Source: a virus. Taken from it: DNA of 64,000 nucleotides. This document shows positions 1 through 64,000 of this stretch, piece after piece. The number at the start of each line of letters is the position of its first letter. The stretch's first letter is position 1. Under the pieces are notes generated by a model. It did not search any database and was not told the origin of the DNA. It was given only the letters and a program-made list of their open reading frames with translations. The stretch is from IMG/VR virus record IMGVR_UViG_3300018080_000174, positions 3,412 to 67,411 of that record. One strand, written 5' to 3'. Position numbers and translations under genes: made by a program.

Positions 1-175
1 CCGTCTTAGGCGGCGCTTCGGGGCCGTCAACTTTCTTATGAGCGCGGCCGGTCGCAATGTTTGAGACGAGCGAGCGGCTGATGCCGAATTTCTTCGCAAT
101 CTCTGGCTGTGTCAGACGGTTCTCGGCCAAGAGGGTTTTGATCTTCTTCACTTTCGCTTTCGTTAGCTTCGGCAT
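1..175 (-). CDS. HTH DNA-binding protein (N-terminal part, runs off window)
   Basis: Manual translation from ATG 175: MPKLTKAKVKKIKTLLAENRLTQPEIAKKFGISRSLVSNIATGRAH, an HTH signature; GGAG RBS upstream. Confidence 0.75.
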   Translation of the reverse strand, partial: MPKLTKAKVKKIKTLLAENRLTQPEIAKKFGISRSLVSNIATGRAHKKVDGPEAPPKT

Positions 176-176
176 C

Positions 177-668
177 CTAATCTCCTTGAGTCTCGTTAGT
201 AAGTCCAAGCGTGGCCAAACTAGCCACATCCCGCACGGCGTCTAATGCCACGGCGGTATTCCCCGGCGTTTCCTGAGCGTCGAAGGCCCGTCGCAAGCAG
301 CAATCAATTCGCAAAGCCCGATCCAGCGGGCTGCCGGGGAATTGCTGCTCACACCCTCGATCAATGGTAAGAAATACAAGGTCCAAATCTGAGTCAGCGG
401 CCAGGGTCATACGCTCCAGCGGCGGACCACCACCCGCAGTGACGACTCCGTGTTCCTCCATACACAAAGCGGCTGTTCCCAGCATTCGGAGTAGGTAACT
501 TTCTATCGCCTCTCGTGATGTCCAATTACAGTTTTGCAGTGCGTTCGCTTGGGCGGAACGCAGCATGAGTAGCCATTGGCTCAGGTCGTATCGGTACCAC
601 TCCGGTCGAGAGCGTCGATACGCCCGCATCTCGGCTCTGATCTTCTGGTAGAGTTCAGTTCTCAACAC
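177..668 (-). CDS. hypothetical protein
   Basis: ORF 177..833; likely start GTG/TTG at about 668/665 overlapping the upstream stop; packed in operon. Confidence 0.6.
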   Translation of the reverse strand: MLRTELYQKIRAEMRAYRRSRPEWYRYDLSQWLLMLRSAQANALQNCNWTSREAIESYLLRMLGTAALCMEEHGVVTAGGGPPLERMTLAADSDLDLVFLTIDRGCEQQFPGSPLDRALRIDCCLRRAFDAQETPGNTAVALDAVRDVASLATLGLTNETQGD

Positions 669-1260
669 GTTGGAATCCTCTTCTGATAAGTTCCACCACG
701 ACCAGAGCGTCGTGGACTGATGTGTGTTCGTCGCCGGGGATGTCTGCCGGGTCGAAACCCGCACGTCTGCAACACTCGTTCGTGTCGGGCAGGAATTCGT
801 CGCCGGGCCGCACGTACATACTGCCGGGATCAAGAATCCTGTGGTGCCACTGAATCGGCTCGGTCCCTCTGATCTTTTTCAGGAAGGGTGCGTCGAAGTG
901 GGCGAAGTTCTTACCCGATGCGACAAACTTCCGTGGATCAATGCCCCATGTCGAAAGCCAACCGGCGAACTTACGCGGGAACTCACACTCCAACCCGTAC
1001 CAATCCCGATGGAGCGTGTCCCCACTCGGGGCTTCACTACTGGTATTGCGAGGCTTAGTTGCTAAGTCCTTGAACAAGTCCCGGTGCATACTCAGTGCAT
1101 AGGGCTCGCCCGTGTAGACCTCACGACGAATGCGATACCGGAAGGTCGGCAGGTCGGCCAAATTGATGCCGGGGTTGCAGACGACTGCCCCGATCTCCAG
1201 CACCTCACAGCGGTCGGGGTTCAGGCCGGTCGTCTCGATGTCAATACTCACGAATCTCAT
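655..1260 (-). CDS. DEDDh 3'-5' exonuclease (DnaQ/oligoribonuclease-like)
   Basis: ExoI SIDIETTG, ExoII NFAHFD, ExoIII HTSVHDA; ATG 1260 overlaps HNH stop. Confidence 0.88.
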   Translation of the reverse strand: MRFVSIDIETTGLNPDRCEVLEIGAVVCNPGINLADLPTFRYRIRREVYTGEPYALSMHRDLFKDLATKPRNTSSEAPSGDTLHRDWYGLECEFPRKFAGWLSTWGIDPRKFVASGKNFAHFDAPFLKKIRGTEPIQWHHRILDPGSMYVRPGDEFLPDTNECCRRAGFDPADIPGDEHTSVHDALVVVELIRRGFQRVEN

Positions 1261-1733
1261 TGCGTTTGTCTCCAACGTTTTCCAGTTCGTATTCTCCAAA
1301 TTTGACTTGGGGTGGTATTAAATTGCTTGGCAAGTTTGCCGCTTCCTTCTGTCGAGGCACGTATGATTGCTACTTGTTCCAGCGTCAAGCGAGCCCGTGG
1401 GTTCTTACCGCCAACTACTCGCCGTTGTCGGCCTTTCTTTTTACAGTCTGCCATGTTATCTGCTTGTGAACCTAACCACAGATGCTCAGGATTGACACAG
1501 GAAGGGTTGTCGCAGGTGTGACACACTTTCAATAGTCCTGGGTCTATTTCGTAATGGAGTTTATACATTACGCGAGCGGCCACATACGATTTATCCTGAA
1601 TCGTTACTGTGCCACGGCCGCAACTATTATGCGCACCCTTCCAAAGCCAACAATCTACACCCTTCTCAACACGGGCGAGAAATCGTTTCTTAGTCGGCCC
1701 ATTTAATGATGGGATAGGTAAATGTGCCATCAC
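1257..1733 (-). CDS. HNH homing endonuclease (HNH_3 type) with C-terminal HTH
   Basis: DCWLWKG..., VCHTCDNPSCVNPEHLWLGSQADNMAD; lower GC than neighbours. Confidence 0.92.
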   Translation of the reverse strand: MMAHLPIPSLNGPTKKRFLARVEKGVDCWLWKGAHNSCGRGTVTIQDKSYVAARVMYKLHYEIDPGLLKVCHTCDNPSCVNPEHLWLGSQADNMADCKKKGRQRRVVGGKNPRARLTLEQVAIIRASTEGSGKLAKQFNTTPSQIWRIRTGKRWRQTQ

Positions 1734-2800
1734 ATTGCTTGATAGTAGTCGGGGCTTACGGATTTCAGGATCAGTCGGCCGCCCAGCACGTCGCTGTGCC
1801 GCTCGACCAGCGGGGTGATTACGACACCCTCGCGGCCTTTGAACTTGCAGTTGATGTCATCGGCATCGGCCATCGTCGTCGGGCCGCTGGTCAGCCCTTC
1901 CAAGAGGGTGGGGTCGAATGGACCTTCGTACAATACCGGCACCGTCTCGATGTCGAACAACTCACAGTAGGATTTCACCTCTGCCCAATCCAGGTACTCG
2001 CCGTTGACCGAAATGTCAAACACGCGGTAGCCCTTGCCCTTCACCGTGCCGTAGTCCATCTTCTGGACGCCTTGGCCGTAAATCTCACCGAACACGATGG
2101 TATCATACGCTCCATTGATGGAGATAAAATCCAACATCGCTTTCATGTCGTCCGTCAGCGGAGTCCAGTAAACAGAATTCTCACCCTTCACCCGGCGATA
2201 GTGCGTACCGCACATGAACTCCGGCCCGTTATCTCGGACATAGCCGACTCGCGAGTTCGTACCGTGCAGCTTCTCAGTGATCCGCACCGGAAGGCGGTTG
2301 GGGATTGCGTTGGCGTTTCGATAGTAGTGCTGGATGCTGGTATACTTGTGGAACGCCCCAGGCTGACGCATGGTGTCCCCACCGCCCTTGAACTGCACAG
2401 GCGGTTGGTACTTCACGGCTTGGAACAGATCAGTGGCATCGTCCCCTACCTCAACCTTCCGGTCGCCCAGCATCTCGGCCACGTACTCGTTGTCGAGCGG
2501 CAGGCCAAAGCCGAACGACGCTGCGCTCCGCAAGCGGATTGCACCAATGCGGCACTGCGTCTTGACGAACTCGCCCGGCATGACCGCGTGTTTGAGGTAC
2601 GTGTCTACGCCCAACGCCTTCGCCACATCCTCCGGGATGAGCATATCAGGCGGGAAGTACACAACGAGATCGTTCGCCTTTAGATTTCCCTTCTGAGTGA
2701 TGAACTGCGTGTTCAGCACCTTGGCGATGTCGAGCTTATCCGCGTTCGGATGGGGCTCCACTCGGGTTACTCGGACGATTTCAACAGGTGTGTCGCTCAT
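1730..2800 (-). CDS. ATP-dependent RNA ligase, DRB0094/Rnl2-like, with N-terminal OB fold
   Basis: N-terminal HPNADKL OB fold; motif I TEKLHGTN, FGEIYG, VFDI, REGVV, LKSVS. Confidence 0.9.
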   Translation of the reverse strand: MSDTPVEIVRVTRVEPHPNADKLDIAKVLNTQFITQKGNLKANDLVVYFPPDMLIPEDVAKALGVDTYLKHAVMPGEFVKTQCRIGAIRLRSAASFGFGLPLDNEYVAEMLGDRKVEVGDDATDLFQAVKYQPPVQFKGGGDTMRQPGAFHKYTSIQHYYRNANAIPNRLPVRITEKLHGTNSRVGYVRDNGPEFMCGTHYRRVKGENSVYWTPLTDDMKAMLDFISINGAYDTIVFGEIYGQGVQKMDYGTVKGKGYRVFDISVNGEYLDWAEVKSYCELFDIETVPVLYEGPFDPTLLEGLTSGPTTMADADDINCKFKGREGVVITPLVERHSDVLGGRLILKSVSPDYYQAM

Positions 2801-4653
2801 AGTTCGCTCGCAAAAATGGGTTTCTTGTTGCCTTTGAGTTGCTCGTGATTGTCGATGATGTACTCCATCGCCTTCTCGAAGTGTGCGGGCTCCTCCGTGT
2901 CGAAGAGAGCCTCTTTCAAATCGACCGCCGCCAGCTTAGCCTTCTGCTTCGCCAAGAAGTCTGGGTCGGTCGCCATCTTAACGCACAAGTCGATGAATTG
3001 TGGGGCCGTAGTCGCAATCAAGTTGTCCAGGCCCACCCGCCGCAGCAACGCACTGGCAGCGAGGTTGTAGAAGCGGTCGCCCTCCAACGTCACCACCGGC
3101 TTGCCCAGGTAGAGGGCCTCTACCACCGTGTTGTAACCGCCGAAGGGATACGAGTTGATTGCGAAGTCGCCGTACTCAGCTTCCTCCATGTATTCCATGT
3201 ACTCCTTGTCCGCGTGCAAGACGCCTGAGTCACCTAGAAGTCGCGACATGTCAGCGACGAACGGCAGGAAGGCGTTGTACCGATGCACTCCCCGGCTGGC
3301 GAAGATCGCGTACTCCAACTCGGGAGCTTGTTTCGTGATCTCGTTCAACACCCGCAGCATCGTGTAATTGTACTTGTCTGGACCCCAGACACAGTTGGCG
3401 ACGACCTTATCCGTCTTCTTCTCCGGGAACTTCGCCTCATACCTTGGCCATGTCGGGACGCAACCCAAGCCGGGCAGGACGATGGGCGTTTCGGAGTAGT
3501 TCTTGTCCAGGTTGGCAAGGTCTTCCGTCTCCTCACCTACGACGAAGTAGTCGATCTCGCCGCCGAAGGTGCTGACGGGGTGGCCATATCCAGTGACTTG
3601 GATGGGAGCCAGCCGCATGTTGCTGAGCCAAACCGATTCGTCCGTCATCCCGATGTCGGGGAAGAACGCGAGTTGATAATCGTTGTCGCCTACGGCGTCG
3701 AGGTTGAGGTTGTTGATTCCACCATCCTGCCCCTGTAGCTGCGCCCGGTACACGTTGTCGAAGTAATCGGTCGCCAACGCTACTGGCTCGTGCATCCCGA
3801 CATGCAGAAGGTCCATGCGGTACCGCTTGCGGAACCGGTCTAGGAAGGGGAAGTAACTCTTGTAGACCGCACTGTGATCGAACCACTTCGAGGTGACGAT
3901 CAATATACTGTCCCTGGCGGGCGTGTTTGTGATCTGCAAGTTCACGTCCTGGAGCTTCTTCTTACACCCGGCGTTGATCTGCTCTTTCACCGGCCGATCA
4001 TTCCGCCCTTTTCCGGCGAAGTAGGTGCAGGAGAAGTACGGCACCGACACACGATAGTCGGCTGGCACGTAGGCTGGATTCAGTTTTTCAAAGTGGTGTC
4101 GCAGGTTGGCTTGGTGGTGCGGCTTGACACAGCCAATGGTTGGCAGTGGGAAGGTGAAGTACCACAAAGACGCAAGGTTGGGCTGCAACTCGAAGAACTT
4201 ATCGTAGTCAAGCTCCGTGTGATTTCGGGCCGAGTACAGGAAGAAAATCTTAACGATGTTGTCTTTCTGCGTTAGCACTTGCTTCAAGACCGAATCCGTC
4301 GTCTCGTAACTGGATAGTGCGACGAGATTCGCAAACAGGTGCGCCCGTGCCACAAACGTCGCTGCGTACTTCAGCGGGATTGTAAAATCAGGGTCGGAAA
4401 CTACGGTGAAGATCGCACTCACCAGTTCATTGATCCGATCCCGTGCCGTCTGGTCCAGGCCCCGGAAATTGTTCCGCTGGAAGTACAGCAGAAGTTCCAA
4501 AATGGCTTCGCAAATCGCGGTATGCTGCCCGCGATCCAACAGGCGGTAGAGCTTTCGTCGGAAAGTCTTCGGCAGATCAGTGGGGTTCTCACTGATCGAA
4601 AACGGGGCTCGATTCGGCGTCTTCTTCTTACGCTTTTTCCTTGTCATAATCAT
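2797..4653 (-). CDS. GT41-family protein glycosyltransferase (HMW1C N-glycosyltransferase/OGT-SPINDLY-like, no TPRs)
   Basis: HSAVYK, FPDIGM...MRLAPIQVTGYGHPVST, NSYPFGGYNTVVEALYLGKPVVTLEGD; helical N-terminal domain; start 4653 or 4647. Confidence 0.85.
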   Translation of the reverse strand: MIMTRKKRKKKTPNRAPFSISENPTDLPKTFRRKLYRLLDRGQHTAICEAILELLLYFQRNNFRGLDQTARDRINELVSAIFTVVSDPDFTIPLKYAATFVARAHLFANLVALSSYETTDSVLKQVLTQKDNIVKIFFLYSARNHTELDYDKFFELQPNLASLWYFTFPLPTIGCVKPHHQANLRHHFEKLNPAYVPADYRVSVPYFSCTYFAGKGRNDRPVKEQINAGCKKKLQDVNLQITNTPARDSILIVTSKWFDHSAVYKSYFPFLDRFRKRYRMDLLHVGMHEPVALATDYFDNVYRAQLQGQDGGINNLNLDAVGDNDYQLAFFPDIGMTDESVWLSNMRLAPIQVTGYGHPVSTFGGEIDYFVVGEETEDLANLDKNYSETPIVLPGLGCVPTWPRYEAKFPEKKTDKVVANCVWGPDKYNYTMLRVLNEITKQAPELEYAIFASRGVHRYNAFLPFVADMSRLLGDSGVLHADKEYMEYMEEAEYGDFAINSYPFGGYNTVVEALYLGKPVVTLEGDRFYNLAASALLRRVGLDNLIATTAPQFIDLCVKMATDPDFLAKQKAKLAAVDLKEALFDTEEPAHFEKAMEYIIDNHEQLKGNKKPIFASEL

Positions 4654-5788
4654 CCTCTGCGTATTCTCTGATTGCGTCTCCGTCCACGACCAACACTTCT
4701 TTGATCGACGGGTGATCGCGTTTGATTTCAGCGTAGATGTCAGCGGCCCGCCACCGGGTCGTGATGACGATAGTGTCAACGGGGTTGCCCCACAGGTTGT
4801 TAGGTGCTTCGATCAACTGCCCCGTGCCGGGCACATAGCGACCGGCTTTACGATGGTCGGAGTCAATGACTCGACATTCCTTGATGCCACAGGCGTTGAG
4901 GAAGGCTGCACCCTTGCCGGTACCGCCCCAGAATGCCATTGACTCACGAGTGGATATGACGAACTTCAACATGTCGCGAATTTCCGTGCAGTCGAACTTC
5001 CGAGGAATATCTGCGAAGGCGTGCCGATCTGGCCGACCCGTCCAAACAATGACCTCATCGTTGTAACTCTTGTAGACATCGACCGTGAACCAACCGGCTG
5101 ATTCCAGCATGGTGACGAAACTCGTCAACGTGAAGTTGCTGACGTGCTCGTACAGGAAGTCGCCAAACCTTCCGGCGGCAAGGGCTTTTTCAATGCACGG
5201 GACTTCGGCCAGGAACAGTGGGTGTGACTCGCGGGCATGGTAAGCCAACTCGGCGGCAAACTCGCGTGGTCGTTCCATGTGTTCCATCACATGGCGGCAG
5301 ACAAGCACGTCGGGCTTCATCTTGGCGATGTCCCGCTCGGGGATGAAGTAATCGGCGTATGTCTCCAACCCGTCAGCGACACAGGACTCGTGTTCAATGC
5401 CCGGCTCAAATGCGATGCACCGGTTTAGCAGATCGACCTTTTGGAGATATTTCAGGAACATCCCGTCCCCCGCTCCGATGTCCACGACCGTCATGTCACT
5501 CACAAAATGATCGTTACACAGACGTTGCACAACGCCTTTGATATGGGCGTCCCAACCCAGACCGTTGTTGAACATCAGGTTGGAATCCTCTTCGTAAGGA
5601 ATCCGTGCCACGTCAAAATCCACATTGAAAATGTGGCCACACATACGGCAGATATGGAAGTTCAGCGGGTACCGCACGGCCGCTTCCGACGCCGATTTAC
5701 TGTATGGCAGGTTCAACGCAGCAAGGGGCTGCGGTTCAGGTTGATAAAACGGCTCCAGCATGTGCGAGCCACAAGCTATGCAAGTCAT
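4628..5788 (-). CDS. SAM-dependent NDP-sugar C-methyltransferase-like protein (TcaB9/NovU-type architecture)
   Basis: Zn CxxC...CxxC, VDIGAGDG, RHVMEH, FLYEHVSNF, FWGGTGKG, DSDHRKAGRYVPGTG. Confidence 0.85.
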   Translation of the reverse strand: MTCIACGSHMLEPFYQPEPQPLAALNLPYSKSASEAAVRYPLNFHICRMCGHIFNVDFDVARIPYEEDSNLMFNNGLGWDAHIKGVVQRLCNDHFVSDMTVVDIGAGDGMFLKYLQKVDLLNRCIAFEPGIEHESCVADGLETYADYFIPERDIAKMKPDVLVCRHVMEHMERPREFAAELAYHARESHPLFLAEVPCIEKALAAGRFGDFLYEHVSNFTLTSFVTMLESAGWFTVDVYKSYNDEVIVWTGRPDRHAFADIPRKFDCTEIRDMLKFVISTRESMAFWGGTGKGAAFLNACGIKECRVIDSDHRKAGRYVPGTGQLIEAPNNLWGNPVDTIVITTRWRAADIYAEIKRDHPSIKEVLVVDGDAIREYAEDDYDKEKA

Positions 5789-5790
5789 GT

Positions 5791-6381
5791 CTACTCCTCA
5801 AAAGGCCCCGGTAATCTCTCTGATGTCGTGTCACCACCGAAGCGGTCCAACACTTCGTCCATACTGATCGGTCGCCACTCTCCGGTGAGTCGGTGGATGT
5901 AGTCGATGCCTACGTCCATCGCCCGGCGACCGGGGAACATGGCGTTCAACTCATTCTCATACCCGCCGTGCGAGTGACCATACAGATGGATACCACCGTG
6001 ATGCAGGCCATCCCACGACAATAGTGGGTAGTGGCACAGGTGAATCTTCACCCGATGCTCCCGCCCCGCAATACGAAACTTCCGATACAGCATATCGTTG
6101 AATGTCGAGCAAAAGCTGGCAAGGCTGGCTCGGTCGTGGTTGCCGCGCACAATGTGGAGTTGCCGTACATTCAGCCGGGCGCGGTAGTGACCGTACTTCG
6201 TCGCACGCCAGCCAAAGTCGCCCAGGAAGTAGAGCGTGTCATCCGGCCCGACCACGGCATTGATCCCGTCGATCAGGGCGGTGTCCATCGCCTCTACGCT
6301 GCCGAACGCCTCATCACGCTTCAACTGGTGCGTGAGGATGCCTTCGTGTCCGAAATGCCAATCTGCTGAAAACCAGATCAC
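5791..6381 (-). CDS. calcineurin-like metallophosphoesterase
   Basis: ADWHFGH, LGDF, GNHD, CHYP, GHSH motifs. Confidence 0.92.
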   Translation of the reverse strand: MIWFSADWHFGHEGILTHQLKRDEAFGSVEAMDTALIDGINAVVGPDDTLYFLGDFGWRATKYGHYRARLNVRQLHIVRGNHDRASLASFCSTFNDMLYRKFRIAGREHRVKIHLCHYPLLSWDGLHHGGIHLYGHSHGGYENELNAMFPGRRAMDVGIDYIHRLTGEWRPISMDEVLDRFGGDTTSERLPGPFEE

Positions 6382-7292
6382 CCTAGCAGCCTCCGGTTAC
6401 GGTCAATAATCTCTGCGATCTGTCTGAGGGTGTTGGTCGCGTCTTCTTCGAGCACCACGGCCCCTTCGAGCGACCCGTAGTGTTCCTCCAGGCACTCAAA
6501 GAGCAGTCGCTTGATAGCGACCTCATCAGGACCATACGGCAGGGAAGAATTCGCATAGACTCGCTCCAAGTGCCGCTCTTTGTCGGCGGCCCAGAGATAC
6601 ACGTCTTCCGCCGACATCTCGCCGCGACGAACCGCTTTAAGCTGTGCCTTATTCCGGCGCAGGTCAAGGTCGCCTTCCTCCAACAGTTGCTCCACCTCAC
6701 TCAACAGGCGGATAAGGTGATAAGCAAATTTCGTGTCGTACCCGAACTCGGCAACAATGGCTTCCCGCTTGCTGCCGGGCTCTGGCGTCTTCGTCTTCAT
6801 CTTGTGAAGCTGGTTGTAGGCGTACCCCTTGAACCGGTGCCACGCTCCCTTGTGCGGGAAGATATGCCGGGCGTCTCGCACCATGTTCGCTACCTTCGTG
6901 CTGTGCAGCACGCACTCTTGCGGCGTGTACAGCGATGACAGCATGTTGGGGTTGTTCTCCATGCACAGGTGGAAGTAGTGAACGATGTTGTAGACGTTCA
7001 GGTCGTAGGTCCGACCCCGGCCGCCCAGATCGGTTTCCACATGGACGTGGTGCTTCTGGTAGCAGACGAACTTCTGCTTCTGCCGCCCGAAGCCCTCGAT
7101 CTGACCCGCAAGGTGCGGGAACACGATGTCCTTGGGCGGGACGCAGAAACCAACCGTGTCGAAGTCCGACATGTCGGTACTCACGCCGTAGGCCACCGAG
7201 CCCATGACGGTTTCGTACATCACGTTCGACACCAGCCACGAAGGCGGCGTGATAAGCTGCATCTTCGTCAGTCTGTCAACCACGCTTGGCAT
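6378..7292 (-). CDS. Pol-beta-family nucleotidyltransferase (RlaP/YcgL-like)
   Basis: GSVAYG...SDFD signature; NNPN; YDTKFAYHLIRLL. Confidence 0.88.
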   Translation of the reverse strand: MPSVVDRLTKMQLITPPSWLVSNVMYETVMGSVAYGVSTDMSDFDTVGFCVPPKDIVFPHLAGQIEGFGRQKQKFVCYQKHHVHVETDLGGRGRTYDLNVYNIVHYFHLCMENNPNMLSSLYTPQECVLHSTKVANMVRDARHIFPHKGAWHRFKGYAYNQLHKMKTKTPEPGSKREAIVAEFGYDTKFAYHLIRLLSEVEQLLEEGDLDLRRNKAQLKAVRRGEMSAEDVYLWAADKERHLERVYANSSLPYGPDEVAIKRLLFECLEEHYGSLEGAVVLEEDATNTLRQIAEIIDRNRRLLG

Positions 7293-7516
7293 CAGTCATC
7301 TCCGAGTGAGAACAAGGCATTGAAGTAGGCGAAGACCGCCTCCTCCGCGTCTTGGTTACGTTCGCTGTCCATGAAGGCGGCGACATCAGCGTGGATTCCG
7401 AGAGCGAGAAGTTCATCAAAGCACCCGGTACAGATGTAACCGAACTTGGACGAATACCGTTCGCACATGACGCTTTCGCAACCGCGTCGGTGGCAGCCCA
7501 TCACGCCCATCAGCAC
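7292..7516 (-). CDS. small Cys-rich hypothetical protein
   Basis: CHRRGC..C...ICTGC; abuts neighbours. Confidence 0.6.
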   Translation of the reverse strand: MLMGVMGCHRRGCESVMCERYSSKFGYICTGCFDELLALGIHADVAAFMDSERNQDAEEAVFAYFNALFSLGDD

Positions 7517-7806
7517 ACACCTCTGCCGAAGAACTTCGCCGTGCGGGTCCGCGTATGGTAGCGACCGCAGATTGAATCCGCAGCATCGTCAATCGACATC
7601 AGCTTGAGGGGGCTCAGCTTGAACGGGCTCGCCGGGTTCATTGGGCTCAGCGGGTTCAGCGGGTTCAGGGGATCACTCAGGATGTCGTCATCGTCGCGAT
7701 CCTGCACAGGGGCAGGGGTCGGTTCGTTCTGCTGTGGCCGTTCCGCACAGCCAAGGAACAGGATTGACAACAGGATCAACGCCACCACGATAAACAAAGC
7801 TCTCAT
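7510..7806 (-). CDS. putative lipoprotein
   Basis: Hydrophobic signal ending LFLG-C; NPL/NP repeats. Confidence 0.55.
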   Translation of the reverse strand: MRALFIVVALILLSILFLGCAERPQQNEPTPAPVQDRDDDDILSDPLNPLNPLSPMNPASPFKLSPLKLMSIDDAADSICGRYHTRTRTAKFFGRGVC

Positions 7807-7807
7807 G

Positions 7808-8173
7808 TCACTCTCCCAGGTTAATTGCTAGTTCGTTTACGCCGAGCAGGTCGCAAAGGTTGTCCATCAACCCTGCCTGCCGCAGCGTGACCTCTTCCAA
7901 AGCCAGCTTTTGCAGCAAGCCCTCTTCCTCGAAATGGACGCGAGTCCACTCCGACTCGCCGGGCTTCTTAAACGCGATCCGAAAGGCCGTGCCGTCTTCC
8001 AAAGCCTCTGCCAAATCCGCGTTGTGGCGGCTGGCCACGATAGCCTTATCGAGAATCTCAGCAAACGTCTGATTCCGTGCCAAGGCGTCTCCAAGCAGAT
8101 TGTCAAAGGCCGCCTTCACCAGTTCCTCAACCGTCAAGGTCTTACCGCCAGCCGTGATAGTAGGTTCACTCAT
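7808..8173 (-). CDS. hypothetical protein
   Basis: ORF with GGAG RBS; ATGA overlap. Confidence 0.7.
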   Translation of the reverse strand: MSEPTITAGGKTLTVEELVKAAFDNLLGDALARNQTFAEILDKAIVASRHNADLAEALEDGTAFRIAFKKPGESEWTRVHFEEEGLLQKLALEEVTLRQAGLMDNLCDLLGVNELAINLGE

Positions 8174-8361
8174 TCGCTTCTCCGATGTACTTCGATTCCA
8201 TCCAGGGTTTCAGTTATGTAGAGGTTAGGGTCTTTCCGACCCCACGGGCTCCTCCACGCTTCTAAGTGGGCGTCCCTCTCCTCGGGGGTGAGTTCCGCAT
8301 GGTCAAGCTGGAAGGTGATAGTGTCTGGCGTCTCGGTAACTGTGAACTCTCGGATCACCAT
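8170..8361 (-). CDS. hypothetical protein
   Basis: ORF directly downstream of a sigma70-type promoter. Confidence 0.6.
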   Translation of the reverse strand: MVIREFTVTETPDTITFQLDHAELTPEERDAHLEAWRSPWGRKDPNLYITETLDGIEVHRRSE

Positions 8362-8379
8362 TTCTCACCCTCTATCTTA

Positions 8380-8408
8380 ATCATACCACACAAATCAGGT
8401 GATGTCAA
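8380..8408 (-). promoter_or_regulatory. sigma70-type promoter
   Basis: TTGACA-17 bp-TATGAT on minus strand, about 20 nt before ATG 8361. Confidence 0.75.
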
Positions 8409-8538
8409 GAAAATCTTGCGTTTTGTTGTAAATTGACATGAGAATTCCCGGATCGACCCCGGCGTCCAGGGCATTCTCCAGCAAATTCTGTGCCAAACGG
8501 CCGATCAGTTTCAGTTCATCTTCGGTGAAATCAGGCAT
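8395..8538 (-). CDS. small hypothetical protein (47 aa)
   Basis: Manual translation MPDFTEDELKLIGRLAQNLLENALDAGVDPG...; TAATG coupling to upstream gene. Confidence 0.6.
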   Translation of the reverse strand: MPDFTEDELKLIGRLAQNLLENALDAGVDPGILMSIYNKTQDFLDIT

Positions 8539-8774
8539 TATTCAGGCTCCACTTGTTCCATGAGGGCTCGGCAAACAGGGACAATGATCTTTGCTTCAAC
8601 GTCCATCTCGGTCGTGCAGTCATACTCGACCGCCGCGATGACTTCGCCGTCTTCGCCGTCCACTTTGATAGTGCAGCGTGTCTTGCAAGGGTCGTCGGGA
8701 TGCGGGGCCAAGCTGATCCGCCCGTTGTGGCGGGCCAGGAAGTTCATACACTGGTACAAAGTTCCACAACTCAT
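8538..8774 (-). CDS. hypothetical protein
   Basis: ORF, AAGGAG RBS, ATGA overlap. Confidence 0.65.
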   Translation of the reverse strand: MSCGTLYQCMNFLARHNGRISLAPHPDDPCKTRCTIKVDGEDGEVIAAVEYDCTTEMDVEAKIIVPVCRALMEQVEPE

Positions 8775-9280
8775 TTCTTCACTCCTTCTGTTAGGTAACG
8801 AATTGCCTTTTTCAGTATGTTTGGACTGTCTTTTGCGTGACCAAGCAAAGAATTGCAGCTACGACACAGTAAACCGCGTACCTCACCAGTTGTGTGGCAA
8901 TGGTCCACATGAGGTGTACTTACAAAGAAGTCGCCGCAAATTGCACACTGGTCGTCTTGTTCATTTCGTAGCTGTTGATAGTCCTCAGGTGAAAGCCCGT
9001 AGTTTCTAATTACAGCTTGGAGATTTGAACAGACTTTGCACCAAGTATGTAAGCCTGATGTACTTAACCGATTTCTATGAAATTCAATGGCGGGTTTAGT
9101 CTGTTTGCAGCGGGAGCATTTGTGTGTCGCCACACTAACAGGGAAATTAGTGGCCTTACGGTAGGCTCTGCAACAGGTTTTACAGTAACCATTGATCCCG
9201 TCCTTCGCTGCGCGGTTTCTCCAAAACTCTTCGATGGGCTTTGTCTCCCGACACTTTGAACACCTCTTAGTCTTCGGCAT
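8771..9280 (-). CDS. endonuclease VII-family nuclease with two N-terminal Zn modules
   Basis: QCAIC...HVDHCHTTGEVRGLLCRSCNSLLG; two KxCSxC...CKxC repeats. Confidence 0.9.
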   Translation of the reverse strand: MPKTKRCSKCRETKPIEEFWRNRAAKDGINGYCKTCCRAYRKATNFPVSVATHKCSRCKQTKPAIEFHRNRLSTSGLHTWCKVCSNLQAVIRNYGLSPEDYQQLRNEQDDQCAICGDFFVSTPHVDHCHTTGEVRGLLCRSCNSLLGHAKDSPNILKKAIRYLTEGVKK

Positions 9281-11207
9281 CTTCGACCCCCAGCGTCGAG
9301 GTGACATCACCCATCGTCATCAGTTCCAGGCGGCGATTGTCTTTCAGAATATCACGAACCCGCTCGTCTGTCGGGAGGTGGATCAGGTCTACGATGGTCG
9401 CGCCCAAGTTCTCATCTGTCCCCATGCGGTGAATCCGATCTTCCGCCTGAACTCGCGATTCGGGATTGAAGTCGTTACTGTAGAAGACCGCCATGCGGCT
9501 CTCAGTCAGAGTCAGACCCATCCCGCCCGACATCGGGTGGGCAGCGAACACGACCCGTTGGTTATTGTGTACGTCGGCCCAGTACGCCAGCGGATCAGCC
9601 TGGTGCAGCGGTTTGCCATTCATGTCGTACACTTTCCAGCCACGACCGTCAACCCGCACGACCGCCCACTTCTGTTTCTGACAGAGCTTGACCACCCGGT
9701 CCAAAGACCCGGTGAAACCAGCGAACACCACCAGCCGACCCTGATCCTCATTCTCATCCAGCAGTTCGACCAGTGCCTTGTCTTTCGGGCAGGGGACTTC
9801 ACGTACTGTTCGGACCTTGTGCGGAACTTCCGCCGTGCCGTCACAGGTTGGGCAATCGACCAACTGTTTCTCCAGCGTGTCCACGTACTCTTGATCCAGC
9901 ATGTCTATCATCTCGAACGTGCGATCTGGATCGAGCGGGTCGCACCAAATCTGCGTCTTGCCGGGCGTGTCGCTCGCGGCACAAACGGGGCAGGGATCGG
10001 TGCCGTCGATTTCCTCGCGGTATTGGAAGCCGTCGCTAAGTTCGCGTAAGGACGTGAGGCCGGTGATCGCATTCGGGGCGATCTTGACAAGAGCCTTCGC
10101 TACGCGATTAGTTGTGGGCGAAGGCTCACAGCGTACCGTGCGATACTGCTTCTCAGGAAGGTCGAGGCAGTCTTTCTTATGAAGTACAAGTACGAGCCCT
10201 TCCAGACGCTCATGCAGATACGAGACTTCATTCTCGCTGGCTTCCCACTTGTGGTAGTCGTCGGCAAACAAGTCTGGGTTGTGCTGCTCCTCATCCGGGT
10301 ACCCGCCACAGACGGCGCACTTAGCTTCGTCGTCCAACCATGTTACCCGCTGCCAGTGCTTACCTTGCGAAGTCTCCTTCTGCACGAAGACGCCGAGCCG
10401 CCATTCAAACGACTTCATATCGCCTTCCTTTAGGAAGCCGGGTGCGGCGATCTCACACTGACTCCACCAATCGACGGGCGACTTGGGCGACGGCGTGCCA
10501 GACATCTCAATCACAAAACCGTCGTTGCCGTAAGCCTCTCGGATTCCATCGGCAAGAGCTTGGGCCGCTTCCGACCGCTTCGCCCGGTGATTCTTCAAAC
10601 GGCTGGACTCGTCAAAGATGACACCGTGCGGCGGCATCTCGCCGGGCACCCAGTTCTTCATCTTCGTTCGGAGGGCCTCATACGTCATCAACTTCAAGTC
10701 GATGCCGGTCAGACCCCACTTCTGAAATTCCCTCTCGACCGCTTTCAGACCGGACTTGGGGCCAACCCACCACCAGTCCGTCTGGCCCGACTTCTCCATG
10801 ATCTCAATAGCGGACAGTGTTTTACCGGTACCCATCTCGGCCGCGAGGATGCAATACTGATAGGTAAGCCCGAAGTCCGACATCAGCCTTTGATGCTGAC
10901 GGAGTGGGCGTTCATACTCGTGCTCCACGAGAGGCTTTTCCCACCGGGCGTAAGGATTCCTACCCTGCATAAAGTCAAGCTGGAACCGATTCCGTGTGCA
11001 ATCTTTGACAGACCAGATTTTGCGTGGGTTGTTATCGTCGTACCCATGCCACCGAGAACCCGCCATCGACTTAATATCGTCCTTCAAGGCGAACGGGCTC
11101 TTGAGGAATTCGATGCGCCCTTTCACCGTTTGAATGGTGGTGGGCACCTTCTTCAAATTTCCAGCCCGCGTCTCAGTGATGAGGTAAATCGTTTCTGGCT
11201 CTGCCAT
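9267..11207 (-). CDS. SNF2-related superfamily 2 helicase
   Basis: AEMGTGKT, FDESS, SGTP, SGGMGLTL, QAEDRIHRMG. Confidence 0.92.
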   Translation of the reverse strand: MAEPETIYLITETRAGNLKKVPTTIQTVKGRIEFLKSPFALKDDIKSMAGSRWHGYDDNNPRKIWSVKDCTRNRFQLDFMQGRNPYARWEKPLVEHEYERPLRQHQRLMSDFGLTYQYCILAAEMGTGKTLSAIEIMEKSGQTDWWWVGPKSGLKAVEREFQKWGLTGIDLKLMTYEALRTKMKNWVPGEMPPHGVIFDESSRLKNHRAKRSEAAQALADGIREAYGNDGFVIEMSGTPSPKSPVDWWSQCEIAAPGFLKEGDMKSFEWRLGVFVQKETSQGKHWQRVTWLDDEAKCAVCGGYPDEEQHNPDLFADDYHKWEASENEVSYLHERLEGLVLVLHKKDCLDLPEKQYRTVRCEPSPTTNRVAKALVKIAPNAITGLTSLRELSDGFQYREEIDGTDPCPVCAASDTPGKTQIWCDPLDPDRTFEMIDMLDQEYVDTLEKQLVDCPTCDGTAEVPHKVRTVREVPCPKDKALVELLDENEDQGRLVVFAGFTGSLDRVVKLCQKQKWAVVRVDGRGWKVYDMNGKPLHQADPLAYWADVHNNQRVVFAAHPMSGGMGLTLTESRMAVFYSNDFNPESRVQAEDRIHRMGTDENLGATIVDLIHLPTDERVRDILKDNRRLELMTMGDVTSTLGVEDAED

Positions 11208-11395
11208 CAGAAGTCTACTTTCAATCGGTTTGTGATTCCTGTAATGTCGTCAACAAGACGATACCGCAAGTCTCGAAGTCGTGGTCGGCCTTGGACGAAG
11301 TTCTTGGCCTTCTTGGCTTTCGTGAATTCTCTTGGCACCCCTTTGGCTGAGGCGATGACGGTCGGCACGTTATCCGGGAAAACAAGCAAGTACAT
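11207..11395 (-). CDS. small basic hypothetical protein
   Basis: ORF coupled (TGATG) to helicase. Confidence 0.6.
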   Translation of the reverse strand: MYLLVFPDNVPTVIASAKGVPREFTKAKKAKNFVQGRPRLRDLRYRLVDDITGITNRLKVDF

Positions 11396-11398
11396 ATC

Positions 11399-11923
11399 TC
11401 AACCTTCCAGAAGCAGGAAGGTGCTATCAGGCTGATCGGCCATGCGAACTCCGTCAAACATCCCGCGCAGGCCCTCTTCAAGTAGCAGTCGGTACATCGA
11501 GTTGTAGGCTTGCCTGACCGTCAAGGCAGTGTTAGTCTGACAAGCTAGTGTGATCGCCCGCTGCCACTGAGCCAGGGTGCCGCACAGGATCGCTGCCTGA
11601 ACTCCGCGTTGGAGGGATTCAGTCACTACGCTTTCAATCCCCCGCGCAGCTTCTAAGATGTCAACCATGTCTCGCTCGTCGGACGCGATTAGGAAGCCCA
11701 CCTGGAAAAGACCTAAGTATGGGCGAGCGAACCGCACTGTTGCAGGGGCTCGTTCATCTTTGAACGCCGCGATGCACGCCAACTGATGAGCAAGCTCTTG
11801 TAGCGGGATGGAAGACGCATCAGCCTCTTTCGCCAAACCGTAGCCCAGCAGTTGCCGGGCCAGCGGTAGGAGGACGTTGAGGTCTACCTTGGGTTTCATC
11901 ACTAAAGCTACGCCAGGAGTCAT
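11399..11923 (-). CDS. hypothetical protein (possible degenerate ThyX-like fold)
   Basis: AILCGTLAQWQRAI loosely resembles ThyX C-terminal strand-helix; no RHR motif. Confidence 0.55.
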   Translation of the reverse strand: MTPGVALVMKPKVDLNVLLPLARQLLGYGLAKEADASSIPLQELAHQLACIAAFKDERAPATVRFARPYLGLFQVGFLIASDERDMVDILEAARGIESVVTESLQRGVQAAILCGTLAQWQRAITLACQTNTALTVRQAYNSMYRLLLEEGLRGMFDGVRMADQPDSTFLLLEG

Positions 11924-12327
11924 TCAGCGGCCTCATCTTCGTCAAGGTCGTCCGCAAGATTGCCAATCCACAGTGCGTCAAAATTCTGCATCGCTTCCTC
12001 TGGGAACTCGCCGTAGGCTTCGACGCCAGACTGTCCGAGAGCGCTGTCGGGGAGGTACTCCCTGTATGCTTCACCAGCGACACCATACGAGCAGACCCAT
12101 CGCATCCCATCATGGTAGACGACTACCGGATACATTCTGCTCGGCCGGAATTGCTGCATTACCAGCCGCTTCTCATATTCAGCGGCGTCGGCCCTCGCAC
12201 GGGCTTCCATGATCTGGAGTGTTTGCAGTGCTTGCTCCGTGGTCAAACTTTCAAGCAAGCCCATTGGCTGGGTCGCACCTTCAACTCGTTTGATCGGATC
12301 AGGGACGTAAGATTCAGACGTGTCCAT
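11920..12327 (-). CDS. hypothetical protein
   Basis: ORF with overlaps at both ends. Confidence 0.7.
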   Translation of the reverse strand: MDTSESYVPDPIKRVEGATQPMGLLESLTTEQALQTLQIMEARARADAAEYEKRLVMQQFRPSRMYPVVVYHDGMRWVCSYGVAGEAYREYLPDSALGQSGVEAYGEFPEEAMQNFDALWIGNLADDLDEDEAAE

Positions 12328-12524
12328 CAGTCTTCCTCCTCAAATTTATCTACTGGTCTCGTGAATCCAGCCCATTCGGCTGCAAACCCAAGACCGATGA
12401 GAAAAGAAAGTGCCGCGCCAATACAGAACAGGACGCTGGCACTGTCATTTATACCGAGCATGGCCCCGTACACGCAGCCCAGGCCCATTGCATAGGTGCT
12501 CAGGATACAGAAAAGTTTCTTCAT
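12327..12524 (-). CDS. small two-TM membrane protein
   Basis: Two hydrophobic segments; AGGAG RBS. Confidence 0.6.
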   Translation of the reverse strand: MKKLFCILSTYAMGLGCVYGAMLGINDSASVLFCIGAALSFLIGLGFAAEWAGFTRPVDKFEEED

Positions 12525-12546
12525 CGTATTTCTCCTAAAGGGTTAG

Positions 12547-12619
12547 CAGCGCGACGGGGAATTGAACCCCGGTGACGGGCCTGAAAAACCCGCGTCCTAG
12601 TCCACTAGACGACCGAGCC
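12547..12619 (-). tRNA. trnE: tRNA-Glu(TTC)
   Basis: GGCTCGG acceptor (pairs TCGCGCT, one mismatch), D arm GTCTAGTGGACTAGGAC, anticodon arm CGGGT-TTTTCAG-GCCCG, T arm CGGGG-TTCAATT-CCCCG; followed by CTA rather than CCA. Confidence 0.88.
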
Positions 12620-12624
12620 ATATA

Positions 12625-12807
12625 CTACTCCTTGCTCAATCTGTCGGCTTCTTCTTGCAAGTCTTCAACACGCTCAATCAGAAAGTCAATCTCCTCTTGC
12701 AAGTCTTTGACTCGGTTCCTCTCCTCTGTGATCGTGTTTGCCGCCAACAATGCGAAAACGCTGAAGGACAGGACGATGGCAATGACAGCGCCGTAAAAGG
12801 TCTTCAT
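12625..12807 (-). CDS. small membrane-anchored coiled-coil protein
   Basis: N-terminal TM then heptad repeat; GGAGG RBS. Confidence 0.6.
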   Translation of the reverse strand: MKTFYGAVIAIVLSFSVFALLAANTITEERNRVKDLQEEIDFLIERVEDLQEEADRLSKE

Positions 12808-12819
12808 CTGAAACCTCCA

Positions 12820-12861
12820 AAGAAAGAAAGTGGGAGGCGGGTCGCCATCGCCCGCCTCCCC
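12820..12861 (-). terminator. Rho-independent terminator after SSB-like gene
   Basis: GGGAGGCGGG...CCCGCCTCCC hairpin followed by ACTTTCTTTCTTT on minus strand. Confidence 0.75.
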
Positions 12862-12873
12862 GAGACTACAAGA

Positions 12874-13599
12874 TTAGCGGGCACGGCGCTTCGTCGCCTT
12901 GGCCTCTTCCTCAGTCACGTTCTGCACGCCGTTGTCCTTAACAGCGACAAACTTCTCCATCTCTTCCCGAATCGCTTCGAGTTCCGGGAGATTGGTGAAG
13001 GGTTCAGAACACTTGCTCACCACCGGCACATGCCAGCCCCAAGAGCCGCTCTTAGCATAGCGGGCTTTCAAGGTGCAGGGCAGAGGTCCGTGCGGCTCCG
13101 TTCCAGTCCGTTCAGCCTTTTCCTTGCTGACCGGAAGGAACTTAATCAAGTTGCCAGACTCGGCTCGGGCCGACTTGCTGCTCATAAAGAACTCAAGGAA
13201 CTGGCCCGTCGCACGCTCAATGACAAGGAAGGAAGGCCCCCAGACGCAGCCACTATCAGATGTGGCCGACCGAGCCTTGATGTCTTTGAAGGCGTCACTG
13301 TCCATATCATAGACAGCAACAACGGCATCCCGATCCGACATGTCCAAAGCCTTGGGCCGGACACACAGGGGGATGATGTCGATCTCAGGTCCGAGATCGT
13401 CAATCTCTTCGCCGCCGGTCAGAGGAATGCCGTAATGGCCCGGCTTGATCTTGCCGGTGTCAACGTACTTTCCCTTCGTGACCAACTGGATACGCTGTAG
13501 AAAGTCAGAACCTTTGGACAACTCTTGAAGCTGGCCGTCCGTTACGAGTTCTGTACTAGGAAGAGATTCAAGGTTCAGGGGTACCAAATCGTTACTCAT
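12874..13599 (-). CDS. putative phage single-stranded DNA-binding protein
   Basis: Size, replication context, beta-rich core with GWHVP end and acidic tail; inference only. Confidence 0.5.
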   Translation of the reverse strand: MSNDLVPLNLESLPSTELVTDGQLQELSKGSDFLQRIQLVTKGKYVDTGKIKPGHYGIPLTGGEEIDDLGPEIDIIPLCVRPKALDMSDRDAVVAVYDMDSDAFKDIKARSATSDSGCVWGPSFLVIERATGQFLEFFMSSKSARAESGNLIKFLPVSKEKAERTGTEPHGPLPCTLKARYAKSGSWGWHVPVVSKCSEPFTNLPELEAIREEMEKFVAVKDNGVQNVTEEEAKATKRRAR

Positions 13600-14546
13600 T
13601 CGTCTTCTCCAAGATTAGGGTGTAGGGTTTCTTGATTTTGCTTTCTCAGTTTTTGCAATGCGCGGCGCTCTTTCCGTCTCCTCTCTGCTGCGCGGGTTTC
13701 AATTTTGTGTCGATCTTCGATCATCCGTTGTTGATCGACTAAACCATCAGGGTCCATGTGCAGCAGCCATGCCATACATGCGTTCCAACCATCCATAGCG
13801 GTTTCCGCCTCAGTCTTCAACAATGTAGGACCGGCGGCGGTCGGCTCCTTAAATTCTGCACGAATCTCCGACATCTTACGGAGATACGGGACAGGTTTCG
13901 GCTGATTGACTCGGTGACTGTCGATGTACTCATTCCGTGAATCCTCCCGAATCTGTTTCAGTAATGCTGTTACGTATCCAGTGAACTCTATACATCCCCA
14001 CGTCTTAGCCAGTTCAGTCACTTGATCTTGATAGCTAAACGGTAACTTAGCTAGGCAGGCGGCGGCTGTTACGGATAATTCGCCCCGGCTGACCATCTTC
14101 TTATGCACGGGCCGCAATTTGTTCATCCGAAGTATGTCCGCTATCCATGAAGGACTTTTGTGGACAAGCCGACTCAGTTGGGTGAGGGTCATGCCGGGAT
14201 TAAGGTGCAAAATCTGTGCCAACCGCTCTGCAAATTGTACCGGCGTGGTGTCTGGTCGAATCCCATTTGTTTCAAGCTGCACAACGAGAACATCGTCGTC
14301 GGATACCTCTCTAATAGTGCAGGCGATGGTGGCCAGACCCAACTGCTTGCAGCAGGTGTATCGCCAGTTACCTTCTATGACTTCATACTCGCCATTGGCC
14401 AGCGGTCGAACAAGGATGGGTTGAAACAATCCTCGATCCCGAATTGAATCCAGCATCTCCGCGTACTCTACACTGTCTGTCCGCACGGGACGGAGTAGGT
14501 ATTTGGGCGACCGGATCAGATCAATATCAATGTGTGCCAAGTTCAT
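13596..14546 (-). CDS. ParB/Spo0J/RepB-family protein
   Basis: SIRDRGLFQPILVRP...YEVIEGNWRY ParB-N box; HTH LTQLSRLVHKSPSWIAD; true start ATG 14546. Confidence 0.88.
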   Translation of the reverse strand: MNLAHIDIDLIRSPKYLLRPVRTDSVEYAEMLDSIRDRGLFQPILVRPLANGEYEVIEGNWRYTCCKQLGLATIACTIREVSDDDVLVVQLETNGIRPDTTPVQFAERLAQILHLNPGMTLTQLSRLVHKSPSWIADILRMNKLRPVHKKMVSRGELSVTAAACLAKLPFSYQDQVTELAKTWGCIEFTGYVTALLKQIREDSRNEYIDSHRVNQPKPVPYLRKMSEIRAEFKEPTAAGPTLLKTEAETAMDGWNACMAWLLHMDPDGLVDQQRMIEDRHKIETRAAERRRKERRALQKLRKQNQETLHPNLGEDE

Positions 14547-14565
14547 GTTGAAGTCCCTCTCCCTC

Positions 14566-14605
14566 TCTACTTCTATATTACGCCAAAATCGAAATCTCGG
14601 CAATG
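14566..14605 (-). promoter_or_regulatory. conserved 40-bp phage promoter, copy 1
   Basis: Identical to 15061-15100 (inverted) and 57816-57855; TTGCCG-17-TAATAT. Confidence 0.85.
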
Positions 14606-14699
14606 AAATCTGGAAATTTTCCAAAGTTTCCTCAGAAGAGGGGTATCTACCTCTGTGCAGGTAGACATAAACTACCTTATAGAGGGGGCAGACTGTTGA

Positions 14700-15005
14700 C
14701 GAGTTTTCGTTCATCAACTCAACTTCTGTACACTACAGGAGCGGGCAAACCCTTTGTATAAAGGGGTTTGCGGAAATCTGTGATGAAACGCTGTGATGAC
14801 GACCAGATATTCTCCTTGGGATTTTTGCATGAAGTTTTTTCTCTGGGGATTTTTCTGAAGTCGTTTATCACAACTTTATCACAACCGAGCGATGAAATGT
14901 TCAATAGTAAGTGAGTTATTGCAAAAAGCACTCTTACACACCCCTCAAAGGTGTGTTGATAAGGTGTTGATGAAGTGTTGATGAACGCCTGAAAGTGTTG
15001 ATTAA
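14700..15005. repeat. AT-rich iteron-like element A (candidate origin or ParB site)
   Basis: GTGTTGAT at 14953, 14964, 14975, 14995; TTTATCACAAC twice at 14864 and 14875; lies between ParB and primase operons. Confidence 0.7.
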
Positions 15006-15060
15006 CGGTAGTACAATCGAATACCTCCTCAGAGGTATACATGAAAAAATTTCCAGATTC

Positions 15061-15100
15061 CATTGCCGAGATTTCGATTTTGGCGTAATATAGAAGTAGA
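15061..15100 (+). promoter_or_regulatory. conserved 40-bp phage promoter, copy 2
   Basis: CATTGCCGAGATTTCGATTTTGGCGTAATATAGAAGTAGA. Confidence 0.85.
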
Positions 15101-15140
15101 AGGGCAGAGCGTTACCTTACCATCTGATTCGGAGGCACCT

Positions 15141-15536
15141 ATGAGACTGCTGGGAAAAGTTCTACTTGCCTTGACACTATTAGTGGGCTCAGCAACGGCT
15201 GGGGAGATAGTGGTTAAGGTTGAGGCCGATGTAACGGCCATCGACACGCAGAGAAGCGGTGTCTACACCGCTGGCGATTGGACCTACTCGTATATACGGA
15301 CACCGTACAAAGGGCGCAGAGAAGGGCGCTGGGGCGTCCTTACCTATAAGGGGAAGGCTCTTGGCTACAGTGCTAAGTTGAATGACTGGCACACGACGCC
15401 TTGGGGACCATTATATTGGTGGGGCGTTAATCCCTTCCCGGTAAGCGGTCGTCACCTCTTCATGCCTGAGCCAAATGAAGGGCTCCCTATGGGCAAACGA
15501 TTGAATCCTGAGACGGACGTATATAATAAGGAATAA
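15141..15536 (+). CDS. putative secreted protein
   Basis: GGAGG RBS; signal peptide MRLLGKVLLALTLLVGSATA; aromatic-rich mature part. Confidence 0.65.
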   Translation: MRLLGKVLLALTLLVGSATAGEIVVKVEADVTAIDTQRSGVYTAGDWTYSYIRTPYKGRREGRWGVLTYKGKALGYSAKLNDWHTTPWGPLYWWGVNPFPVSGRHLFMPEPNEGLPMGKRLNPETDVYNKE

Positions 15537-15537
15537 C

Positions 15538-18285
15538 ATGGCGACGATCCTAGAAGCGTTTGACACCTATTACCGCAACGAAATTCTCCCGCTCCATAAC
15601 AACCCAGAGTTTTTCAACCGCTGGTTGGACAACTTGGCCGACCTGGAGACGCAGTTGCTCGTCTCGCCAGAAGGCGGCTACCCGGAGGAGGGTAAGAAGA
15701 ACGTATGGACTGACGGGTCGGAGACATGGTACAACATCCGTTGGCCAAAGAACGCGATGAACGAGCCTTACTGGAAGGACCGCGAGTTGAACTTCCTTCT
15801 GGAAAAGCACTGGCTCGCTGTGGGCACGACATGGTGGAACTGGCAAGCACGGGAGTCCGTGGGTTGCGGCTTTGACTTTGACGACATTTCTTCGCACGCT
15901 GCTGGGGTCGGGGTTTCCGATCTACAGCTTGAGGAGATTCGGCAACGTGCGTGTGATTTGGACTACGTGGAAGTCTTGCGGTCAACAGGTGGGAAGGGCT
16001 TGCACCTCTACATCTGGTTTGATGAGGCGAACAGGCCGCTCACAGAGAATCACACTGAGCACGCCGCTATCGCCCGCTCCATGCTTGGTAAGCTGAGTAC
16101 GGATGCGGAGTTTGATTTTGGTAGTCACCTTGACGTGTGCGGCGGAAACATGTGGGTCGCCGGGCAGAAAATGTTCGGCACACAGGGATTCGAGTGCCTT
16201 AAAAAGGCGGCCCGCCTTCTTACTGCGGACGACATCCCACCCAACTGGAGGGATCATCTTGCAGTAGTCAGAGGGAAGACCGCGAAGGTACGGGTTGTCG
16301 GGGTCAACGACAGCGGCCAGGAGATTGACGATCAAGACCCGTTGGCCGAATTGACGACGGCACACCCGAAGGTACCACTGGACAAGGACCACAAGGCTAT
16401 CATTTCCGACTTGGAGATGACTGGGTACTCGTGCGTTTGGATTCCCGACCACTCGCTACTGCAAACCCACACCTGCGCTTTGAAACAGGTCTACGAACAG
16501 CGGCAAGAGGCTGGGGAACCACTGCTTGGGTTCTTCGACACAATCTCTCCCGGTACCGATCAAGGTAAGCCCAACTGTTTCTGTATCCCGAAACGCAACG
16601 GCTCCTTCATGGTATTCCGCTTTGGACAAGGGTCCGTCGAACACGATCTGTGGTCGCAAGACCGCCAGGGGTGGACGTGGTGCCACTATAACAAACAACC
16701 TGTATTGGCTGAGGCAGCGACCGCGCTGGGCGGGGCCGAGTTGGAGAACAACAAGGGCTACCGTTTCACCGACGTTGAAAATGCCAAAGCCGTCCTGGAC
16801 GCCTTGGGCTCCAAGCTAATTCTACCGCCGAGTAACAGCTATGCGGAGCGGAGCACAACGCTGCGCAAGAACAAGGACGGGCGGTTGGTCGTGGAGCTTG
16901 AGAGACGTGACAGTGACTCCGGCTTTGAAGGGTGGGACGGTCAGAAGAAGAACAAGTGGATTAAAGTGTTCAACATCATGGTGGACGCTTCCTGCGAAGA
17001 GGATGACTACACCCGCTACGACACGTTGATCCGTTCATGTAGGACTCCATCTAATGCCGACTCTGGCTGGCGAATCTGTGTACGTGGTGGTGACTGGATC
17101 AAACACCCGCGAGAGAATGTGACCAGCGTGCTGAATCTAGCCGCCCCTCCCGACATCCCGCCGCAGAAGATCATGGGGCAGGCTGTCCTTAATCAGTGGT
17201 TGATGGTCTGCAAGCCGTTCCATGAGGAGTACCCTGGCGGTCGGCAATGGAATCTCGGGGCTCCGCAATTGGTGTATGACCCCGCCCGCTTGGACGACGA
17301 AGAGGAGCCTTACCACCCGCACTGGGACAGGGTTCTCGACCACTGTGGCGAGGATTTGGACCCGGTTGTCAAAGAGACTGCGTGGTGCAAGAACTGGGGA
17401 ATTTTCAGCGGTCGTGACTATCTGACTGCGTGGATTTCCTCGCTCATCCAAGAGCCGTTTGAACCGCTCCCGTACCTGTTCATGTACGGGCCGCAAGAGT
17501 CGGGTAAGTCCATCTTCCACGAAGCCATCAGCCTGTTGATGACGGCTGGCGTGGTTGGGGCCGACCGTGCGTTGACCAGTTCCAGCGACTTCAACGGTGA
17601 GCTTGCCAATGCCGTGCTGGGCGTGATTGACGAAGTGAATATCGCAGCCGCCGGGCCATCCGTCTACAATAAGATCAAGGAATGGACGACCGCCCAGTAT
17701 CTCAGCATCCGGCCGATGTACCAGCAGACCTACCAGCAGCGGAACTGTCTGCACTTTGTCCAGACGGCCAACTATCGCGATAACTGCCCGATCTTCCCTG
17801 GCGACACGCGGATCACCGCCATGTACGTCGCCCCGCTGATCGAGGAGATTCCTAAGCCCATCCTGATCCGAGCGTTGGAGGAAGAGGCACCTCACTTCTT
17901 GGCTACGGCCCTTAGCCTCTCACTTCCGGCCTCTAACTCGCGTCTGCGACTGCCTGTTTTGAACACGGCTGGCAAGGACATGGCGGCTGAGTCTAACAAG
18001 AATCCGTTGGAGGAGTTCATCGCGGAGCATTGCTATCCGGTCATTGGTGAGAAGGTGATGTTCAAGAGCTTCTATGAGAGCTTTGTCGAGACGCTGTCGC
18101 CGTTCGAGAAGGCCAGTTGGACTAAGCGGAAAATCCGGCAGAACATCCCGGATGAGTTTCCAATCGGCATCGCGTCTGGCGGGCAACTTCACATTGGAAA
18201 CATGAGCTTCACCGACCGGGAGCCGGAGCCGAACGCCCGGCCATTCAAAGTCAAAGGTCGTCTTCTGAGCGTTGAGGAAGACTGA
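15538..18285 (+). CDS. primase-helicase (AEP/prim-pol N-domain plus D5-like SF3 helicase)
   Basis: FDFDD, RSTGGKGLHLY; Walker A YGPQESGKS, Walker B VIDE, QTAN, DTRI. Confidence 0.85.
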   Translation: MATILEAFDTYYRNEILPLHNNPEFFNRWLDNLADLETQLLVSPEGGYPEEGKKNVWTDGSETWYNIRWPKNAMNEPYWKDRELNFLLEKHWLAVGTTWWNWQARESVGCGFDFDDISSHAAGVGVSDLQLEEIRQRACDLDYVEVLRSTGGKGLHLYIWFDEANRPLTENHTEHAAIARSMLGKLSTDAEFDFGSHLDVCGGNMWVAGQKMFGTQGFECLKKAARLLTADDIPPNWRDHLAVVRGKTAKVRVVGVNDSGQEIDDQDPLAELTTAHPKVPLDKDHKAIISDLEMTGYSCVWIPDHSLLQTHTCALKQVYEQRQEAGEPLLGFFDTISPGTDQGKPNCFCIPKRNGSFMVFRFGQGSVEHDLWSQDRQGWTWCHYNKQPVLAEAATALGGAELENNKGYRFTDVENAKAVLDALGSKLILPPSNSYAERSTTLRKNKDGRLVVELERRDSDSGFEGWDGQKKNKWIKVFNIMVDASCEEDDYTRYDTLIRSCRTPSNADSGWRICVRGGDWIKHPRENVTSVLNLAAPPDIPPQKIMGQAVLNQWLMVCKPFHEEYPGGRQWNLGAPQLVYDPARLDDEEEPYHPHWDRVLDHCGEDLDPVVKETAWCKNWGIFSGRDYLTAWISSLIQEPFEPLPYLFMYGPQESGKSIFHEAISLLMTAGVVGADRALTSSSDFNGELANAVLGVIDEVNIAAAGPSVYNKIKEWTTAQYLSIRPMYQQTYQQRNCLHFVQTANYRDNCPIFPGDTRITAMYVAPLIEEIPKPILIRALEEEAPHFLATALSLSLPASNSRLRLPVLNTAGKDMAAESNKNPLEEFIAEHCYPVIGEKVMFKSFYESFVETLSPFEKASWTKRKIRQNIPDEFPIGIASGGQLHIGNMSFTDREPEPNARPFKVKGRLLSVEED

Positions 18286-18286
18286 C

Positions 18287-18463
18287 ATGTACAAGATCAC
18301 CATCTCTCGAAGCGTTGAACGTGAGGGCTCGGTAGTTTTGGCAACACAAGTCGCCGTCTTGTACAAACCGGAGATTCCAGATGACATAGATGACATCGTT
18401 GACGACTACGACGGTGATTTCTATGAGATTGAGTACCCCGATGAAGGAGATTACGATGAGTGA
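18287..18463 (+). CDS. small acidic hypothetical protein
   Basis: ORF with D/E-rich C-terminus; GAGG RBS. Confidence 0.55.
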   Translation: MYKITISRSVEREGSVVLATQVAVLYKPEIPDDIDDIVDDYDGDFYEIEYPDEGDYDE

Positions 18464-18923
18464 GAAGTTGGAGTTTGCAGTAGGTGATGTCAACAGTAAG
18501 GAACGTGGCACCGGCGCACGGGCGAACACAGGGAAGATTTCCTTCTCTCTGGTGCCTATTCATTTGCTGGCGGGAGCGGCTCGCGTATTCATGGGCGGCC
18601 TGCTGAAATACTCAGCCTTCAACTGGGCTCGCGGCATGGCGTGGTCCGTGTGTTATGACAGCTACATGCGTCACTGGATCAAGTGGTGGTGGATGGGCGA
18701 AGATTTTGATACGGAGTCGGGCGAGCATCATCTTGACCACTGTATTGCCAATCTACTCTTCCTGCGACACTACGTTGATTCCTACCCAGAGGGGGACGAC
18801 CGCCCGTGCCAGGATTTGACTGAGTTCCGTCAATCGTTTGACCACTTTGTCAAGACATTCGACCGCGATGAATACTTGCAACGTAACCCCGAAATTGCTG
18901 AGAAGGTGAAGAACGATGGCTAA
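18456..18923 (+). CDS. DUF5664-family dATP/dGTP diphosphohydrolase-like protein
   Basis: GK..FSLVP, GLLKYSAFNWARG, GEDFDTESGEHHLDHCIANLLFL. Confidence 0.85.
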   Translation: MSEKLEFAVGDVNSKERGTGARANTGKISFSLVPIHLLAGAARVFMGGLLKYSAFNWARGMAWSVCYDSYMRHWIKWWWMGEDFDTESGEHHLDHCIANLLFLRHYVDSYPEGDDRPCQDLTEFRQSFDHFVKTFDRDEYLQRNPEIAEKVKNDG

Positions 18924-19185
18924 CAAAGAGACAGTACGACGTTTCATTGCAGCGGCCGTGTGCGATTTCGTGGGCCATCTGGACAGCTTAGATAGCCCCA
19001 TTATCGTGGGCGGCTCATACCCGAAGGACCGGCTTATCGAGCAATTACAACGCTGGTGCGAGTCACGAAACTTCAACGTGGCCGACGCCGACGCTGTGGG
19101 CTGGACGGTAGCCTGCCAAACGGGGTCATTAAAGACGCCCGGCCCTATGCCTGCAAAAGAAGGAGAGACTGATGCCAGCACCTAA
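18916..19185 (+). CDS. hypothetical protein
   Basis: ORF overlapping both neighbours. Confidence 0.6.
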   Translation: MANKETVRRFIAAAVCDFVGHLDSLDSPIIVGGSYPKDRLIEQLQRWCESRNFNVADADAVGWTVACQTGSLKTPGPMPAKEGETDAST

Positions 19186-19789
19186 TAGCCTAATCAACAT
19201 GGATGGTCACATGCTAGTGGCTGTCGATGTGGAGACAACGGGGAGAGTCTCGGGATACCACGAGATGATTCAGATTGCAGTCGTCCCGCTTACCAGCGAC
19301 ATCAAGCCCGTGCCAGACATCAACCCCTTCTATATGGAAATCGCCCCGGAATACCCGGAGCGTTGTGAATCAAATGCGGCGACTGTGCATGGGTTGGACA
19401 TTGCGGATTTGATGCACTCCGCACCGGATGCTTGGAAGATTGCGGACCTGTTTGATGAATGGTTTGAAAATCTCAACCTGCCGTTTAATCGGCGTCTGAT
19501 CCCGCTGGCTCATAACTGGGCTTTTGAGCGGGGCTTTCTCGTACACTGGTTGGGGATTGAATCGTTCAATCAGTTCTTCCACTTCCACCCGCGAGACACC
19601 ATGCTGTTCGCTCTGAGTATCAATGACGCTGCGACCTATCGCGGGTTGAAGACTCCTTTCCCGTATGTGGGCCTCGCAGCGATGTGCAAACGCTTTGGTA
19701 TTGATCGCGGGAAGGCACACGATGCTTTGTGCGATGCCCTCGCAACAGCCAAGCTGTACAAAACGATGCTCGACACTTTCGCCCGGTGA
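19172..19789 (+). CDS. DEDDh 3'-5' exonuclease (DnaQ/RNase T-like)
   Basis: AVDVETTG, AHNWAFE, AHDALCDA. Confidence 0.88.
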   Translation: MPAPNSLINMDGHMLVAVDVETTGRVSGYHEMIQIAVVPLTSDIKPVPDINPFYMEIAPEYPERCESNAATVHGLDIADLMHSAPDAWKIADLFDEWFENLNLPFNRRLIPLAHNWAFERGFLVHWLGIESFNQFFHFHPRDTMLFALSINDAATYRGLKTPFPYVGLAAMCKRFGIDRGKAHDALCDALATAKLYKTMLDTFAR

Positions 19790-19791
19790 TT

Positions 19792-19938
19792 TCAACGGGC
19801 GTGCCCCTGGGCTTTGCGGTCCTTTCGCTTCCCCGCCCGTGGCATCTTTGATATTGTGGTGCGGCAGCTACCACTGACGACTACATTTCTGGTACGGCGG
19901 TTTCCCCGCCGTCCACCCTTCCCTGCGCAACATCCCAT
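19792..19938 (-). CDS. small basic Cys-containing peptide
   Basis: MGCCAGKGGRRGNRRTR... with AGGAG RBS; last gene of the virion operon. Confidence 0.5.
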   Translation of the reverse strand: MGCCAGKGGRRGNRRTRNVVVSGSCRTTISKMPRAGKRKDRKAQGHAR

Positions 19939-20020
19939 TGTCTCTCTCCTATTTGAATAGGCCGGTGTACGACTATCGCGGCGGTTGAGTAGGCACCCGC
20001 TTGCCGACAACGACGGCCTT

Positions 20021-20767
20021 CTACCAAAAATCTCTCGGACAGTGCTCGGTCGCCATGCGAGCTTTGTTAAGCAGGGCTTTGCCAACTGGCGTGACCTTAC
20101 ACCCGCAACCCTTGCAGCGTTTGGCTGGCTTATCGTACCAGTCGCATCGCAGGCAGTAGTTTGCGTGAATCTTCCGCACCTCATCGTCCGTGCGAGTGGG
20201 ACGCCCGGCCCCAATCCATTTCTTCACAGCGGACCAGTAGTTCTTCGCTTGAACCGCCAGGGCTGGCGTCTCTGGAATCTCCGGCTTTAGCGTGCCGCCT
20301 AATTCGGCCACTTCACCGTTGCATTGCTCACACCCGGCCGGATCAACTTTCTTGTTGGAGGCTAGGCAGAAGGCCCGCACTTGCAGCGACCCATCTGGCT
20401 TCAAGTCATCATTAAAGGCCCGGTAGGGGCAGGGAAACCACACCGAGTCGAACGCCCAAGGATTATCCACCTGCCGGGTGTAGCCTTCAGGGCACTCCGG
20501 CGGATCAGCCTCGACGGGCTCGTATGTAATCACCGCATCAGGGCCGTATGTCGGTTGCTTATAGACTGGGGCAGGCGGCGGCTTGGGACTGCACTTGGCG
20601 ACACCGACAACGACTTGACGGAGCACACATGTCTCGCACGTCGATTCATCTACCGCTTGCTTGTAGGTGTCGGCCGCACCGTGGGCACAGCGGAATAGCT
20701 CGTGCTTTGTCCCGTCTATTTCTGTCCGCACTACGGCCCGTCGTTTCTGACACTGTAACATTACCAT
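20021..20767 (-). CDS. Cys-rich protein with C-terminal DUF6171-like module
   Basis: CLRC...CKGCGC...K...HCPRDFW. Confidence 0.65.
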   Translation of the reverse strand: MVMLQCQKRRAVVRTEIDGTKHELFRCAHGAADTYKQAVDESTCETCVLRQVVVGVAKCSPKPPPAPVYKQPTYGPDAVITYEPVEADPPECPEGYTRQVDNPWAFDSVWFPCPYRAFNDDLKPDGSLQVRAFCLASNKKVDPAGCEQCNGEVAELGGTLKPEIPETPALAVQAKNYWSAVKKWIGAGRPTRTDDEVRKIHANYCLRCDWYDKPAKRCKGCGCKVTPVGKALLNKARMATEHCPRDFW

Positions 20768-21141
20768 AGCTCCAGGGGACAGTGATGGTTGGCGTACTTG
20801 ACGTAATCGTCAACAGGTATCCGCACCCCGCAGTGACACCCGTGACAAATCTTGTCTTCGGAGTGGCAGTGTTTACACTTGAAGCAGTATGTCTCCAAGA
20901 TTCGCAACTGTGCTGCCAGAGTACGCTGCTCAAGAATGTTACCGCCCCGCATCTCCTGCATGTGGGCATGGAGATGCTGCGCCTCCCGATCAAGCTCCTC
21001 TCGCAGACGGCACTCTTTGCAGATCATTTCGCTGACAATGCTGTGGCATCGGGTGGCCTTGATATTTCTACAGGCCGACACCGATACCCCACTGTTGTTG
21101 TCAACCATCATTTCCTGATGCTTGCAGATTAAACTACTCAT
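20761..21141 (-). CDS. Cys-rich protein with C-terminal DUF6171-like module
   Basis: CFKC...CHGCHC...K...HCPLELW, paralogous to the neighbouring gene. Confidence 0.65.
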   Translation of the reverse strand: MSSLICKHQEMMVDNNSGVSVSACRNIKATRCHSIVSEMICKECRLREELDREAQHLHAHMQEMRGGNILEQRTLAAQLRILETYCFKCKHCHSEDKICHGCHCGVRIPVDDYVKYANHHCPLELW

Positions 21142-21153
21142 TCTCTCTCTCCC

Positions 21154-24144
21154 TTAAACATCCTTCGGCTCATATTCCACATAGGGAACATCTGGAGTCC
21201 CTGGAGGGGACTCGCAAGTCTCATCGGGATTCTCTGGGTCCGCGATGGCTTTGGGGCTGCTGACCATGTACGGCGCGGTTTGGCCGCAATAATAGCCGCA
21301 ACCATCCATCAAACCTTGAATCTCAGCTTTCATCTGGGACTCAAACAACGTGGCCGCATACATCTCGCTGAAGGAGTGACACTTTTGCGTCAGTCCACTG
21401 ATACAGGGACCACCACCCTCATCACACCAACAAGGACCGCCCGCACACCCGCCGAGAATCTTACCTGATGTCACGGAGGAGGGGGTCGTGTAAGTGACAG
21501 TCACGTCGTATACACAACCTGAACCAGTCTGCGGGCCGCCGCAGCCATCTCGCTCAGGCTTGGTGTCTTCTTCTGCCTCGCGCTCATCGTCTTGATCTGG
21601 CCAGTTTACCGTGAAACCACCCCGCTTCAAAAGATCGCGATGATTTCTCTGGGCAAGCTCCAAGGCTCTAAACTCAGGTGCTTCGAGACGTACATCTATC
21701 GACCCCTCTTCAAAGCCAGAAATCTCGCAATCGACGGAGGGGAGGGAGTCGTCTAGATCGGAGGGGTAACGGTCGCCAGTGGACTGCTCCACGAAATTCT
21801 CATCGGCTGAGGCGTCCCCGCCGGACAGGATGTGTGCCAGCGGCGGCGTGATATTGAAATCATAACCGGGGTTCGCCCACTGCTGCTCTCCGTCTACCGG
21901 CCAGATAGTATTGGCAGGTTGGTTTGCGGGCCAAGCCAGTGGGAATGGAGTCGTCGTACCAGCCCTAACCGGGGTCCAGGCTTGAAAGTGGACCGTGTTA
22001 TTTTCGTTGTTGAACTGGGCTTCCGTAACGATGCACTTCACTGGACTGGCTGAGAATTGGGGCAAGTCCAAAGTAATGCAATCGAAAAGGTCAATGTCCA
22101 GATGTTTGATGGACGTGTCAAACTCAACATACTTCCACGTATGCGAATCTCGAATCAACCAGAATGTAGCCGACTTCAAGATCGTACCATACGTGTTCTG
22201 CGTGTAGTAATCATACGTCTCCTCATGCACCCCGTACTTCGGAATGTTGTACTTCAGCATGATGGTCTGTTCAACTTCGTTACCCTTCTCCACTGGCACC
22301 TCACTCGCCTGCCAGTTGACCACCGACTTGGTAATCAAATCCTCAGAAGGGGTGAGCGAGACACGGAAGGTCTGGGTTAAGATGTCACTCCCGGTGATAG
22401 TCCGAACTGACGAAGGCTCCTCGGACAGATACTTGATGAACATCACGCCATTGCGGATATACACCGCGCAGCGAGTTTGGTAAGCGATGTCTTGAATCAG
22501 GGCCAACACATTCTTCCGCGTCTTTAGAGCGAAGTTGGTCGGGTAGTTCGTCATACTGGTGTGGACAGAAGTAAACGACGTGGAATCAATCGTGAGGCTT
22601 GTATATTTCTCAACAAGCCACTGGATGATGTCCACCGGATTTGGGCCGATGTCAGATGTAAACGACACGTAGAGTTCATCACTCCAAGTCTCGTCCCGCT
22701 GACTCAGTTTTCGGTCCATCCCGATTTCGATCACAGTGTAGCCATCGTAGTTTGTCTCATAGATGGTGTAATAGTCGGACGGAACCTCAAGCAAAAGCTC
22801 CCGCCCACCCGGCTGCGTCTTATAGGCAGCGACGTTATTGACGACCCCTGGCAGAAGACTGACGATGTGCAGTATCTCCCCTTCATCCTCAAGGAAGACC
22901 TCAGTTCCCGGCGGAATCCAAAAGAAGCTAGACTCCGGCATTGCGTCAAAAGCAGCCTGCGCCTCATGCGGCCCTCCAACCATGCCCGGCCGCCTCTCGG
23001 TCGTACCGCCCTCAATACAAGCCCCCAGATTTGGACTCCTCGGATCAGGTGTGTACACTGATCCCGCATCCGAACGTGTCCAGTGGTCACGTCCCTCTAA
23101 TTGATCGCGAACATCATCTTCTGTAGTGAACCAGTTGACGGTGATAAGCCCACGGTGACGTTCTTCAATGTTTCGACAAGGGATTAGGGTGATGTCATCA
23201 ATTTCAGGGTGCAGCCTCTCAACAACGCTGAAAGTATTACCACTGAAGCTACCTGTGAATTTCGCGCCGTTGATATTCAACGTAATTCGCTGACCCTGCG
23301 GGAAGTTCACCCCACCGTCAATTACAAGCTGACTGTGTTCGTAAGAGAGTTGCTGCTTCAGCAGATTCTCCAGTTGGCAGACGATTTCCCAACGCTCGTC
23401 GGCGCAGTCATAGTCTGGCGCAAAGACTGGCACCACCGATGCCTCGGGGCCAGGGGCGGCGACGATGCTGTGAATTCTAAGCTCATTGCCCGTGTAGATT
23501 GCCGGGCATTGCAATTCGCGAGCTTGGCAGATTCGGTTCCAAAGCGTGAAGTCGTGGATACCAGTGCCAGTGGTTGTGTATCCTCGCTGAGGGGATCGCA
23601 CTTGCACCGTCTCCATGTTGCAGACCTCACCAAACACGAGCGGCCATTCTTTTCCCAATGCTTCGGCAGGGATGTTGAGAAAGTCGCCCTCTTCCATTGA
23701 GAAGCCAACTTCAGCATCTTCCTGGCGGGTGAGCACGTCGAAGCTGAGCGTTCTGTCACCCTCATTCCAAATCACGGGGCTGCTCACCTCACCTCGGAAC
23801 AATAAGAACCGGTGGTCGGGCGTTAAACCTTGAAAGCCTTGATAGACCCAGACGGGACGCTTGTGAACGTCATTCGCGTCCAGCAGCGTTTTCAAATGGC
23901 CGTCCGTATCATCCAGCGTGATGTTGATAGATTGTGAGTCGCCCGACCCGTCAACCTGCATCGCCATATCGAAATCCCCCACCTGGAGGATCGTGGGATA
24001 TGGATAATCTGCGCCAGAGATGCGTTGATCGGAGTACGCCACCATCGGCCCGTCATCGACCCATTGAACTTCGACAATGAGGATGGGTTCGGTCCCGTGA
24101 CTCGTTTGCAGATAAGATAGAACGTCAGCAGGTACGTCTCGCAT
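21154..24144 (-). CDS. tail tip / baseplate hub (central tail) protein
   Basis: 996 aa, downstream of tape measure and distal tail genes; WPLVFG, NPVDIIQWL motifs typical of hub proteins. Confidence 0.7.
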   Translation of the reverse strand: MRDVPADVLSYLQTSHGTEPILIVEVQWVDDGPMVAYSDQRISGADYPYPTILQVGDFDMAMQVDGSGDSQSINITLDDTDGHLKTLLDANDVHKRPVWVYQGFQGLTPDHRFLLFRGEVSSPVIWNEGDRTLSFDVLTRQEDAEVGFSMEEGDFLNIPAEALGKEWPLVFGEVCNMETVQVRSPQRGYTTTGTGIHDFTLWNRICQARELQCPAIYTGNELRIHSIVAAPGPEASVVPVFAPDYDCADERWEIVCQLENLLKQQLSYEHSQLVIDGGVNFPQGQRITLNINGAKFTGSFSGNTFSVVERLHPEIDDITLIPCRNIEERHRGLITVNWFTTEDDVRDQLEGRDHWTRSDAGSVYTPDPRSPNLGACIEGGTTERRPGMVGGPHEAQAAFDAMPESSFFWIPPGTEVFLEDEGEILHIVSLLPGVVNNVAAYKTQPGGRELLLEVPSDYYTIYETNYDGYTVIEIGMDRKLSQRDETWSDELYVSFTSDIGPNPVDIIQWLVEKYTSLTIDSTSFTSVHTSMTNYPTNFALKTRKNVLALIQDIAYQTRCAVYIRNGVMFIKYLSEEPSSVRTITGSDILTQTFRVSLTPSEDLITKSVVNWQASEVPVEKGNEVEQTIMLKYNIPKYGVHEETYDYYTQNTYGTILKSATFWLIRDSHTWKYVEFDTSIKHLDIDLFDCITLDLPQFSASPVKCIVTEAQFNNENNTVHFQAWTPVRAGTTTPFPLAWPANQPANTIWPVDGEQQWANPGYDFNITPPLAHILSGGDASADENFVEQSTGDRYPSDLDDSLPSVDCEISGFEEGSIDVRLEAPEFRALELAQRNHRDLLKRGGFTVNWPDQDDEREAEEDTKPERDGCGGPQTGSGCVYDVTVTYTTPSSVTSGKILGGCAGGPCWCDEGGGPCISGLTQKCHSFSEMYAATLFESQMKAEIQGLMDGCGYYCGQTAPYMVSSPKAIADPENPDETCESPPGTPDVPYVEYEPKDV

Positions 24145-24527
24145 TAGTCTCTCTCCTCGAATTCCAGGGTGATGTCCATAGTTTCCCCGCCGGGGAAGCC
24201 TACGGCTCGACCACTGCCTGCCATTTCAAATGGGTTGTTCATTAGATAGCCGACCCATACGTCATCATTGTGGTCGGTAATCTGCAATGGCATTCGTTGG
24301 TAGACTTTGAGAAAAGCCCGAAGTTCCAGGGCCTTATTTCTAGCCAGCCGAAAGTCCCATTGAAATCTCTTTCGCCCATCGCGTCCGTGGACGTAGGTGT
24401 ACTGGGCACCGTTCATTGCTCGCAACACTTGCATCGTTGAGGTGAGTGCGACAGAGTCGCTCCAGTTGGGCGACGGCATCTCGACCGTTATTTGCAACGA
24501 CGGGTAAGGGGCTCTGATATAAAACAT
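24144..24527 (-). CDS. distal tail (Dit)-like protein
   Basis: Position; paralogous to C-terminal domain of the adjacent gene. Confidence 0.55.
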   Translation of the reverse strand: MFYIRAPYPSLQITVEMPSPNWSDSVALTSTMQVLRAMNGAQYTYVHGRDGRKRFQWDFRLARNKALELRAFLKVYQRMPLQITDHNDDVWVGYLMNNPFEMAGSGRAVGFPGGETMDITLEFEERD

Positions 24528-24546
24528 TTCGCTCTCCCAAGGAACG

Positions 24547-25911
24547 TCAAGCCAACACTGCCACAACCGAACTCGTCAGATTGAGAGTCGATCCAGACGG
24601 CATCTCCTCTAGCAACACGCCTTCAAATTCAAGGCCGATGGTCCAACTGCGGCCACATGCCCCGCCACTATCTTGCACCGCACTCTCCGTGGGCGTAGTG
24701 ATGATTCCAACCCACTGCCGTCCTTCCCAGTCGATTAACCCAACCTCTTTCCCAAGATAGTTCTTGAGGAAGTCTTGGAGATCGTCCACTTCTGTCTTCT
24801 TCAAGCCGGAGAAACTCAGGACGAGCGTATTCACCTGCGGCCATGTGGGGTCGGCAAATACGATGAGCTTACCACCGCGAGTCTCCCGATTGATTCGAGT
24901 GAATCCCAACCTCTCACGATTATCCAGGTTTGGAGCCCGCAGTTCCACCGTGTCAGTCGGTGCGCCAATTCCTGGGTAGAGAAATTGAAAGCGTTCACCC
25001 GCAGGTAAGCCTTGTACGAAGGGTTCTTCCGAGTCTGGAGGCGTAGGGTTGCCCGACGCCGTACTCTCACCAATATAAGGTGTATAGGATTTCTTGCCAC
25101 ACGGGTCTACCACATGGTAGGTCAAAGAATGACCAATATCCAAATCCTGGGTGATCGACCGCGACCAATCGGCTGCCAGCACCACATTCTGTTGGAAATC
25201 AATCGCTCCCACCTCCAAGCCACGGGTCTTTCCGTAGTTGGTTGACTGTGCGAGGTTGAGCGTCGAAGTTGGCGTCTCACTTCGGTACGCTTCTTGTGTG
25301 AACGTGATGTTCGAGGTCACTGATTCCTCAAAAGGTCGCCCCGCCCAGTGTTGGAATAGAATCTCGTGCGAAGCCGACAAGTTCTTCTCGGAATTAGGAT
25401 ACGCAGCGTCACTGTTGAGATTCATTACTGAAGTGACGAACAGGTAGTGCGGGGCAACTACCCCCACTGTCTGTGTCAGGTTCATCTGCGAATCGGTGAC
25501 TTGCAGAAGTCCGCTAGTGACTACCTCTTGTGTGAAGTTAAGCGTACTGGAGAGTACCGCACTTTCGCCAATTCCTAAAACTTCCAATCCTTGGCTTGCC
25601 AACGACATGTTGGATGAAAGGCTAAGCTCTTGTGTACGACTCAATACTTGGGTGAAGTTGATGGTACTACTTAACGACTCTGTCAGATTGAGCTTACCCG
25701 TAGCATTGTGCGTCAAAGCCATATTTGACGTAGCATAAACCGGTTGCTCGTTGACATGCCCATCTTGCGTCAGAGCCATGTTTGAAGTGAGTGACTCCTC
25801 AAACACGCTGGCCGTCTCAGCAAGCACCTCCACGTACTGACGAGCAAGCCGCGCCTCGCCACCACCGGTGCCTAATACTTCGCCATATTGCCTTGTAACT
25901 CGAAGTGTCAT
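24547..25911 (-). CDS. minor tail protein (Ser/Thr/Asn repeats plus Dit-like C-domain)
   Basis: Repeats of S(T/N)(L/M/I)N(F/L)TQ; C-terminus similar to 24144..24527. Confidence 0.6.
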   Translation of the reverse strand: MTLRVTRQYGEVLGTGGGEARLARQYVEVLAETASVFEESLTSNMALTQDGHVNEQPVYATSNMALTHNATGKLNLTESLSSTINFTQVLSRTQELSLSSNMSLASQGLEVLGIGESAVLSSTLNFTQEVVTSGLLQVTDSQMNLTQTVGVVAPHYLFVTSVMNLNSDAAYPNSEKNLSASHEILFQHWAGRPFEESVTSNITFTQEAYRSETPTSTLNLAQSTNYGKTRGLEVGAIDFQQNVVLAADWSRSITQDLDIGHSLTYHVVDPCGKKSYTPYIGESTASGNPTPPDSEEPFVQGLPAGERFQFLYPGIGAPTDTVELRAPNLDNRERLGFTRINRETRGGKLIVFADPTWPQVNTLVLSFSGLKKTEVDDLQDFLKNYLGKEVGLIDWEGRQWVGIITTPTESAVQDSGGACGRSWTIGLEFEGVLLEEMPSGSTLNLTSSVVAVLA

Positions 25912-26975
25912 TAGCCTACCTTCACACCAGCTTGGAGATTGTTGACATCAGAAGTCGTCCACGCATTCGTTGTCACTGGGTTTTCTTCCAACAACCGACT
26001 CAAGGCCACCCAATCATCGGTGGCCACAACCTGCCCCGAGTCTGCATCTTCGGTGGTGCTATGTTTTACGACGGTTTCAATGGTCCAGTTATTAGGCTCA
26101 GTCGTGATGAATTCGGAAACCACGTTTACCGCAATGGGGTCAGCAATGTTTACAACAGGCAGACTCTCATACTCATAGAGGTCAGTGTTGTTAGTAGTTG
26201 TGTCCTCCACATACTCTGCCGAATTCTGCTCATCTTCATCTACCAGAGTATAGTGAGTGTTCCCAGTGCTCGTCGTCCAATCCGAAGAATCGCCATCGGC
26301 GTTTGGACTCAGTGTGACGACGCGGATATTAGGCCCGATAAAATCGTTGTTCTCGCTACCCGTGCCGTCACAGATGTAGAGATCATCAATTTGGGCCGAA
26401 TAGTCATCGCCAGTGCTAACAACACCATTGAATCGAACTACGCTGTGGTAGTTATCCGTGCCATACTTTGTGTCAACGCTTGTGGCCGAAAGCACGTCCA
26501 CCCCGTCAATCCGCATCTCATACGTTCCTGCGGAATCATGGCAGTAGACTTTGAGTTCAAAGTAGTGCCATGCATTCTCGGTGACAATCGAGTTCGCAGT
26601 CGAACCCAGCAGCGTCGGACCCCGATACAGATGGATGGCCTCATTAGCATCAATAGTCGCCCAGATGCCACCTGTCGTGTCATTTTGAGCGTTGGTCGCT
26701 GACCGCATTTGAATAAATTCACCCGTCCCATGAGAGGACGGAATTTTCAAGGCGAAGCCAACAATTAACGTACTGTCCGTCGTCAAGTGAGGCGTTTGAA
26801 TCCAAGCGTTTGCGTCCCAGGCCACGGTGATAGCATAATCGCCCCATCGCCCAGTCTTGACAAAGGCACGATTTTGCCGCTGCTGCCAACGAGTCCGCAT
26901 GATACCCAGAGGCGCAGCTTGCGACCCTGTGGTCGTTCCGTACTTATCAAACCCATCCATAAAGAGCAAGGCCAT
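25911..26975 (-). CDS. minor tail protein, ConA/LamG-like, paralog 1
   Basis: MALLFMDGFD; WHYFELKV...IDG; IDDLYICDG. Confidence 0.65.
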   Translation of the reverse strand: MALLFMDGFDKYGTTTGSQAAPLGIMRTRWQQRQNRAFVKTGRWGDYAITVAWDANAWIQTPHLTTDSTLIVGFALKIPSSHGTGEFIQMRSATNAQNDTTGGIWATIDANEAIHLYRGPTLLGSTANSIVTENAWHYFELKVYCHDSAGTYEMRIDGVDVLSATSVDTKYGTDNYHSVVRFNGVVSTGDDYSAQIDDLYICDGTGSENNDFIGPNIRVVTLSPNADGDSSDWTTSTGNTHYTLVDEDEQNSAEYVEDTTTNNTDLYEYESLPVVNIADPIAVNVVSEFITTEPNNWTIETVVKHSTTEDADSGQVVATDDWVALSRLLEENPVTTNAWTTSDVNNLQAGVKVG

Positions 26976-28009
26976 TATCCAACCTCCACGCCCATCTCGA
27001 CACTATTAACCCCACTCTGCGTCCAAGAGTTAGATGTGTCTGGGTCTACTGTCATCAGTCTATCGGTTACGAGATACGATGTGCTGCTGATGGTGCCTGC
27101 ATTGGCAGTGTACTCTGTGCCGCCAGATTTGACAACAGTTGTCAAATCGTAGGTATTCGCGTCCGTCACCCGCACGTCAGTAAGGAGACAGAGGGCGTCG
27201 ATACTATCAATGGTCGTCAGAGCTTCGTAAGTCCACCTATCTTGGTTGGTGCTGACGGTATCTTCAACGTAGTTCGTATCGTCGTCCGGTGCGTCGAGAT
27301 CATCGACCAGTGTGTAGTGCGTATTACCACTGCTGGTCGTCCAATCAACTGTGGCCGTATCGCCATCGGGCTTGAGAGCAACGATCCGCCGCTGCGTGAT
27401 GAAGTCATTGTAGTCAGACCCGCTACCATCCATGACGATGAAATCGTCAAATCTTGGTGTCTTGATAGTGGAGATCGTAAGACCCTCCAGCATGACTTGA
27501 TCGTAGTAGGCCAGATTCTCTTGGGTATCCACACCGCTGCCAGAGCAAACCGTGTTGCCATCGACCTTTAGCTCATACGAGCCGGTGGTATTGTCGCACA
27601 CGACTTTGAATTCAATCCAGTGCCACCGCTTGAAGTTGATGACGCTGAGATTCGACCTCTCCAGCACGGTCGCGCCGCGAGTCACGATTATCTCGCCCGC
27701 ATTCGAGCAGGATAGCTTCATACCTTCCGTCCCGCTACTTATCAGCGTGCAGAAGTACCCAACCCCCACCTCATTGCCTGGCCACTTCAAAGCGAAACAA
27801 ACAATCAAGGTATCATCCGTGGTCAAAGACGGGGTTGTGAAATCGCAATTGAAATACTCCGGCTGAATTGCCCAGCCCGAACCCCAACGACCATCGTCCT
27901 TAACCTCATGGAGGTTATTGACGGAGTAGCGTCGTCCGAGAATCGACTGCACCCGTTCATTGTTGGTATCGCCGTAGGCTTCAAAGCCATCCATCCACAG
28001 TAGAGCCAT
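26975..28009 (-). CDS. minor tail protein, ConA/LamG-like, paralog 2
   Basis: MALLWMDGFE; WHWIEFKV...VDG; FDDFIVMDG; full-length similarity to paralog 1. Confidence 0.65.
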   Translation of the reverse strand: MALLWMDGFEAYGDTNNERVQSILGRRYSVNNLHEVKDDGRWGSGWAIQPEYFNCDFTTPSLTTDDTLIVCFALKWPGNEVGVGYFCTLISSGTEGMKLSCSNAGEIIVTRGATVLERSNLSVINFKRWHWIEFKVVCDNTTGSYELKVDGNTVCSGSGVDTQENLAYYDQVMLEGLTISTIKTPRFDDFIVMDGSGSDYNDFITQRRIVALKPDGDTATVDWTTSSGNTHYTLVDDLDAPDDDTNYVEDTVSTNQDRWTYEALTTIDSIDALCLLTDVRVTDANTYDLTTVVKSGGTEYTANAGTISSTSYLVTDRLMTVDPDTSNSWTQSGVNSVEMGVEVG

Positions 28010-28024
28010 CGTAGCACCTTGTCT

Positions 28025-28065
28025 TAAAAAGAGCCCTGGCGCGAGAAATCCCGCGCCAAGGCTCA
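28025..28065 (-). terminator. putative terminator/attenuator hairpin
   Basis: GAGCCTTGGCGCG...CGCGCCAGGGCTC followed by TTTTT. Confidence 0.6.
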
Positions 28066-28078
28066 CCGAGGGAGAGAC

Positions 28079-28567
28079 TCAACCACTGACCGTGTAGGTA
28101 ATCTTCAACACGTCGGACGTGGCAACCGTAATGGACGAACTGAAGAGAGCAGTTGCCCAAAGTTTGCCAGACGAGCCACTGGTAACGTCACAGACAAGGA
28201 TGCCGCGAACCGCCCCGCCAGCCGTCATGGTGAAGTCCACCGTAGAACTATTCGTCACGGAGCGACTCGAAGCCGCACCAACTGTCCACGTTTGCCGCGT
28301 ACCGGAGTAACTGGCAAACTCAGACCAACCCGAGTGCGAAGCCAGCGTATCCGAGTCGGCCACGCCGGTATACCCCGAGTTGTCGATCAGGCCGATATAC
28401 CAAGTAGCACTTTGAGTGCCACTGTTGAACATATCGTCCAAAATCTTGTTCAAACCTTCGTCGGTGATCCCGTTGGGAACTCGGTACAGACCGATCAGCT
28501 TACCGTCTTTGTTCCGGTGCTCAACGAAAAACTTGCCACGAAGTGGAAGCATTTGACTTGCATTCAT
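28079..28567 (-). CDS. minor tail protein
   Basis: NGITDEGLN..L, WYIGL, D.LKITYTV pattern common in phage tail proteins. Confidence 0.65.
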   Translation of the reverse strand: MNASQMLPLRGKFFVEHRNKDGKLIGLYRVPNGITDEGLNKILDDMFNSGTQSATWYIGLIDNSGYTGVADSDTLASHSGWSEFASYSGTRQTWTVGAASSRSVTNSSTVDFTMTAGGAVRGILVCDVTSGSSGKLWATALFSSSITVATSDVLKITYTVSG

Positions 28568-28587
28568 CTCACATCTCCAATTCTTAC

Positions 28588-31500
28588 TTAGTAAAGTTTC
28601 ACTGTCTTCCGGCGAAGCTCACGTCGCAGGCCGGAGGCAATCTCTCTTACGGTTTGGCTCGGAGCTTCCCCACTCTGAACCGTTACATTCACATCACCAA
28701 TGTTGGTAACACTTCCACCCTGCTCTCGATAGACCGGGGCTTGTCCCGCATTGATTGCCTGTAGCTGCGGGAAAAAGTTTCTTGCTGACTTGGCGTTCAC
28801 CACAAACTCACCCGGCGTCAGCATAGCCGGAACAGTATCAGTCCCACGTCCACCATCAGCGAAGAACCGACCGCCAGTGGATGCACGCACGCTGCCGCCG
28901 GAGCACTGCTTTGCAGCCGCCGCACAGGCTTGAGCGGCCTTGACCGCCGCCGCAGCCGCAGCTTTCATCGACGCCGCCATTGAGTTGCCCGCACCTGCCG
29001 CAGCATTGATGCTGCCCGCTAGGCTTCTCGTAGACTGGTCAATGGACTGGACGGCCGTTGCCGATTGATTCAATGCCTGTGTCAACGCATTTGCGGTCGA
29101 AGTTGAGGCCGTCAATTGCTCAGTAACGCCGGGCATCGCCCCACTCACTAAGCTAACAGCCTGCTCCACCGCCGCAAAGGCATCGCGAATTTGCAGAACT
29201 GATTCGGTCGGCACGCTCAACGTCTCAGTGAGACGATTTGCGGTGGTAACAACTTGTGCAAACTGCGTATTAACGCCTAGCAATTCTGTTTGAAGTTGTT
29301 GAGCCGCCGCCACTTGAGCGTTCAATTCTTCGATTGAGACAGCGGTAGGTTCTTCAGGGGCTCCGGCAAAACCGGCCGCGCCCGCCTCACCAGCTTCACC
29401 CCGAGCACCGGCGGGTTGCACCTCACTAGCTGCCTTCAAATTGTCAGCAAGCTCGCCAGCCTTCCTGCTCTGGGCATCGAGAGCCACTGTCCCAGCTTTC
29501 GCATTCTCCGTAATTTTATCTTGGGACTCAGCCATCCCTGCGGCAATATCGGCACCCTCCTGGAGATTTGTGCCCAGAAGTTCAGCAGCAGTTACCGCAT
29601 CTCGCGACCTGTTAGCAATGGCGTCCAAACTTTTTTGGGCAGCTTCATAAGTGCCCGGCTCAATGTCCGAGATACTTTCTCGGAGACTGGCCACCTCTCG
29701 CATTTTTGAAGCCATCTCTGTCAACTGGTCAATACCAATCCGCATCTGCTGGATGGTATTACCACTGAGCAAGCCCTGCTCCTCCATCTCCTTGGCACTG
29801 TCAATCAACCGTTTGAAAGCATCCTGCTGTTCTTTCGTCACATTGACTCCCCGTTTAGCTCCATCCTCAAGTGAGTCACCAAGTTTCAACGCTTCTTGCC
29901 GCCACTTCTCTAATTCAGGGACAGCTTCCGCAACACGCTTTTTGTAGTCTTCGACAGATTCATCAGGTAGCGGAGAAGTTCCGACAAGTTTCTTCATCCT
30001 GTCCAATTGACTAAGCAGCGTCGTGATGTCCATGTGAGAGCGGAAAGTTTCGGCCCGATCAACCGCCACCTCCATTGCATCGTCCATCTTCGCTTCAGCC
30101 GTCTCGACGCGATTTACAATGTCCTGTAAAATCTTCAACATCTGCGCCGATTGCTGACCGGGGTCTTTCAGCAAATCTAACTCACCGTACTTTGCCAAGA
30201 ACTGGTCAATGATTCCTTCATTAACAATCTGAATCCTCGCGGGGACAACATATTCCTCCCCAGTTAGCTCGGCCTTAAACTCAGCGACCGCACGCCCATA
30301 GTCAAAGCGAGCTTCATCAAAAGCCTTGCCAACACCGACCTTGAGTTCTTCTAGACCCTCGGGGAGGCCCAATTTCTCGAACATTTGGAAGTCGAAGGCT
30401 TCTTGGAGAGTCTTCGCAAGTTCGGGAGTCAGTTCAGCGATACGCTCAGCATCGGCCTTCATCTGCTCGGTGGTCTTGGCCGCACCCTCAGCCGTTGTCA
30501 CGGACGCCAGTTCTCGCATCCTCTCTAGCAACGCCTCAGTAGCTACACCAGCCTCCTCCAATCTTTGGAGGTCTTTCTGATGCTGGGTATCCCTAAGTTT
30601 CTCACGCTCCGTCTGGAACTGCTTCTCCCCAGCAATACGTTGCTTCAAGATATTTTCAAGAGCCTTCTCACCTTGCTCCATCGCGCGGAGATTGCCCATC
30701 GACTTTGCATGAGCAATCTGCTCCTCCGCAAGAGTCTCAGCGATCTCTGAACGCTTTCGAGCTTCGGCAATAGCTTCTTCGTTAGCACCGGCTTCGGCAA
30801 AGGCTTGTCGAGCTTTGGCCGCAGCATCTTGTGCTCTTTGTAATTCCGCAATGAGTGTCTTTCGAGCACCGAGACGCCGCTTCTCCCGCTTCCACGCAAG
30901 ATCAGCCAGCTTTTCTTGGGCAGTGGTGACAACATCATTCGACTTCTTGATCGCGTCGTCCGCCTCTTCAACAGCCTTCCTGATCTGATTAACGGCCTCT
31001 GCTCGCTTCTTCATTATACGAGCAAGGGAGCTTTCGAGGACTTTACCAATCGTCTCACTCGACCGTACAAAGGCTTCCGAATCCTTTCTATATTCCTTCG
31101 ACATCTCAGTGAAGAACTTCCCAGCGTTTCGAGTTTGCTCCTCGAACTCTTTTTGACGTGCTTCAATTCGGGCTTGACTCTCGCGCTCCTGCGTAGCAGT
31201 CATCGCCTTTTGATAGTTGTTAATTCGAGCGGCACTTCTTTCAGCTTCATTCGCCCACTCCGCAATTGCTTCACCAACTTTCACAGCCGCCCAAGCAGCC
31301 GCCGCCAAAGCCAAGATGGGTAGCATTGCGCTTAGAGCCGCAGTCAAACCAGCCATAGACACAGCCGCCCCAGCAGCCTGTGCTGAGAGTGCAATGAGGC
31401 CAACACCGGCAACCGCCGCTGCGGCACCGATTGCACGAGTATCTTTGACTAGAAGCTGAAGACCTTTAGCGAGGGGTGTGGTAATCTCCGCAAGGATTTC

Positions 31501-32880
31501 CCCAACCTTCAACATCTCCGTACCGAGATTATTCCAAGCCTCAACAGCTTGTCGGCCAGTCGATTCACGAATCTTATCTAGAGCGTCACCAGTCTCGCCG
31601 GACACGTTATTCATCGCGTCGAGAGCTTCTGTCAACGCATCTGCCTCACCGGTAGTCAAGTTTAACGCACCGACGATGGCTCGCACACGGCCAAGCAAAT
31701 TAGCAAACTCCGTGTCATTACCGGCCGACGCATCTTTCATTTTGAGCAGCACGCCACGCAGGCCGCCAAATCGCTCAATAGCTTCAGGACCGGTTTGCAC
31801 GCCCCACTCATCATAGAGTGCTTGCAGAGCCTTAGTAGGCCGCAAGAGTTTCTGAGAGACTTGCGTCAATTGAGTAATGGCGGTATGTGCCGGAACACCC
31901 TTCTGAGTAAGGGCGGCCAGGGCTGCCGCCATTTCCTCATACCGAATTCCCAATGCCGCAGTCAAGGGAGACACCCGACCGAGCACGTCGCCAAACTCGC
32001 CCATTCGCAAACGACCTAACTCAATCGTTTTGAACAGTACATCAGAAACCCGCCGCGCCTCAGACGCTTCGAGCCCGTAACTATTCATAACCGAGGATAG
32101 AGCATTGACCGCTTCACGCAGTTCTGAGTTTGTTGCAATCGCAAGTTCACCAGCCTGTTGAGTGAACCGCAGAGCATCCCCGGCTTCGACAACTTGGTTC
32201 GACAAGGTTTGGTACACGCCCTCCGCTACGACTTCACCAGTCTCGCCAAGAGCGAGGGTAACTTGCCGCACCCCTTCCTGCATTTGATCCAAACCGCCCA
32301 AAGCCCCACCCGAGATGGTGAAGGCTTCAGCGACGGCGACTGAGAATTGGATAGCTTCTTCGCGAGCATCTCTAAATGCCCCGATGATAGTATTCACCGC
32401 TCGGACAATTACCTGGGCCTGAACGACTCGTGCAACAGTCTTCCAAGACAGAGAGATTTCGCGGCCCGCGTTGGACCCAGATCGCCCCGCCCGATCCAGT
32501 GCGTCACTAGCTTGTCCAGCACCTTGAGTCATTTGCTGCGAAGCATTTTGAGTCGCACGCCCTGCTTCGGCCGCCGAACGCCCCGCATTCTCTAAAGATC
32601 GGTTAGCTTGGTCAAACGACTGTGAAACGGCTTGCGCAGCCTGACTTGCGCCGCCAGCCAAGGCAACATTTTGGATAGCGGTCGAGGCAGAATTCGCCGC
32701 ATTTGCCAATTCCCGAAAAGTCTTGATAGCAGGCGTAGCCGCAGACGGAAATTTACGCAGAGCCCCAGACACGCTTTGCAGGGATTGCTTGAAGTTATTC
32801 AACTCCCCGCGCAAACGTTCCAGTTCTTGAATCGCCTTTGAGGCATCGAAGCCTAGTTTCTGCGTAATGTCTTCAGGCAT
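28588..32880 (-). CDS. tape measure protein
   Basis: 1430 aa, Ala-rich helical; TP901-like core; C-terminal GTDTVPAMLTPGEFVVN. Confidence 0.92.
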   Translation of the reverse strand: MPEDITQKLGFDASKAIQELERLRGELNNFKQSLQSVSGALRKFPSAATPAIKTFRELANAANSASTAIQNVALAGGASQAAQAVSQSFDQANRSLENAGRSAAEAGRATQNASQQMTQGAGQASDALDRAGRSGSNAGREISLSWKTVARVVQAQVIVRAVNTIIGAFRDAREEAIQFSVAVAEAFTISGGALGGLDQMQEGVRQVTLALGETGEVVAEGVYQTLSNQVVEAGDALRFTQQAGELAIATNSELREAVNALSSVMNSYGLEASEARRVSDVLFKTIELGRLRMGEFGDVLGRVSPLTAALGIRYEEMAAALAALTQKGVPAHTAITQLTQVSQKLLRPTKALQALYDEWGVQTGPEAIERFGGLRGVLLKMKDASAGNDTEFANLLGRVRAIVGALNLTTGEADALTEALDAMNNVSGETGDALDKIRESTGRQAVEAWNNLGTEMLKVGEILAEITTPLAKGLQLLVKDTRAIGAAAAVAGVGLIALSAQAAGAAVSMAGLTAALSAMLPILALAAAAWAAVKVGEAIAEWANEAERSAARINNYQKAMTATQERESQARIEARQKEFEEQTRNAGKFFTEMSKEYRKDSEAFVRSSETIGKVLESSLARIMKKRAEAVNQIRKAVEEADDAIKKSNDVVTTAQEKLADLAWKREKRRLGARKTLIAELQRAQDAAAKARQAFAEAGANEEAIAEARKRSEIAETLAEEQIAHAKSMGNLRAMEQGEKALENILKQRIAGEKQFQTEREKLRDTQHQKDLQRLEEAGVATEALLERMRELASVTTAEGAAKTTEQMKADAERIAELTPELAKTLQEAFDFQMFEKLGLPEGLEELKVGVGKAFDEARFDYGRAVAEFKAELTGEEYVVPARIQIVNEGIIDQFLAKYGELDLLKDPGQQSAQMLKILQDIVNRVETAEAKMDDAMEVAVDRAETFRSHMDITTLLSQLDRMKKLVGTSPLPDESVEDYKKRVAEAVPELEKWRQEALKLGDSLEDGAKRGVNVTKEQQDAFKRLIDSAKEMEEQGLLSGNTIQQMRIGIDQLTEMASKMREVASLRESISDIEPGTYEAAQKSLDAIANRSRDAVTAAELLGTNLQEGADIAAGMAESQDKITENAKAGTVALDAQSRKAGELADNLKAASEVQPAGARGEAGEAGAAGFAGAPEEPTAVSIEELNAQVAAAQQLQTELLGVNTQFAQVVTTANRLTETLSVPTESVLQIRDAFAAVEQAVSLVSGAMPGVTEQLTASTSTANALTQALNQSATAVQSIDQSTRSLAGSINAAAGAGNSMAASMKAAAAAAVKAAQACAAAAKQCSGGSVRASTGGRFFADGGRGTDTVPAMLTPGEFVVNAKSARNFFPQLQAINAGQAPVYREQGGSVTNIGDVNVTVQSGEAPSQTVREIASGLRRELRRKTVKLY

Positions 32881-33389
32881 TAGACCTTACCTTTCTTCAG
32901 GAACTTGAACGGATTAGGGAGTTCTGAAAAGCGTGCAAAATCCTCAAACGCTTTCAGCCCTTTTTCTTGAAAATGGTAGGGAGTTGGATGACGAAGTCCA
33001 GACCGTGAGAAAACGCCGCCTTGTCCAAAGACGGCCTTGTTGTATTCATTGTAGGCCAGATAGCGAAGATTACTGTGGTATTTGAAATGCCAGCGGCTAC
33101 CACTTGGGTCAAGTTCAAGACCGCTCTGACTCCCGGCAGCAAGCCCGAGAGATTCGCGGTCTTTCATACTTTTCAGAGGGCCGTAAGGGACAGACGTGCC
33201 TAGTTCCCGTGCGAGCTTTTGGAAAGTGGCTCTGGATGCTTTAGACCATGTTGGGATCACAGTCATCACAGTTGCCTCCAGCCATTCCCGGCCAGCTTGC
33301 TTCAACCACTCCTCCATGTAAGAATTAAGCTCAGCCTTATAGGCGGCCAAATCTAACGTCATGGTGTGGAACTGGGCTTTGAATTTCAT
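32880..33389 (-). CDS. tail-associated protein (possible HK97 gp10-like)
   Basis: Position and basic composition. Confidence 0.5.
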   Translation of the reverse strand: MKFKAQFHTMTLDLAAYKAELNSYMEEWLKQAGREWLEATVMTVIPTWSKASRATFQKLARELGTSVPYGPLKSMKDRESLGLAAGSQSGLELDPSGSRWHFKYHSNLRYLAYNEYNKAVFGQGGVFSRSGLRHPTPYHFQEKGLKAFEDFARFSELPNPFKFLKKGKV

Positions 33390-33670
33390 CTACGTCGCAT
33401 CCTTTTACGGCCTCGACCCATCGACGGCGTGGCGGAAGACTTCCCTACTCCCGCCAGCGCCTTAGCCTCTTCGTGCTCATCATGTTGACGTGTCTGGTCA
33501 TACGCAAGCAGCCGTGCCTGCGCTTGAACACTACAGTTATCCCACTCAGTCTTTACTCCTGGGGGTCGGACTCCGAATCGCTCGCAGGCTCGCCAGACTG
33601 CGTATTCTCCGGTTCGGTTTCCAGGCCAGAGGATTCTTTTTGTGCCTCCGCCATCCCAAGTAGAAAAACC
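33386..33670 (-). CDS. -1 frameshift extension of tail assembly chaperone (gpGT-like)
   Basis: G-GTT-TTT heptamer 33670-33664; open -1 frame ...EYAVWRACERFGVRPPGVKTEWD...RRR-stop overlapping next ATG. Confidence 0.75.
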   Translation of the reverse strand, partial: GFSTWDGGGTKRILWPGNRTGEYAVWRACERFGVRPPGVKTEWDNCSVQAQARLLAYDQTRQHDEHEEAKALAGVGKSSATPSMGRGRKRMRRR

Positions 33671-34098
33671 TCGCGGGCTTCCTTCAACTTGGCTTCATCC
33701 AGGGAGTTGGCCCGCATTACACACACGGAGATGCGATCCACTTCAACCTTCGACAGACCCGCTGCCTTCAGTTCCTCTTCCCAGAGCTTCCACGTCTTCG
33801 GGTTGTTGATGTCCACCTTCTCCCATTCGATGTCACTCGGCTCCAGCGATCTGACGACCATGTACGCAAAACGCTGCTCACCAAACTTCTGCAAACGCTG
33901 GCGAAAGGTTTCGTCGTTCAGTGTGGGAACCCAGCCATCTTTTGTCAGCTTTCCCGGCGGCTTGGGCTCGGGAACGAGTGCTTCAAATTCAGACATGTCA
34001 CACACAGCCCGAGCACGGATTACGATGTCGTCGCCCAGTCTGGGCAGCACAAGAATTTCTTCGTTGGGGCCTTCGACTTTTACACCACCAATACGCAT
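33553..34098 (-). CDS. tail assembly chaperone (gpG-like)
   Basis: Between major tail and tape measure genes; has slippery site. Confidence 0.8.
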   Translation of the reverse strand: MRIGGVKVEGPNEEILVLPRLGDDIVIRARAVCDMSEFEALVPEPKPPGKLTKDGWVPTLNDETFRQRLQKFGEQRFAYMVVRSLEPSDIEWEKVDINNPKTWKLWEEELKAAGLSKVEVDRISVCVMRANSLDEAKLKEAREVFLLGMAEAQKESSGLETEPENTQSGEPASDSESDPQE

Positions 34099-34136
34099 GA
34101 TTCATTCTCCCTCTACTAAAGTTGAAAAGAATCAGT

Positions 34137-34159
34137 AGGGCGGGACGTTCCCGCCCCAC
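34137..34159 (-). terminator. putative terminator after major tail gene
   Basis: GGGGCGGGA-ACG-TCCCGCCCT hairpin; T-run a few nt later. Confidence 0.55.
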
Positions 34160-34172
34160 TGATGTCAGTTGC

Positions 34173-34922
34173 TTAACATTCGGAATGGTTACTCCGAACA
34201 GCGGTCGCCTCACTGACGTTACAACGGCCAGAAACAGCAATCGTGGCTTCGCCAAGATCGTATTCCAAGCTCTCAAATCGGAAGTCAGGGAAGGTGATCT
34301 CTTCATCTTCGTCCGTTCCACACGGCACACAATGCCGGACGACCATGTCAACCGCATACGGTTCACACAAGTCGCTGGAACTAGACACCCACTCATCTGC
34401 ACCACCGCTGCCTTTCACGGCATCGACCGGCGTTACAGCCTCACCGGTACCCGTGGTGACATGCTCGTACACAAACTCCAGAGAGACTTCAAGCGGTTGC
34501 TCGTCGCCTTCTTTCACCGTGTCGAGATCGCCCCGATCCAGAAGGTACTCATACTCCTTGGCTTCCGTCCAAGTCAAGTTACCTTCACCGATGGTCACTT
34601 CGAGTTCCTGTGCCTGAAACGTAATCACGTCACTGACAGTAGGCGTATTCGTACCCCACGCAGGGGTGAACTCGATATTCGTCGTCGGACCATTAGCCGT
34701 AGGCGTCCTGGCCGTGACCGTGTAGATCGTGGTGTTGCCAGCGGTGTTGACCGTAAATCGCGCTCCAACCGGCACCAGTTGAGTGTCGGTGGTATTCAAA
34801 TTCACGGTATTGACATCCGCGTCGGTGTCAGTTGCACCGGGCGTGGCTTCTTCAATCGTAGCGGTGCCACTAAGGCCGTCCTTAATGAGGATAGTGGCAT
34901 CCCTTAGTTCGATGCGGGCCAT
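34173..34922 (-). CDS. major tail (tube) protein
   Basis: Acidic, Thr-rich, 249 aa, between tail terminator and chaperone; strong GGAGG RBS. Confidence 0.75.
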   Translation of the reverse strand: MARIELRDATILIKDGLSGTATIEEATPGATDTDADVNTVNLNTTDTQLVPVGARFTVNTAGNTTIYTVTARTPTANGPTTNIEFTPAWGTNTPTVSDVITFQAQELEVTIGEGNLTWTEAKEYEYLLDRGDLDTVKEGDEQPLEVSLEFVYEHVTTGTGEAVTPVDAVKGSGGADEWVSSSSDLCEPYAVDMVVRHCVPCGTDEDEEITFPDFRFESLEYDLGEATIAVSGRCNVSEATAVRSNHSEC

Positions 34923-34983
34923 CTTTAGCCTCCTTCGTTGTTAAGTTAATGGGGAACACACCCCCGTCAAGTGCCTCAATGGT

Positions 34984-35466
34984 CTAAAGTCTGAGGTACA
35001 TTTCAAAACGTCCGTCCACCGCAGCCTGCCTAAGCCTGTCTTCCTTGCTAATCTGGCCGAAGTGTATCAATCGCGCTGGTTCGCTGAACCCAGTCCTCTG
35101 GGTCAAGCAACCAACTAAGGAATCATCGTCGTTTCCCCCGGTGCCCAGCCGGTAAATTGGAATGGGCTCCATCATGGCGGCGAGGAATTCCCCGCCCCAT
35201 TGGGCTATGTCGTAGGCGTTTTCAGTTGACATCTGCATATAATCCATGAGGAGAATATTGATGTCAATGTTAACGCGCCAATAGCCACGGCTTAGTTCGC
35301 GGACGAACGGGCCGTTTACACGTACTTCGACGTGCTCTACGTTCATCGTGTCGGAATCGCGCTCATCAACCCCTTCCACGAAGTAGGTAAGACTCAAACT
35401 GTCTGCCACAGTTTTGAAGTAGACAGCAACAGATGACATTACCCAGCGGGCTAGATTAGTATCCAT
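34984..35466 (-). CDS. tail terminator/completion protein
   Basis: Synteny and size. Confidence 0.55.
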   Translation of the reverse strand: MDTNLARWVMSSVAVYFKTVADSLSLTYFVEGVDERDSDTMNVEHVEVRVNGPFVRELSRGYWRVNIDINILLMDYMQMSTENAYDIAQWGGEFLAAMMEPIPIYRLGTGGNDDDSLVGCLTQRTGFSEPARLIHFGQISKEDRLRQAAVDGRFEMYLRL

Positions 35467-35969
35467 TATGACTGTCCTACTGTATGGTCAACACTTAATG
35501 AGTTCTCGACCATCACATGAAAAATCTGCTCTGGTCGCACGCCTTTCACTTCCTTACCTGCAACCACCCATGCTGTATGTTGCTCGAACTCAGTGATGCT
35601 TTTGATGTCGTATCGACGGCCGTCATAAACCAACCAGTCGTCGTTGACGATCTCGTAAGCATCGGGTAAGTCGCGGGTATCCAAAATGAACAACCTTGTT
35701 CCAGCATCGTAAGTCCCTCCATAGACAAACGCTTTGTTAGCCGAGATTTGAGAAATCGTTTGCACAACCTCGCGCTGAATCTTAACAGGTAGGACGATAC
35801 ATCGCGGCACGCAAGTCATCGTGCGGTCATAAGTCTTCGCACCTGTTTCGTAATCAGTAGCCGTAGAGTTGAGTTTGTACACATCTACCCGGCCGCCGTA
35901 CTGCCTTTTCAAGCTGTACAGTGTTTTACGGATGAAACGGTTCATGCCTCTATTTACGCCACTAAGCAT
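35466..35969 (-). CDS. head closure / head-tail joining protein
   Basis: DWLVYDGRRYDIKSI C-terminal motif typical of stopper proteins. Confidence 0.65.
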   Translation of the reverse strand: MLSGVNRGMNRFIRKTLYSLKRQYGGRVDVYKLNSTATDYETGAKTYDRTMTCVPRCIVLPVKIQREVVQTISQISANKAFVYGGTYDAGTRLFILDTRDLPDAYEIVNDDWLVYDGRRYDIKSITEFEQHTAWVVAGKEVKGVRPEQIFHVMVENSLSVDHTVGQS

Positions 35970-36273
35970 CTCTGACTCCTTCGGGAGCGTCACTTGCCTC
36001 GATATAAGGGCACCGATTGCAAAGTCGCTCCATCACATGAGCAACCCAATTCAAGCACTCTGCATTCTGAGCCAAAGCCGTGGTCGAACGCTCTACCAAG
36101 TTGACCAAGGTATCTCGTTGGTAGTCTTCAAGTTTTTCTACTCGGGTGGAAAGCGCGTCTTCCCGTTTCCAATCGCGCCAGATGAAAAATAGTACGATGC
36201 CGACGAGCGGCCCAAAGTTGGACAATAACTCGGTAAGCATTTCCGATCCTGTCGCTGCGAAAAGTGATTCCAT
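35962..36273 (-). CDS. single-TM coiled-coil protein, BhlA/UviB holin-like
   Basis: GPLVGIVLFFIWRDWKRE followed by coiled coil. Confidence 0.55.
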   Translation of the reverse strand: MESLFAATGSEMLTELLSNFGPLVGIVLFFIWRDWKREDALSTRVEKLEDYQRDTLVNLVERSTTALAQNAECLNWVAHVMERLCNRCPYIEASDAPEGVRDA

Positions 36274-36287
36274 GCTACGCTTCCCCT

Positions 36288-36328
36288 TAAACAAAAGAAA
36301 CCGGGCGGGCGGGTTTCCACCCGCCCGG
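36288..36328 (-). terminator. Rho-independent terminator after capsid gene
   Basis: CCGGGCGGG...CCCGCCCGG followed by TTTCTTTTGTTT. Confidence 0.8.
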
Positions 36329-36340
36329 CGTGATTAAGGT

Positions 36341-37759
36341 TTAGCCGAGCATGATGCAGCCCAGGTTCTCGTCCAGCTTCGCCACTCCGCAGAGCAGGTC
36401 AGCGGTGACAACCGTACCTTGCTGACTGATGTCGTACTGCATCGACACACGCATGGTCACGTCGTTGTACGCGCCAACGGCCGAGCGGACACCCAGAGCG
36501 GTGTTCGGCAGAGCCAGCGGACGAGAAACGAGCGCGAGGGCGTTGCGATGGAATCCGAAGTTGAATGAACCAGCGGGGCCGGGGTAGGCAACCGCGTTGT
36601 CCGCCAAGCTGGCTTCCAGCGGGCGATCGAGCCACGCCAAGTGGCGGGTCGCATCGTCGGGGTCCACAGCAATCGCGATGATCGTGTAGACGTGCCGATT
36701 GACGCCAGTACCGAACGCGAGCAACTGACCCACCTGCGGCGGGGCGGTCATCACGGCGTCACCGGAGTCCAGGCCGATACCCTTCGAGTAACCAGCCGAG
36801 TACGCGCCGTCCACGTCGCACTTCTTGTATGCGTACACGATGTCCGTGTCCGCAATGGCGGCCGTCAGACCGTCCTGAAGAACGATCTGCGAGGTGTTGG
36901 TGCCGTCGTCGGTGGCCGAAGCGACTTCGTGCGGCTTTCCTTCACCCTCGAACCAGACATACTCGCCGTCCTGGACCTGATAGCCCAGAATGGTCACGGC
37001 AATCGTGGTCTCGCCCAGAGGCTCACCACCGTTGATGACGCCAGCGGCTTCATCAGTGTTGGCAATCGTGACGCTGGGGATGTTCTGGTCCATGTAGGTA
37101 TCGAAACCAAACACGCGACCCAGGCTGGCCTCACGGAGGGCCGTCCCGTCATCACCCTTCTTCTCCGCACTGATGAAGAGTTCCGTTTCCAGAAGCTCAG
37201 TCTCAGAGGCGGGGGAGAGAACCATGTTACGACCAGCGGCGTAGGCCCGGTTCTCGTTCATCTTCTCACGAGCGGCCAACAGCGTGGACTTCGCGTTGGT
37301 CGAAGAGAGTTCCAGCAACGAACCAACGTTGTTGCTGAGGAACTCGTGGACCTGACCACACAGAATGCGGTCTACCGAACTGGCGATTTCCTGCGCGGCA
37401 GGCGTCAGGTACAGTTCAACCAAGTCCTGGAAGGACTTACTGGCCTCACCGTCCTTGATCGTGAAGGTCACGTAGACGTGCTGATCCAGAGGAACCTGCA
37501 CGTTCGTCGCGACGGCGTCCTGATTGACGACGCTATCAGCGTCGGTCTTCCGCTTGGCCGTGAACGAACTGGGCCGGCGGGTATTCACAACGTCACCAAA
37601 CTGGGCGACTTCCTGGCTGAAATCCCGGTGGACGAGTCGAGCCATGACCATGTTCTCTTCGAGAATGGCCAGACCTTCTTGAGCCCACAGTTCCGGGATC
37701 AGTGCATCGTTGTCGTTGGCGTAGCACGCCATGACGGGGTGGCTATGAAGCAAATTCAT
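36341..37759 (-). CDS. major capsid protein (P22 coat-like, with beta-rich insertion)
   Basis: IPELWA..L..L, GDVVN.RRP, LGRVFGFDTYMDQN, FGFHRNALALVSRPL, D.LCGVAKL. Confidence 0.9.
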   Translation of the reverse strand: MNLLHSHPVMACYANDNDALIPELWAQEGLAILEENMVMARLVHRDFSQEVAQFGDVVNTRRPSSFTAKRKTDADSVVNQDAVATNVQVPLDQHVYVTFTIKDGEASKSFQDLVELYLTPAAQEIASSVDRILCGQVHEFLSNNVGSLLELSSTNAKSTLLAAREKMNENRAYAAGRNMVLSPASETELLETELFISAEKKGDDGTALREASLGRVFGFDTYMDQNIPSVTIANTDEAAGVINGGEPLGETTIAVTILGYQVQDGEYVWFEGEGKPHEVASATDDGTNTSQIVLQDGLTAAIADTDIVYAYKKCDVDGAYSAGYSKGIGLDSGDAVMTAPPQVGQLLAFGTGVNRHVYTIIAIAVDPDDATRHLAWLDRPLEASLADNAVAYPGPAGSFNFGFHRNALALVSRPLALPNTALGVRSAVGAYNDVTMRVSMQYDISQQGTVVTADLLCGVAKLDENLGCIMLG

Positions 37760-37778
37760 CGTACATCTCCTAAGTGAG

Positions 37779-37845
37779 TGTTTCGCCCTCTAGCAGGGCA
37801 TGACAAATGTTCTCGCTACACTACGTTGCGTAGCGGGGACAAACA
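37779..37845 (-). promoter_or_regulatory. structured RNA leader (three-way junction) upstream of capsid RBS
   Basis: TGTTT/AAACA closing stem enclosing two hairpins. Confidence 0.45.
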
Positions 37846-37857
37846 TGGCCCCTTTCT

Positions 37858-38784
37858 TTAAGCGGGACGCCGCTTTAGGCCCAAGGCTTCCGGGTTTTCC
37901 TTGCGAATCTTACGATACTGCTCCGGGGAGAGTTTCGTAGGATCAATACGGCCTTCACCCGACTTAACGCCGCCGGTTGCGGAACCCGATCCAACACCGC
38001 TAACAACGTTTGAGCGGAAGAGGTTGCCGTAATACTGGGGCAACTCCTTCATACGCTGCACGGCCTCTTCAGGGGTTCTGAGGGTTGTTACTTGGTCCCC
38101 GGTCGTTTCATCAATATCGGGGAAGTCAATCACAGGTGAGAACTGCCCAAGCGGATTGCCGCTGTCGTCAGTCTGTTCCTGCATTCTGGTCATCGGGCGC
38201 AACAGGCCCATGATTTGTGTGGGGTTAAACGCATCCTGTGCAATGGCAGCATCTTGGAGCGACCGATCAACCACCGAACTCTTATACAGGGTTTCCCACT
38301 GCTCGGCCGTTGTCTTGAGGTCTTCCACTTCCTGCGTGAAGCGTTCACGCTCTTGCTTACGCTCGTACTCAGCCTGCTGCTCCTTCGTTCGAGACATTTT
38401 CTGCAAGTCTTGAAGCTCAGCTTCCAACCGACCGCGCTCCTCTTTTTGCAGGTTCGTGTCGTTCAGCATCTTCTTGTAGCTGTCTTCAAGTTTCTTGATC
38501 TTCTCCTGATGCTTGCGACGATCTTCGGCCAAGAAGCTATTCACGTCAGCCTGTGAAAACGTCTTCTCGTTGTTCTTTCGGACTTCCTCGGCGGCCAAGC
38601 GAGCTTGCTCAGCTTTTGCGGCAGCTTCATCAGCGGCGACTTTCGCGGCGGCTTCAGCAGCGGCGACGGCATCACCAGTACCACCGGCTCCAGCGTCATC
38701 ACCACCCGCACCAGCATCATCACCTTCGTAGCAGGCCAGCGTCGGCATCGAACAGATCAAGTTGTACAGTTTGTCATACGACAT
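37858..38784 (-). CDS. capsid scaffolding protein
   Basis: KTFSQADVN, long coiled coil, LF...GSG C-terminus; directly upstream of capsid. Confidence 0.85.
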   Translation of the reverse strand: MSYDKLYNLICSMPTLACYEGDDAGAGGDDAGAGGTGDAVAAAEAAAKVAADEAAAKAEQARLAAEEVRKNNEKTFSQADVNSFLAEDRRKHQEKIKKLEDSYKKMLNDTNLQKEERGRLEAELQDLQKMSRTKEQQAEYERKQERERFTQEVEDLKTTAEQWETLYKSSVVDRSLQDAAIAQDAFNPTQIMGLLRPMTRMQEQTDDSGNPLGQFSPVIDFPDIDETTGDQVTTLRTPEEAVQRMKELPQYYGNLFRSNVVSGVGSGSATGGVKSGEGRIDPTKLSPEQYRKIRKENPEALGLKRRPA

Positions 38785-38804
38785 CGTAACTCTCCTAACG
38801 TGTG

Positions 38805-39329
38805 TTAGTCTACCCTACTAAATTTGACAGAACCGCTGTCACGCAGGAATGGGCGTAGGTATCTCCATGCTGCGGCGCTTGGAACCCCGTTATTCAGATG
38901 TTCAATCTGAGAATGGTTCCGGTTATACGTCGTTCTGACAGATGCGATTCCCTGACTGACCACAGCCAGATTTTCAAGTTCGAGATCGGGGTCTACCCCG
39001 TCTAAAAGGTTGTAAGAAATTTCCCAGCACGCGATTTTGATTTCTTCCGGTACATCGACATCTTCGTCTCGCGGGAACTGCAAATCCTGTGACCAGTCCG
39101 CGTCCCTGAGTTCTTCATCGGTGACATCCAACTCATTACCATCGGCGTCATACATTATGTCGTAGACCGCCGCCTTTTGGCCTTTGAAGTTGAGAGCGTC
39201 GATGATTTTGGTCGCCCAGATTAACGCCTTCTCCCGTTCGTCAGTCGTGGCATTAGTCCACGCCTCTTCATGGAGTCTGTGCGAGAAGTAGGTGTTAGCC
39301 TCAGCAAGTGTTCCGTAGTATGTGTACAT
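38805..39329 (-). CDS. head-tail adaptor (DnaT-like/gp6-like)
   Basis: YGTLAEANTYF, KALIWAT, QDLQFPR, VPEEIKIAC, YLRPF. Confidence 0.8.
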   Translation of the reverse strand: MYTYYGTLAEANTYFSHRLHEEAWTNATTDEREKALIWATKIIDALNFKGQKAAVYDIMYDADGNELDVTDEELRDADWSQDLQFPRDEDVDVPEEIKIACWEISYNLLDGVDPDLELENLAVVSQGIASVRTTYNRNHSQIEHLNNGVPSAAAWRYLRPFLRDSGSVKFSRVD

Positions 39330-39331
39330 GC

Positions 39332-39661
39332 TTAAACTCCAATCCAAGCTAAATCTTGATCGGCCGACGTGCTGATGAAGTATAGGTCGTCAGCACTTTC
39401 AACATTGATGACGATTGAGGCTCCTGGCCCAAGTGGAAATCCACCGGTTGTGGGATCACTGTCCGCTGTGACATTCGAGCCGCCTACCCAAATTGTCGCG
39501 GTATTCGGAACTGGGTCCGTGCCACCAGGGGCTCGAATAATGAGGCCCGTCGTCAAATTACCCTTGACCTCAGTGATTTGGACACGGGTAAGCCCGACCA
39601 CTAAGTGGCCATTATACACTCGATCCGGAACGGTTGTTTTCGATACTTTGACTGGCAACAT
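39332..39661 (-). CDS. small virion protein (beta-sandwich-like)
   Basis: NTATIWVGG..V...GFPLGPG pattern; head cluster. Confidence 0.55.
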   Translation of the reverse strand: MLPVKVSKTTVPDRVYNGHLVVGLTRVQITEVKGNLTTGLIIRAPGGTDPVPNTATIWVGGSNVTADSDPTTGGFPLGPGASIVINVESADDLYFISTSADQDLAWIGV

Positions 39662-39679
39662 GTTAAATCCCCTGGAGGT

Positions 39680-41491
39680 TTATTCCGCCTTCTTAGCACG
39701 ACCTTCGCCGCGAACCGGCTTCGCTGCCGAATCATTGAGCGTCGTGTCCGTGGCCGCTTTACGTTCTTCACTCCCCTCCCTCGCAGGTTCGTCCGACAAA
39801 TCTTCCACACCTCTTGCGGCCGGATTCTCCGCATCAGATACCGATGTCTGTGCTTCAAGAATACGGGTTGCTCGCTCCAAATGATCTTCACGGGCCTGTA
39901 GATACTCATCCTCATTGAAGCCCAAGGCCATCGAAGCAACTTGCTCGCCGCACAGACCAGCCTCTTGGGATCGGATGATGACATCTGGATCACTTGTGGT
40001 GTAATCAGCCTCATCAATTTCATCGAAGATCGAGTCAATCTTCTCTGTATTGATTCGTCCCGACAGTAGAGCCGTTACGATGTTCTTGGCCAATTCCTTT
40101 TTCACCGTGTTGCCGGGAACGGTGAACATCATCTCACGCAGTTTCGTCGCCTCATCAATGCGGTCCCTGTCCGTTTTCAAACTGTAGCGATCTGGATATT
40201 TGATCGTAGCGATCTTACGATGTTCAAGTCGTCGTTCCTCATACGCAGCCCAGTGCTCTGCTACTTTTCGCTCGCTGCTCTCAAGAACCAGTCCGATATA
40301 CGACAGACCCGCTTCCAGCCCTTGATCGCTCATTTTCAGAGCTTCGGCGGACGTGGCTCGCTTACCGATCTTGTTTGTCACCGCAAGATTAACGAGCTTC
40401 CTGATGTCGTCCTCCAGCTTCTCTTGGAGCTTCAATGAGGCTTCCAGCGGCTCAGGGGACGGATGGATAAAGCCCGGTCGTTCCGCTTTCAGATCATACG
40501 TTCGACCGTGGGTAGTACCTGTCAAAATCTCACGCCCAGAGGCTCGCTGACCGCCAGCCATCGCCGTCCCATCGGGATTAGCTGCGTGCTTCAAATGGTC
40601 GCCCACCGCTCGTCGGTCCACCTGCTCAGTGTAGAACGGGAAGTTTGCTTTCAGGGCGTAGGCAACATCGCTGGAAGTCAGGTTCAGCAAAGCCGCCTGA
40701 TGATTCGATACGTCTTTCAAGAGACTGTCACCAATGTCCAGCAAGACGAAGGGGATACGAGTCAATGCGAGCACGATGGGCTCACCCAACCAGGGATCAC
40801 CATCTGGCGTGATCGGATTTGAGTCAGCGTCATAAAACTGCACATTCACGAAACCTGTTTCTTTGTCGATCCAAATCAGACGGTAGCGTTCAAACTCACC
40901 GCCCGGCAGCTTCAGATCGTACATGTCGTGTTGCGTGAAGTCAACGCCCTTGTCCCGGAGAAGAACCGCTTGGAACTCACCCGGCTCCTCTGGCTTCGAG
41001 AGCGACCACGCCAAAATGTCTTCAACTTGATACATGTAGAGATACGGGCGGGCCGTCCCAACGTCGGCCAGCGTTGGCCCTTCCAACTCGGGCATATCTA
41101 CATAAACTCCTACCTTACCCATGACTAGCAACTCGGTAAGGCAGTCAATACCCAGGAAGCCATTCATGGAACTTCCTCGCAAGTCCACGCCACCCTTCTC
41201 TCCCGCAACTGCCGACATGTAAGCAGTTGAACCATCGCGTCGGGTAATATCTCGCATCCTTTGGAAGATGGAATTTCGCACGTCGTTTACAGCAGCCTTG
41301 GCATACGTCGGGATCGGCGTAATGGCCTTGCGATCATTAAAGTCCGATGTCGATTCCCGCTCAGTAAATTTTGTCAAATACTGATCGGTGTAATGCTCCC
41401 CGCCGTCGTACACTTCACGCCACTTTGCCCAATAAGGCGTGTCGTGAAAGTATCGCGGATGCCGTGTATCAATTACCGAAAATTTAGCCAT
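39680..41491 (-). CDS. portal protein
   Basis: 603 aa directly after TerL; HP.Y...W..WR..Y.GG N-terminus of DUF4055-like portals. Confidence 0.85.
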   Translation of the reverse strand: MAKFSVIDTRHPRYFHDTPYWAKWREVYDGGEHYTDQYLTKFTERESTSDFNDRKAITPIPTYAKAAVNDVRNSIFQRMRDITRRDGSTAYMSAVAGEKGGVDLRGSSMNGFLGIDCLTELLVMGKVGVYVDMPELEGPTLADVGTARPYLYMYQVEDILAWSLSKPEEPGEFQAVLLRDKGVDFTQHDMYDLKLPGGEFERYRLIWIDKETGFVNVQFYDADSNPITPDGDPWLGEPIVLALTRIPFVLLDIGDSLLKDVSNHQAALLNLTSSDVAYALKANFPFYTEQVDRRAVGDHLKHAANPDGTAMAGGQRASGREILTGTTHGRTYDLKAERPGFIHPSPEPLEASLKLQEKLEDDIRKLVNLAVTNKIGKRATSAEALKMSDQGLEAGLSYIGLVLESSERKVAEHWAAYEERRLEHRKIATIKYPDRYSLKTDRDRIDEATKLREMMFTVPGNTVKKELAKNIVTALLSGRINTEKIDSIFDEIDEADYTTSDPDVIIRSQEAGLCGEQVASMALGFNEDEYLQAREDHLERATRILEAQTSVSDAENPAARGVEDLSDEPAREGSEERKAATDTTLNDSAAKPVRGEGRAKKAE

Positions 41492-41503
41492 TGCGAATCT
41501 CCA

Positions 41504-43171
41504 TCACAAGAAAACTCCGATGTCCTTGTTGGTTACAATCCCGGCTGCAAGTGGTAGACCCATTTCAGCGTAGGTCAAGGCATGTACGAAGTGGTCAGTG
41601 CCAGTGTTTATGTAAACGGCCCTTGGGTTATTCAATTCGTCCTTCTCGAAAGTTCGGACTACGTTTTTCATGTGGTCTTTGAATTCAAAGCTAGTGTCAG
41701 CCGGGATTTGAATTCGTCCGCTATGAAATCGACCTAAGGCAGCATCCATCCAGTTCGTGCGGTCAACGGTGGCAATTGGTGCGCCGCCATCTTCTTCGCT
41801 AATTTGCATTTCCTTACCCGTGACTCCCCGCCGATAGCGGCAGAGGTAAACGTACCCAGGAAACCGACGTGCGAATCGTCGGGCGTCGTTGATCTGCGGA
41901 TCGGCGTCTATGACGCAGGCTAGGACTTGCCACTCTCGCATCAATTTATCAAGATGCTCAAAGTCGTCTCCAGGAACCTTCCCCTCCCACAACAGCTTTC
42001 CAAAGGCTGCGGCATTCAAGTCGTGGCTATACTGGTCAAAGAAATACTCCATCACGACAATGTTGTTGGCTTTACCTTGGTCAATCCCCATGCAAATGCA
42101 ACGCTCACCGCCAACTTGTGGCCGGGCATCATTTTTTGTGTATCCGGCAACCGCATGTTCGAGTTCCGTGTCTGTTACCAAGCCACCTGCCGGGATGTAA
42201 GGTTGACCTAGTTTGGAGTTGTGGAACTCCACCATCGCCGCTTCGTCACCCAGGCCACGAAAATGCGCCGTGACGATTTCCCCTGGCGACACTGTAAAGC
42301 TGTACAATTGGTTGATAAGGAAACTGCGAAAATCCTCATCGCACTTTACTGTGGACTCCCAATGACAATTCTCCAGATTCAACCACTCAGCTTTTGTCGC
42401 ATGGTCCAACTTGTGCCCACACTCTTTGCATTTCAGGTAGGACTCTTTGCACCTTGGGTCTGCCACGGTTTCCCCGATGATCTCGACGCAATCCGGCCAA
42501 ACCAATTCAGTCATACGCCCGCAGTGTGGGCACTTGAATATGTAGTGCTCTTGCGACCCCTGTTCGTACAGTTTATGTACGCCGAATTTAGGGATTGTCG
42601 GGGTCGAAATGGCCCACACGGATTTCTCGATATGACCCGACAACCGTTCGAGAGCGAGCCAGATTTGCTTCTGGTCCATCTCGTTCACTTCATCAAGGAT
42701 CAACGTCGAAACTGGGATTGATTTCAGGTTGGCGTCTCCTCGCGATCCTCTGATATAGAGATTAACGCCACCAGCCTGCTTCAACCCAACAGTGTTCGTG
42801 TCTGTGAAAAGGCTCTCCAAGTAGGGGCTATTCAGTAACGCGGTATTGAACCGAGCCTTTGCGAAGTCGCTGGCATTGTTCAACGTGGGGAGGACATACA
42901 GCACATCCTTTCGCAATACGTCCACAACATAAAATGCTTGGTTGATGGCGACTTCCGTGACGCCCATTTGGGCAGCTTTCATTGCAACATTGTAAGCCGC
43001 CTGTGAATCTTGGATGTCTTTGCACCACGGGTACATTTTGTATCCATACGGGCCTGCAAATTCCCCGCCCATAATGCGCCGATTCATGGCCCATCGAGAT
43101 GCTGAGGTCATTGTTCGGCTTTTCATGCCGCTTGCAAGGGCCTCACAAAATGCGTCCTGCAAAGCACCCAT
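41504..43171 (-). CDS. terL: terminase large subunit (GpA-like)
   Basis: KAAQMGVTE, LILDE, ISTPT, CPHC/CKEC Zn knuckle, MGIDQG nuclease, DHFVHA. Confidence 0.92.
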   Translation of the reverse strand: MGALQDAFCEALASGMKSRTMTSASRWAMNRRIMGGEFAGPYGYKMYPWCKDIQDSQAAYNVAMKAAQMGVTEVAINQAFYVVDVLRKDVLYVLPTLNNASDFAKARFNTALLNSPYLESLFTDTNTVGLKQAGGVNLYIRGSRGDANLKSIPVSTLILDEVNEMDQKQIWLALERLSGHIEKSVWAISTPTIPKFGVHKLYEQGSQEHYIFKCPHCGRMTELVWPDCVEIIGETVADPRCKESYLKCKECGHKLDHATKAEWLNLENCHWESTVKCDEDFRSFLINQLYSFTVSPGEIVTAHFRGLGDEAAMVEFHNSKLGQPYIPAGGLVTDTELEHAVAGYTKNDARPQVGGERCICMGIDQGKANNIVVMEYFFDQYSHDLNAAAFGKLLWEGKVPGDDFEHLDKLMREWQVLACVIDADPQINDARRFARRFPGYVYLCRYRRGVTGKEMQISEEDGGAPIATVDRTNWMDAALGRFHSGRIQIPADTSFEFKDHMKNVVRTFEKDELNNPRAVYINTGTDHFVHALTYAEMGLPLAAGIVTNKDIGVFL

Positions 43172-43175
43172 TTAC

Positions 43176-43586
43176 TTACTCGTCTTTGGAGTCTTTGTCC
43201 ACAGCCACTTCCGCCTTCATCTTCAGCTTGCTCCCCGGCTCGGGCTTCGGCTCGGGCTTCGGCTCGGGCTTCGCCTTGGGCTTCGCCTTGGGCTTCGGCT
43301 CGGGCTTCGGCTCGGGCTTCGGCTCGGGCTTCGGCGCGGGCTTCATGGCGGCCTTCAAGGCTTCCTCGCTATACTCCATCCACTCGCCGTCGATCAGTAG
43401 TTGCTTCACCATCACTTCTCGGCTGGCACTGAGAATTTTCACGGTGAGAGCGGCCACATCTTCGTCGGCCATTGGAATTTCAATCTCCGGAGCCGCAGCA
43501 CCTCGGACGTTTAGCTGACTTCCGTCCTTCAGATGGACATGAATCAGGTAGCTGGGAAAATGTCGTGCAGGGTTACGAAATTTCAT
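43176..43586 (-). CDS. hypothetical protein with PKPE/PKAK repeats
   Basis: ORF; low-complexity C-terminus. Confidence 0.65.
   Translation of the reverse strand: MKFRNPARHFPSYLIHVHLKDGSQLNVRGAAAPEIEIPMADEDVAALTVKILSASREVMVKQLLIDGEWMEYSEEALKAAMKPAPKPEPKPEPKPEPKPKAKPKAKPEPKPEPKPEPGSKLKMKAEVAVDKDSKDE
43237..43344. repeat. 12-bp tandem repeat (GGCTCGGGCTTC and variants)
   Basis: About 9 units, in frame, encoding PKPE. Confidence 0.9.
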
Positions 43587-43587
43587 C

Positions 43588-43893
43588 TTACTCTCCTTCT
43601 GGTTTCCGCTCGGACGGGTTAGGCTCCAGGATCAACAACGGGAGCAGTTTCATCAGAATGGCCTGAATTTGCGGCCAGTGCTTTACGAACCAGTCCCAAA
43701 TCGCACTCCAGTCGATCCGGCCGGTCTTAACTTTCCAAGGCGCGCCGAGTTGACGTTCAACTTCAGCTTCCCACTTCGCGACCGTCTCCGGGTCTTTGCA
43801 GGCTTCTTTGACCTTGGTGTACTCTTCTCGGGTGATTAGGCCGCGCCGCTTCTGACGCCGGGCCACTCTCTGTGCTTTTCGTGCGAAGTTCAT
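43588..43893 (-). CDS. basic hypothetical protein with amphipathic C-terminus
   Basis: IDWSAIWDWFVKHWPQI. Confidence 0.65.
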   Translation of the reverse strand: MNFARKAQRVARRQKRRGLITREEYTKVKEACKDPETVAKWEAEVERQLGAPWKVKTGRIDWSAIWDWFVKHWPQIQAILMKLLPLLILEPNPSERKPEGE

Positions 43894-44201
43894 TCTTCAC
43901 TCCTGTCTAAGGCATCTAGTGCCAAAAAGAAATGTGTTATCCCCAGGGATGCGAGGCTGGCAAGAGTCACCATCGCCAAGCCCGTAATAATCATCTCTCC
44001 CAGCGTGCCTCTGAACCACGCTATTACGCTGACCGCTGCCAACCAGTGACTCAAACAATAGGGGCAGTGAATCAACTCCTCAAACCATACTCCGAGTCTT
44101 GTGACCAAGTTCCGCAGCCAATACATCGCGTTCGACTTGGAAATCGTCATGGACGCGGCTGCGACCGCCAAGGATGTCAGAATGATGTTATCAAGTGACA
44201 T
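43890..44201 (-). CDS. DUF1360-like membrane protein
   Basis: ELIHCPYCLSHW flanked by TM helices. Confidence 0.75.
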   Translation of the reverse strand: MSLDNIILTSLAVAAASMTISKSNAMYWLRNLVTRLGVWFEELIHCPYCLSHWLAAVSVIAWFRGTLGEMIITGLAMVTLASLASLGITHFFLALDALDRSEE

Positions 44202-44769
44202 AGCGGCTCTCGGAGGGGTTGGAATTCTTCTTCAAGTCCTTCTTGATCGTCTCGGCGCTGGTCACGCCGACATGTCTCGCTACAACTGCACCGTCGCGGA
44301 AGATCAAAGTCGTCGGTAATCTATCAATGCCCAACTCCTTTGCAACTTCTCGATTTTCATCGTAGTCCATGATGTAGACGTTGTATCCCTCAGCTTTGAG
44401 CTTCTTTACAATGGGGTACATTTTCTTACAAGCAGGGCACCAATCTGCCGCCCATAGGACTAAGCAGTTGGACTTAGTTATCACCGCTTCTCCGACCTCC
44501 GTCTCCGCAGTCTCGGTATTCGCGTGGGCTTCTCCTGTGGGGAGGTATTCAGGTCGCCAGCCGAACTGTCGTTCAGCTTCGGGTGTCCTTTGTGGTCCAG
44601 GTAGTCGTTGGCTATATCCGTTGCCTCGGTAATTTTCTCGCTCCAAAGAATCTTGGACCCCTTGGATATCGCGAGGCCGGTCGAACGAACTAGACGTACT
44701 ACCCGTCGCCATATAGAGAGCAAAGCAAACATAGCACACTCCCAGGATTTGTAGTAACTGTTGTTTCAT
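44191..44769 (-). CDS. membrane-anchored/secreted thioredoxin
   Basis: WAADWCPACK, GIDRLPT; N-terminal hydrophobic segment. Confidence 0.88.
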   Translation of the reverse strand: MKQQLLQILGVCYVCFALYMATGSTSSSFDRPRDIQGVQDSLERENYRGNGYSQRLPGPQRTPEAERQFGWRPEYLPTGEAHANTETAETEVGEAVITKSNCLVLWAADWCPACKKMYPIVKKLKAEGYNVYIMDYDENREVAKELGIDRLPTTLIFRDGAVVARHVGVTSAETIKKDLKKNSNPSESRYVT

Positions 44770-44773
44770 CGCA

Positions 44774-45805
44774 TCACCAGATAATGTAATCGGGGATGTC
44801 TACGCGAGGGTATCCAACGTACCCACTGATCGCAAGACTATCTCCCTGTTTCATCGCGGCGTCAATTGTTGCCGCATCACACCAGAAACTCCCATCCGGT
44901 TGTTCATGCCGCTTTGGCCCGCTGACCCAAACATCGCCGCCCCAACTGTTTTGGACCAATGCCCCTGGCCGTCTGTATTCATCATCAACGCCGAGGATTA
45001 CCATCGCATGGTACCACGGTCGTCGCCCACGTCGCAGGAATCCATCCCGATCTCGCTTGGTATTGAAGCCCACGTTGCTGCACATGATAACGGGATAACC
45101 GTTAGCCACTGCATCGCGGCACTCTTCCCACGACCGCACGAATGCACAAGTTCGCACCGGATGGAGTCGGCACAGCGGCTCCAACGCATCGGGCACACCC
45201 ATGTTGCCGCGACCGAGTTTCCGAGCCTTCAAACCATCGTAGGTCGTGTAGTCAAACTTACCGTCAAGGTACTTCTGTCGGAGGAGCACGCCCCACTTAC
45301 GGATAAACTCAGCCGCCCAAACACCGAGAGAGCCGTCGCCGCTGACTCGGCCGCCACCGACCTCGACTCGCGAACCGGCGTAGATGATCTCCGTGGCGGA
45401 TTTAGTTACCCATCGTTCGGACTTGTTGTGCATCAAGATACGGACGGCGGTAAGGACATCCACCCCCAAACCGTAAGCGTGGCTAACGCAATCTCCAATG
45501 GTCTGGTAATGGGGAACCAGAGGTCGTCCCGTGACTTGCTCAAAGAGCTTGTACAGGAGGACTTTCTTACCTTTGCCCGTACCCTTGATCTTCTGTGACT
45601 GCTGACTTAGGAAGGGGTAGCGATGCGCCTTGACAAATTGCCGCCGGGCTTCCGTATCGTTGACCCAGCCTGCGTAAAGCGGATTCTCAGTATCCGCATG
45701 AAGGTCCAGAGGTGCTCCCGCCGCATAGGCCAGTTCTGGGAATCCGCCTGCCATCAGGCCACCAGCCGTGCCTGCCAATAGCTTCAAAGCGTCACGTCGA
45801 TTCAT
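44774..45805 (-). CDS. Tat-signal papain-like (C1) cysteine peptidase
   Basis: MNRRDALKLL twin-Arg signal with AYA cleavage site; QTIGDCVSH, WYHAM, QNSWG. Confidence 0.85.
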   Translation of the reverse strand: MNRRDALKLLAGTAGGLMAGGFPELAYAAGAPLDLHADTENPLYAGWVNDTEARRQFVKAHRYPFLSQQSQKIKGTGKGKKVLLYKLFEQVTGRPLVPHYQTIGDCVSHAYGLGVDVLTAVRILMHNKSERWVTKSATEIIYAGSRVEVGGGRVSGDGSLGVWAAEFIRKWGVLLRQKYLDGKFDYTTYDGLKARKLGRGNMGVPDALEPLCRLHPVRTCAFVRSWEECRDAVANGYPVIMCSNVGFNTKRDRDGFLRRGRRPWYHAMVILGVDDEYRRPGALVQNSWGGDVWVSGPKRHEQPDGSFWCDAATIDAAMKQGDSLAISGYVGYPRVDIPDYIIW

Positions 45806-45821
45806 CGCCGCCTCCTGCTTG

Positions 45822-46655
45822 TTAGTTATTGATGCTCAGTGTTTCAAAAAGATCAGCATAGGCCCTCAACCCCGCCGCCACCTCACGCCACATTTCCGCG
45901 TGCTGTTCTGGCGAGACCAGCGTACCCGCATTGGCCTGTTTCTTGAATTCATTTTGGAGGCTGAGCAGAAAGGGTTTCCACTCCTCCACCGAATCTTCAA
46001 GAGCCTGACGATTGGCTTCGCCCGTGGCTTTGATAATCTCATCGGGAGTTGTGTGAACACCGGCAGCAATCGTGGCAGCCACGCCTTCAAAGCTCTCGGC
46101 CAACCGCACAACCTCATCTCTCGGCCGCAGCGTCAAAGAGCACCAATACGGAATCCACTCCACCACGCCCGCTTCCGAATCGGGGCGGGGTACCTTGGGA
46201 TAATCACTGGGATCGGGGCCGGGCTTACCGACAATCACGGTATGCGTCTTTACATCGACCGTTCCTTCGTAAGCACAGGCAACGATGAACATATATTCGC
46301 CTTCCTCACGAGCACTGAACACGGCCCGCCGACCCTCGCTGTAAACCTCGAAGTCCACCGACTCGGGCACGAGAATCCATTTGAACGAATTTGCCTTACT
46401 GGCCGACACGTCAAACCGTACCAACTCCCCAACTTTAGCCGTCTCCGGTGCGTGGATGACAATCTTGGCCCCGTCTACCTGCGGGTCACAGCCGTCATCG
46501 TCGGTGTACACCACTTCCTGAGCAACGGTCGTCTGATTGGACATAATCCTCACCGCATCAGGCGTCACCTTGAATGATACGGCTGCGATAACGCCCGTCG
46601 CTGCCAGCACCGCAGTAATCAGCATCGCATTGATAAACGTTCTGAACCTAGCCAT
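45822..46655 (-). CDS. secreted protein, PKD/Ig-like domain plus helical bundle
   Basis: Signal anchor; VGELVRFDVSAS...FKW...GEY.F; GP/DP linker. Confidence 0.65.
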   Translation of the reverse strand: MARFRTFINAMLITAVLAATGVIAAVSFKVTPDAVRIMSNQTTVAQEVVYTDDDGCDPQVDGAKIVIHAPETAKVGELVRFDVSASKANSFKWILVPESVDFEVYSEGRRAVFSAREEGEYMFIVACAYEGTVDVKTHTVIVGKPGPDPSDYPKVPRPDSEAGVVEWIPYWCSLTLRPRDEVVRLAESFEGVAATIAAGVHTTPDEIIKATGEANRQALEDSVEEWKPFLLSLQNEFKKQANAGTLVSPEQHAEMWREVAAGLRAYADLFETLSINN

Positions 46656-46667
46656 GTTTCTCCCTCA

Positions 46668-46874
46668 TCAGTTGATTTTTGCCGATTGATCGTTTCCGTG
46701 CCATCTCAGTTGGTAGTCCACCCAACAATCCTCGCACAAGTCAGTATTAGCGAAGAAGATGGTCTTTCCGCAATAGCAGAGATGTGTGGACCCGTCTGCT
46801 ACCGGTTGGCCTCTCCTAACTTTCTCGGCCCGTCTCTGTTCACGTCTGCGCTTTTGCCGCAAATGTCGCCGCAT
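46668..46874 (-). CDS. small basic Zn-finger protein
   Basis: Arg-rich N-terminus; CYCG...CEDC. Confidence 0.55.
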   Translation of the reverse strand: MRRHLRQKRRREQRRAEKVRRGQPVADGSTHLCYCGKTIFFANTDLCEDCWVDYQLRWHGNDQSAKIN

Positions 46875-46886
46875 ATAGTTTCGCCT

Positions 46887-48032
46887 CTAAGTTCCATTGA
46901 AGTGTCGTGATAGGCATCTGTCTTCAGGGATGTCATCAACGCCCATTCCAATTTTCAAGATGTAGTCGGCATCGTGTGGCACGCAGTAAATTGCTCCATT
47001 CGGGGCCAACACACCTCCCCACCATTTGTTTCCGCCTGATCCCAAGCCTGCGCCGAAACGAATGGCGGTGTCGTTACTGGGGTCAATCCTCAAAATGTCG
47101 TCGCTATCGTAGGGTATGCCGTAGATGCACCCATCGGCCCCGAGTACGCCACCATGCCATTTACCCGTTCCTGAAAGACTTCCAAAGGTAGTAATGGTGT
47201 CATCGCGTGGATCAATCTTCAGCACTGACGTAGCGGAGTTGGGGATGGCGTAGATGCAACCGTTTCCAGCCATAACGGCTCCGTGGTATTTTGAACCGCC
47301 ACTTATGTTTCCAAATGTCGATGTGGAGTCATCACTTGGGTCAATCTTCAAAACGGTAAGATCATTGAAGGGAATTCCGTAAATATATCCGTTTGACGCA
47401 CAGACGGCTGAAAACCATTTATCGCCGTCTGATGCGTAGGTTGAACCAACCTTCCCGTGGCTGTCATCACTTGGGTCGATTTTAAGAACCTGCGTCTCTC
47501 GGAAAGGTACTGCATACACTTTTCCGTTACAACCCAAAACTGATGGACCCCACTTGTATCTACCGGCGTAGGTTCCAAAAGTGTTCTCGGTATCCGTGTC
47601 TGTGTCGAACTTCCAGATGGCCGTCGCCCCATTATACGGTGCGGCATAAATACAGTTGTTAGTGGCAAGAGCACCTCCAACCCATTTAGCCTCGGCCGAA
47701 TACGTCGTATTAACGCTGCTGGAGGAATCATTGCTGGGGTCAACTTTAGTGAGCCATTCCGGATCAAACGGAGTGCCGTAAATCTTCCCGTTTGGGGCCA
47801 AGACACACCCGGCCGACTGGTCATTCGCCGTGTGAGTTCCAAACGTCTTCGACGGCCCGGCCCCCATCTGACCACGCCCGAAACCAGCACGGGCTGCGAT
47901 AGCTCGCCTAATTTGCGTCTCGGCGGCGGCGTTAGTTTCCCACGCCGGGAAATCACCCTTGTATACCAAGTCGTCATCAGCGATAGCTTCAAGCTCGCCG
48001 CTATTGACTGTTAATGGTTTTCTATAGCTCAT
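46887..48032 (-). CDS. beta-propeller virion protein, paralog 1
   Basis: About 7 repeats KWxGGVLAxNGxIYxxP...LKIDP. Confidence 0.75.
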   Translation of the reverse strand: MSYRKPLTVNSGELEAIADDDLVYKGDFPAWETNAAAETQIRRAIAARAGFGRGQMGAGPSKTFGTHTANDQSAGCVLAPNGKIYGTPFDPEWLTKVDPSNDSSSSVNTTYSAEAKWVGGALATNNCIYAAPYNGATAIWKFDTDTDTENTFGTYAGRYKWGPSVLGCNGKVYAVPFRETQVLKIDPSDDSHGKVGSTYASDGDKWFSAVCASNGYIYGIPFNDLTVLKIDPSDDSTSTFGNISGGSKYHGAVMAGNGCIYAIPNSATSVLKIDPRDDTITTFGSLSGTGKWHGGVLGADGCIYGIPYDSDDILRIDPSNDTAIRFGAGLGSGGNKWWGGVLAPNGAIYCVPHDADYILKIGMGVDDIPEDRCLSRHFNGT

Positions 48033-48038
48033 GGTGAC

Positions 48039-49169
48039 TCACAGCTTGTTAAAGAAACGTGACAGGCAACTATCAAGTTGCACGTCTTCGAGGGGTTGTC
48101 CGATTTTCAAAAGGTGGTCGCTATCATGTGGGCACCCGTAAATGCAGCCATTAGATGCGGCCGCGCCTCCGATCCATTTGTCCCCGTCCCCAAAATTTCC
48201 AAAGGTGGATATGTCATCTGTCTTCGGGTCAATCACTAGGACGGGAGATGCGTCGAATGGAATACCATAAATGAGCCCATCTGCGCCGAGAACACCGCCG
48301 CACCATTTTTCAGTGAGGCCAATGTTTCCGAGCAACTCGGTGGTATCATCACGGGTGTCAATCTTCAAAACGGCAGTGCTGTTATATGGCATACAATAAA
48401 TGCAATCGTTGGGGGCAAGCACGCCGCCCCACCACTTTGCCGTCGAGGTAGTGAGACTGCCGAATGTGGAGGTTGAGTCATCACTGGGATCAATTTTCAG
48501 GACAGTTTCGCTGGTCCCCGGAACTCCGTAAATGAACCCATTAGGGGCCAGTACGCCACCTTGCCATTTAGCCGTGCCTATAAAATTGCCGAACGTCGAA
48601 GGCGTGTCGGTACTTGTGTCAATTTTCAGGATCGAAGTGCTGGTCCACGGCATTCCGTAGATGTTACCTGTCGCCGCCATGACGCCGCCGAGCCATTTGG
48701 TCGAGCCCGAAAGGCTACCGAACGTGGTCGTGGAATCATCACTGGGGTCCAACCTTAAAATCGTCGTCGAATCCAGAGGGATGCCGTAAATGATACCGTT
48801 TGACCCGAGGACACCGCCGCTCCACTTAACTGATCCGGCTAATGTGCCAAAGGTCGAAGTAGAATGATCGGAGGGGTCTACCTTTAGGATGTTCGTTTCA
48901 GTGTGCGGGATTCCGTATAGGTAGCCGTTAGGAGCTACGACGAAACCATTCCACTTATCCGTGTTCGTGGACAGGGTGCCCAGTTCGTCTGCACGTCGCG
49001 TCCATTGAGCACGGCCCGCGTCGGCACGGATGCTATGAGCGTTCCTAGTCTGGGTCCACTGAAGGCTGTTCGTCTCCCATGCGGGAAAATCACCCCAATC
49101 CACAATGTCTCCACTTTGGAGCATTTGCAAACCGCCATCGGCAATCGTGAGGGGTGTTACAACTGTCAT
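48039..49169 (-). CDS. beta-propeller virion protein, paralog 2
   Basis: Same repeats; shared FPAWETN and LSRxFN termini. Confidence 0.75.
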   Translation of the reverse strand: MTVVTPLTIADGGLQMLQSGDIVDWGDFPAWETNSLQWTQTRNAHSIRADAGRAQWTRRADELGTLSTNTDKWNGFVVAPNGYLYGIPHTETNILKVDPSDHSTSTFGTLAGSVKWSGGVLGSNGIIYGIPLDSTTILRLDPSDDSTTTFGSLSGSTKWLGGVMAATGNIYGMPWTSTSILKIDTSTDTPSTFGNFIGTAKWQGGVLAPNGFIYGVPGTSETVLKIDPSDDSTSTFGSLTTSTAKWWGGVLAPNDCIYCMPYNSTAVLKIDTRDDTTELLGNIGLTEKWCGGVLGADGLIYGIPFDASPVLVIDPKTDDISTFGNFGDGDKWIGGAAASNGCIYGCPHDSDHLLKIGQPLEDVQLDSCLSRFFNKL

Positions 49170-49173
49170 GGTG

Positions 49174-49383
49174 CTACCGGTTCATAAGTTTGCACGTTTG
49201 AGGCCGTAGCTGCACGTCGAATTGATCCCGCCACGGTTTGAAATCCGGTTTATTTAGGTCGTCCAAAACTACACAAGGACCAATCCCCTCAAGATCACAA
49301 ATGATGAGGAGAGTGTTGGTCTGCATCTCATTGAATGCCTCAACCATTGCTTGTTCTTCGGCAGTTATCTGATATACCTGCAT
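49174..49383 (-). CDS. small hypothetical protein
   Basis: GAGG RBS, ATG 49383, between propeller genes. Confidence 0.5.
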   Translation of the reverse strand: MQVYQITAEEQAMVEAFNEMQTNTLLIICDLEGIGPCVVLDDLNKPDFKPWRDQFDVQLRPQTCKLMNR

Positions 49384-49393
49384 GGCCCGCCTC

Positions 49394-50527
49394 TTATAGT
49401 GATTTGTTGAAATGACGAGATAGCACGTAGTCTTCCTGCACATCGTCAATTGCCTGACCAACCTTCATAAAGGTTGTCACGCCGAGCGGGATGGCGTACA
49501 CGCAGCCGTTATGTCCGAGGATGGAGCCCATTGCCTTACCGCCCGTCGTGCCTACGTCGCCAAATTCAGTATACTCGTCCGTCTGAGGGTTGATCTCCAA
49601 GATCGTGTCTTCATTGCGGGGCATACAGTAGATTCGTCCGTTAGGTGCGAGAACGGCTCCGGCGTATTTAGCCGAACCGCTGAAAGTGCCGAACTCACTT
49701 ACGGTATCATTCACGGTGTCGATCTTGACAATCGTGGTACCGCCATACGGCGGGGAGTAAATACAACCGTTGGGTGCGAGCACGCCGCCGACGTGGGTGC
49801 CGCCCGTGATGGTACCAAACGTGGAGGTCGAATCGTCACTTGGATCAATCTTGAGGATATTCGTATTGATGTAGGGCACGCAATAAATGCTGCCATCCAC
49901 CCCCAGACATGCGCCGCCATACTTACCGCCGCCGCCCGCAATGGTGCCGAATGTGGAGGTTGAGTCATCACTGGGATCGAGCTTGAATACGTTGGCCGCG
50001 CTATACGGGGTGAAGTAAATGTAGCCATTGTATGCCTGAACACCACCCATGTAAGCATTTGTTCCGCCCGCCGTTCCAAACGTCGAGGCTGTGTCGGTGC
50101 TGGGCACGATCTTCAAAACTGAGGTGCTGTTATGCGGAGCCCCGTAAATGTTTCCGGTATAGGCTAGTACACCGCCAGCCCATTTCCCAGCCGTTGCTCC
50201 CAAACTTCCAAATGTGCTCGTTGTGTCGTCACTGGGGTCAAGTTTCAGGACGGTTGCACTTGTGTATGGAATGCCGTAGACATATCCGTTCGAGGCCGCA
50301 ACCGCACCATACCATTTCGCGTCCCCAACTAAGTTGCCAAGTTGCTGAACTCGCCGGGTCCATTGAGTTCGGTGGTGGGAAGCCCACCCTGCGAACGCTT
50401 CCCGAACCTGCGTCCACGCCTCAGTATTCGTCTCCCAATCAGGGAACACTCCCGGACTGAGAAAGTCACCGGGCGCGAGAGCTTCTCGCTTACCACTCGC
50501 CAATACTAAGGGTTTTCTAAGGCTCAT
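49394..50527 (-). CDS. beta-propeller virion protein, paralog 3
   Basis: Same repeats; MSLRKPLVL...FPDWETN. Confidence 0.75.
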   Translation of the reverse strand: MSLRKPLVLASGKREALAPGDFLSPGVFPDWETNTEAWTQVREAFAGWASHHRTQWTRRVQQLGNLVGDAKWYGAVAASNGYVYGIPYTSATVLKLDPSDDTTSTFGSLGATAGKWAGGVLAYTGNIYGAPHNSTSVLKIVPSTDTASTFGTAGGTNAYMGGVQAYNGYIYFTPYSAANVFKLDPSDDSTSTFGTIAGGGGKYGGACLGVDGSIYCVPYINTNILKIDPSDDSTSTFGTITGGTHVGGVLAPNGCIYSPPYGGTTIVKIDTVNDTVSEFGTFSGSAKYAGAVLAPNGRIYCMPRNEDTILEINPQTDEYTEFGDVGTTGGKAMGSILGHNGCVYAIPLGVTTFMKVGQAIDDVQEDYVLSRHFNKSL

Positions 50528-51186
50528 AGCAGGATCGGAGCTTCAATTCGGATGTTCATTACCGTGGTACTCATGGCCTGTCCCACACGCACGACATATT
50601 GACCGGCTGTGGAAGGTGCTGTGCTAGTGAACTTACCTGCCGTGCTTGGATCGAGATAGTACATAGCTCCGGCCGTCAGTCCGCCAGTGCCGCCAGTGAC
50701 GGCGTCCCATTGTCCAGTTGTGGCTTCGAGGAACCCGTCCGCTTGCACATCACCCGCCGTCGCCGTATTGATAGTCGTATCGGCCACCAGCCCTAGCAAT
50801 TCAGTCGTTGCCGCAGCATTCGCTTGGGCCTTGTCCATGTTGCCGTTCGACTTGACATAGACGGCGTTGCCGATTACCAACGAACCGGCATTGTCATTCG
50901 TTAGTTCAATCACACTGCCGCCACCACCGCCACCGCCAGCCGCCCACTCAAGCCCCGTACCAGCCGCATTGACGGTGAGGACATCAGCAGGATTCCCATA
51001 GGCGTGAATGACCGATAAGTCAGTCACGTAGGGCTGGAGCGTTGCTTCCATGCCGCGAATCTCGGCCCGCATCCGGTTTCCCATCTCGATGTCGGGACTC
51101 TTCTCAATGCTAGTTTCCTCTGTCGTGGATGTAGTACCATCCCAGATAGAGGTCGGGAATTTAGGATCGGGCGTTGCTTGTGGCAT
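50524..51186 (-). CDS. virion decoration/fibre adaptor (DUF2190/cement-like C-domain)
   Basis: GNAVYV, GLTAGAMYYL, G..T.TAP...G...VG.A; poly-Gly hinge. Confidence 0.65.
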   Translation of the reverse strand: MPQATPDPKFPTSIWDGTTSTTEETSIEKSPDIEMGNRMRAEIRGMEATLQPYVTDLSVIHAYGNPADVLTVNAAGTGLEWAAGGGGGGGSVIELTNDNAGSLVIGNAVYVKSNGNMDKAQANAAATTELLGLVADTTINTATAGDVQADGFLEATTGQWDAVTGGTGGLTAGAMYYLDPSTAGKFTSTAPSTAGQYVVRVGQAMSTTVMNIRIEAPILL

Positions 51187-51196
51187 CGTTCACCCC

Positions 51197-51730
51197 TTAA
51201 ATATCGGTGTCTGTGAGAGCGTCGTGTAGCTCCTCAATTTGCTTTTGAAGTGCTTCGACTCTCGCCTTGGTTTCCTTGGAATGAGATGCCAACTGGTTTC
51301 GCACTTGGTTGCGGATAACCTCAAACTGTTGGGCAACCTCTTCTTCGAGCTTCTTGTACAGGTCTTCCACGGTGCGGGTGCGGAGCAACAATCGCTTGAC
51401 GCCGCGCTTAACCTTGCTGTGGCTTTCCAGTAGTGTGTCCAATCGTTCGCGGATTCCACGAACGGCTCCCTCAAGTTGCCACGGCGGCGAGACTCGCTCC
51501 AGCGTGGCCTGCATCTTCTCAACCTTGGCCGTTGCGTCTTTGATCTCCTCATTGATATTGGGCATTTTATCAATGTTGTCGGCCAGATTCAAAACGTACC
51601 TTTGGATAGCCTCCAGTTCATGGAGCATGAGACGCCAATCATTGTGCGTCGGTGGTTTGACGACGGCAAGGTCGGGGCGAGCATCTGTGATGCCGTTCCA
51701 AATACCGTTTGGAAATAGTGATGCGCTCAT
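51197..51730 (-). CDS. coiled-coil protein sharing N-terminal module with 50524..51186
   Basis: FPNGIWNG vs FPTSIWDG; long heptad repeat. Confidence 0.6.
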   Translation of the reverse strand: MSASLFPNGIWNGITDARPDLAVVKPPTHNDWRLMLHELEAIQRYVLNLADNIDKMPNINEEIKDATAKVEKMQATLERVSPPWQLEGAVRGIRERLDTLLESHSKVKRGVKRLLLRTRTVEDLYKKLEEEVAQQFEVIRNQVRNQLASHSKETKARVEALQKQIEELHDALTDTDI

Positions 51731-51746
51731 TTGTCTCTCCCAAGAT

Positions 51747-51776
51747 GGGGGCGGGGTCGCTTAGCGTCCCCGCCCC
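51747..51776 (-). terminator. GC hairpin after holin-like gene
   Basis: GGGGCGGGG...CCCCGCCCC; weak U-tract. Confidence 0.45.
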
Positions 51777-51789
51777 GTGTGCCCACTGC

Positions 51790-51975
51790 TTACTTGATCG
51801 GCTTAGTCGTGATAAACCGAAGGATGACGTTTACACCGCCCTGCACGGCGATGAGCAACGCCAGCAAACTCTCATTGTCCTTGATGAGGTCGTCACCGAC
51901 CAGATAACCGACAACACCTGCGCACAACGTCAGCAGGTTGACAATCACCGTCTTACTCTGAAACCACTTCTTCAT
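51790..51975 (-). CDS. putative holin (two TM)
   Basis: MKKWFQSKT...N N-terminus and NVILRFIT..PI C-terminus seen in small phage holin-like proteins. Confidence 0.6.
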   Translation of the reverse strand: MKKWFQSKTVIVNLLTLCAGVVGYLVGDDLIKDNESLLALLIAVQGGVNVILRFITTKPIK

Positions 51976-51991
51976 CGTTCTTCTCCCTTTG

Positions 51992-53638
51992 TTAACTCGG
52001 TCGAACCGAAAGTGTTAAGTTGGCGATTTCGATGGCCTTATTCGAGGTAGTTGTTACACGCCAAATAAGCCCTTCCGATACGTCGCCCAAAATCTCCTCA
52101 CTCAAACCAACTCGCTTCCAGGCAAAGTTTTGTCCTAGAACGAATTGATACTCCGTGTTGTAATCAGTCTGCATGTCTGCCCGTGCCGCTTGAGGTGTCG
52201 GGGGCGCTCCCGAATTAAAGGTCCAACCAACTGTCTGATGTCGGAGCAGTTCAAAATTCGGCGCTGAATCATTTGCACCGGCGGTGCCAGTTACTTCGAG
52301 TCCCGTGAGCCGAAACTTACTATTTTGATTGTCCCAATACTTGCACAGGCCATCGTTGATTTCAACGCCCGTGCCGCTTTGAAGACTGATCGTTACCTGT
52401 CCGATCCACTTCTTGTCCGTTTCAAAATAGTCATTGAGCACCCCGCCACTGGTATCGAGGTCTTCAAAGTCTAAAGCCGTCCGAACACCCTCATCCGTCA
52501 TCGAAGTACCAGATACCCGCACAACCATGTCCGTCGAAGACGCACCGAGCACGATAAAGGCATGAGCACCGTAAGCCGCATTCGCACTTCCGAGCGTGGT
52601 ACCGCCTCCCGTTGGTGTGTAACTCGTACCGCCGAAGATGTAGTAACCGCCCACGTAGTACGTTCCTGACGACCCTGCCGGAGACACGAATGCCCAACTG
52701 GTATCGAAAGATTTGAAGTTGGTCGCCACTTCCTCCCAAACGGAACCGGCGGATTCATACTGCATTATCAGGTGGTCATGCTCCCCGATGATTAAAGCAC
52801 TGCCGGAGTGCAAATGTAGCCCGTCGCCATCATGGAGCGCAACCGTATTCGTGTCACTACTTCCGTGAAGGAACATGAGTTGACCATCGGTACCGGCCGC
52901 GATTTGAGGATTTGCAGTGACAACTACCGGCCCGCCACTACCTTGAATCCGCATCGTGGCGTTAGTTGGCGTGATGCCGCCTACCGCCGTGATGTTAGTG
53001 ATCGCAGAGGGGTTGAGCGTGAACTTCTTGTCCACGCGCAAGTCCTCATTGATTTCAAGGTCTTCAATCACCATCGTCTGGGCCACGTCCGTTGGCCCAA
53101 TAACGACAAGGATTCGCCCCGTCGTGGCCGATTGCTCGATCACGTTCCCGATCTTGATCGGGAAGCTGGGAGCGGTGGGCACGGTGTCCGTCCACTCACC
53201 CGCAACCAAGTCTGACAGGTAGAGGTCCGTTCCAGGGGAATAGGCACTCGTGTTAAGCCCGCCGACCGATCCAAAGATCGTGACGAATCCAACCTCATTA
53301 ACACCGATGTCGTGGGTCGCCATCGCGATGACCGTCGTCGTACTCGGATCGTCCGACTTTGCGAGGTCCAGCGTTGGATACGACCCCGTACCTCCAGAGA
53401 GATACACCAACGCTCCATTATCAATCTGTGAGGCAGTGTTGTTGCTGGCGCGGATATAAATCTCCTGCCCCAACTGCAACGTTACGTCTGCCTCATTGTT
53501 GTAGACCGCCAATGTCTTGAACGTGTCGTCGTAAAAGATACGACCCTCGTTGTGGGGCGGGTATGGAAGCCCCGGCGTCAAGTCGATATACGACTGCGCT
53601 CCCAACCCCTGCGGAGGTATATAGTCAAGACTTTCCAT
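51992..53638 (-). CDS. virion fibre/decoration protein
   Basis: Cement-like domain (G.LVYLSG...GTDLYLS...GEWT...P); Gly/Thr-rich. Confidence 0.6.
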   Translation of the reverse strand: MESLDYIPPQGLGAQSYIDLTPGLPYPPHNEGRIFYDDTFKTLAVYNNEADVTLQLGQEIYIRASNNTASQIDNGALVYLSGGTGSYPTLDLAKSDDPSTTTVIAMATHDIGVNEVGFVTIFGSVGGLNTSAYSPGTDLYLSDLVAGEWTDTVPTAPSFPIKIGNVIEQSATTGRILVVIGPTDVAQTMVIEDLEINEDLRVDKKFTLNPSAITNITAVGGITPTNATMRIQGSGGPVVVTANPQIAAGTDGQLMFLHGSSDTNTVALHDGDGLHLHSGSALIIGEHDHLIMQYESAGSVWEEVATNFKSFDTSWAFVSPAGSSGTYYVGGYYIFGGTSYTPTGGGTTLGSANAAYGAHAFIVLGASSTDMVVRVSGTSMTDEGVRTALDFEDLDTSGGVLNDYFETDKKWIGQVTISLQSGTGVEINDGLCKYWDNQNSKFRLTGLEVTGTAGANDSAPNFELLRHQTVGWTFNSGAPPTPQAARADMQTDYNTEYQFVLGQNFAWKRVGLSEEILGDVSEGLIWRVTTTSNKAIEIANLTLSVRPS

Positions 53639-53647
53639 GATCGTCCC

Positions 53648-54373
53648 TTACTCTACGTGGAACAGCGATTCCAACTGAGTACGCAAGGCTTCGTTGTCAT
53701 CGTCGATGGCCGCCTGCCACGCGAGAATCTTACGCAAGGAGGCACTGGGCCAGTGCGCTGTGCTCTGCTCGCGATTTGTGGCCAAGGCTGCGGGTGAAAG
53801 CAGTGAACCTTGAGCCGGTGGGGCGGTAATCAGGCCGTGTGCCCACATGACTGCCCAAGCATACCGCTTGGCTTGCCCATGCGTCGTCGTGCTCGCACCG
53901 TTGACCGTGCCACCACCGCTGAGGTCAACATCCGTAACCACCGTCTGACCCATGTTCTTTCCGGCAACCGAGTTGCCATCGAACGTGAGGGTGGCTGCAT
54001 TGGCCGTGAGGTCGCCCGTAAGGGCAACAGTGATGTCACCGTTGGTCCAGCCCGCGTAGCCGTCCGCCGTCATCTTCGTGTCGATTGCACTTTCAATAGT
54101 CGCCTGATTGGCACTGTAAAGAATGTTGGCCGTCGTGTGACTGACGCCAAGCTCATCCACAATCGTAATCGTGAAGTTGCCGCCACTGACCGTGGCCACG
54201 AACTTGTTGATGACCTGCACTTCGTCCTTCTCGTCAAAAGCGGCGGGCACTGTCTGGTCGAGACGTGCTTCGTGCCTCTTCAATTCGTTATACGTCACTC
54301 GCTGCGGGCCGTCCTGCGGCTCGGTCTTGTCGATGATAGTCGAGTGAGCGATGAAATCTGCGTAAAGACCCAT
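53648..54373 (-). CDS. virion structural protein (beta-sandwich, DEVQ..I...GG.FTI motif)
   Basis: Motif common in phage tail and fibre proteins. Confidence 0.55.
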   Translation of the reverse strand: MGLYADFIAHSTIIDKTEPQDGPQRVTYNELKRHEARLDQTVPAAFDEKDEVQVINKFVATVSGGNFTITIVDELGVSHTTANILYSANQATIESAIDTKMTADGYAGWTNGDITVALTGDLTANAATLTFDGNSVAGKNMGQTVVTDVDLSGGGTVNGASTTTHGQAKRYAWAVMWAHGLITAPPAQGSLLSPAALATNREQSTAHWPSASLRKILAWQAAIDDDNEALRTQLESLFHVE

Positions 54374-54436
54374 GTGTGTTTCTCCTGTTTACTAAGTTGT
54401 ACCCGTTACAGTTTTCCCCACCCTCGGACACAACAC

Positions 54437-54670
54437 TTATTCGACACTTGTTACGTCAATCTCAGTCAGTGCGGCGTCGGCAAGTCGGTTCGCTTCAGCC
54501 TGCTCCCAACGTCGAACTTGTCTCACGAGCCATTCGCGAATCAGTCGTTTCGCAAACTGCTTACGTGTCTCACCTTCTTCAGCATTGATGTCATACTGAT
54601 GGAGGCCACAAAAGGCGTCAACGAGACGAGTTCCGTGGGAATCTGATAAGTTGTGATTAAGCGTCTGCAT
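54437..54670 (-). CDS. hypothetical protein (possible fibre chaperone)
   Basis: ORF with GGGAG RBS after the fibre gene. Confidence 0.55.
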   Translation of the reverse strand: MQTLNHNLSDSHGTRLVDAFCGLHQYDINAEEGETRKQFAKRLIREWLVRQVRRWEQAEANRLADAALTEIDVTSVE

Positions 54671-54680
54671 GATCTCTCCC

Positions 54681-57233
54681 TTATTTCGTTACCCAGCTTC
54701 CGTTCTCACGGAAGTAGAATGCGTTTAAGTCGGTGTCGTAAACGATCATCCCGTCAACAGCCGTCAAGGCACCCCGTTGGGTTGTCGTCATTCGCGGCAC
54801 GATAAACCCACCCGTCGTCGTGCTAACTTCAAGCTCTCCTTCGACTTTCACGTCATCGCCAAAGCGACAAGGACCGTCATTCGTGTAGATGGCGTAATTG
54901 AGCGTACCCCCATCTGTCACTGAGTTTACATAAACGCCGTAGACGTTCGTTGCGGTGCCCGTCGAGGTGTCATCCGTGGTGACGAGCACGCCGTACATGT
55001 TGGTGACGTTACCCGACGAACCTGCGATTACTGTGTCAGCCGCCACGCCACAAAGCGACGTGCATGTTCCAGTGCCATTGTGCTTGGCGTATCCGCGAAT
55101 GCCATAAATCGTCGCAGACAGGTTTCCATTGTAGGTTGAATCGGTTTCCGCGAGGAAGTTGAGTCCGTACAGGGCGTTTGACATCGCCCCACTACCTGCT
55201 GACCCATATCGTAAAATCGCCCGTGACGCCACCGGGGATGAGGCGGTAATATCGGTATCAAATAGGATGTCATGCTGATAAGCTGACCCACCCGCTGCAC
55301 CGCCAATGGCTACCGGACCATCAATCTCAACATCGTCTCCAAAATGACACGTTCCTAAGTTCGTGTAGATGGAGTAGCTTAGTGTGTCTCCAAAGTCCAT
55401 GTCGTTGACATACAGACCATAGAGATTTGTGATTACGCTGTTTCCTGTGCTTTGATTCAGGGCGTAGGCTTGCAAGCACTTGGCAGTGGTTATGCTTCCC
55501 GCCCCGTCTCGAAGTATGACTTGTCCAACGGCTCCCGTTGCCCCGCCGGAGATGGTGCCACCACGATGATTGATGGTAGCATTGAACCCATACATAATGG
55601 AACTGAAGGTTCCGTCGTATGAACTGTGCGTGCCGGCGTCAACGTAATCGGCATAAATCGGCTGAGCCATGTTACCCGACCCGCCCGAGCCGTACTGCAT
55701 GAGCGTTCGGATGCCATATACTGACGCGGAGTTGCCATCATAGTTGAACACGTTGTTGATCGGAATTCGATCACTTCCCGATTCGTTGCCGATCCCAATC
55801 CAATTAGGTGTTTGGATACCGCCACCGACTACCAACTCACCCGAGCCAACGAAGTCGGGGTCGATAATCATGTCACTGCCGTCGTAGTAGATCAACCCAT
55901 CGTTGCCGGTGCCAACCACGAGCTTGTTGTTATCATCTACCTTGATGTTTCCGCCGACGTGCAACAACTGATTCGGGATAAGTACATTGATCCCGACGTT
56001 GTCCTTGAAGTAGCTAAAGCCTCCATTCGAGTAGATGCTATAGTTTAACGTCGCACCGTCTGCGACATCCTCAAGGTACAGGCCGTACATGTTTGTCACT
56101 ACGCCAGCACTGGCATGGGCGTCTATGTAAATGTGACAGCCGTAAAAATTCGTGATCGCTCCACAGGAGTCATCGGCGTAGACCCGAAAGCCCGCACCGT
56201 ACATGTTAGTGCATGTGCCGGACCCTTTATGGATGCTGACGTTTCGGAACCCTTGCAACGCACTTATATCGCCATCGTAGGCGGCGGTAGTTTGTGCGTT
56301 TAAGTAACCCCCGTAAATGGTTTTGGTGGTGTTGCCGCTCCCGGCCTCGCCATAGAACACCGTGCTATAGATGCCGATCGCGCTGGTAGCTGTCTCAACC
56401 GTTTCGTAGGATACGTCAATCGCGCCGTTGGCCGCCGCGCCAATATCACCGATGCCGAGCTTGCCTGCGGGGATTCGCACCTCTCCGCTGCCAACAAGCT
56501 GCGGGTTGATGTACATGTGAGAGCCATCGTACCAAATGCCTGCGTCGTCGGACGCACCCAGGAGAAGCTCTCGGTTGTCGCCGGGCAGTGCGATGTCTCC
56601 GTTGTCTCGGATCGACAGGGCTTCGATACTGCTGGTCGAATTTTCCGGGATCGTGCGGAAGGCTAACTCGCGACCGTGGTTCGAGGTCGTGTGTGCTCCC
56701 ACCGCCAACATCCGAATCGCATCATCGTGAGCCGTCCAAGTTGGCCACGCCGCCGTGTCTTGCATACCTTGGCAGGAGATGCGTCCTAAGTCGTCGCCGT
56801 CGTTAATCCCTACTGGGGTGCCGCTGGTGCCTCGCGACTTCCGCAACATAAACAGGGGGCCGTACTGATGTGCTCCGTACCGATCTGCCTGAATGGCAAG
56901 TGCGCCTGTCTCCGACTCCGCGACGATGTTGTTAGTTGTTTCAAGGATTCCGTTTACCACCAGTGAGCCGCTGCCCACCAGTGCCGGGTCGATATTCAAA
57001 TCAGAGCCATCGTACCAGATGCCACTGTCGTCCAGGTCTCCGAGGTAAAGTACGTCGCCGTCACCAAACCTGATTGCTCCGGGTGAGAGGGTGTCTACTT
57101 CGACAATCTCCCCCTTGAACCGCCGTGCATGAACGGTGTCGGAGAACCAGCCGTCATCCCAGCGCACAGTCTCGTTGCCGATATTGGCAAACGGGTGCTC
57201 CGGGATTAGAGTATCGAATTCAGTCGCCGCCAT
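54681..57233 (-). CDS. tail/head fibre protein with internal repeats
   Basis: Three DDxGI(W/Y)YDGSxxxIxPxxVGSG repeats and three beta-helical blocks; C-terminal PRMTTTQR...GMIVYDTD. Confidence 0.75.
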   Translation of the reverse strand: MAATEFDTLIPEHPFANIGNETVRWDDGWFSDTVHARRFKGEIVEVDTLSPGAIRFGDGDVLYLGDLDDSGIWYDGSDLNIDPALVGSGSLVVNGILETTNNIVAESETGALAIQADRYGAHQYGPLFMLRKSRGTSGTPVGINDGDDLGRISCQGMQDTAAWPTWTAHDDAIRMLAVGAHTTSNHGRELAFRTIPENSTSSIEALSIRDNGDIALPGDNRELLLGASDDAGIWYDGSHMYINPQLVGSGEVRIPAGKLGIGDIGAAANGAIDVSYETVETATSAIGIYSTVFYGEAGSGNTTKTIYGGYLNAQTTAAYDGDISALQGFRNVSIHKGSGTCTNMYGAGFRVYADDSCGAITNFYGCHIYIDAHASAGVVTNMYGLYLEDVADGATLNYSIYSNGGFSYFKDNVGINVLIPNQLLHVGGNIKVDDNNKLVVGTGNDGLIYYDGSDMIIDPDFVGSGELVVGGGIQTPNWIGIGNESGSDRIPINNVFNYDGNSASVYGIRTLMQYGSGGSGNMAQPIYADYVDAGTHSSYDGTFSSIMYGFNATINHRGGTISGGATGAVGQVILRDGAGSITTAKCLQAYALNQSTGNSVITNLYGLYVNDMDFGDTLSYSIYTNLGTCHFGDDVEIDGPVAIGGAAGGSAYQHDILFDTDITASSPVASRAILRYGSAGSGAMSNALYGLNFLAETDSTYNGNLSATIYGIRGYAKHNGTGTCTSLCGVAADTVIAGSSGNVTNMYGVLVTTDDTSTGTATNVYGVYVNSVTDGGTLNYAIYTNDGPCRFGDDVKVEGELEVSTTTGGFIVPRMTTTQRGALTAVDGMIVYDTDLNAFYFRENGSWVTK

Positions 57234-57773
57234 TTACTTACCTTCGTCTGGGTCATAAGCGGCAATTTTGGCGACCATCCGTTCGCTGATCCGGTCAACG
57301 ATTGTCTCGTATCCGTCAAGTCCCTCCAACTCATCCATGACGATCTCAACAATGACCTTGGCGAGATCAAGGAGCGATGCCTTGGAGAGCAGATTCCCCA
57401 GGCTGGTTTCCAGTCGGTGGCAACTCGACACGAGCTTTTCGAGCGTGACGAAAAGGGAGTTGACTTGCCCGACTGCGGAAATCACGTCGGCGTTGCTTTC
57501 CACCATATTCAAACGCCGCTCAACCAGTGAGCGGCAAAGTGCGATTTCCTCGCGGAGCGATTTGAGTTCCTCTACTTGACTATGACGCCCAGCAGATTCC
57601 GCGATGTCGATATTCGTGAGTTGGTAGGCTTTCAAGGACTGCTTGTTCTCGAAATCCCGATCCCGCAAGTGGTACGGGCAAAACTCCTGCCCTTCGGCCG
57701 CTTGATAGGCGCACTGACCCTTCTGGGTGAGGGCTTGGCATCGTCGGGGGTCGTTGGCGTCGATAGAACTCAT
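57234..57773 (-). CDS. putative terminase small subunit (N-terminal C3H Zn finger, helical core)
   Basis: RC..LT.KGQC...FCPYH; SLREEIALCR; first gene of the late operon. Confidence 0.55.
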   Translation of the reverse strand: MSSIDANDPRRCQALTQKGQCAYQAAEGQEFCPYHLRDRDFENKQSLKAYQLTNIDIAESAGRHSQVEELKSLREEIALCRSLVERRLNMVESNADVISAVGQVNSLFVTLEKLVSSCHRLETSLGNLLSKASLLDLAKVIVEIVMDELEGLDGYETIVDRISERMVAKIAAYDPDEGK

Positions 57774-57815
57774 AGAAGTACCTCAGATAAGAGACTAGGG
57801 GGAGAACCCTCCCCC

Positions 57816-57855
57816 TCTACTTCTATATTACGCCAAAATCGAAATCTCGGCAATG
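57816..57855 (-). promoter_or_regulatory. conserved 40-bp phage promoter, copy 3 (virion operon)
   Basis: Exact match to 14566-14605. Confidence 0.85.
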
Positions 57856-57950
57856 AAAAATGCCAATTTTAGCGATTTTTCCGAAAAAAGTTGTTGTCGG
57901 GGTCCAGTTCGACGCGGCGAATTTGACCCTACCCCCTCCTCCGAGGGGTA

Positions 57951-57998
57951 AAAAGCCGGGGCGAGCCACGCATCCGGTGATAAACGGACGGCTCGCCC
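57951..57998 (-). terminator. Rho-independent terminator
   Basis: GGGCGAGCC...GGCTCGCCC stem followed by CGGCTTTTT. Confidence 0.6.
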
Positions 57999-58013
57999 TG
58001 GTGGCCGAGTGGT

Positions 58014-58145
58014 CTAATACCACTGGTTGAAGTACCAATCAAGAAGGTACTTGACAATTATCACCACTGCGATGGCGATTACCGCCGCTGTGGCGGCTCC
58101 GAGCATCGCTTTTCCGAAAGTTGCTTCTGAACAGGCGATCATCAT
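58014..58145 (-). CDS. small single-TM protein (43 aa)
   Basis: Manual translation MMIACSEATFGKAMLGAATAAVIAIAVVIIVKYLLDWYFNQWY. Confidence 0.5.
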   Translation of the reverse strand: MMIACSEATFGKAMLGAATAAVIAIAVVIIVKYLLDWYFNQWY

Positions 58146-58150
58146 TTCGT

Positions 58151-58522
58151 TCATTCGACCTCTCCAATCAGTTTTCTGATCTTGTCGGCCCCGTGCGTTT
58201 TCACAAGGCGGCGAATAGCGAGTTCCTCATCTGACTTGCGGCGGACCTTCTGCTTCTCACGTCGCTCGGCCAGGATTTGCTCCCAGGTCGGCTTGTCGAT
58301 CAGCTTCATGTTAAGCAGATCGGTCGCTGTCAGCGCTTCTGTTTCAAGCCGCCCTTCCGCCCAACCAGTGTAGACGACGATCTTGGCGTACTTGAACCCC
58401 GCGACAATGATGAACGAATATTCATCATAGTATGTGTTGGTGACAGTCTTGCCAGCCAGTTTCACGGGATTGAGTCGCGTGTAAGGTGCGAGCACCTTTT
58501 CTTCTGTAGGTGTCATCAGCAT
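58151..58522 (-). CDS. hypothetical protein
   Basis: ORF with RBS, packed. Confidence 0.65.
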   Translation of the reverse strand: MLMTPTEEKVLAPYTRLNPVKLAGKTVTNTYYDEYSFIIVAGFKYAKIVVYTGWAEGRLETEALTATDLLNMKLIDKPTWEQILAERREKQKVRRKSDEELAIRRLVKTHGADKIRKLIGEVE

Positions 58523-58710
58523 TTCTCCCTCAACCAGCCGAGAAGCCAGAATGGCCCCCAGGCCGGCGATGTTAAAACGATTAAGGCCACGGTTACGCCC
58601 GCGACCGCCAATTCCGCCCCGCTTCGTGTGTGGTCACAGATATTATCCCAAGCATCGCTCACAAGTTGTTCGAGCGTCACTGTCGGCGGGCTCTCTCCTA
58701 AACTACTCAT
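58516..58710 (-). CDS. small membrane protein
   Basis: TM ending SPAWGPFWLLG. Confidence 0.6.
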   Translation of the reverse strand: MSSLGESPPTVTLEQLVSDAWDNICDHTRSGAELAVAGVTVALIVLTSPAWGPFWLLGWLREKC

Positions 58711-59066
58711 TAACCGTCTCCAAGTTCCCAGGTTTTAGTGATCGTGTAGCCGGGGCCGATTACGTGGGCCATCATGCTGTGCTTCCACACAATCTCGAAC
58801 CCGTCCGAGCGGAACAGGTGCCAGAGGTCCAGAAGGTCGTCCGCACTCATCCCTCGACTGATGAAGGTGAGGTGCAGTCTCTTCGGCACCTTCGCCACGC
58901 CGTTGTCTTCAATGGTGCAGCAGGTCAGAGGAGCCCCGATCCGAACGTCCACGCGGTCGAGCGTCTTCCCATAATATAGAGTGTCGAGCACGCGGGCGAG
59001 TTGCCCGAGGTTTACACAGATCGTCGTCTCATGCTCTCTCGGCAGGTTCATCCAGTCAACTAGCAT
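58710..59066 (-). CDS. hypothetical protein
   Basis: ORF, coupled start/stop. Confidence 0.6.
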   Translation of the reverse strand: MLVDWMNLPREHETTICVNLGQLARVLDTLYYGKTLDRVDVRIGAPLTCCTIEDNGVAKVPKRLHLTFISRGMSADDLLDLWHLFRSDGFEIVWKHSMMAHVIGPGYTITKTWELGDG

Positions 59067-59409
59067 CGTCTGGCTCCAGGGTCACTGTGGGTTCAGAGTT
59101 GATCCAAGGCTTTGCACGCTTGGCATGGCGTTTTGTGGCTTCGAGGTACCACTTAGCGGTGTGCCCTCGACCGCCGTGCGAGGATACCATTTCGTTGCCG
59201 AACTCGCCCTGCGCTTTTCGGCACTCGCCTTCGTATAAGGCGGTGTTCATATTCTTTAGTAGGCCGTGCGTCACCATCTCTGTGAAGAAGCCGTTGCGGC
59301 CGTCACGGTAGTCTTGAAACGCATACTGTAGAAACTCGGCCAACTCATCGGGGTCGATGGGCTCCGGGGCGGTCAGCTTGTACGTCAGTGTCAGTTTGTA
59401 GTCAGTCAT
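59056..59409 (-). CDS. hypothetical protein
   Basis: AGGAGG RBS before ATG 59409. Confidence 0.7.
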   Translation of the reverse strand: MTDYKLTLTYKLTAPEPIDPDELAEFLQYAFQDYRDGRNGFFTEMVTHGLLKNMNTALYEGECRKAQGEFGNEMVSSHGGRGHTAKWYLEATKRHAKRAKPWINSEPTVTLEPDDAS

Positions 59410-59427
59410 GTACTTCCTCCTATTACA

Positions 59428-59455
59428 AGTATACACCACTGGGCGCGAAAGTCAA
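59428..59455 (-). promoter_or_regulatory. sigma70-type promoter TTGACT-16-TATACT
   Basis: TTGACTTTCGCGC...TGTATACT. Confidence 0.7.
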
Positions 59456-60126
59456 ATGGAATTTGGTCCGCGTGCCCAGAGTGAAGGGGTTCCGGCAGCT
59501 ACTTCCGGTATCCAGCCATACCTCTTTATCCGGCTCCTCAACGTTTCAAAGTTGGTCGCACAGCGGGGGTCTTCGCACAATTCCTTTAACGTGTCAAATT
59601 TCTCGCCCCAGCACATGATCGACCGGTCTGGTATAGGTGTTTTGACCGCTTCCTCAATGTCCCAGCCTTTGGCAATGCGGCGAAAAAGCACTCCATTTTT
59701 GACTACGCATCTTGGGTCTTTACTGACGTGTTTTAATGACGGGAACCATTCGCCCCAGACTTTGACCGCTGTGCCACTTTCGATACCGCGTTCAAGAGTG
59801 TAGACGCCTGGGCGATTTCTCCCCGCCTGGACATTGCACAAGGGGCCGACTCGGGGGCCGCCTACAAGCAGAATGAGATCAGTTTCAATCGCATAGGCGA
59901 GTTCTTCGGGAAGCCCGTCTTGAAGGATGAGGATTTCAGGCTCCCGCCCCTCCTGCAACATTTTGTTCAGCTTGCGGTAGAAATAACTCTTCTGATTTCG
60001 CTTCTTGCGACGGACTCTTTCCTTCAGGTGATCTACATACCGGCTCCCACTCCCCTTCCCGATGTAGAAGGGTGTATCTCCGTCCAGGTAGGCGTAGATG
60101 TAATGGTCGCGCGGTTCTTCTCCCAT
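59452..60126 (-). CDS. GIY-YIG (LEM-3-like) homing endonuclease with repeated DNA-binding modules
   Basis: YIYAY...PFYIGKG.G.R, AIE..LI, LCN; two VWGEWF/CWGEKF...DPRC repeats. Confidence 0.85.
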   Translation of the reverse strand: MGEEPRDHYIYAYLDGDTPFYIGKGSGSRYVDHLKERVRRKKRNQKSYFYRKLNKMLQEGREPEILILQDGLPEELAYAIETDLILLVGGPRVGPLCNVQAGRNRPGVYTLERGIESGTAVKVWGEWFPSLKHVSKDPRCVVKNGVLFRRIAKGWDIEEAVKTPIPDRSIMCWGEKFDTLKELCEDPRCATNFETLRSRIKRYGWIPEVAAGTPSLWARGPNSI

Positions 60127-60132
60127 ACTATA

Positions 60133-60160
60133 AGTATATCATAACCTGCGCGAAAGTCAA
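60133..60160 (-). promoter_or_regulatory. sigma70-type promoter TTGACT-16-TATACT (leaderless GIY-YIG mRNA)
   Basis: TTGACTTTCGCGC...TGATATACT, ATG 6 nt after the -10 box. Confidence 0.7.
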
Positions 60161-60169
60161 GAAGAAAAT

Positions 60170-61810
60170 ACCTGCAACCCGCAGGTTTCCCTCGGAATCG
60201 ACCCGCATGACCCCGAGGACCGGCCTGCTCTGCATCTTTGTAGGTGGCGTCTTGCGGGTTATAGCTGCCCTCGGGGTTTTGACGCGTCAGGACATCTCAG
60301 AACCCCCAGCAGCAGAATGGATAGGGCTAGGGGATGCCACCAATGGGGGGTGGGGTCACTCGACCGAAATTTGACCCCCGCACCACCGGCACGACCCGCA
60401 ACACTCATACAACTGTCACCACCGATACCATCATCACAACCGGACTTCCTCCCGATGCCTGCCCCCGCACAATCGGCACGACCCCGACAATCGTTACCAC
60501 CCGCAACACTCTCACCACTGTCATCATTGATATATCAGTCTGGAACGAATGTATCAACTGTATCGACTACACTGATTATGTGATGCCTGCGGGTGGTGAC
60601 GATTCTCACGATTCTCTGGTGCCTGCGGGTTGTCGGGGTCGCTCCGGTTGTGCCGGTTGCTGAGTATCCTGGCCGGTTGTACCGTTTGTTCTGCTTTCAC
60701 GAATTATGAGGATTGATACGATTGGGTGGGTTCTCGGGGTCAGGCGCGGCTCGGCGGCGCAACCGGCACGACCGTCACGACCCCGACAATCGGTACAAGC
60801 CATAGGGCCGGTATAGCCGTCACAACCCGCAGGTTTCTGGAATCGGGTTGGATTGTATCGGAAATTACGGTTATAAGGATGTCGGGGGCAGGAGGTTGGA
60901 TTGTATGAGTCTTGCGGGTTGTGACGATTATGCACGACTTAGCGAATTTGTCAATTTGCGTAACTGGTGCGCGAGATTGTGCTCTACGGATTGGGCGATA
61001 TAGGCGGGGTGGGCCGGGGATTCTGTCTGGAATGGCTGGAATAATAGTACCACCCGCAACAATCAGGTGGAAAATATGGGATGTGCAGGATGCAAGGAAT
61101 ATATAGGAATCCCCACCTGCGAGGGGGTGTATACTGTACAGATTATCATGGTTGTGATGAAATCACGGGAAAATGCGGTTATCAACACTATATCAACACC
61201 TTATCAACACGTTTGGACGCGTTAAAACGACTGTACAGGTTATCACCTTTTTACCATTTTTTGCGCATATATAGTCTATTTTATTATTACTAGATTGGTA
61301 AGAGTTGATGAAAGTGTTGATAAAGAGGGTAGACCGCCTGTAGTGAAAAAAGTAGTAGTGAAAAATATAGTAGAGGTAGTGAAGTTCATCATCAACACGT
61401 TTATCACAACTTTTCTGGAACCCCTTATTTTATAGGCTGAAACGGTCCTATGGTGTACAAGTGTAGTGTTGATGAACCTGATTATGACGGCGTTCATCAC
61501 AGGATTCTCCCCTACTTCCGAGGGGGTACTACCACCTGAGAGGGGGTCGTCGGATCGGTCTGTCTATCGGGGGGTATGGTCGCATCCGGTCGTATCGGAC
61601 CTGACGGTCGCAATGATTAGGCCACTGGTAATGCTTGTCGTTGCGGGTGGTATCGGTTATACTGGACGAATATCCTGTGCGGGTAAAATGACCTGGGTCG
61701 CCTATGTATACTTGGTAGTCTGATTGTCGGGGTCATGCGGGTTATCCGCCCGATTCGCGGGCATACAACCGGAGCGACCCCGTCAGCCGGTACGACCCCG
61801 ACAATCGGAT
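60170..61810. repeat. non-coding region with dispersed CCGGCACGACCCCGACAATCGG-like repeats
   Basis: Copies near 60384, 60473, 60630 (inverted), 60762, 61723 (inverted), 61767, 61787; more at 63705-63855. Confidence 0.65.
61150..61480. repeat. AT-rich iteron-like element B, inverted homolog of element A
   Basis: ATCAACAC at 61181, 61192, 61203, 61391; TTTATCACAAC 61400; GTGTTGAT 61314, 61466. Confidence 0.7.
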
Positions 61811-61824
61811 TTGCAAAATATATT

Positions 61825-61852
61825 TTGACTATCGGCGCTGCGCGGGTATACT
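61825..61852 (+). promoter_or_regulatory. sigma70-type promoter TTGACT-16-TATACT
   Basis: Same class as 59428 and 60133 promoters, opposite direction. Confidence 0.65.
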
Positions 61853-62115
61853 TGAGTATGGCCAGAAAACAGCAAAACACGAAAGGGCGCGATTATGACG
61901 ATTCTGCTCATCGGAACGGTTGTGACACTCGTAGCGATTACCCTGGTTCTGTCGTCCACTCCCGGAATGGACGGCCGATTCTAACGATTGGAGGGATTGA
62001 GCATGGCGATTCCGATTATGCTTACGATGCTGGCTTTGCTGATTGTGGCGTTCCGAACGAAGGAAACGCCTGTGCGGATCAAGTCGAAAGTACCACCTTG
62101 CGGGAGGGTCTGATT

Positions 62116-62475
62116 ATGACGAATACACTGGATGCACTGGATCGGGCGAAAGTCCTGAATGAAGTGATTGCACGGCTTGGACATGCTAGGGCGGCTGAAG
62201 CGTCTGAAACGCATGTAACGCCTGAGCCGAATAAGTGGGGGTGCGTTGGTGTCGATTATACCGGTGGCAAGTATCGTGCCCGTATTAGGTATTGTGACGC
62301 CTTGGACGGGCAGGATGTGCGGGTTACGCTGATTCGCACGAATGATCTGGCTGAGGCCGATTATGCGTATCGTGCCGCTCATGTGCTTTTGTGGGGTTCG
62401 GCCAGTTGGGCCGCCTGTGACGATATTGCGGACGCCTTGCGGGCTGCCGCCGGTCGTACCGATTGTGAGGATTAG
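62116..62475 (+). CDS. AP2-like DNA-binding domain protein
   Basis: NKWGCVGV...KYRARI...AEADYAYRAAHVLLWG; GGAGG RBS before ATG 62116. Confidence 0.7.
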   Translation: MTNTLDALDRAKVLNEVIARLGHARAAEASETHVTPEPNKWGCVGVDYTGGKYRARIRYCDALDGQDVRVTLIRTNDLAEADYAYRAAHVLLWGSASWAACDDIADALRAAAGRTDCED

Positions 62476-62631
62476 TCATGTGTGACGGGTCGAAACGAAA
62501 ACGCCGAAATTGCGGACCACGCCGGAAAGTGGAGTGGTATGCAAAATACCGATCCTGGCGGTTCTCCCGCCGGTTCGGTTTGGTCGGAGTGTGCGGATTC
62601 CAACAATTACTCCTGGAATATCGGAGAGAAC

Positions 62632-62746
62632 GATGATCGAGATTCTCGCGGTTCTGACGATTGGTTGGATTGTGTCGATTGATCGGATCGTCGGGCTGGT
62701 CGCCCGCGCGTACGGTTATGACGTTTATAACGGGAGGGTCGGATAA
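62632..62746 (+). CDS. small membrane peptide (approximate start)
   Basis: MIEILAVLTIGWIVSIDRIVGLVARAYGY; GGAG RBS; TAATG coupling. Confidence 0.4.
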
Positions 62747-63447
62747 TGACGGTTGCAACGATTGAGGAGTATTGTGCCGATTGTGGCACCATTCTCTATT
62801 CTGAGGAAGATTTGGATAGTGGCTTCTGTGGGGATTGTGAGCCCTGTCACTATTGTACCTACTGTGACGAATCGTTCGGTTGGCGCGATATGTACGATGA
62901 GGGGATGTGTCACGATTGTAGGGATCAGCGCGACTGGTGTTACGATTGTGAGGAATGGAAGCCTTATTCCGATTTTGACGATGGCGACGGTGGCACCTGC
63001 AATGCCTGTCTTGCCGTTTGGTTCGATAATCACATTTCCAACACTGCGCCCGGTCGTGTCAGTTGGGAGGATTATGCGGTTTGGGCCGAGAAGTCGCGTG
63101 AGTACGATTTTGGCTGCGGGTTCGATTGTAACGGAAAGTGCGCCGATGCCCGTGTGGAGAGTTATCCGGCTTGGCCGCATACGGACGGTCGTGCGTGTTG
63201 TCAGGATTGTGCCAGAAATCACGGTTATTTGGTTTATATCGCGCCCGAAGCGCTCGAAACCGTCAAGGCGCTTTATGACGATAATACCGGTTTTTGGCGT
63301 CCTGGCGGTTGTACGCTTCCTGCCAAATATCGGAGTATTACCTGTCTTGAGTATTCGTGCAGTGCTGCGGAGCGTAGCGATCAGCGCGATAATGCCGGTA
63401 TTTCCGGCTGGCGGCGCTCGCGCCCCGAGCTAGTCCAGTTGTCCTGA
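62746..63447 (+). CDS. acidic multi-CxxC (Zn ribbon/double-Zn-finger) protein
   Basis: Seven CxxC motifs; GGGAGG RBS. Confidence 0.7.
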   Translation: MTVATIEEYCADCGTILYSEEDLDSGFCGDCEPCHYCTYCDESFGWRDMYDEGMCHDCRDQRDWCYDCEEWKPYSDFDDGDGGTCNACLAVWFDNHISNTAPGRVSWEDYAVWAEKSREYDFGCGFDCNGKCADARVESYPAWPHTDGRACCQDCARNHGYLVYIAPEALETVKALYDDNTGFWRPGGCTLPAKYRSITCLEYSCSAAERSDQRDNAGISGWRRSRPELVQLS

Positions 63448-63467
63448 TTTTACCGAGGAGACCGATT

Positions 63468-63704
63468 ATGACGATTGTAGAGATGAGAGAGCGTTTGCTG
63501 ATCGTGCGGGATAGCGTGACTGATCCGACTATGCGGGCTGTGACGCATCTGGCGGCGAGTCTGGTTGTGTCGAGATTGTCACCTGAAAGACGCAGGTGGA
63601 TTGTAGCGATGATACGGGATATGTCCTACGATTGCGATTGTAGGAATGAGTCCAATCATGCCGATTCGTTGCGTGAGGTGGCTTCTGCCGTTGAGGCCGA
63701 TTGA
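63468..63704 (+). CDS. hypothetical protein
   Basis: GAGGAG RBS. Confidence 0.6.
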   Translation: MTIVEMRERLLIVRDSVTDPTMRAVTHLAASLVVSRLSPERRRWIVAMIRDMSYDCDCRNESNHADSLREVASAVEAD

Positions 63705-63894
63705 CGGGGTCATGCCGGTCGTGCGGGATGAAGCGCATTTGCGGGTCGTGCCGATTATCGGGGTCCAGCGCGGCCGAGCGCGGGCCGCCCGCACAACCGG
63801 CACGACCCCGACGACCGGCATATTCGGAATCACCAGCATGACCCCGAGGACCGGAATAAAGTGATTAAGCGCAATTGGCACGCTATTTGCAAAG

Positions 63895-64000
63895 CGCGGG
63901 CGCAGGGAAGCGCAGGGGAGCCGGGAGCCGGGAGGGGAGCCGGGAGCCGGGAGCCGGGAGGGAAGCGCAGGGGAGCCGGGAGGGGAGCCGAGAGCCGGAC
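63895..64000. repeat. purine-rich GGGAGCC tandem repeats (continue off window)
   Basis: GGGAGCC about 8 times interspersed with GCGCAGGG. Confidence 0.8.

Follow-up and report, generated by a model that had tools for sequence, protein, structure and literature searches.

An accessory glycosyltransferase and methyltransferase cassette of an uncultured siphovirus, probably for protein glycosylation and related to planctomycete flagellar-locus genes

Two overlapping genes of an uncultured virus raise the question of which sugar their products would handle and to what they would attach it. The window, that is, the whole stretch of DNA analysed here, comprises 64,000 nucleotides (positions 3,412 to 67,411 of IMGVR_UViG_3300018080_000174). 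The original prediction was that one of these genes lets a phage make a methyl-branched sugar and that the other attaches this sugar to virion or host proteins. The contig is a real tailed phage, as it encodes tape measure, major head protein, portal and large terminase, and its completeness was 62%.

Both genes are present as minus-strand ORFs and overlap, as had been predicted. The glycosyltransferase gene, an HMW1C-like GT41 member (GT; P0006, 616 aa), occupies 2797..4647, and the gene of a SAM-dependent methyltransferase of the NDP-sugar 3-C-methyltransferase type (MT; P0002, 386 aa) occupies 4628..5788; we refer to both together as the cassette. The extent of their overlap had to be corrected. 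The longest ORF of GT begins with TTG at 4779, whereas the ATG at 4647 has GAGGA 6 nt upstream and is the start of the recorded 616-aa protein. Because the real start is this ATG, the 3'-end of MT, with its stop codon at 4628-4630, overlaps the start of GT by 20 nt (4628..4647, read directly from the sequence) and not by around 150. The short overlap together with the GAGGA-preceded ATG suggests that MT and GT may be translationally coupled.

The cassette is surrounded by genes of replication and RNA repair, outside the structural operon, and all the neighbours described here are also on the minus strand. Its downstream neighbour is an RNA ligase (1730..2800; PF09414 plus the PHA02142 OB domain; 147.6 bits against TIGR02306, cutoff 151) and its upstream neighbour is a phosphoesterase (5791..6381; phrog_547, with a weak Metallophos_2 match), followed by an RlaP-type nucleotidyltransferase (6378..7292; PF10127, 'RNA repair pathway DNA polymerase beta family'), which we mention only as context. 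The helicase at 9267..11207 (phrog_62) is a conserved marker of the lineage and one border of the accessory slot in which the cassette sits.

Regarding the family of GT, all the GT41 motifs that had been quoted were found: PDIGM (3660-3646), RLAPIQ (3615-3598), GHPVST (3585-3568), PFGGYNT (3147-3127) and EALYLGKPVV (3120-3091). The protein scored 41.3 bits against Pfam PF13844 (Glyco_transf_41; cutoff 25), in a match spanning residues 546-630 only, and the precomputed PF13844 label was present on most of its homologues. Searches of the PDB by phmmer found AaNGT at 1e-23 and ApHMW1C at 6.6e-22 (residues 161-606), and a profile of 24 homologues reached 5.6e-55. The original prediction had proposed structural comparisons with HMW1C/ApNGT and, for MT, with TcaB9. 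The AlphaFold2 model of GT (pLDDT 90.7, pTM 0.88) had AaNGT/ApNGT chains as all its ten best Foldseek matches, over the full length, with E values of 5e-31 to 5e-29 and TM of 0.74-0.78; OGT and SPINDLY ranked next, at a TM of around 0.5. The proposed helical N-domain of non-TPR type was also borne out by the model, in which DSSP helices run from residue 30 to 234 and precede the GT-B catalytic domain, and this N-domain falls within the full-length alignment to AaNGT/ApNGT. Thus, the HMW1C-like assignment holds by sequence and by predicted fold.

To compare active sites, we took the key residues of AaNGT from PMC10507012 and mapped them through the phmmer pairwise alignment. The pyrophosphate-binding Lys440 corresponds to the K of WGPDK in GT, Asn520 to the N of GGYNT and Gly369/His370 to GHP, while Tyr500 is retained and Asp524 is replaced by Glu. 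K425, N506, T507, G355, H356 and P357 of GT were invariant among the 24 homologues. With the GT-B domain, the pyrophosphate Lys and the C-terminal G-x-N/T-T-x-x-D/E loop all present (the equivalents of K440, N520 and D524 being K, N and E), the nucleotide-sugar core of GT is, as judged from these alignments, retained.

The residues that set the specificity of AaNGT are different. There, according to PMC10507012, Arg177 and Asp215 (with His214) are essential and recognise the Ser/Thr in position +2 of N-X-S/T. In the pairwise alignment Arg177 corresponds to a Thr of GT and His214/Asp215 fall in a gap, and the profile alignment places the sequon readers against poorly conserved positions that are neither Arg, His nor Asp. 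The sugar contacts His276/Ser277 correspond to Ser/Ala and the uracil contacts His494/Ser495 to Asp/Lys. Against the NCBIfam NGT equivalog NF049992 GT scored 101.6 bits, far below the curated cutoff of 1000. Because, by sequence alignment, the sequon, glucose and uracil residues of NGT are not retained, we rejected GT as an NGT orthologue, and its donor is probably a sugar nucleotide other than UDP-glucose. Furthermore, there was no sequon-rich protein among the 55 window ORFs (highest N-X-S/T z = 2.5, within chance). An NGT-like N-X-S/T specificity, which the original prediction had entertained, is thus unlikely.

MT was expected to have a TcaB9-like C-methyltransferase architecture, and both its sequence and its predicted fold agree with this. 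It scored 46.4 bits against Methyltransf_23 (PF13489), 26.6 against Methyltransf_14 (PF08484, the C-methyltransferase C-terminal domain; cutoff 23.5) and 19.5 against the Zn-binding Methyltransf_13 (PF08421), which is below the cutoff of 31.3. The best sequence and fold matches are the MtmC/TylC3/TcaB9/KijD1 enzymes: the profile matched MtmC (4rv9; 2.3e-23, positions 2-355), TcaB9 (3e-19) and KijD1 (1e-17) over nearly the full length, and with the model (pLDDT 90.4) ranks 1-18 among the Foldseek matches listed were all MtmC, KijD1 or TcaB9. Like these enzymes, MT has three domains, namely an N-terminal 4-Cys Zn module, a Rossmann SAM domain and a C-terminal C-methyltransferase domain. Its Zn cysteines C3, C6, C47 and C50 were invariant in 24 homologues, as were H170, E214 and H215, which align with H181, E224 and H225 of TcaB9. 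Together with Tyr222, we take these TcaB9 residues to be in the active site, from the PDB titles of mutant structures. Nevertheless, MT differs from the NDP-hexose 3-C-methyltransferases in that identity is 18-21%, Leu212 stands in the place of Tyr222 (an invariant Tyr occupies the next position) and its gene lies outside any deoxysugar pathway cluster. The global TM to known 3-C-methyltransferases was 0.53-0.56 with a large rmsd, probably owing to a different domain orientation in the model.

A C-methylated 4-keto sugar normally requires a reduction step, and the cassette lacks an enzyme for it, which counts against the explanation that we favour below. As described in PMC10269268, MtmC works in a pathway that supplies an NDP-4-keto-deoxyhexose and in which the product is reduced. 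Scans with Pfam and/or PHROGs of 55 ORFs in the window, which comprises all but 3411 bases of the record, detected neither a 4,6-dehydratase nor a ketoreductase nor a sugar nucleotidyltransferase. Lacking every other enzyme that the pathway requires, the phage could not make the branched sugar by itself.

As to whether the two genes belong together, MT lies directly upstream of GT on the same strand in 33 of the 35 viral loci bearing a GT relative, and because it recurs so often this adjacency is beyond chance. We also surveyed the helicase lineage, taking the best 80 loci and counting the 46 with at least 6 kb downstream: both genes were present in 19, neither in 27 and one alone in none. The GT and MT trees recover the same three viral subclades. 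MT and GT behave as one accessory cassette of an uncultured siphovirus lineage, gained and lost jointly, and the predicted linkage is confirmed. The RNA ligase shares the slot in many relatives, but one entire subclade of 15 loci with the cassette lacks the RNA-repair genes, save for an RNA ligase in L007; therefore, we regard the RNA ligase and the phosphoesterase as context and not as demonstrated parts of the module. No GT relatives were found at E 1e-5 among 50,697 GenBank phage records and, in line with the original prediction, our literature search found no report of the MT-GT pair in a phage.

The original prediction did not foresee where the chromosomal relatives would be found. In Planctomycetota they lie in flagellar loci, in the order giant flagellin, (MT), GT, FliD, FliS. 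A GT relative was located at most 8 kb from flagellin, FliD or FliS in 10 of 80 genome loci (L039-L046, L048 and L049), and this association held for 9 of the 11 closest genome matches (L038-L048). L038 had no flagellar gene in its flank, and the tenth flagellar-associated locus, L049, is a Melainabacteria contig. MT was also present in 7 of the loci L038-L046 and L048. One clade of the GT tree united 35 viral rows with 8 from flagellar loci and 3 others at an SH-aLRT of 88, a moderate support (88-91, quick search); in the MT tree, the clade of the window grouped with a second viral clade and with the copies of L038-L041, three of which adjoin flagellar genes, at 98. Thus, by these trees, both cassette genes group with planctomycete flagellar-locus copies, the link to flagella being one of guilt by association in metagenome-assembled genomes. 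The placement typical of a flagellin glycosylation island, with GT beside flagellin and fliD/fliS, is present in the closest bacterial relatives, whereas the phage window has no flagellin or other flagellar gene. Among the flagellar-locus neighbours scanned in these relatives, dehydratase, reductase and sugar nucleotidyltransferase were not found either. Because the nearest bacterial relatives adjoin planctomycete flagellin genes, the phage probably captured a flagellin-type protein glycosylation module, and since both genes share ancestry with the flagellin-fliD-fliS cassette, the ancestral acceptor was most likely flagellin, probably modified at Ser/Thr or another site outside N-X-S/T.

The explanation that we favour, and consider rather probable, is that MT and GT form an accessory protein-glycosylation cassette for a methylated sugar. 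It occupies a variable slot within the replication module of its lineage, uncultured siphoviruses whose hosts are probably Planctomycetota. Of this, the analysis shows the folds, the retained catalytic core, the co-inheritance, the accessory status and the kinship with flagellar-locus copies, and we infer which sugar is donated, where it is methylated, what accepts it and how the phage would benefit. MT would methylate an NDP-sugar with SAM as the methyl donor; if it acts as MtmC, TcaB9 and KijD1 do, the position would be C-3 of an NDP-4-keto-6-deoxyhexose. The precursors are assumed to come from the host. GT, translated from the overlapping start, would move the methylated sugar in the cytoplasm onto a protein bound in the groove that separates the helical N-domain of GT from the GT-B domain. 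For the phage the acceptor could be host flagellin or another host surface protein, with receptor conversion or superinfection exclusion as the outcome, or a virion protein. Against this explanation, a lytic phage would have little to gain from modified flagellin, and the ORFs scanned showed no integrase. The original prediction, glycosylation of virion or host proteins with a methyl-branched sugar, is partly supported: the GT41 and C-methyltransferase families and their linkage hold, NGT-like sequon specificity is unlikely and autonomous sugar synthesis is not supported. The roles that it proposed, as a shield, an adhesin stabiliser or an anti-defence modification, are putative.

A narrower form of this explanation, which we offer only tentatively and would not bet on, is that planctomycete phages captured a host flagellin glycosylation cassette and, during infection or carriage, place a methyl-branched sugar on the filament of the host flagellum or on another of its surface proteins. 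If it is true, the phages would do at the level of protein what O-antigen seroconversion does, altering a phage receptor, and this would be the first phage-encoded glycosylation of flagellin, or of any protein, by a GT41 enzyme, pointing to new acceptor and donor specificity in this family; our literature searches found no report of phage-encoded flagellin glycosylation.

The lead idea of the original prediction, that capsid, tail or fibre proteins of the phage itself receive a methylated sugar from the cassette, to serve stability, adhesion or masking, seems to us unlikely. HMW1C-type enzymes do glycosylate fibrous adhesins in the cytoplasm (PMC3012730 and PMC10507012), mycobacteriophage papers refer to virion glycosylation by phage-encoded transferases, and this phage has large uncharacterised proteins, including three DUF6923-repeat paralogues and others of 850 and 996 aa. 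However, the cassette occupies a replication/accessory slot and not the late structural operon, a position that is a weak argument against virion proteins and would also suit a target such as nucleic acid or another molecule. It is also missing from the 27 of 46 related phages counted above, the window has no sequon-rich protein and no window-specific Ser/Thr-rich candidate acceptor stood out, and the nearest bacterial relatives serve flagellar loci.

This last point also counts against two further readings. That GT inactivates or redirects a cytoplasmic host factor of defence, translation or regulation, with a methylated sugar that resists removal, is improbable: GT41 enzymes modify cytoplasmic proteins whether these are folded or not, the residues of GT that would read the acceptor are unlike those of NGT, and the slot is shared with the RNA ligase, phosphoesterase and RlaP nucleotidyltransferase, which presumably resemble tRNA-repair counter-defence genes such as T4 Pnk/Rnl, but the link to these genes is not obligatory, as the 15-locus subclade shows, and a host target has no direct evidence. 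Least probable of all, and by a long way from the favoured explanation, is that the pair modifies phage DNA, RNA/tRNA, a small molecule or a lipid-linked glycan. The nearby DNA/RNA metabolism genes (helicase, endonuclease VII, RNA ligase, primase), a MazZ-like dATP/dGTP diphosphohydrolase domain at 18390-18923, which hints at manipulation of the nucleotide pool, and the altered sugar- and uracil-contacting residues fit it. Nevertheless, the fold matches protein N-glycosyltransferases over its whole length, peptide-binding helical domain included, OGT and SPINDLY, which match next best, likewise glycosylate proteins, and the window ORFs scanned included neither a hydroxymethylase nor any other gene for base modification.

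Compared with known systems, GT shares with ApNGT/AaNGT the fold and core residues described above and differs from them in its identity of 17-20%, its changed sequon, sugar and uracil residues, its score below the equivalog cutoff, and its pairing with MT, with no adhesin gene adjoining. The GT41 enzymes of enterobacterial flagellin islands mostly have fused AdoMet methyltransferase domains, according to PMC4875605, and by that description they also join GT41 and SAM methyltransferase functions beside flagellin, as the planctomycete relatives do; here, however, the methyltransferase is a protein of its own, with three domains and of C-methyltransferase type. Moreover, no flagellar genes neighbour the phage copy. 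Mycobacteriophage virion glycosylation and O-antigen seroconversion are similar in that accessory phage genes add sugars to proteins or to receptor surface structures. The mycobacteriophage transferases are encoded by structural genes and, to our knowledge, are not GT41, and the substrates of O-antigen conversion are periplasmic, lipid-linked glycans. Finally, some related phages carry another GT41 as well as a transferase of GT4 type, which would be expected of a glycan-building module.

The longest open reading frame of the glycosyltransferase gene (GT) spans 2797-4779 (-) and that of the methyltransferase gene (MT) 4628-5788 (-). The GT start is most likely the ATG at 4647, because GAGGA precedes it and the 616-aa protein on record begins there, and with this start the MT/GT overlap would be 20 nt. 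The original prediction was right that the genes overlap, whereas the extent had to be corrected to this figure. Its assignment of GT to the GT41/HMW1C type is borne out by Pfam, by PDB searches and by the AlphaFold2/Foldseek comparison. GT matches PF13844 at 41.3 bits (cutoff 25); phmmer against the PDB finds AaNGT (1e-23) and ApHMW1C (6.6e-22) over residues 161-606, and a profile from 24 GT homologues reaches 5.6e-55. The model (pLDDT 90.7, pTM 0.88) matches AaNGT and ApNGT, which are structurally known HMW1C-like N-glycosyltransferases (NGT), over the whole length (TM 0.74-0.78, E about 5e-31), and OGT and SPINDLY at a TM of about 0.5 only. The N-terminal third is all-helical and not TPR, as had been proposed, and the quoted GT motifs occur where they had been placed.

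Regarding the active site, the AaNGT residues described in PMC10507012 were mapped onto GT by sequence alignment only. The equivalents of Lys440, which binds pyrophosphate in AaNGT (PMC10507012), and of Asn520, Gly369, His370 and Tyr500 are kept, Asp524 is replaced by Glu, and the positions matching the kept residues are invariant in 24 homologues. According to that paper, Arg177, His214 and Asp215 recognise the Ser/Thr at position +2 of the N-X-S/T sequon, and the R177A and D215A mutants are inactive; the equivalents of these three residues are absent from GT in both pairwise and profile alignments. Furthermore, the AaNGT sugar contacts His276/Ser277 align with Ser/Ala, and the uracil contacts His494/Ser495 with Asp/Lys. 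Against the NCBIfam NGT equivalog model GT reaches 101.6 bits, where the cutoff is 1000. We read GT, from its alignment with these residues, as an HMW1C-like fold with a predicted live nucleotide-sugar site. The residue changes and the NCBIfam score far under the cutoff argue that it is no NGT orthologue, and that its acceptor motif and its donor probably both differ from those of NGT.

MT has the three-domain build of the NDP-sugar 3-C-methyltransferases, and the TcaB9-like C-methyltransferase architecture that had been claimed for it agrees with Pfam, the PDB profile search and Foldseek. Methyltransf_23 and Methyltransf_14 score over the Pfam cutoff and the Zn-binding Methyltransf_13 under it. 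The MT profile finds MtmC (2.3e-23), TcaB9 (3e-19) and KijD1 (1e-17) in the PDB, and the best 18 Foldseek ranks among the matches listed for the model (pLDDT 90.4) are these three proteins only. The four Zn cysteines are invariant in the homologue alignment, as are the equivalents of TcaB9 His181, Glu224 and His225, and Tyr222 aligns with Leu. The TcaB9 residue names, and in part the roles ascribed to the mapped residues, come from PDB titles.

The pair is a linked cassette in phages, as the original prediction had expected. When IMG/VR was scanned for the pattern of 24 aligned GT sequences, 35 loci were found, and an MT relative lies directly upstream of GT on the same strand in 33 of them; the other two (L031, L037) are the most distant matches. 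The cassette-bearing phages share the helicase, a 430-aa metallophosphoesterase, ParB and other replication genes, and therefore they form one lineage. Relatives of the helicase were found in 331 IMG/VR contigs, the best 80 of which were kept. Of those 80, 46 extend 6 kb or more beyond the helicase on its downstream side: both genes are present in 19 and absent from 27, and in none does one occur without the other. Kinship inflates these counts, the cassette-bearing contigs being the closest relatives of the helicase. In the contigs lacking the cassette the metallophosphoesterase closely follows the helicase. Three viral subclades are common to the GT tree and the MT tree. In six viral loci (L011, L015, L016, L021, L023 and L036) the first GT41 gene is immediately followed by a second, divergent paralogue, the cassette extensions lying at 3304-4479 and 9721-11361 of L011 and at 9770-11365 of L015, and L011 also has a GT4-type transferase (Glycos_transf_1) after the helicase. 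These additional transferases fit a glycan-building module.

A scan of prokaryotic genomes, one per species, returned 80 loci with GT relatives. The closest, with 35-40% identity, belong to Pirellulales, Thermoguttaceae and Planctomycetaceae, with two chromosomes (4.2 and 7.5 Mb) among them, and Pfam places them beside giant flagellins of 900-1070 aa (Flagellin_N + Flagellin_C), FliD and FliS. With tblastn, flagellar genes were found in the flank of 10 of the 80 loci (L039-L046, L048, L049) and of 9 of the 11 best genome matches; L038 had none. MT is present in 7 of the loci L038-L046 and L048, directly upstream of GT in L038-L041 and nearby on the opposite strand in L042, L044 and L048. The genes are usually arranged as flagellin, [MT], GT, FliD, FliS. 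A 983-aa ORF in L039 that would fuse MT and GT proved to be over-long, the tblastn matches falling in different frames. There is a precedent in the enterobacterial flagellin glycosylation islands, where, according to PMC4875605, most GT41 enzymes have a fused AdoMet methyltransferase domain; there too GT41 and methyltransferase stand beside flagellin.

In the GT tree one clade, with an SH-aLRT of 88, which is not strong, holds 35 viral, 8 flagellar-locus and 3 other rows, and the 45 rows that fall outside it are mostly chromosomal and have other neighbours. In the MT tree the clade of the window, the copies of L038-L041, of which three adjoin flagellar genes, and a second viral clade join at 98. 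Both trees come from quick searches with no outgroup and are unrooted, so the direction of transfer is not readable from them. The chromosomal relatives of GT that are more distant, at about 33% identity, are without MT. They adjoin a PKMT-like protein lysine methyltransferase in six loci (L059 944-2533 and five more), a DUF3467 protein in ten (L057 2374-3093 and nine more), and also BBP7 porins and di-haem peroxidases; these surroundings may represent another protein-modification context. Some Planctomycetota genomes have several members of the GT family: copies stand in tandem in one Pirellulales MAG (L038 7581-9758 and 9941-12229), and one 5.18-Mb contig has four GT paralogues (P0092, P0106, P0115, P0123) and two MT relatives (P0225, P0228).

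On the whole, we lean towards reading the cassette as a protein glycosylation system with flagellin-island ancestry. A non-protein acceptor is unlikely because of the GT fold, and all characterised GT41 enzymes that we know of (NGT, OGT, SPINDLY) modify proteins in the cytoplasm. The acceptor would be a surface protein of the host, flagellin or another, or a protein of the virion, or a host protein in the cytoplasm. There is no flagellin-like protein in the window: eight planctomycete flagellins gave a best tblastn E of 0.04 against it, and no match under 0.2 was seen for flagellin termini, FliD or FliS. Sequon enrichment did not single out an acceptor either, the highest z among 55 window ORFs being 2.5, with no sequon-rich protein; in the central domains of the planctomycete flagellins N-X-S/T is below expectation. 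The window ORFs scanned contain no sugar-nucleotide, other sugar-pathway or base-modification genes, and known MT relatives act on TDP-4-keto-deoxyhexoses (MtmC, PMC10269268), so the NDP-sugar precursor would be supplied by the host, as would any later reduction.

The protein glycosylation reading gives GT a wider interest. HMW1C-type enzymes serve glycoengineering, and GT is a deep, well-sampled branch of the GT41 fold whose acceptor-reading surface differs and whose nucleotide-sugar donor probably differs too. These differences and the pairing with a sugar C-methyltransferase-like enzyme make it a candidate for new chemistry in protein glycosylation. The link between an accessory phage cassette and Planctomycetota flagellar loci gives a testable hypothesis on the interaction of these little-studied phages with a surface organelle of the host, and predicts that the giant planctomycete flagellins carry a methylated sugar. 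Our literature searches found no description of the MT-GT pair, which was not known to the original prediction as characterised in a phage, or of a phage HMW1C-like enzyme; they turned up only CAZyme counts from viromes and studies of flagellar glycans that serve as phage receptors. We view GT as belonging to a divergent branch of GT41 and as an accessory glycosylation gene of the phage.

The source contig is a real tailed phage. The window covers bases 3412-67411 of the 67,411-base IMG/VR record (completeness 62%, CheckV). In it lie the genes for a tape measure protein (28588-32880), the major head protein (36341-37759), the portal (39680-41491) and the large terminase (41504-43171), as well as a replication block of helicase (9267-11207 (-)), ParB-like protein and primase. 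The terminase has at most 26% identity to that of any cultured phage. Neither the region (blastn) nor GT (tblastn, E 1e-5) found a relative among 50,697 GenBank phage records; MT had three matches there only, at ~20% identity, all in uncultured phages, which leaves the cassette without a cultured model. GT and MT matched no PHROGs family, and all the cassette relatives are metagenomic.

The cassette shares its accessory slot with an RNA ligase (1730-2800 (-), DRB0094-type, just below the TIGR02306 cutoff), a phosphoesterase (5791-6381 (-)) and an RlaP nucleotidyltransferase (6378-7292 (-)), which together resemble a set for RNA/tRNA repair. Across the helicase survey (best 80 of 331), no contig without the cassette has the ligase or the phosphoesterase. 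Both are missing from a subclade of 15 loci that carry the cassette, except for an RNA ligase in L007, and therefore they are non-obligatory partners. A weak HNH nuclease (1257-1733 (-), under the Pfam cutoff) adjoins the ligase; this gene and a GIY-YIG domain gene (59452-60126 (-)) may be homing endonucleases. An endonuclease VII lies at 8771-9310 (-), and a single tRNA-Glu (anticodon TTC, 12546-12619 (-)) among the replication genes. A protein with a dATP/dGTP diphosphohydrolase N-terminal domain (18390-18923 (+), PF18909, 86.8 bits), adjoined by an RNase T-type exonuclease (19172-19789), may point to dNTP-pool manipulation or a modified base. Upstream of the terminase there are three tandem DUF6923-repeat paralogues (46887-48032, 48039-49169 and 49394-50527 (-)), two of them matching phrog_34644, and two large proteins without family match, of 548 aa (51992-53638) and 850 aa (54681-57233). 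The tail module contains two adjacent phrog_2448 paralogues (25911-26975 and 26975-28066 (-)).

Follow-up and report, generated by a model that had tools for sequence, protein, structure and literature searches.

Why should the coat protein and the scaffolding protein of one phage, two head proteins that are not homologous, begin with the same kind of short hydrophobic peptide? The question is raised by two neighbouring genes in the window, by which we mean the whole 64,000-nucleotide stretch of viral DNA that was analysed. The initial annotation had noticed that both predicted proteins carry an N-terminal leader ending in Ala-Cys-Tyr ahead of acidic residues, had summarised it as the motif P-x-(L/M)-A-C-Y, and had suggested a common maturation cleavage site. 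The features on which the question turns are these:

36341..37759, minus strand: major capsid protein gene (472 aa; coat fold of the P22 type that includes an insertion domain)
37721..37759, minus strand: capsid leader MNLLHSHPVMACY, 13 aa ending in ACY, with the junction between Tyr13 and Ala14, from the translation
37652..37720, minus strand: coat N-terminus of mature type with the N-arm helix, ANDNDALIPELWAQEGLAILEENM..., conserved (AF2 helix 22-36)
37767..37771, minus strand: capsid Shine-Dalgarno AGGAG, 7 nt before the ATG, read from the sequence
37858..38784, minus strand: scaffolding protein gene (308 aa, with long helices, one small beta domain and, at the C-terminus, a basic helix-turn-helix)
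38728..38784, minus strand: scaffold leader MSYDKLYNLICSMPTLACY, 19 aa ending in ACY, with the junction between Tyr19 and Glu20, from the translation
38674..38727, minus strand: scaffold post-leader linker (residues 20-37), acidic, Gly/Ala-rich and disordered in the AF2 model
37882..37926, minus strand: scaffold C-terminal helix-turn-helix (residues 287-301; AF2 helices 287-296 and 298-301) with a conserved basic motif
38792..38796, minus strand: scaffold Shine-Dalgarno AGGAG, 7 nt before the ATG, read from the sequence

The scaffold gene lies immediately upstream of the capsid gene, and translation of the two open reading frames returns the very peptides that the initial annotation had quoted, MNLLHSHPVMACY followed by ANDND in the capsid and MSYDKLYNLICSMPTLACY followed by EGDD in the scaffold. 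The context TTAGGAGAnnTACGATG is common to both gene starts and AGGAG stands 7 nt ahead of each ATG, and therefore both leaders are translated; the internal Met13 of the scaffold has no ribosome-binding site like that at the annotated start. Within the window alone, the resemblance of the two leaders is barely above chance and statistically not compelling: among 3321 pairs of N-termini from 82 ORFs the capsid/scaffold pair comes first with a score of 29, against 28 for the next. It is because the leader is conserved across relatives that we accept the twin leader as real. The best 120 capsid homologues include 106 with a complete N-terminus, and in these the junction residue (P1) is Tyr or Phe in 102 (104 if a one-residue indel is allowed), is preceded by Cys in 87 and is followed by Ala at P1' in 81. 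A matching leader was found on the scaffold in all 64 related loci in which both N-termini could be read; they comprise 47 distinct pairs, with Tyr or Phe at P1 in 44 of the 47 scaffolds and 44 of the 47 capsids, and Cys at P2 in 36 and 41 of them, respectively. A shared leader with a sharp junction before acidic residues, and an ACY ending that persists among homologues, are thus upheld.

What does not hold is the idea of P-x-(L/M)-A-C-Y as one invariant recognition motif. Leaders end in PFRLVY, GKIWTPVF, PEITVY, RSWYG or LVxR in other clades of this capsid family, and the two copies match within each phage. Across the wider family P2 is mostly Val, Tyr, Phe or Ile, with Cys in only 10 of 111 representatives, and Met, Ala, Leu and Phe are found at this position even within the Cys clade. 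Conserved instead is the agreement between the two proteins of one phage. BLOSUM scores over P8-P1 sum to 1056 within phages against 507 +/- 44 for shuffled pairs (0/5000; 47 pairs) and, over P8-P3, which leaves out the conserved Cys-Tyr/Phe, to 488 against 50 +/- 40 (0/5000; 47 pairs), while 21 further pairs from Cys-less clades reach 294 over P8-P3 against 24.5 +/- 34.7 (0/5000), these shuffle controls carrying no correction for shared ancestry between phages. Even unusual endings are matched within a phage (LVCR/LVLR, RSWYG/RSWYG, WVG/FYG), and further twins could be read by eye, with PEITVY, RSWYG or KKFxLLY on both proteins. The capsid is leaderless at two loci, L153 and L250, and there the scaffold likewise has no hydrophobic leader; no locus among those read carries the leader on one protein only, and in the window, 97 loci and two complete genomes the leader is confined to capsid and scaffold.

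These counts bear directly on the reading that the resemblance has no function at the protein level and reflects chance, recent DNA copying or a translation signal in the nucleotides. The bare first place of the window pair and the start context common to the two genes would suit such a reading, to which we nevertheless give almost no credence, since conservation and co-variation of the leaders hold over 47 distinct pairs and 21 further ones. Where the two leaders have identical residues, the codons are also identical at 82 of 198 positions, against 81.8 expected from codon usage; this chance level speaks for selection on the protein with no sign of DNA copying, and copying between the leaders is ruled out.

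The coat protein to which the first leader is attached matches Pfam PF11651 (3.5e-35, 122 bits, cut-off 24) and phrog_283 (1.3e-61), and its best Foldseek matches in the PDB are the coat proteins of Sf6, P22 and CUS-3 (E 8.6e-11 to 2.5e-9); the PDB holds no solved structure of a close relative, only the distant capsids 8zdh, 9jwb and 8e16. Its family is large, with 625 clusters at 50% identity matching at E<=1e-30. The phrog_283 alignment begins at residue 14, and the coats of the cultured distant relatives MAR10, FGH, phiCP39-O and Shaeky (4/4) start at the junction and are leaderless; relative to both starting points the window coat carries 13 extra residues. In the family as a whole, 15 of 127 parsable representatives are leaderless, each starting exactly at the junction, and a small residue follows the start Met in 14 of the 15 (a chance of about 0.004 where 59% of P1' residues are small). 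Removal of this Met would leave the junction residue as the free N-terminus. The boundary between leader and body is therefore discrete, and it separates a stretch of low AF2 confidence (pLDDT <50 over residues 1-16) from an N-arm region that is highly conserved across 30 aligned homologues. The capsid alignment has no column conserved specifically in leader-bearing as opposed to leaderless proteins, and a catalytic site tied to the leader was not found in it.

The scaffold is built differently behind its leader. Its AF2 model has helices at 39-182 and 287-301 and a pLDDT <50 over residues 16-37, and the linker that follows the leader differs in length and composition among homologues. The match to PF06810 is weak (E 3.4e-4, 21 bits, under the 35-bit cut-off), and the homologues share a C-terminal motif, ..YRKxRKENPEALGL.., in the helix-turn-helix that is presumed, by analogy with the P22 and 80alpha scaffolds, to be the coat-binding end. 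For both leaders the models predict a flexible, exposed peptide. A complex of the mature capsid (14-472) with scaffold residues 1-45, predicted without control runs, scored 0.00, which counts neither way on the matter of binding. In its coat fold (PF11651 and the PDB fold matches), its separate scaffold, which is helical and has a basic helix-turn-helix at the C-terminus, and its lack of a protease gene, the head resembles those of P22, Sf6 and CUS-3. Coat and scaffold proteins of the P22 type are not known to undergo N-terminal processing, and the coats of the cultured relatives begin at the junction; by this comparison the twin leader is an added module.

The closest parallel to the twin leader itself comes from the staphylococcal phage 80alpha, in which, according to PMC5744158, capsid and scaffold are cut between Phe and Ala by host Prp, losing 13 and 14 residues, and no phage protease takes part. 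The leaders of this type follow the L27 motif MLxx(D/N)LQ(F/L)F'A(S/H)KK, and the accounts in PMC5744158 and PMC9405229 include the finding that the scaffold leader is required for assembly even when it is uncleavable. The two systems are alike in that the same N-terminal leader of about 13-19 residues stands on two non-homologous head proteins, in the aromatic P1 at the junction with Ala at P1' in the capsid, and in having no prohead protease gene in the phage. They differ in that the capsid here has the P22-like fold, that the leader here is unlike the L27 motif and varies with the lineage, where a conserved host substrate would have kept it constant, and that cleavage is known for 80alpha while here it is putative.

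The hosts are likely Planctomycetota, and we infer the same for the phage of the window. All five host genomes with prophages that carry the leader encode an L27 that starts MAHKKGQGSS with no N-terminal extension, and Prp (PF04327) was found in 0/5 of these genomes, in 0/201 genomes sampled from the same phylum and in 0/5 virus records; the control search was positive in B. subtilis, T. maritima and L. lactis. With neither Prp nor a long L27 in these hosts, the 80alpha/Prp mechanism, which the initial annotation had taken as its model, is inapplicable and host Prp is excluded.

An 80alpha-like arrangement could operate through another host enzyme: the leader would then be a common site for a host protease other than Prp, would mimic the leader of a host protein and would be cut after Tyr/Phe, the products being a mature coat that begins ANDND... 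and a scaffold that begins EGDD.... The layout is as in 80alpha, P1 is aromatic in 44/47 pairs, P1' is Ala in 81/106 capsids, the start of leaderless homologues coincides with the junction and their Met is removable in 14/15, and no phage protease family was found in the window or the related records. As read from the sequences, the sharp junction, the near-constant aromatic P1 and the Met with a small residue in leaderless coats would point towards cleavage rather than docking alone. We nonetheless consider such a host protease unlikely. Beyond the missing Prp and the unextended L27, the endings vary widely, P1 being Gly or Arg in some, a spread that sits badly with one conserved specificity, and two leader types occur within a single host genome (G001). 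The initial annotation had proposed looking for the same leader in candidate host proteomes, and a leader profile of 15 columns and 80 rows was run against the five host genomes, a first-look filter passing 8-19 candidates per genome. Five of the eight matches at E<=10 were the prophages' own capsid or scaffold, and the other three were weak hits, inside a frame or in a short one, none of them where a protein would plausibly begin; the profile thus recovered only prophage proteins, in a search of low sensitivity by which a host substrate could be missed.

If the enzyme is not supplied by the host, the phage might encode it. The remaining head genes, and one gene beyond them, are arranged as follows:

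38805..39347, minus strand: head-tail adaptor (Ad1-like), 180 aa (phrog_477 5.9e-18; PF20557)
39332..39661, minus strand: 109-aa ORF at the usual position of a prohead protease, with no Pfam or PHROG match
39680..41491, minus strand: portal protein (phrog_145 3.4e-31)
41504..43171, minus strand: large terminase (PF05876, PF20454; phrog_675 5.6e-92)
44774..45805, minus strand: papain-like protein ('C1 peptidase') with Q..DC, H and NSWG residues and a twin-arginine signal, RRDALK

Between portal and scaffold there are only the 109-aa ORF and the Ad1-like adaptor, in agreement with the earlier observation that no protease gene lies there; in this the locus differs from heads matured by a prohead protease of the HK97 S78 or ClpP-like types, as there is no protease gene between portal and capsid. 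Among loci with enough flanking sequence the adaptor is conserved in 65/66 and the 109-aa ORF is present in only 9/66, and the latter was set aside as a protease on this ground. Pfam assigns no peptidase family to any of the 60 window ORFs, and S78 (PF04586), ClpP (PF00574) and Prp were found in 0/5 related virus records, of which three have a completeness of 96% or more. These 60 ORFs and five records thus yield no recognisable prohead protease, which leaves room for a novel one. The scaffold itself was considered as a hidden protease and rejected: its model is helical, with 0 PDB fold matches at E<=0.001, and its conserved VVSGxGSG lies in a disordered loop.

A further reading is that a phage-encoded protease outside current family models, either the papain-like protein or a conserved protein of no known family, removes both leaders and co-evolves with them. 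Such an enzyme would account for lineage-specific leaders, and several proteins that are universally shared in the head region have no family assignment. The papain-like protein, which the initial annotation had put forward as the enzyme to be tried on the leader peptides, occurs in 7/10 related virus records, the three without it being only 60-84% complete, and keeps its Q..DC, H and NSWG residues in 5/5 aligned sequences; it has no PDB match by sequence, and the ESM Atlas gives a weak Peptidase_C1 lead (score 0.87, the family on 20% of one cluster's members). The same five sequences all conserve the twin-arginine export signal, and the neighbours of the gene encode membrane and exported proteins. 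The gene is missing from the four prophage regions examined and from three of the five host genomes of leader-bearing prophages (G003-G005), and in G001 and G002 there are only partial matches, on another contig or far from the prophage. With its export signal, and with its absence from the prophages and three of the five hosts, the papain-like protein is an unlikely leader protease and the earlier proposal is not supported; together with the sparse 109-aa ORF, the protease-free fold of the scaffold model and the 0/5 result for Prp, S78 and ClpP, this makes a phage protease of any kind improbable in our judgement.

Cleavage could in principle dispense with a protease altogether, consistent with none having been found, if the coat or the scaffold cut itself by an N-to-S or N-to-O acyl shift at the Cys or Ser beside the junction, residues that occupy P2 in 44/47 capsids and 41/47 scaffolds. 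We regard this as very improbable, seeing that Cys at P2 is so rare in the wider family and is replaced by Met, Ala, Leu or Phe within the Cys clade, that no capsid column is specific to leader-bearing proteins, and that the leader and the scaffold linker are predicted to be disordered, with no structured active site. A lipobox was considered as well. Lipobox signals have a basic n-region, a hydrophobic core of at least seven residues and an invariant Cys at +1. As read from the sequences, the leaders have no basic n-region and too short a hydrophobic stretch, and a lipoprotein signal was rejected; the leader can be as short as six residues (MNLLCY), and in related clades Ser, Met, Leu or Val replaces the Cys.

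We favour, at about even confidence, the reading that the twin leader is a phage-specific docking or assembly tag read by one phage-encoded partner. A short hydrophobic leader ending in Cys-Tyr would be selected on both coat and scaffold, joined directly to the acidic start of the N-arm in the coat, and connected with the coiled coil of the scaffold by the disordered acidic linker. A single partner would read both copies during procapsid assembly, and candidate partners are a pocket on the coat or the scaffold protein, or the two leaders themselves by pairing with each other. The tag may plausibly be removed later, between Tyr and Ala in the coat and between Tyr and Glu in the scaffold. We infer a phage-encoded partner because the leaders differ between lineages yet match within a phage, because both copies are absent together, and because the likely hosts have no Prp/L27 system of the 80alpha type. 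The lineage-specific, matched endings would be easier to explain by a partner particular to each phage than by one conserved protease. In the host genome G001 the prophages have two leader types, ALVVCY/PAIACY and EFICY/EFVCY, and in each phage the two copies agree. The co-variation by itself is compatible with a partner from phage or host: in the L27 mimicry of Firmicutes phages the leader is copied from the host, and similar borrowing of a variable leader by each lineage from the host it infects would produce this pattern too. The comparison within a host comes from G001 only; five further host genomes hold one prophage copy each.

Known systems offer partial models for a docking tag. The requirement for the scaffold leader in 80alpha assembly fits a tag function here. 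In T4, according to PMC3012670, a short conserved N-terminal peptide on internal proteins directs them into the assembling prohead. This capsid targeting sequence resembles the twin leader as a short N-terminal peptide common to otherwise unrelated head proteins, and differs from it in sitting on internal cargo proteins and not on the coat. T4 also encodes its own prohead protease, which removes the targeting peptide, whereas no such gene was found here. Encapsulin targeting peptides are usually C-terminal, occur on cargo only and dock on the inner face of the HK97-fold shell. As a mere analogy, such a short partner peptide on a shell is a possible model for the scaffold leader; the encapsulin shell protein, however, has no copy of the cargo peptide, while here the coat carries one and docking is putative.

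To our knowledge the only scaffold/coat pair described with a shared N-terminal leader is that of the 80alpha group, through the Firmicutes-specific Prp/L27 system, and a full-text literature search on this feature and on Planctomycetes phages returned no prior description of the twin leader. Hundreds of relatives share it with the phage of the window, which speaks for an assembly or maturation signal that is not yet described and differs from the staphylococcal one; the layout of 80alpha here recurs in a very large environmental capsid family whose likely hosts have neither Prp nor a long L27. The reader of the leader could be a coat pocket, the scaffold, a new protease or a chaperone, and finding it would show how P22-type capsids that lack a protease control their assembly. 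By its sequence the leader also offers a simple way to match scaffold with capsid genes in metagenomes, and it may serve as a peptide tag by which cargo is brought into particles derived from the capsid.

More tentatively, and as a possibility we would still call doubtful, the leader may act as an assembly 'address', with one pocket on the coat or the scaffold, or in-register pairing of the two copies, and no host protease. If so, fast, matched evolution of the leaders would restrict each scaffold to its own coat, and related phages or prophages in one cell, such as the three in G001, would not cross-assemble, which would be a new way of securing specificity in capsid assembly, at work in a very large uncultured family of P22-like coats.

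The source IMG/VR virus record is 67.4 kb long and estimated to be 62% complete, and the head module in the window consists of the following genes:

41504-43171, minus strand, large terminase
39680-41491, minus strand, portal
39332-39661, minus strand, 109-aa ORF
38805-39347, minus strand, Ad1-like adaptor
37858-38784, minus strand, scaffold, 308 aa
36341-37759, minus strand, major capsid protein, 472 aa

The capsid protein belongs to the P22 type of coat protein, with 122 bits to Pfam PF11651, 1.3e-61 to phrog_283, and the coat proteins of Sf6, P22 and CUS-3 as the top fold matches of its AF2 model. Four features mark the 308-aa protein as the scaffold: its gene immediately precedes that of the capsid, it has a weak match to PF06810 that stays below threshold, its C-terminus carries a conserved basic motif, and its confident model shows long helices together with a small beta domain and a helix-turn-helix at the C-terminal end. 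Directly 3' of the capsid gene lies the gene of a 110-aa protein without a family assignment (35962-36294, minus strand); the protein has a single predicted membrane helix and a tail rich in Cys, and it is kept in 67 of 82 related loci as well as four of four prophages. A 179-aa protein (57234-57773, minus strand) without a Pfam or PHROG match is found in every relative and prophage examined; in those genomes its gene precedes the terminase by a few kb, and in the window about 14 kb of accessory genes separate it from the large terminase. It may be the small terminase.

Scaffold and capsid each start with a short hydrophobic peptide, here called the twin leader. The capsid begins with MNLLHSHPVMACY before ANDND and the scaffold with MSYDKLYNLICSMPTLACY before EGDD, exactly as the initial annotation had read them, and AGGAG stands 7 nt ahead of both ATG codons in a common context (TTAGGAGAnnTACGATG), so the leaders are translated. 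Taken in the window alone, their resemblance is not significant: it ranks first of 3321 ORF N-terminus pairs, with a score of 29 vs 28 for the runner-up. The motif was found at a credible start in no further window ORF. The second-best match of all window ORF pairs (score 28) joins two adjacent genes (50524-51186 and 51197-51730, minus strand) by a common N-terminal FPxxIWxG motif, possibly another shared N-terminal module.

The resemblance gains its weight from related phages. A capsid search of 5.8 billion proteins gave 1861 relatives; among the best 120, of which 106 have a complete N-terminus, the complete capsids carry Tyr or Phe at the predicted junction in 102 cases (104 if a one-residue indel is allowed), Cys ahead of it in 87 and Ala after it in 81, with leaders of 7 to 20 residues. 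The remaining 14 of the 120 have starts internal to the N-arm, ten of them at MARLVHRDF, probably because the second exon had been annotated as a gene of its own. In three related loci (L005:1878-3100, L022:3956-5148 and L058:2926-4100) an insertion of about 1.1 kb splits the capsid gene right after ...LAILEENMV, corresponding to about 37645 in the window; its endonuclease VII/HNH-like ORF of about 285 aa suggests a group-I-intron-like element. In 80 related IMG/VR loci the capsid gene has a scaffold homologue immediately upstream, and in all 64 with both N-termini readable the leader of this homologue is hydrophobic, ends in Cys-Tyr/Phe and is followed by an acidic, Gly-rich run. The conservation that the initial annotation had made a check of its proposal is thus borne out for the junction and the matching scaffold leader.

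The leader common to the two proteins is genuine, and its two copies are under joint selection. Among the 47 pairs left after duplicate removal, P1, the last leader residue, is Tyr or Phe in 44 scaffolds and 44 capsids, and P2, the residue before it, is Cys in 36 and 41, respectively. Leaders of the same phage are far more alike than leaders of different phages: the BLOSUM sum over P8-P1 is 1056 within phages vs 507 +/- 44 for shuffled pairs, and over P8-P3, which leaves out the conserved Cys-Tyr/Phe, 488 vs 50 +/- 40, neither value being reached in 5000 shuffles, a comparison that ignores shared ancestry and shows that the two leaders change together throughout the family. Matched pairs share LYSNPVLACY (L004), YLLQASV (L032), TCF (L054) or SY (L068, L076), or end in LVCR and LVLR (L048). 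Codons are identical at 82 of 198 same-residue positions vs 81.8 expected from codon usage; DNA copying between the leaders is therefore ruled out, and the likeness is kept at the protein level.

The ACY-type ending proposed at the outset holds for the relatives of the window, but not for the wider family, where P2 is mostly Val and other twin endings occur. A profile search of 1.84 billion cluster representatives gave 4131 relatives at E<=0.001 (625 at E<=1e-30), and 127 of the best 150 could be parsed. Leaders of at least six residues are present in 111 of these 127; by a crude fixed-offset rule, P1 is Tyr or Phe in 64 of the 111, and P2 is Val in 27 and Cys in 10. Another 15 of the 127 start directly at the junction as M-ANxxx. 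Further loci, taken from relatives of four leaderless representatives, show twin leaders also in clades without Cys, with same-phage matches such as PFRLVY (L181), GKIW.PVF (L177), TLYT.Q.PLF (L158), WIPVF (L168), VHVF (L156), LLAY (L228), PEITVY (L246) and RSWYG (L238). For 21 automatically parsed non-Cys pairs the P8-P3 score is 294 vs 24.5 +/- 34.7 (0 of 5000 shuffles); five of 26 parsed pairs were left out, namely L232 (junction unclear), L233 (near-duplicate) and L165, L167 and L193 (members of the Cys clade already counted). A third set of 15 loci, read by eye, has twin leaders in 12 (10 distinct), one leaderless locus and two in which the contig end cuts the scaffold. In L153 and L250, the two loci with a capsid start at the junction, the scaffold homologue has a hydrophilic, acidic start and no hydrophobic leader, and no locus with a leader on just one of the two proteins was seen among those examined.

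The junction is a real module boundary. The phrog_283 alignment begins at capsid residue 14, and in four of four cultured distant relatives (Vibrio phages MAR10 and FGH, Clostridium phage phiCP39-O and Streptomyces phage Shaeky) the capsid starts at the equivalent position and the scaffold has no leader. The AF2 models have low-confidence exposed segments at capsid residues 1-16 and scaffold residues 1-15, and a disordered linker at scaffold residues 16-37. The residue after Met is small in 14 of the 15 leaderless representatives, as is P1', the first residue after the junction, in 59% of leader-bearing forms; a small residue there would expose the junction residue as a free N-terminus, which weakly suggests that a free end is important at this point. 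Because the junction is sharp, P1 is aromatic and natural variants without the leader occur, a later removal of the leader is plausible, and two proteases therefore stay in play as rival readings: a dedicated host enzyme, which we consider rather unlikely, and an unrecognised phage enzyme, which seems less likely still.

As to the phage, no peptidase family was found in the 60 window ORFs scanned against Pfam, and no protease-like gene separates portal from scaffold, in agreement with the initial annotation. The Prp, S78 and ClpP families are absent from five related virus records, three of them at least 96% complete. The window, two complete relatives and four prophages have in common the terminase, portal, adaptor, scaffold, capsid and tail genes, the 179-aa protein and the small membrane protein 3' of the capsid gene; no family assignment among these suggests a protease. 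In the capsid alignment no column is conserved solely in leader-bearing members, and the scaffold model has no significant fold match. The 109-aa ORF at the classical protease position was rejected, being present in only 9 of 66 loci. The "C1 peptidase" (44774-45805, minus strand) has papain-type residues, which we take to be the C1 pattern, and a weak Atlas lead to C1 without a Pfam match. Its twin-arginine signal is conserved in five of five sequences, membrane and exported proteins surround its gene, and it is found in seven of ten related virus records, in none of four prophage regions of about 58 kb, and is wholly absent from three of five host genomes. In two of these seven records (G012:C1:5784-7796 and G015:C1:2432-4394) its reading frame contains about 325 aa inserted in frame, between profile positions 282 and 271-334, which may be an intein. 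The stretch from the papain-like gene to the terminase encodes a membrane-anchored thioredoxin (PF00085; 44191-44769), a DUF1360 membrane protein (43890-44201) and a (KPEP)n-repeat protein (43176-43586), all on the minus strand; the set resembles a cassette for exported proteins directed to the envelope.

As to the host, a scan of 185,579 species genomes gave 17 loci, 11 of them in MAGs titled Planctomycetota, Pirellulales, Thermoguttaceae, Aureliella or Planctomycetaceae, with several of these loci lying within contigs of 0.4-6.6 Mb; the remaining six come from differently labelled bins, mostly on short contigs. The prophage copies in host genomes likewise have twin leaders, and these relatives, at 47-56% capsid identity, suggest Planctomycetota as the probable host of the window's phage. 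The analogy drawn earlier was with the staphylococcal phage 80alpha, whose shared capsid and scaffold leader, resembling the L27 extension, is cut by the host protease Prp. The layout of the leaders is the same; the motif and the likely host phylum differ, and the link to Prp or L27 falls away. L27 is present in five host genomes, starting MAHKKGQGSS without an extension, and Prp (PF04327) is absent from these five and from all 201 genomes sampled from the same phylum, with matches in control genomes. The logic of the twin-leader system probably differs from that of 80alpha, and in a full-text literature search such leaders were described for the 80alpha/Prp system alone.

The leader is limited to capsid and scaffold in the window, 97 loci and two complete genomes. 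The co-variation by itself is also compatible with leaders that copy a variable host leader; a leader profile of low sensitivity, run on five host genomes, gave no convincing match apart from the genes of the prophages themselves. One host genome, the single such case beside five hosts with one copy each, has three prophages whose leaders fall into two types (ALVVCY/PAIACY and EFICY/EFVCY), and in each phage the two leaders match; the copies (G001:C1:1478011, 2199422 and 2691992; L138-L140) lie on one Thermoguttaceae-labelled chromosome. The lineage-specific sequence, the matched unusual endings in Arg or Gly, the joint absence and the two types in one host suggest that the partner co-evolves with the phage. 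Were this partner a pocket in the coat protein or in the scaffold, or were the two leaders to pair with each other, the leader would be an assembly tag, a reading to which we give an even chance. An assembly tag would agree with 80alpha, where, according to PMC5744158, the scaffold leader is essential for assembly even if uncuttable.

Elsewhere in the window, three tandem genes (46887-50527, minus strand) encode proteins of about 377-381 aa each with DUF6923 repeats. The region 1730-7292 (minus strand) encodes an RNA ligase (PF09414 with a PHA02142 OB domain), an RlaP nucleotidyltransferase (PF10127), a weak metallophosphatase match and a GT41-like glycosyltransferase, and looks like an RNA-repair gene set.
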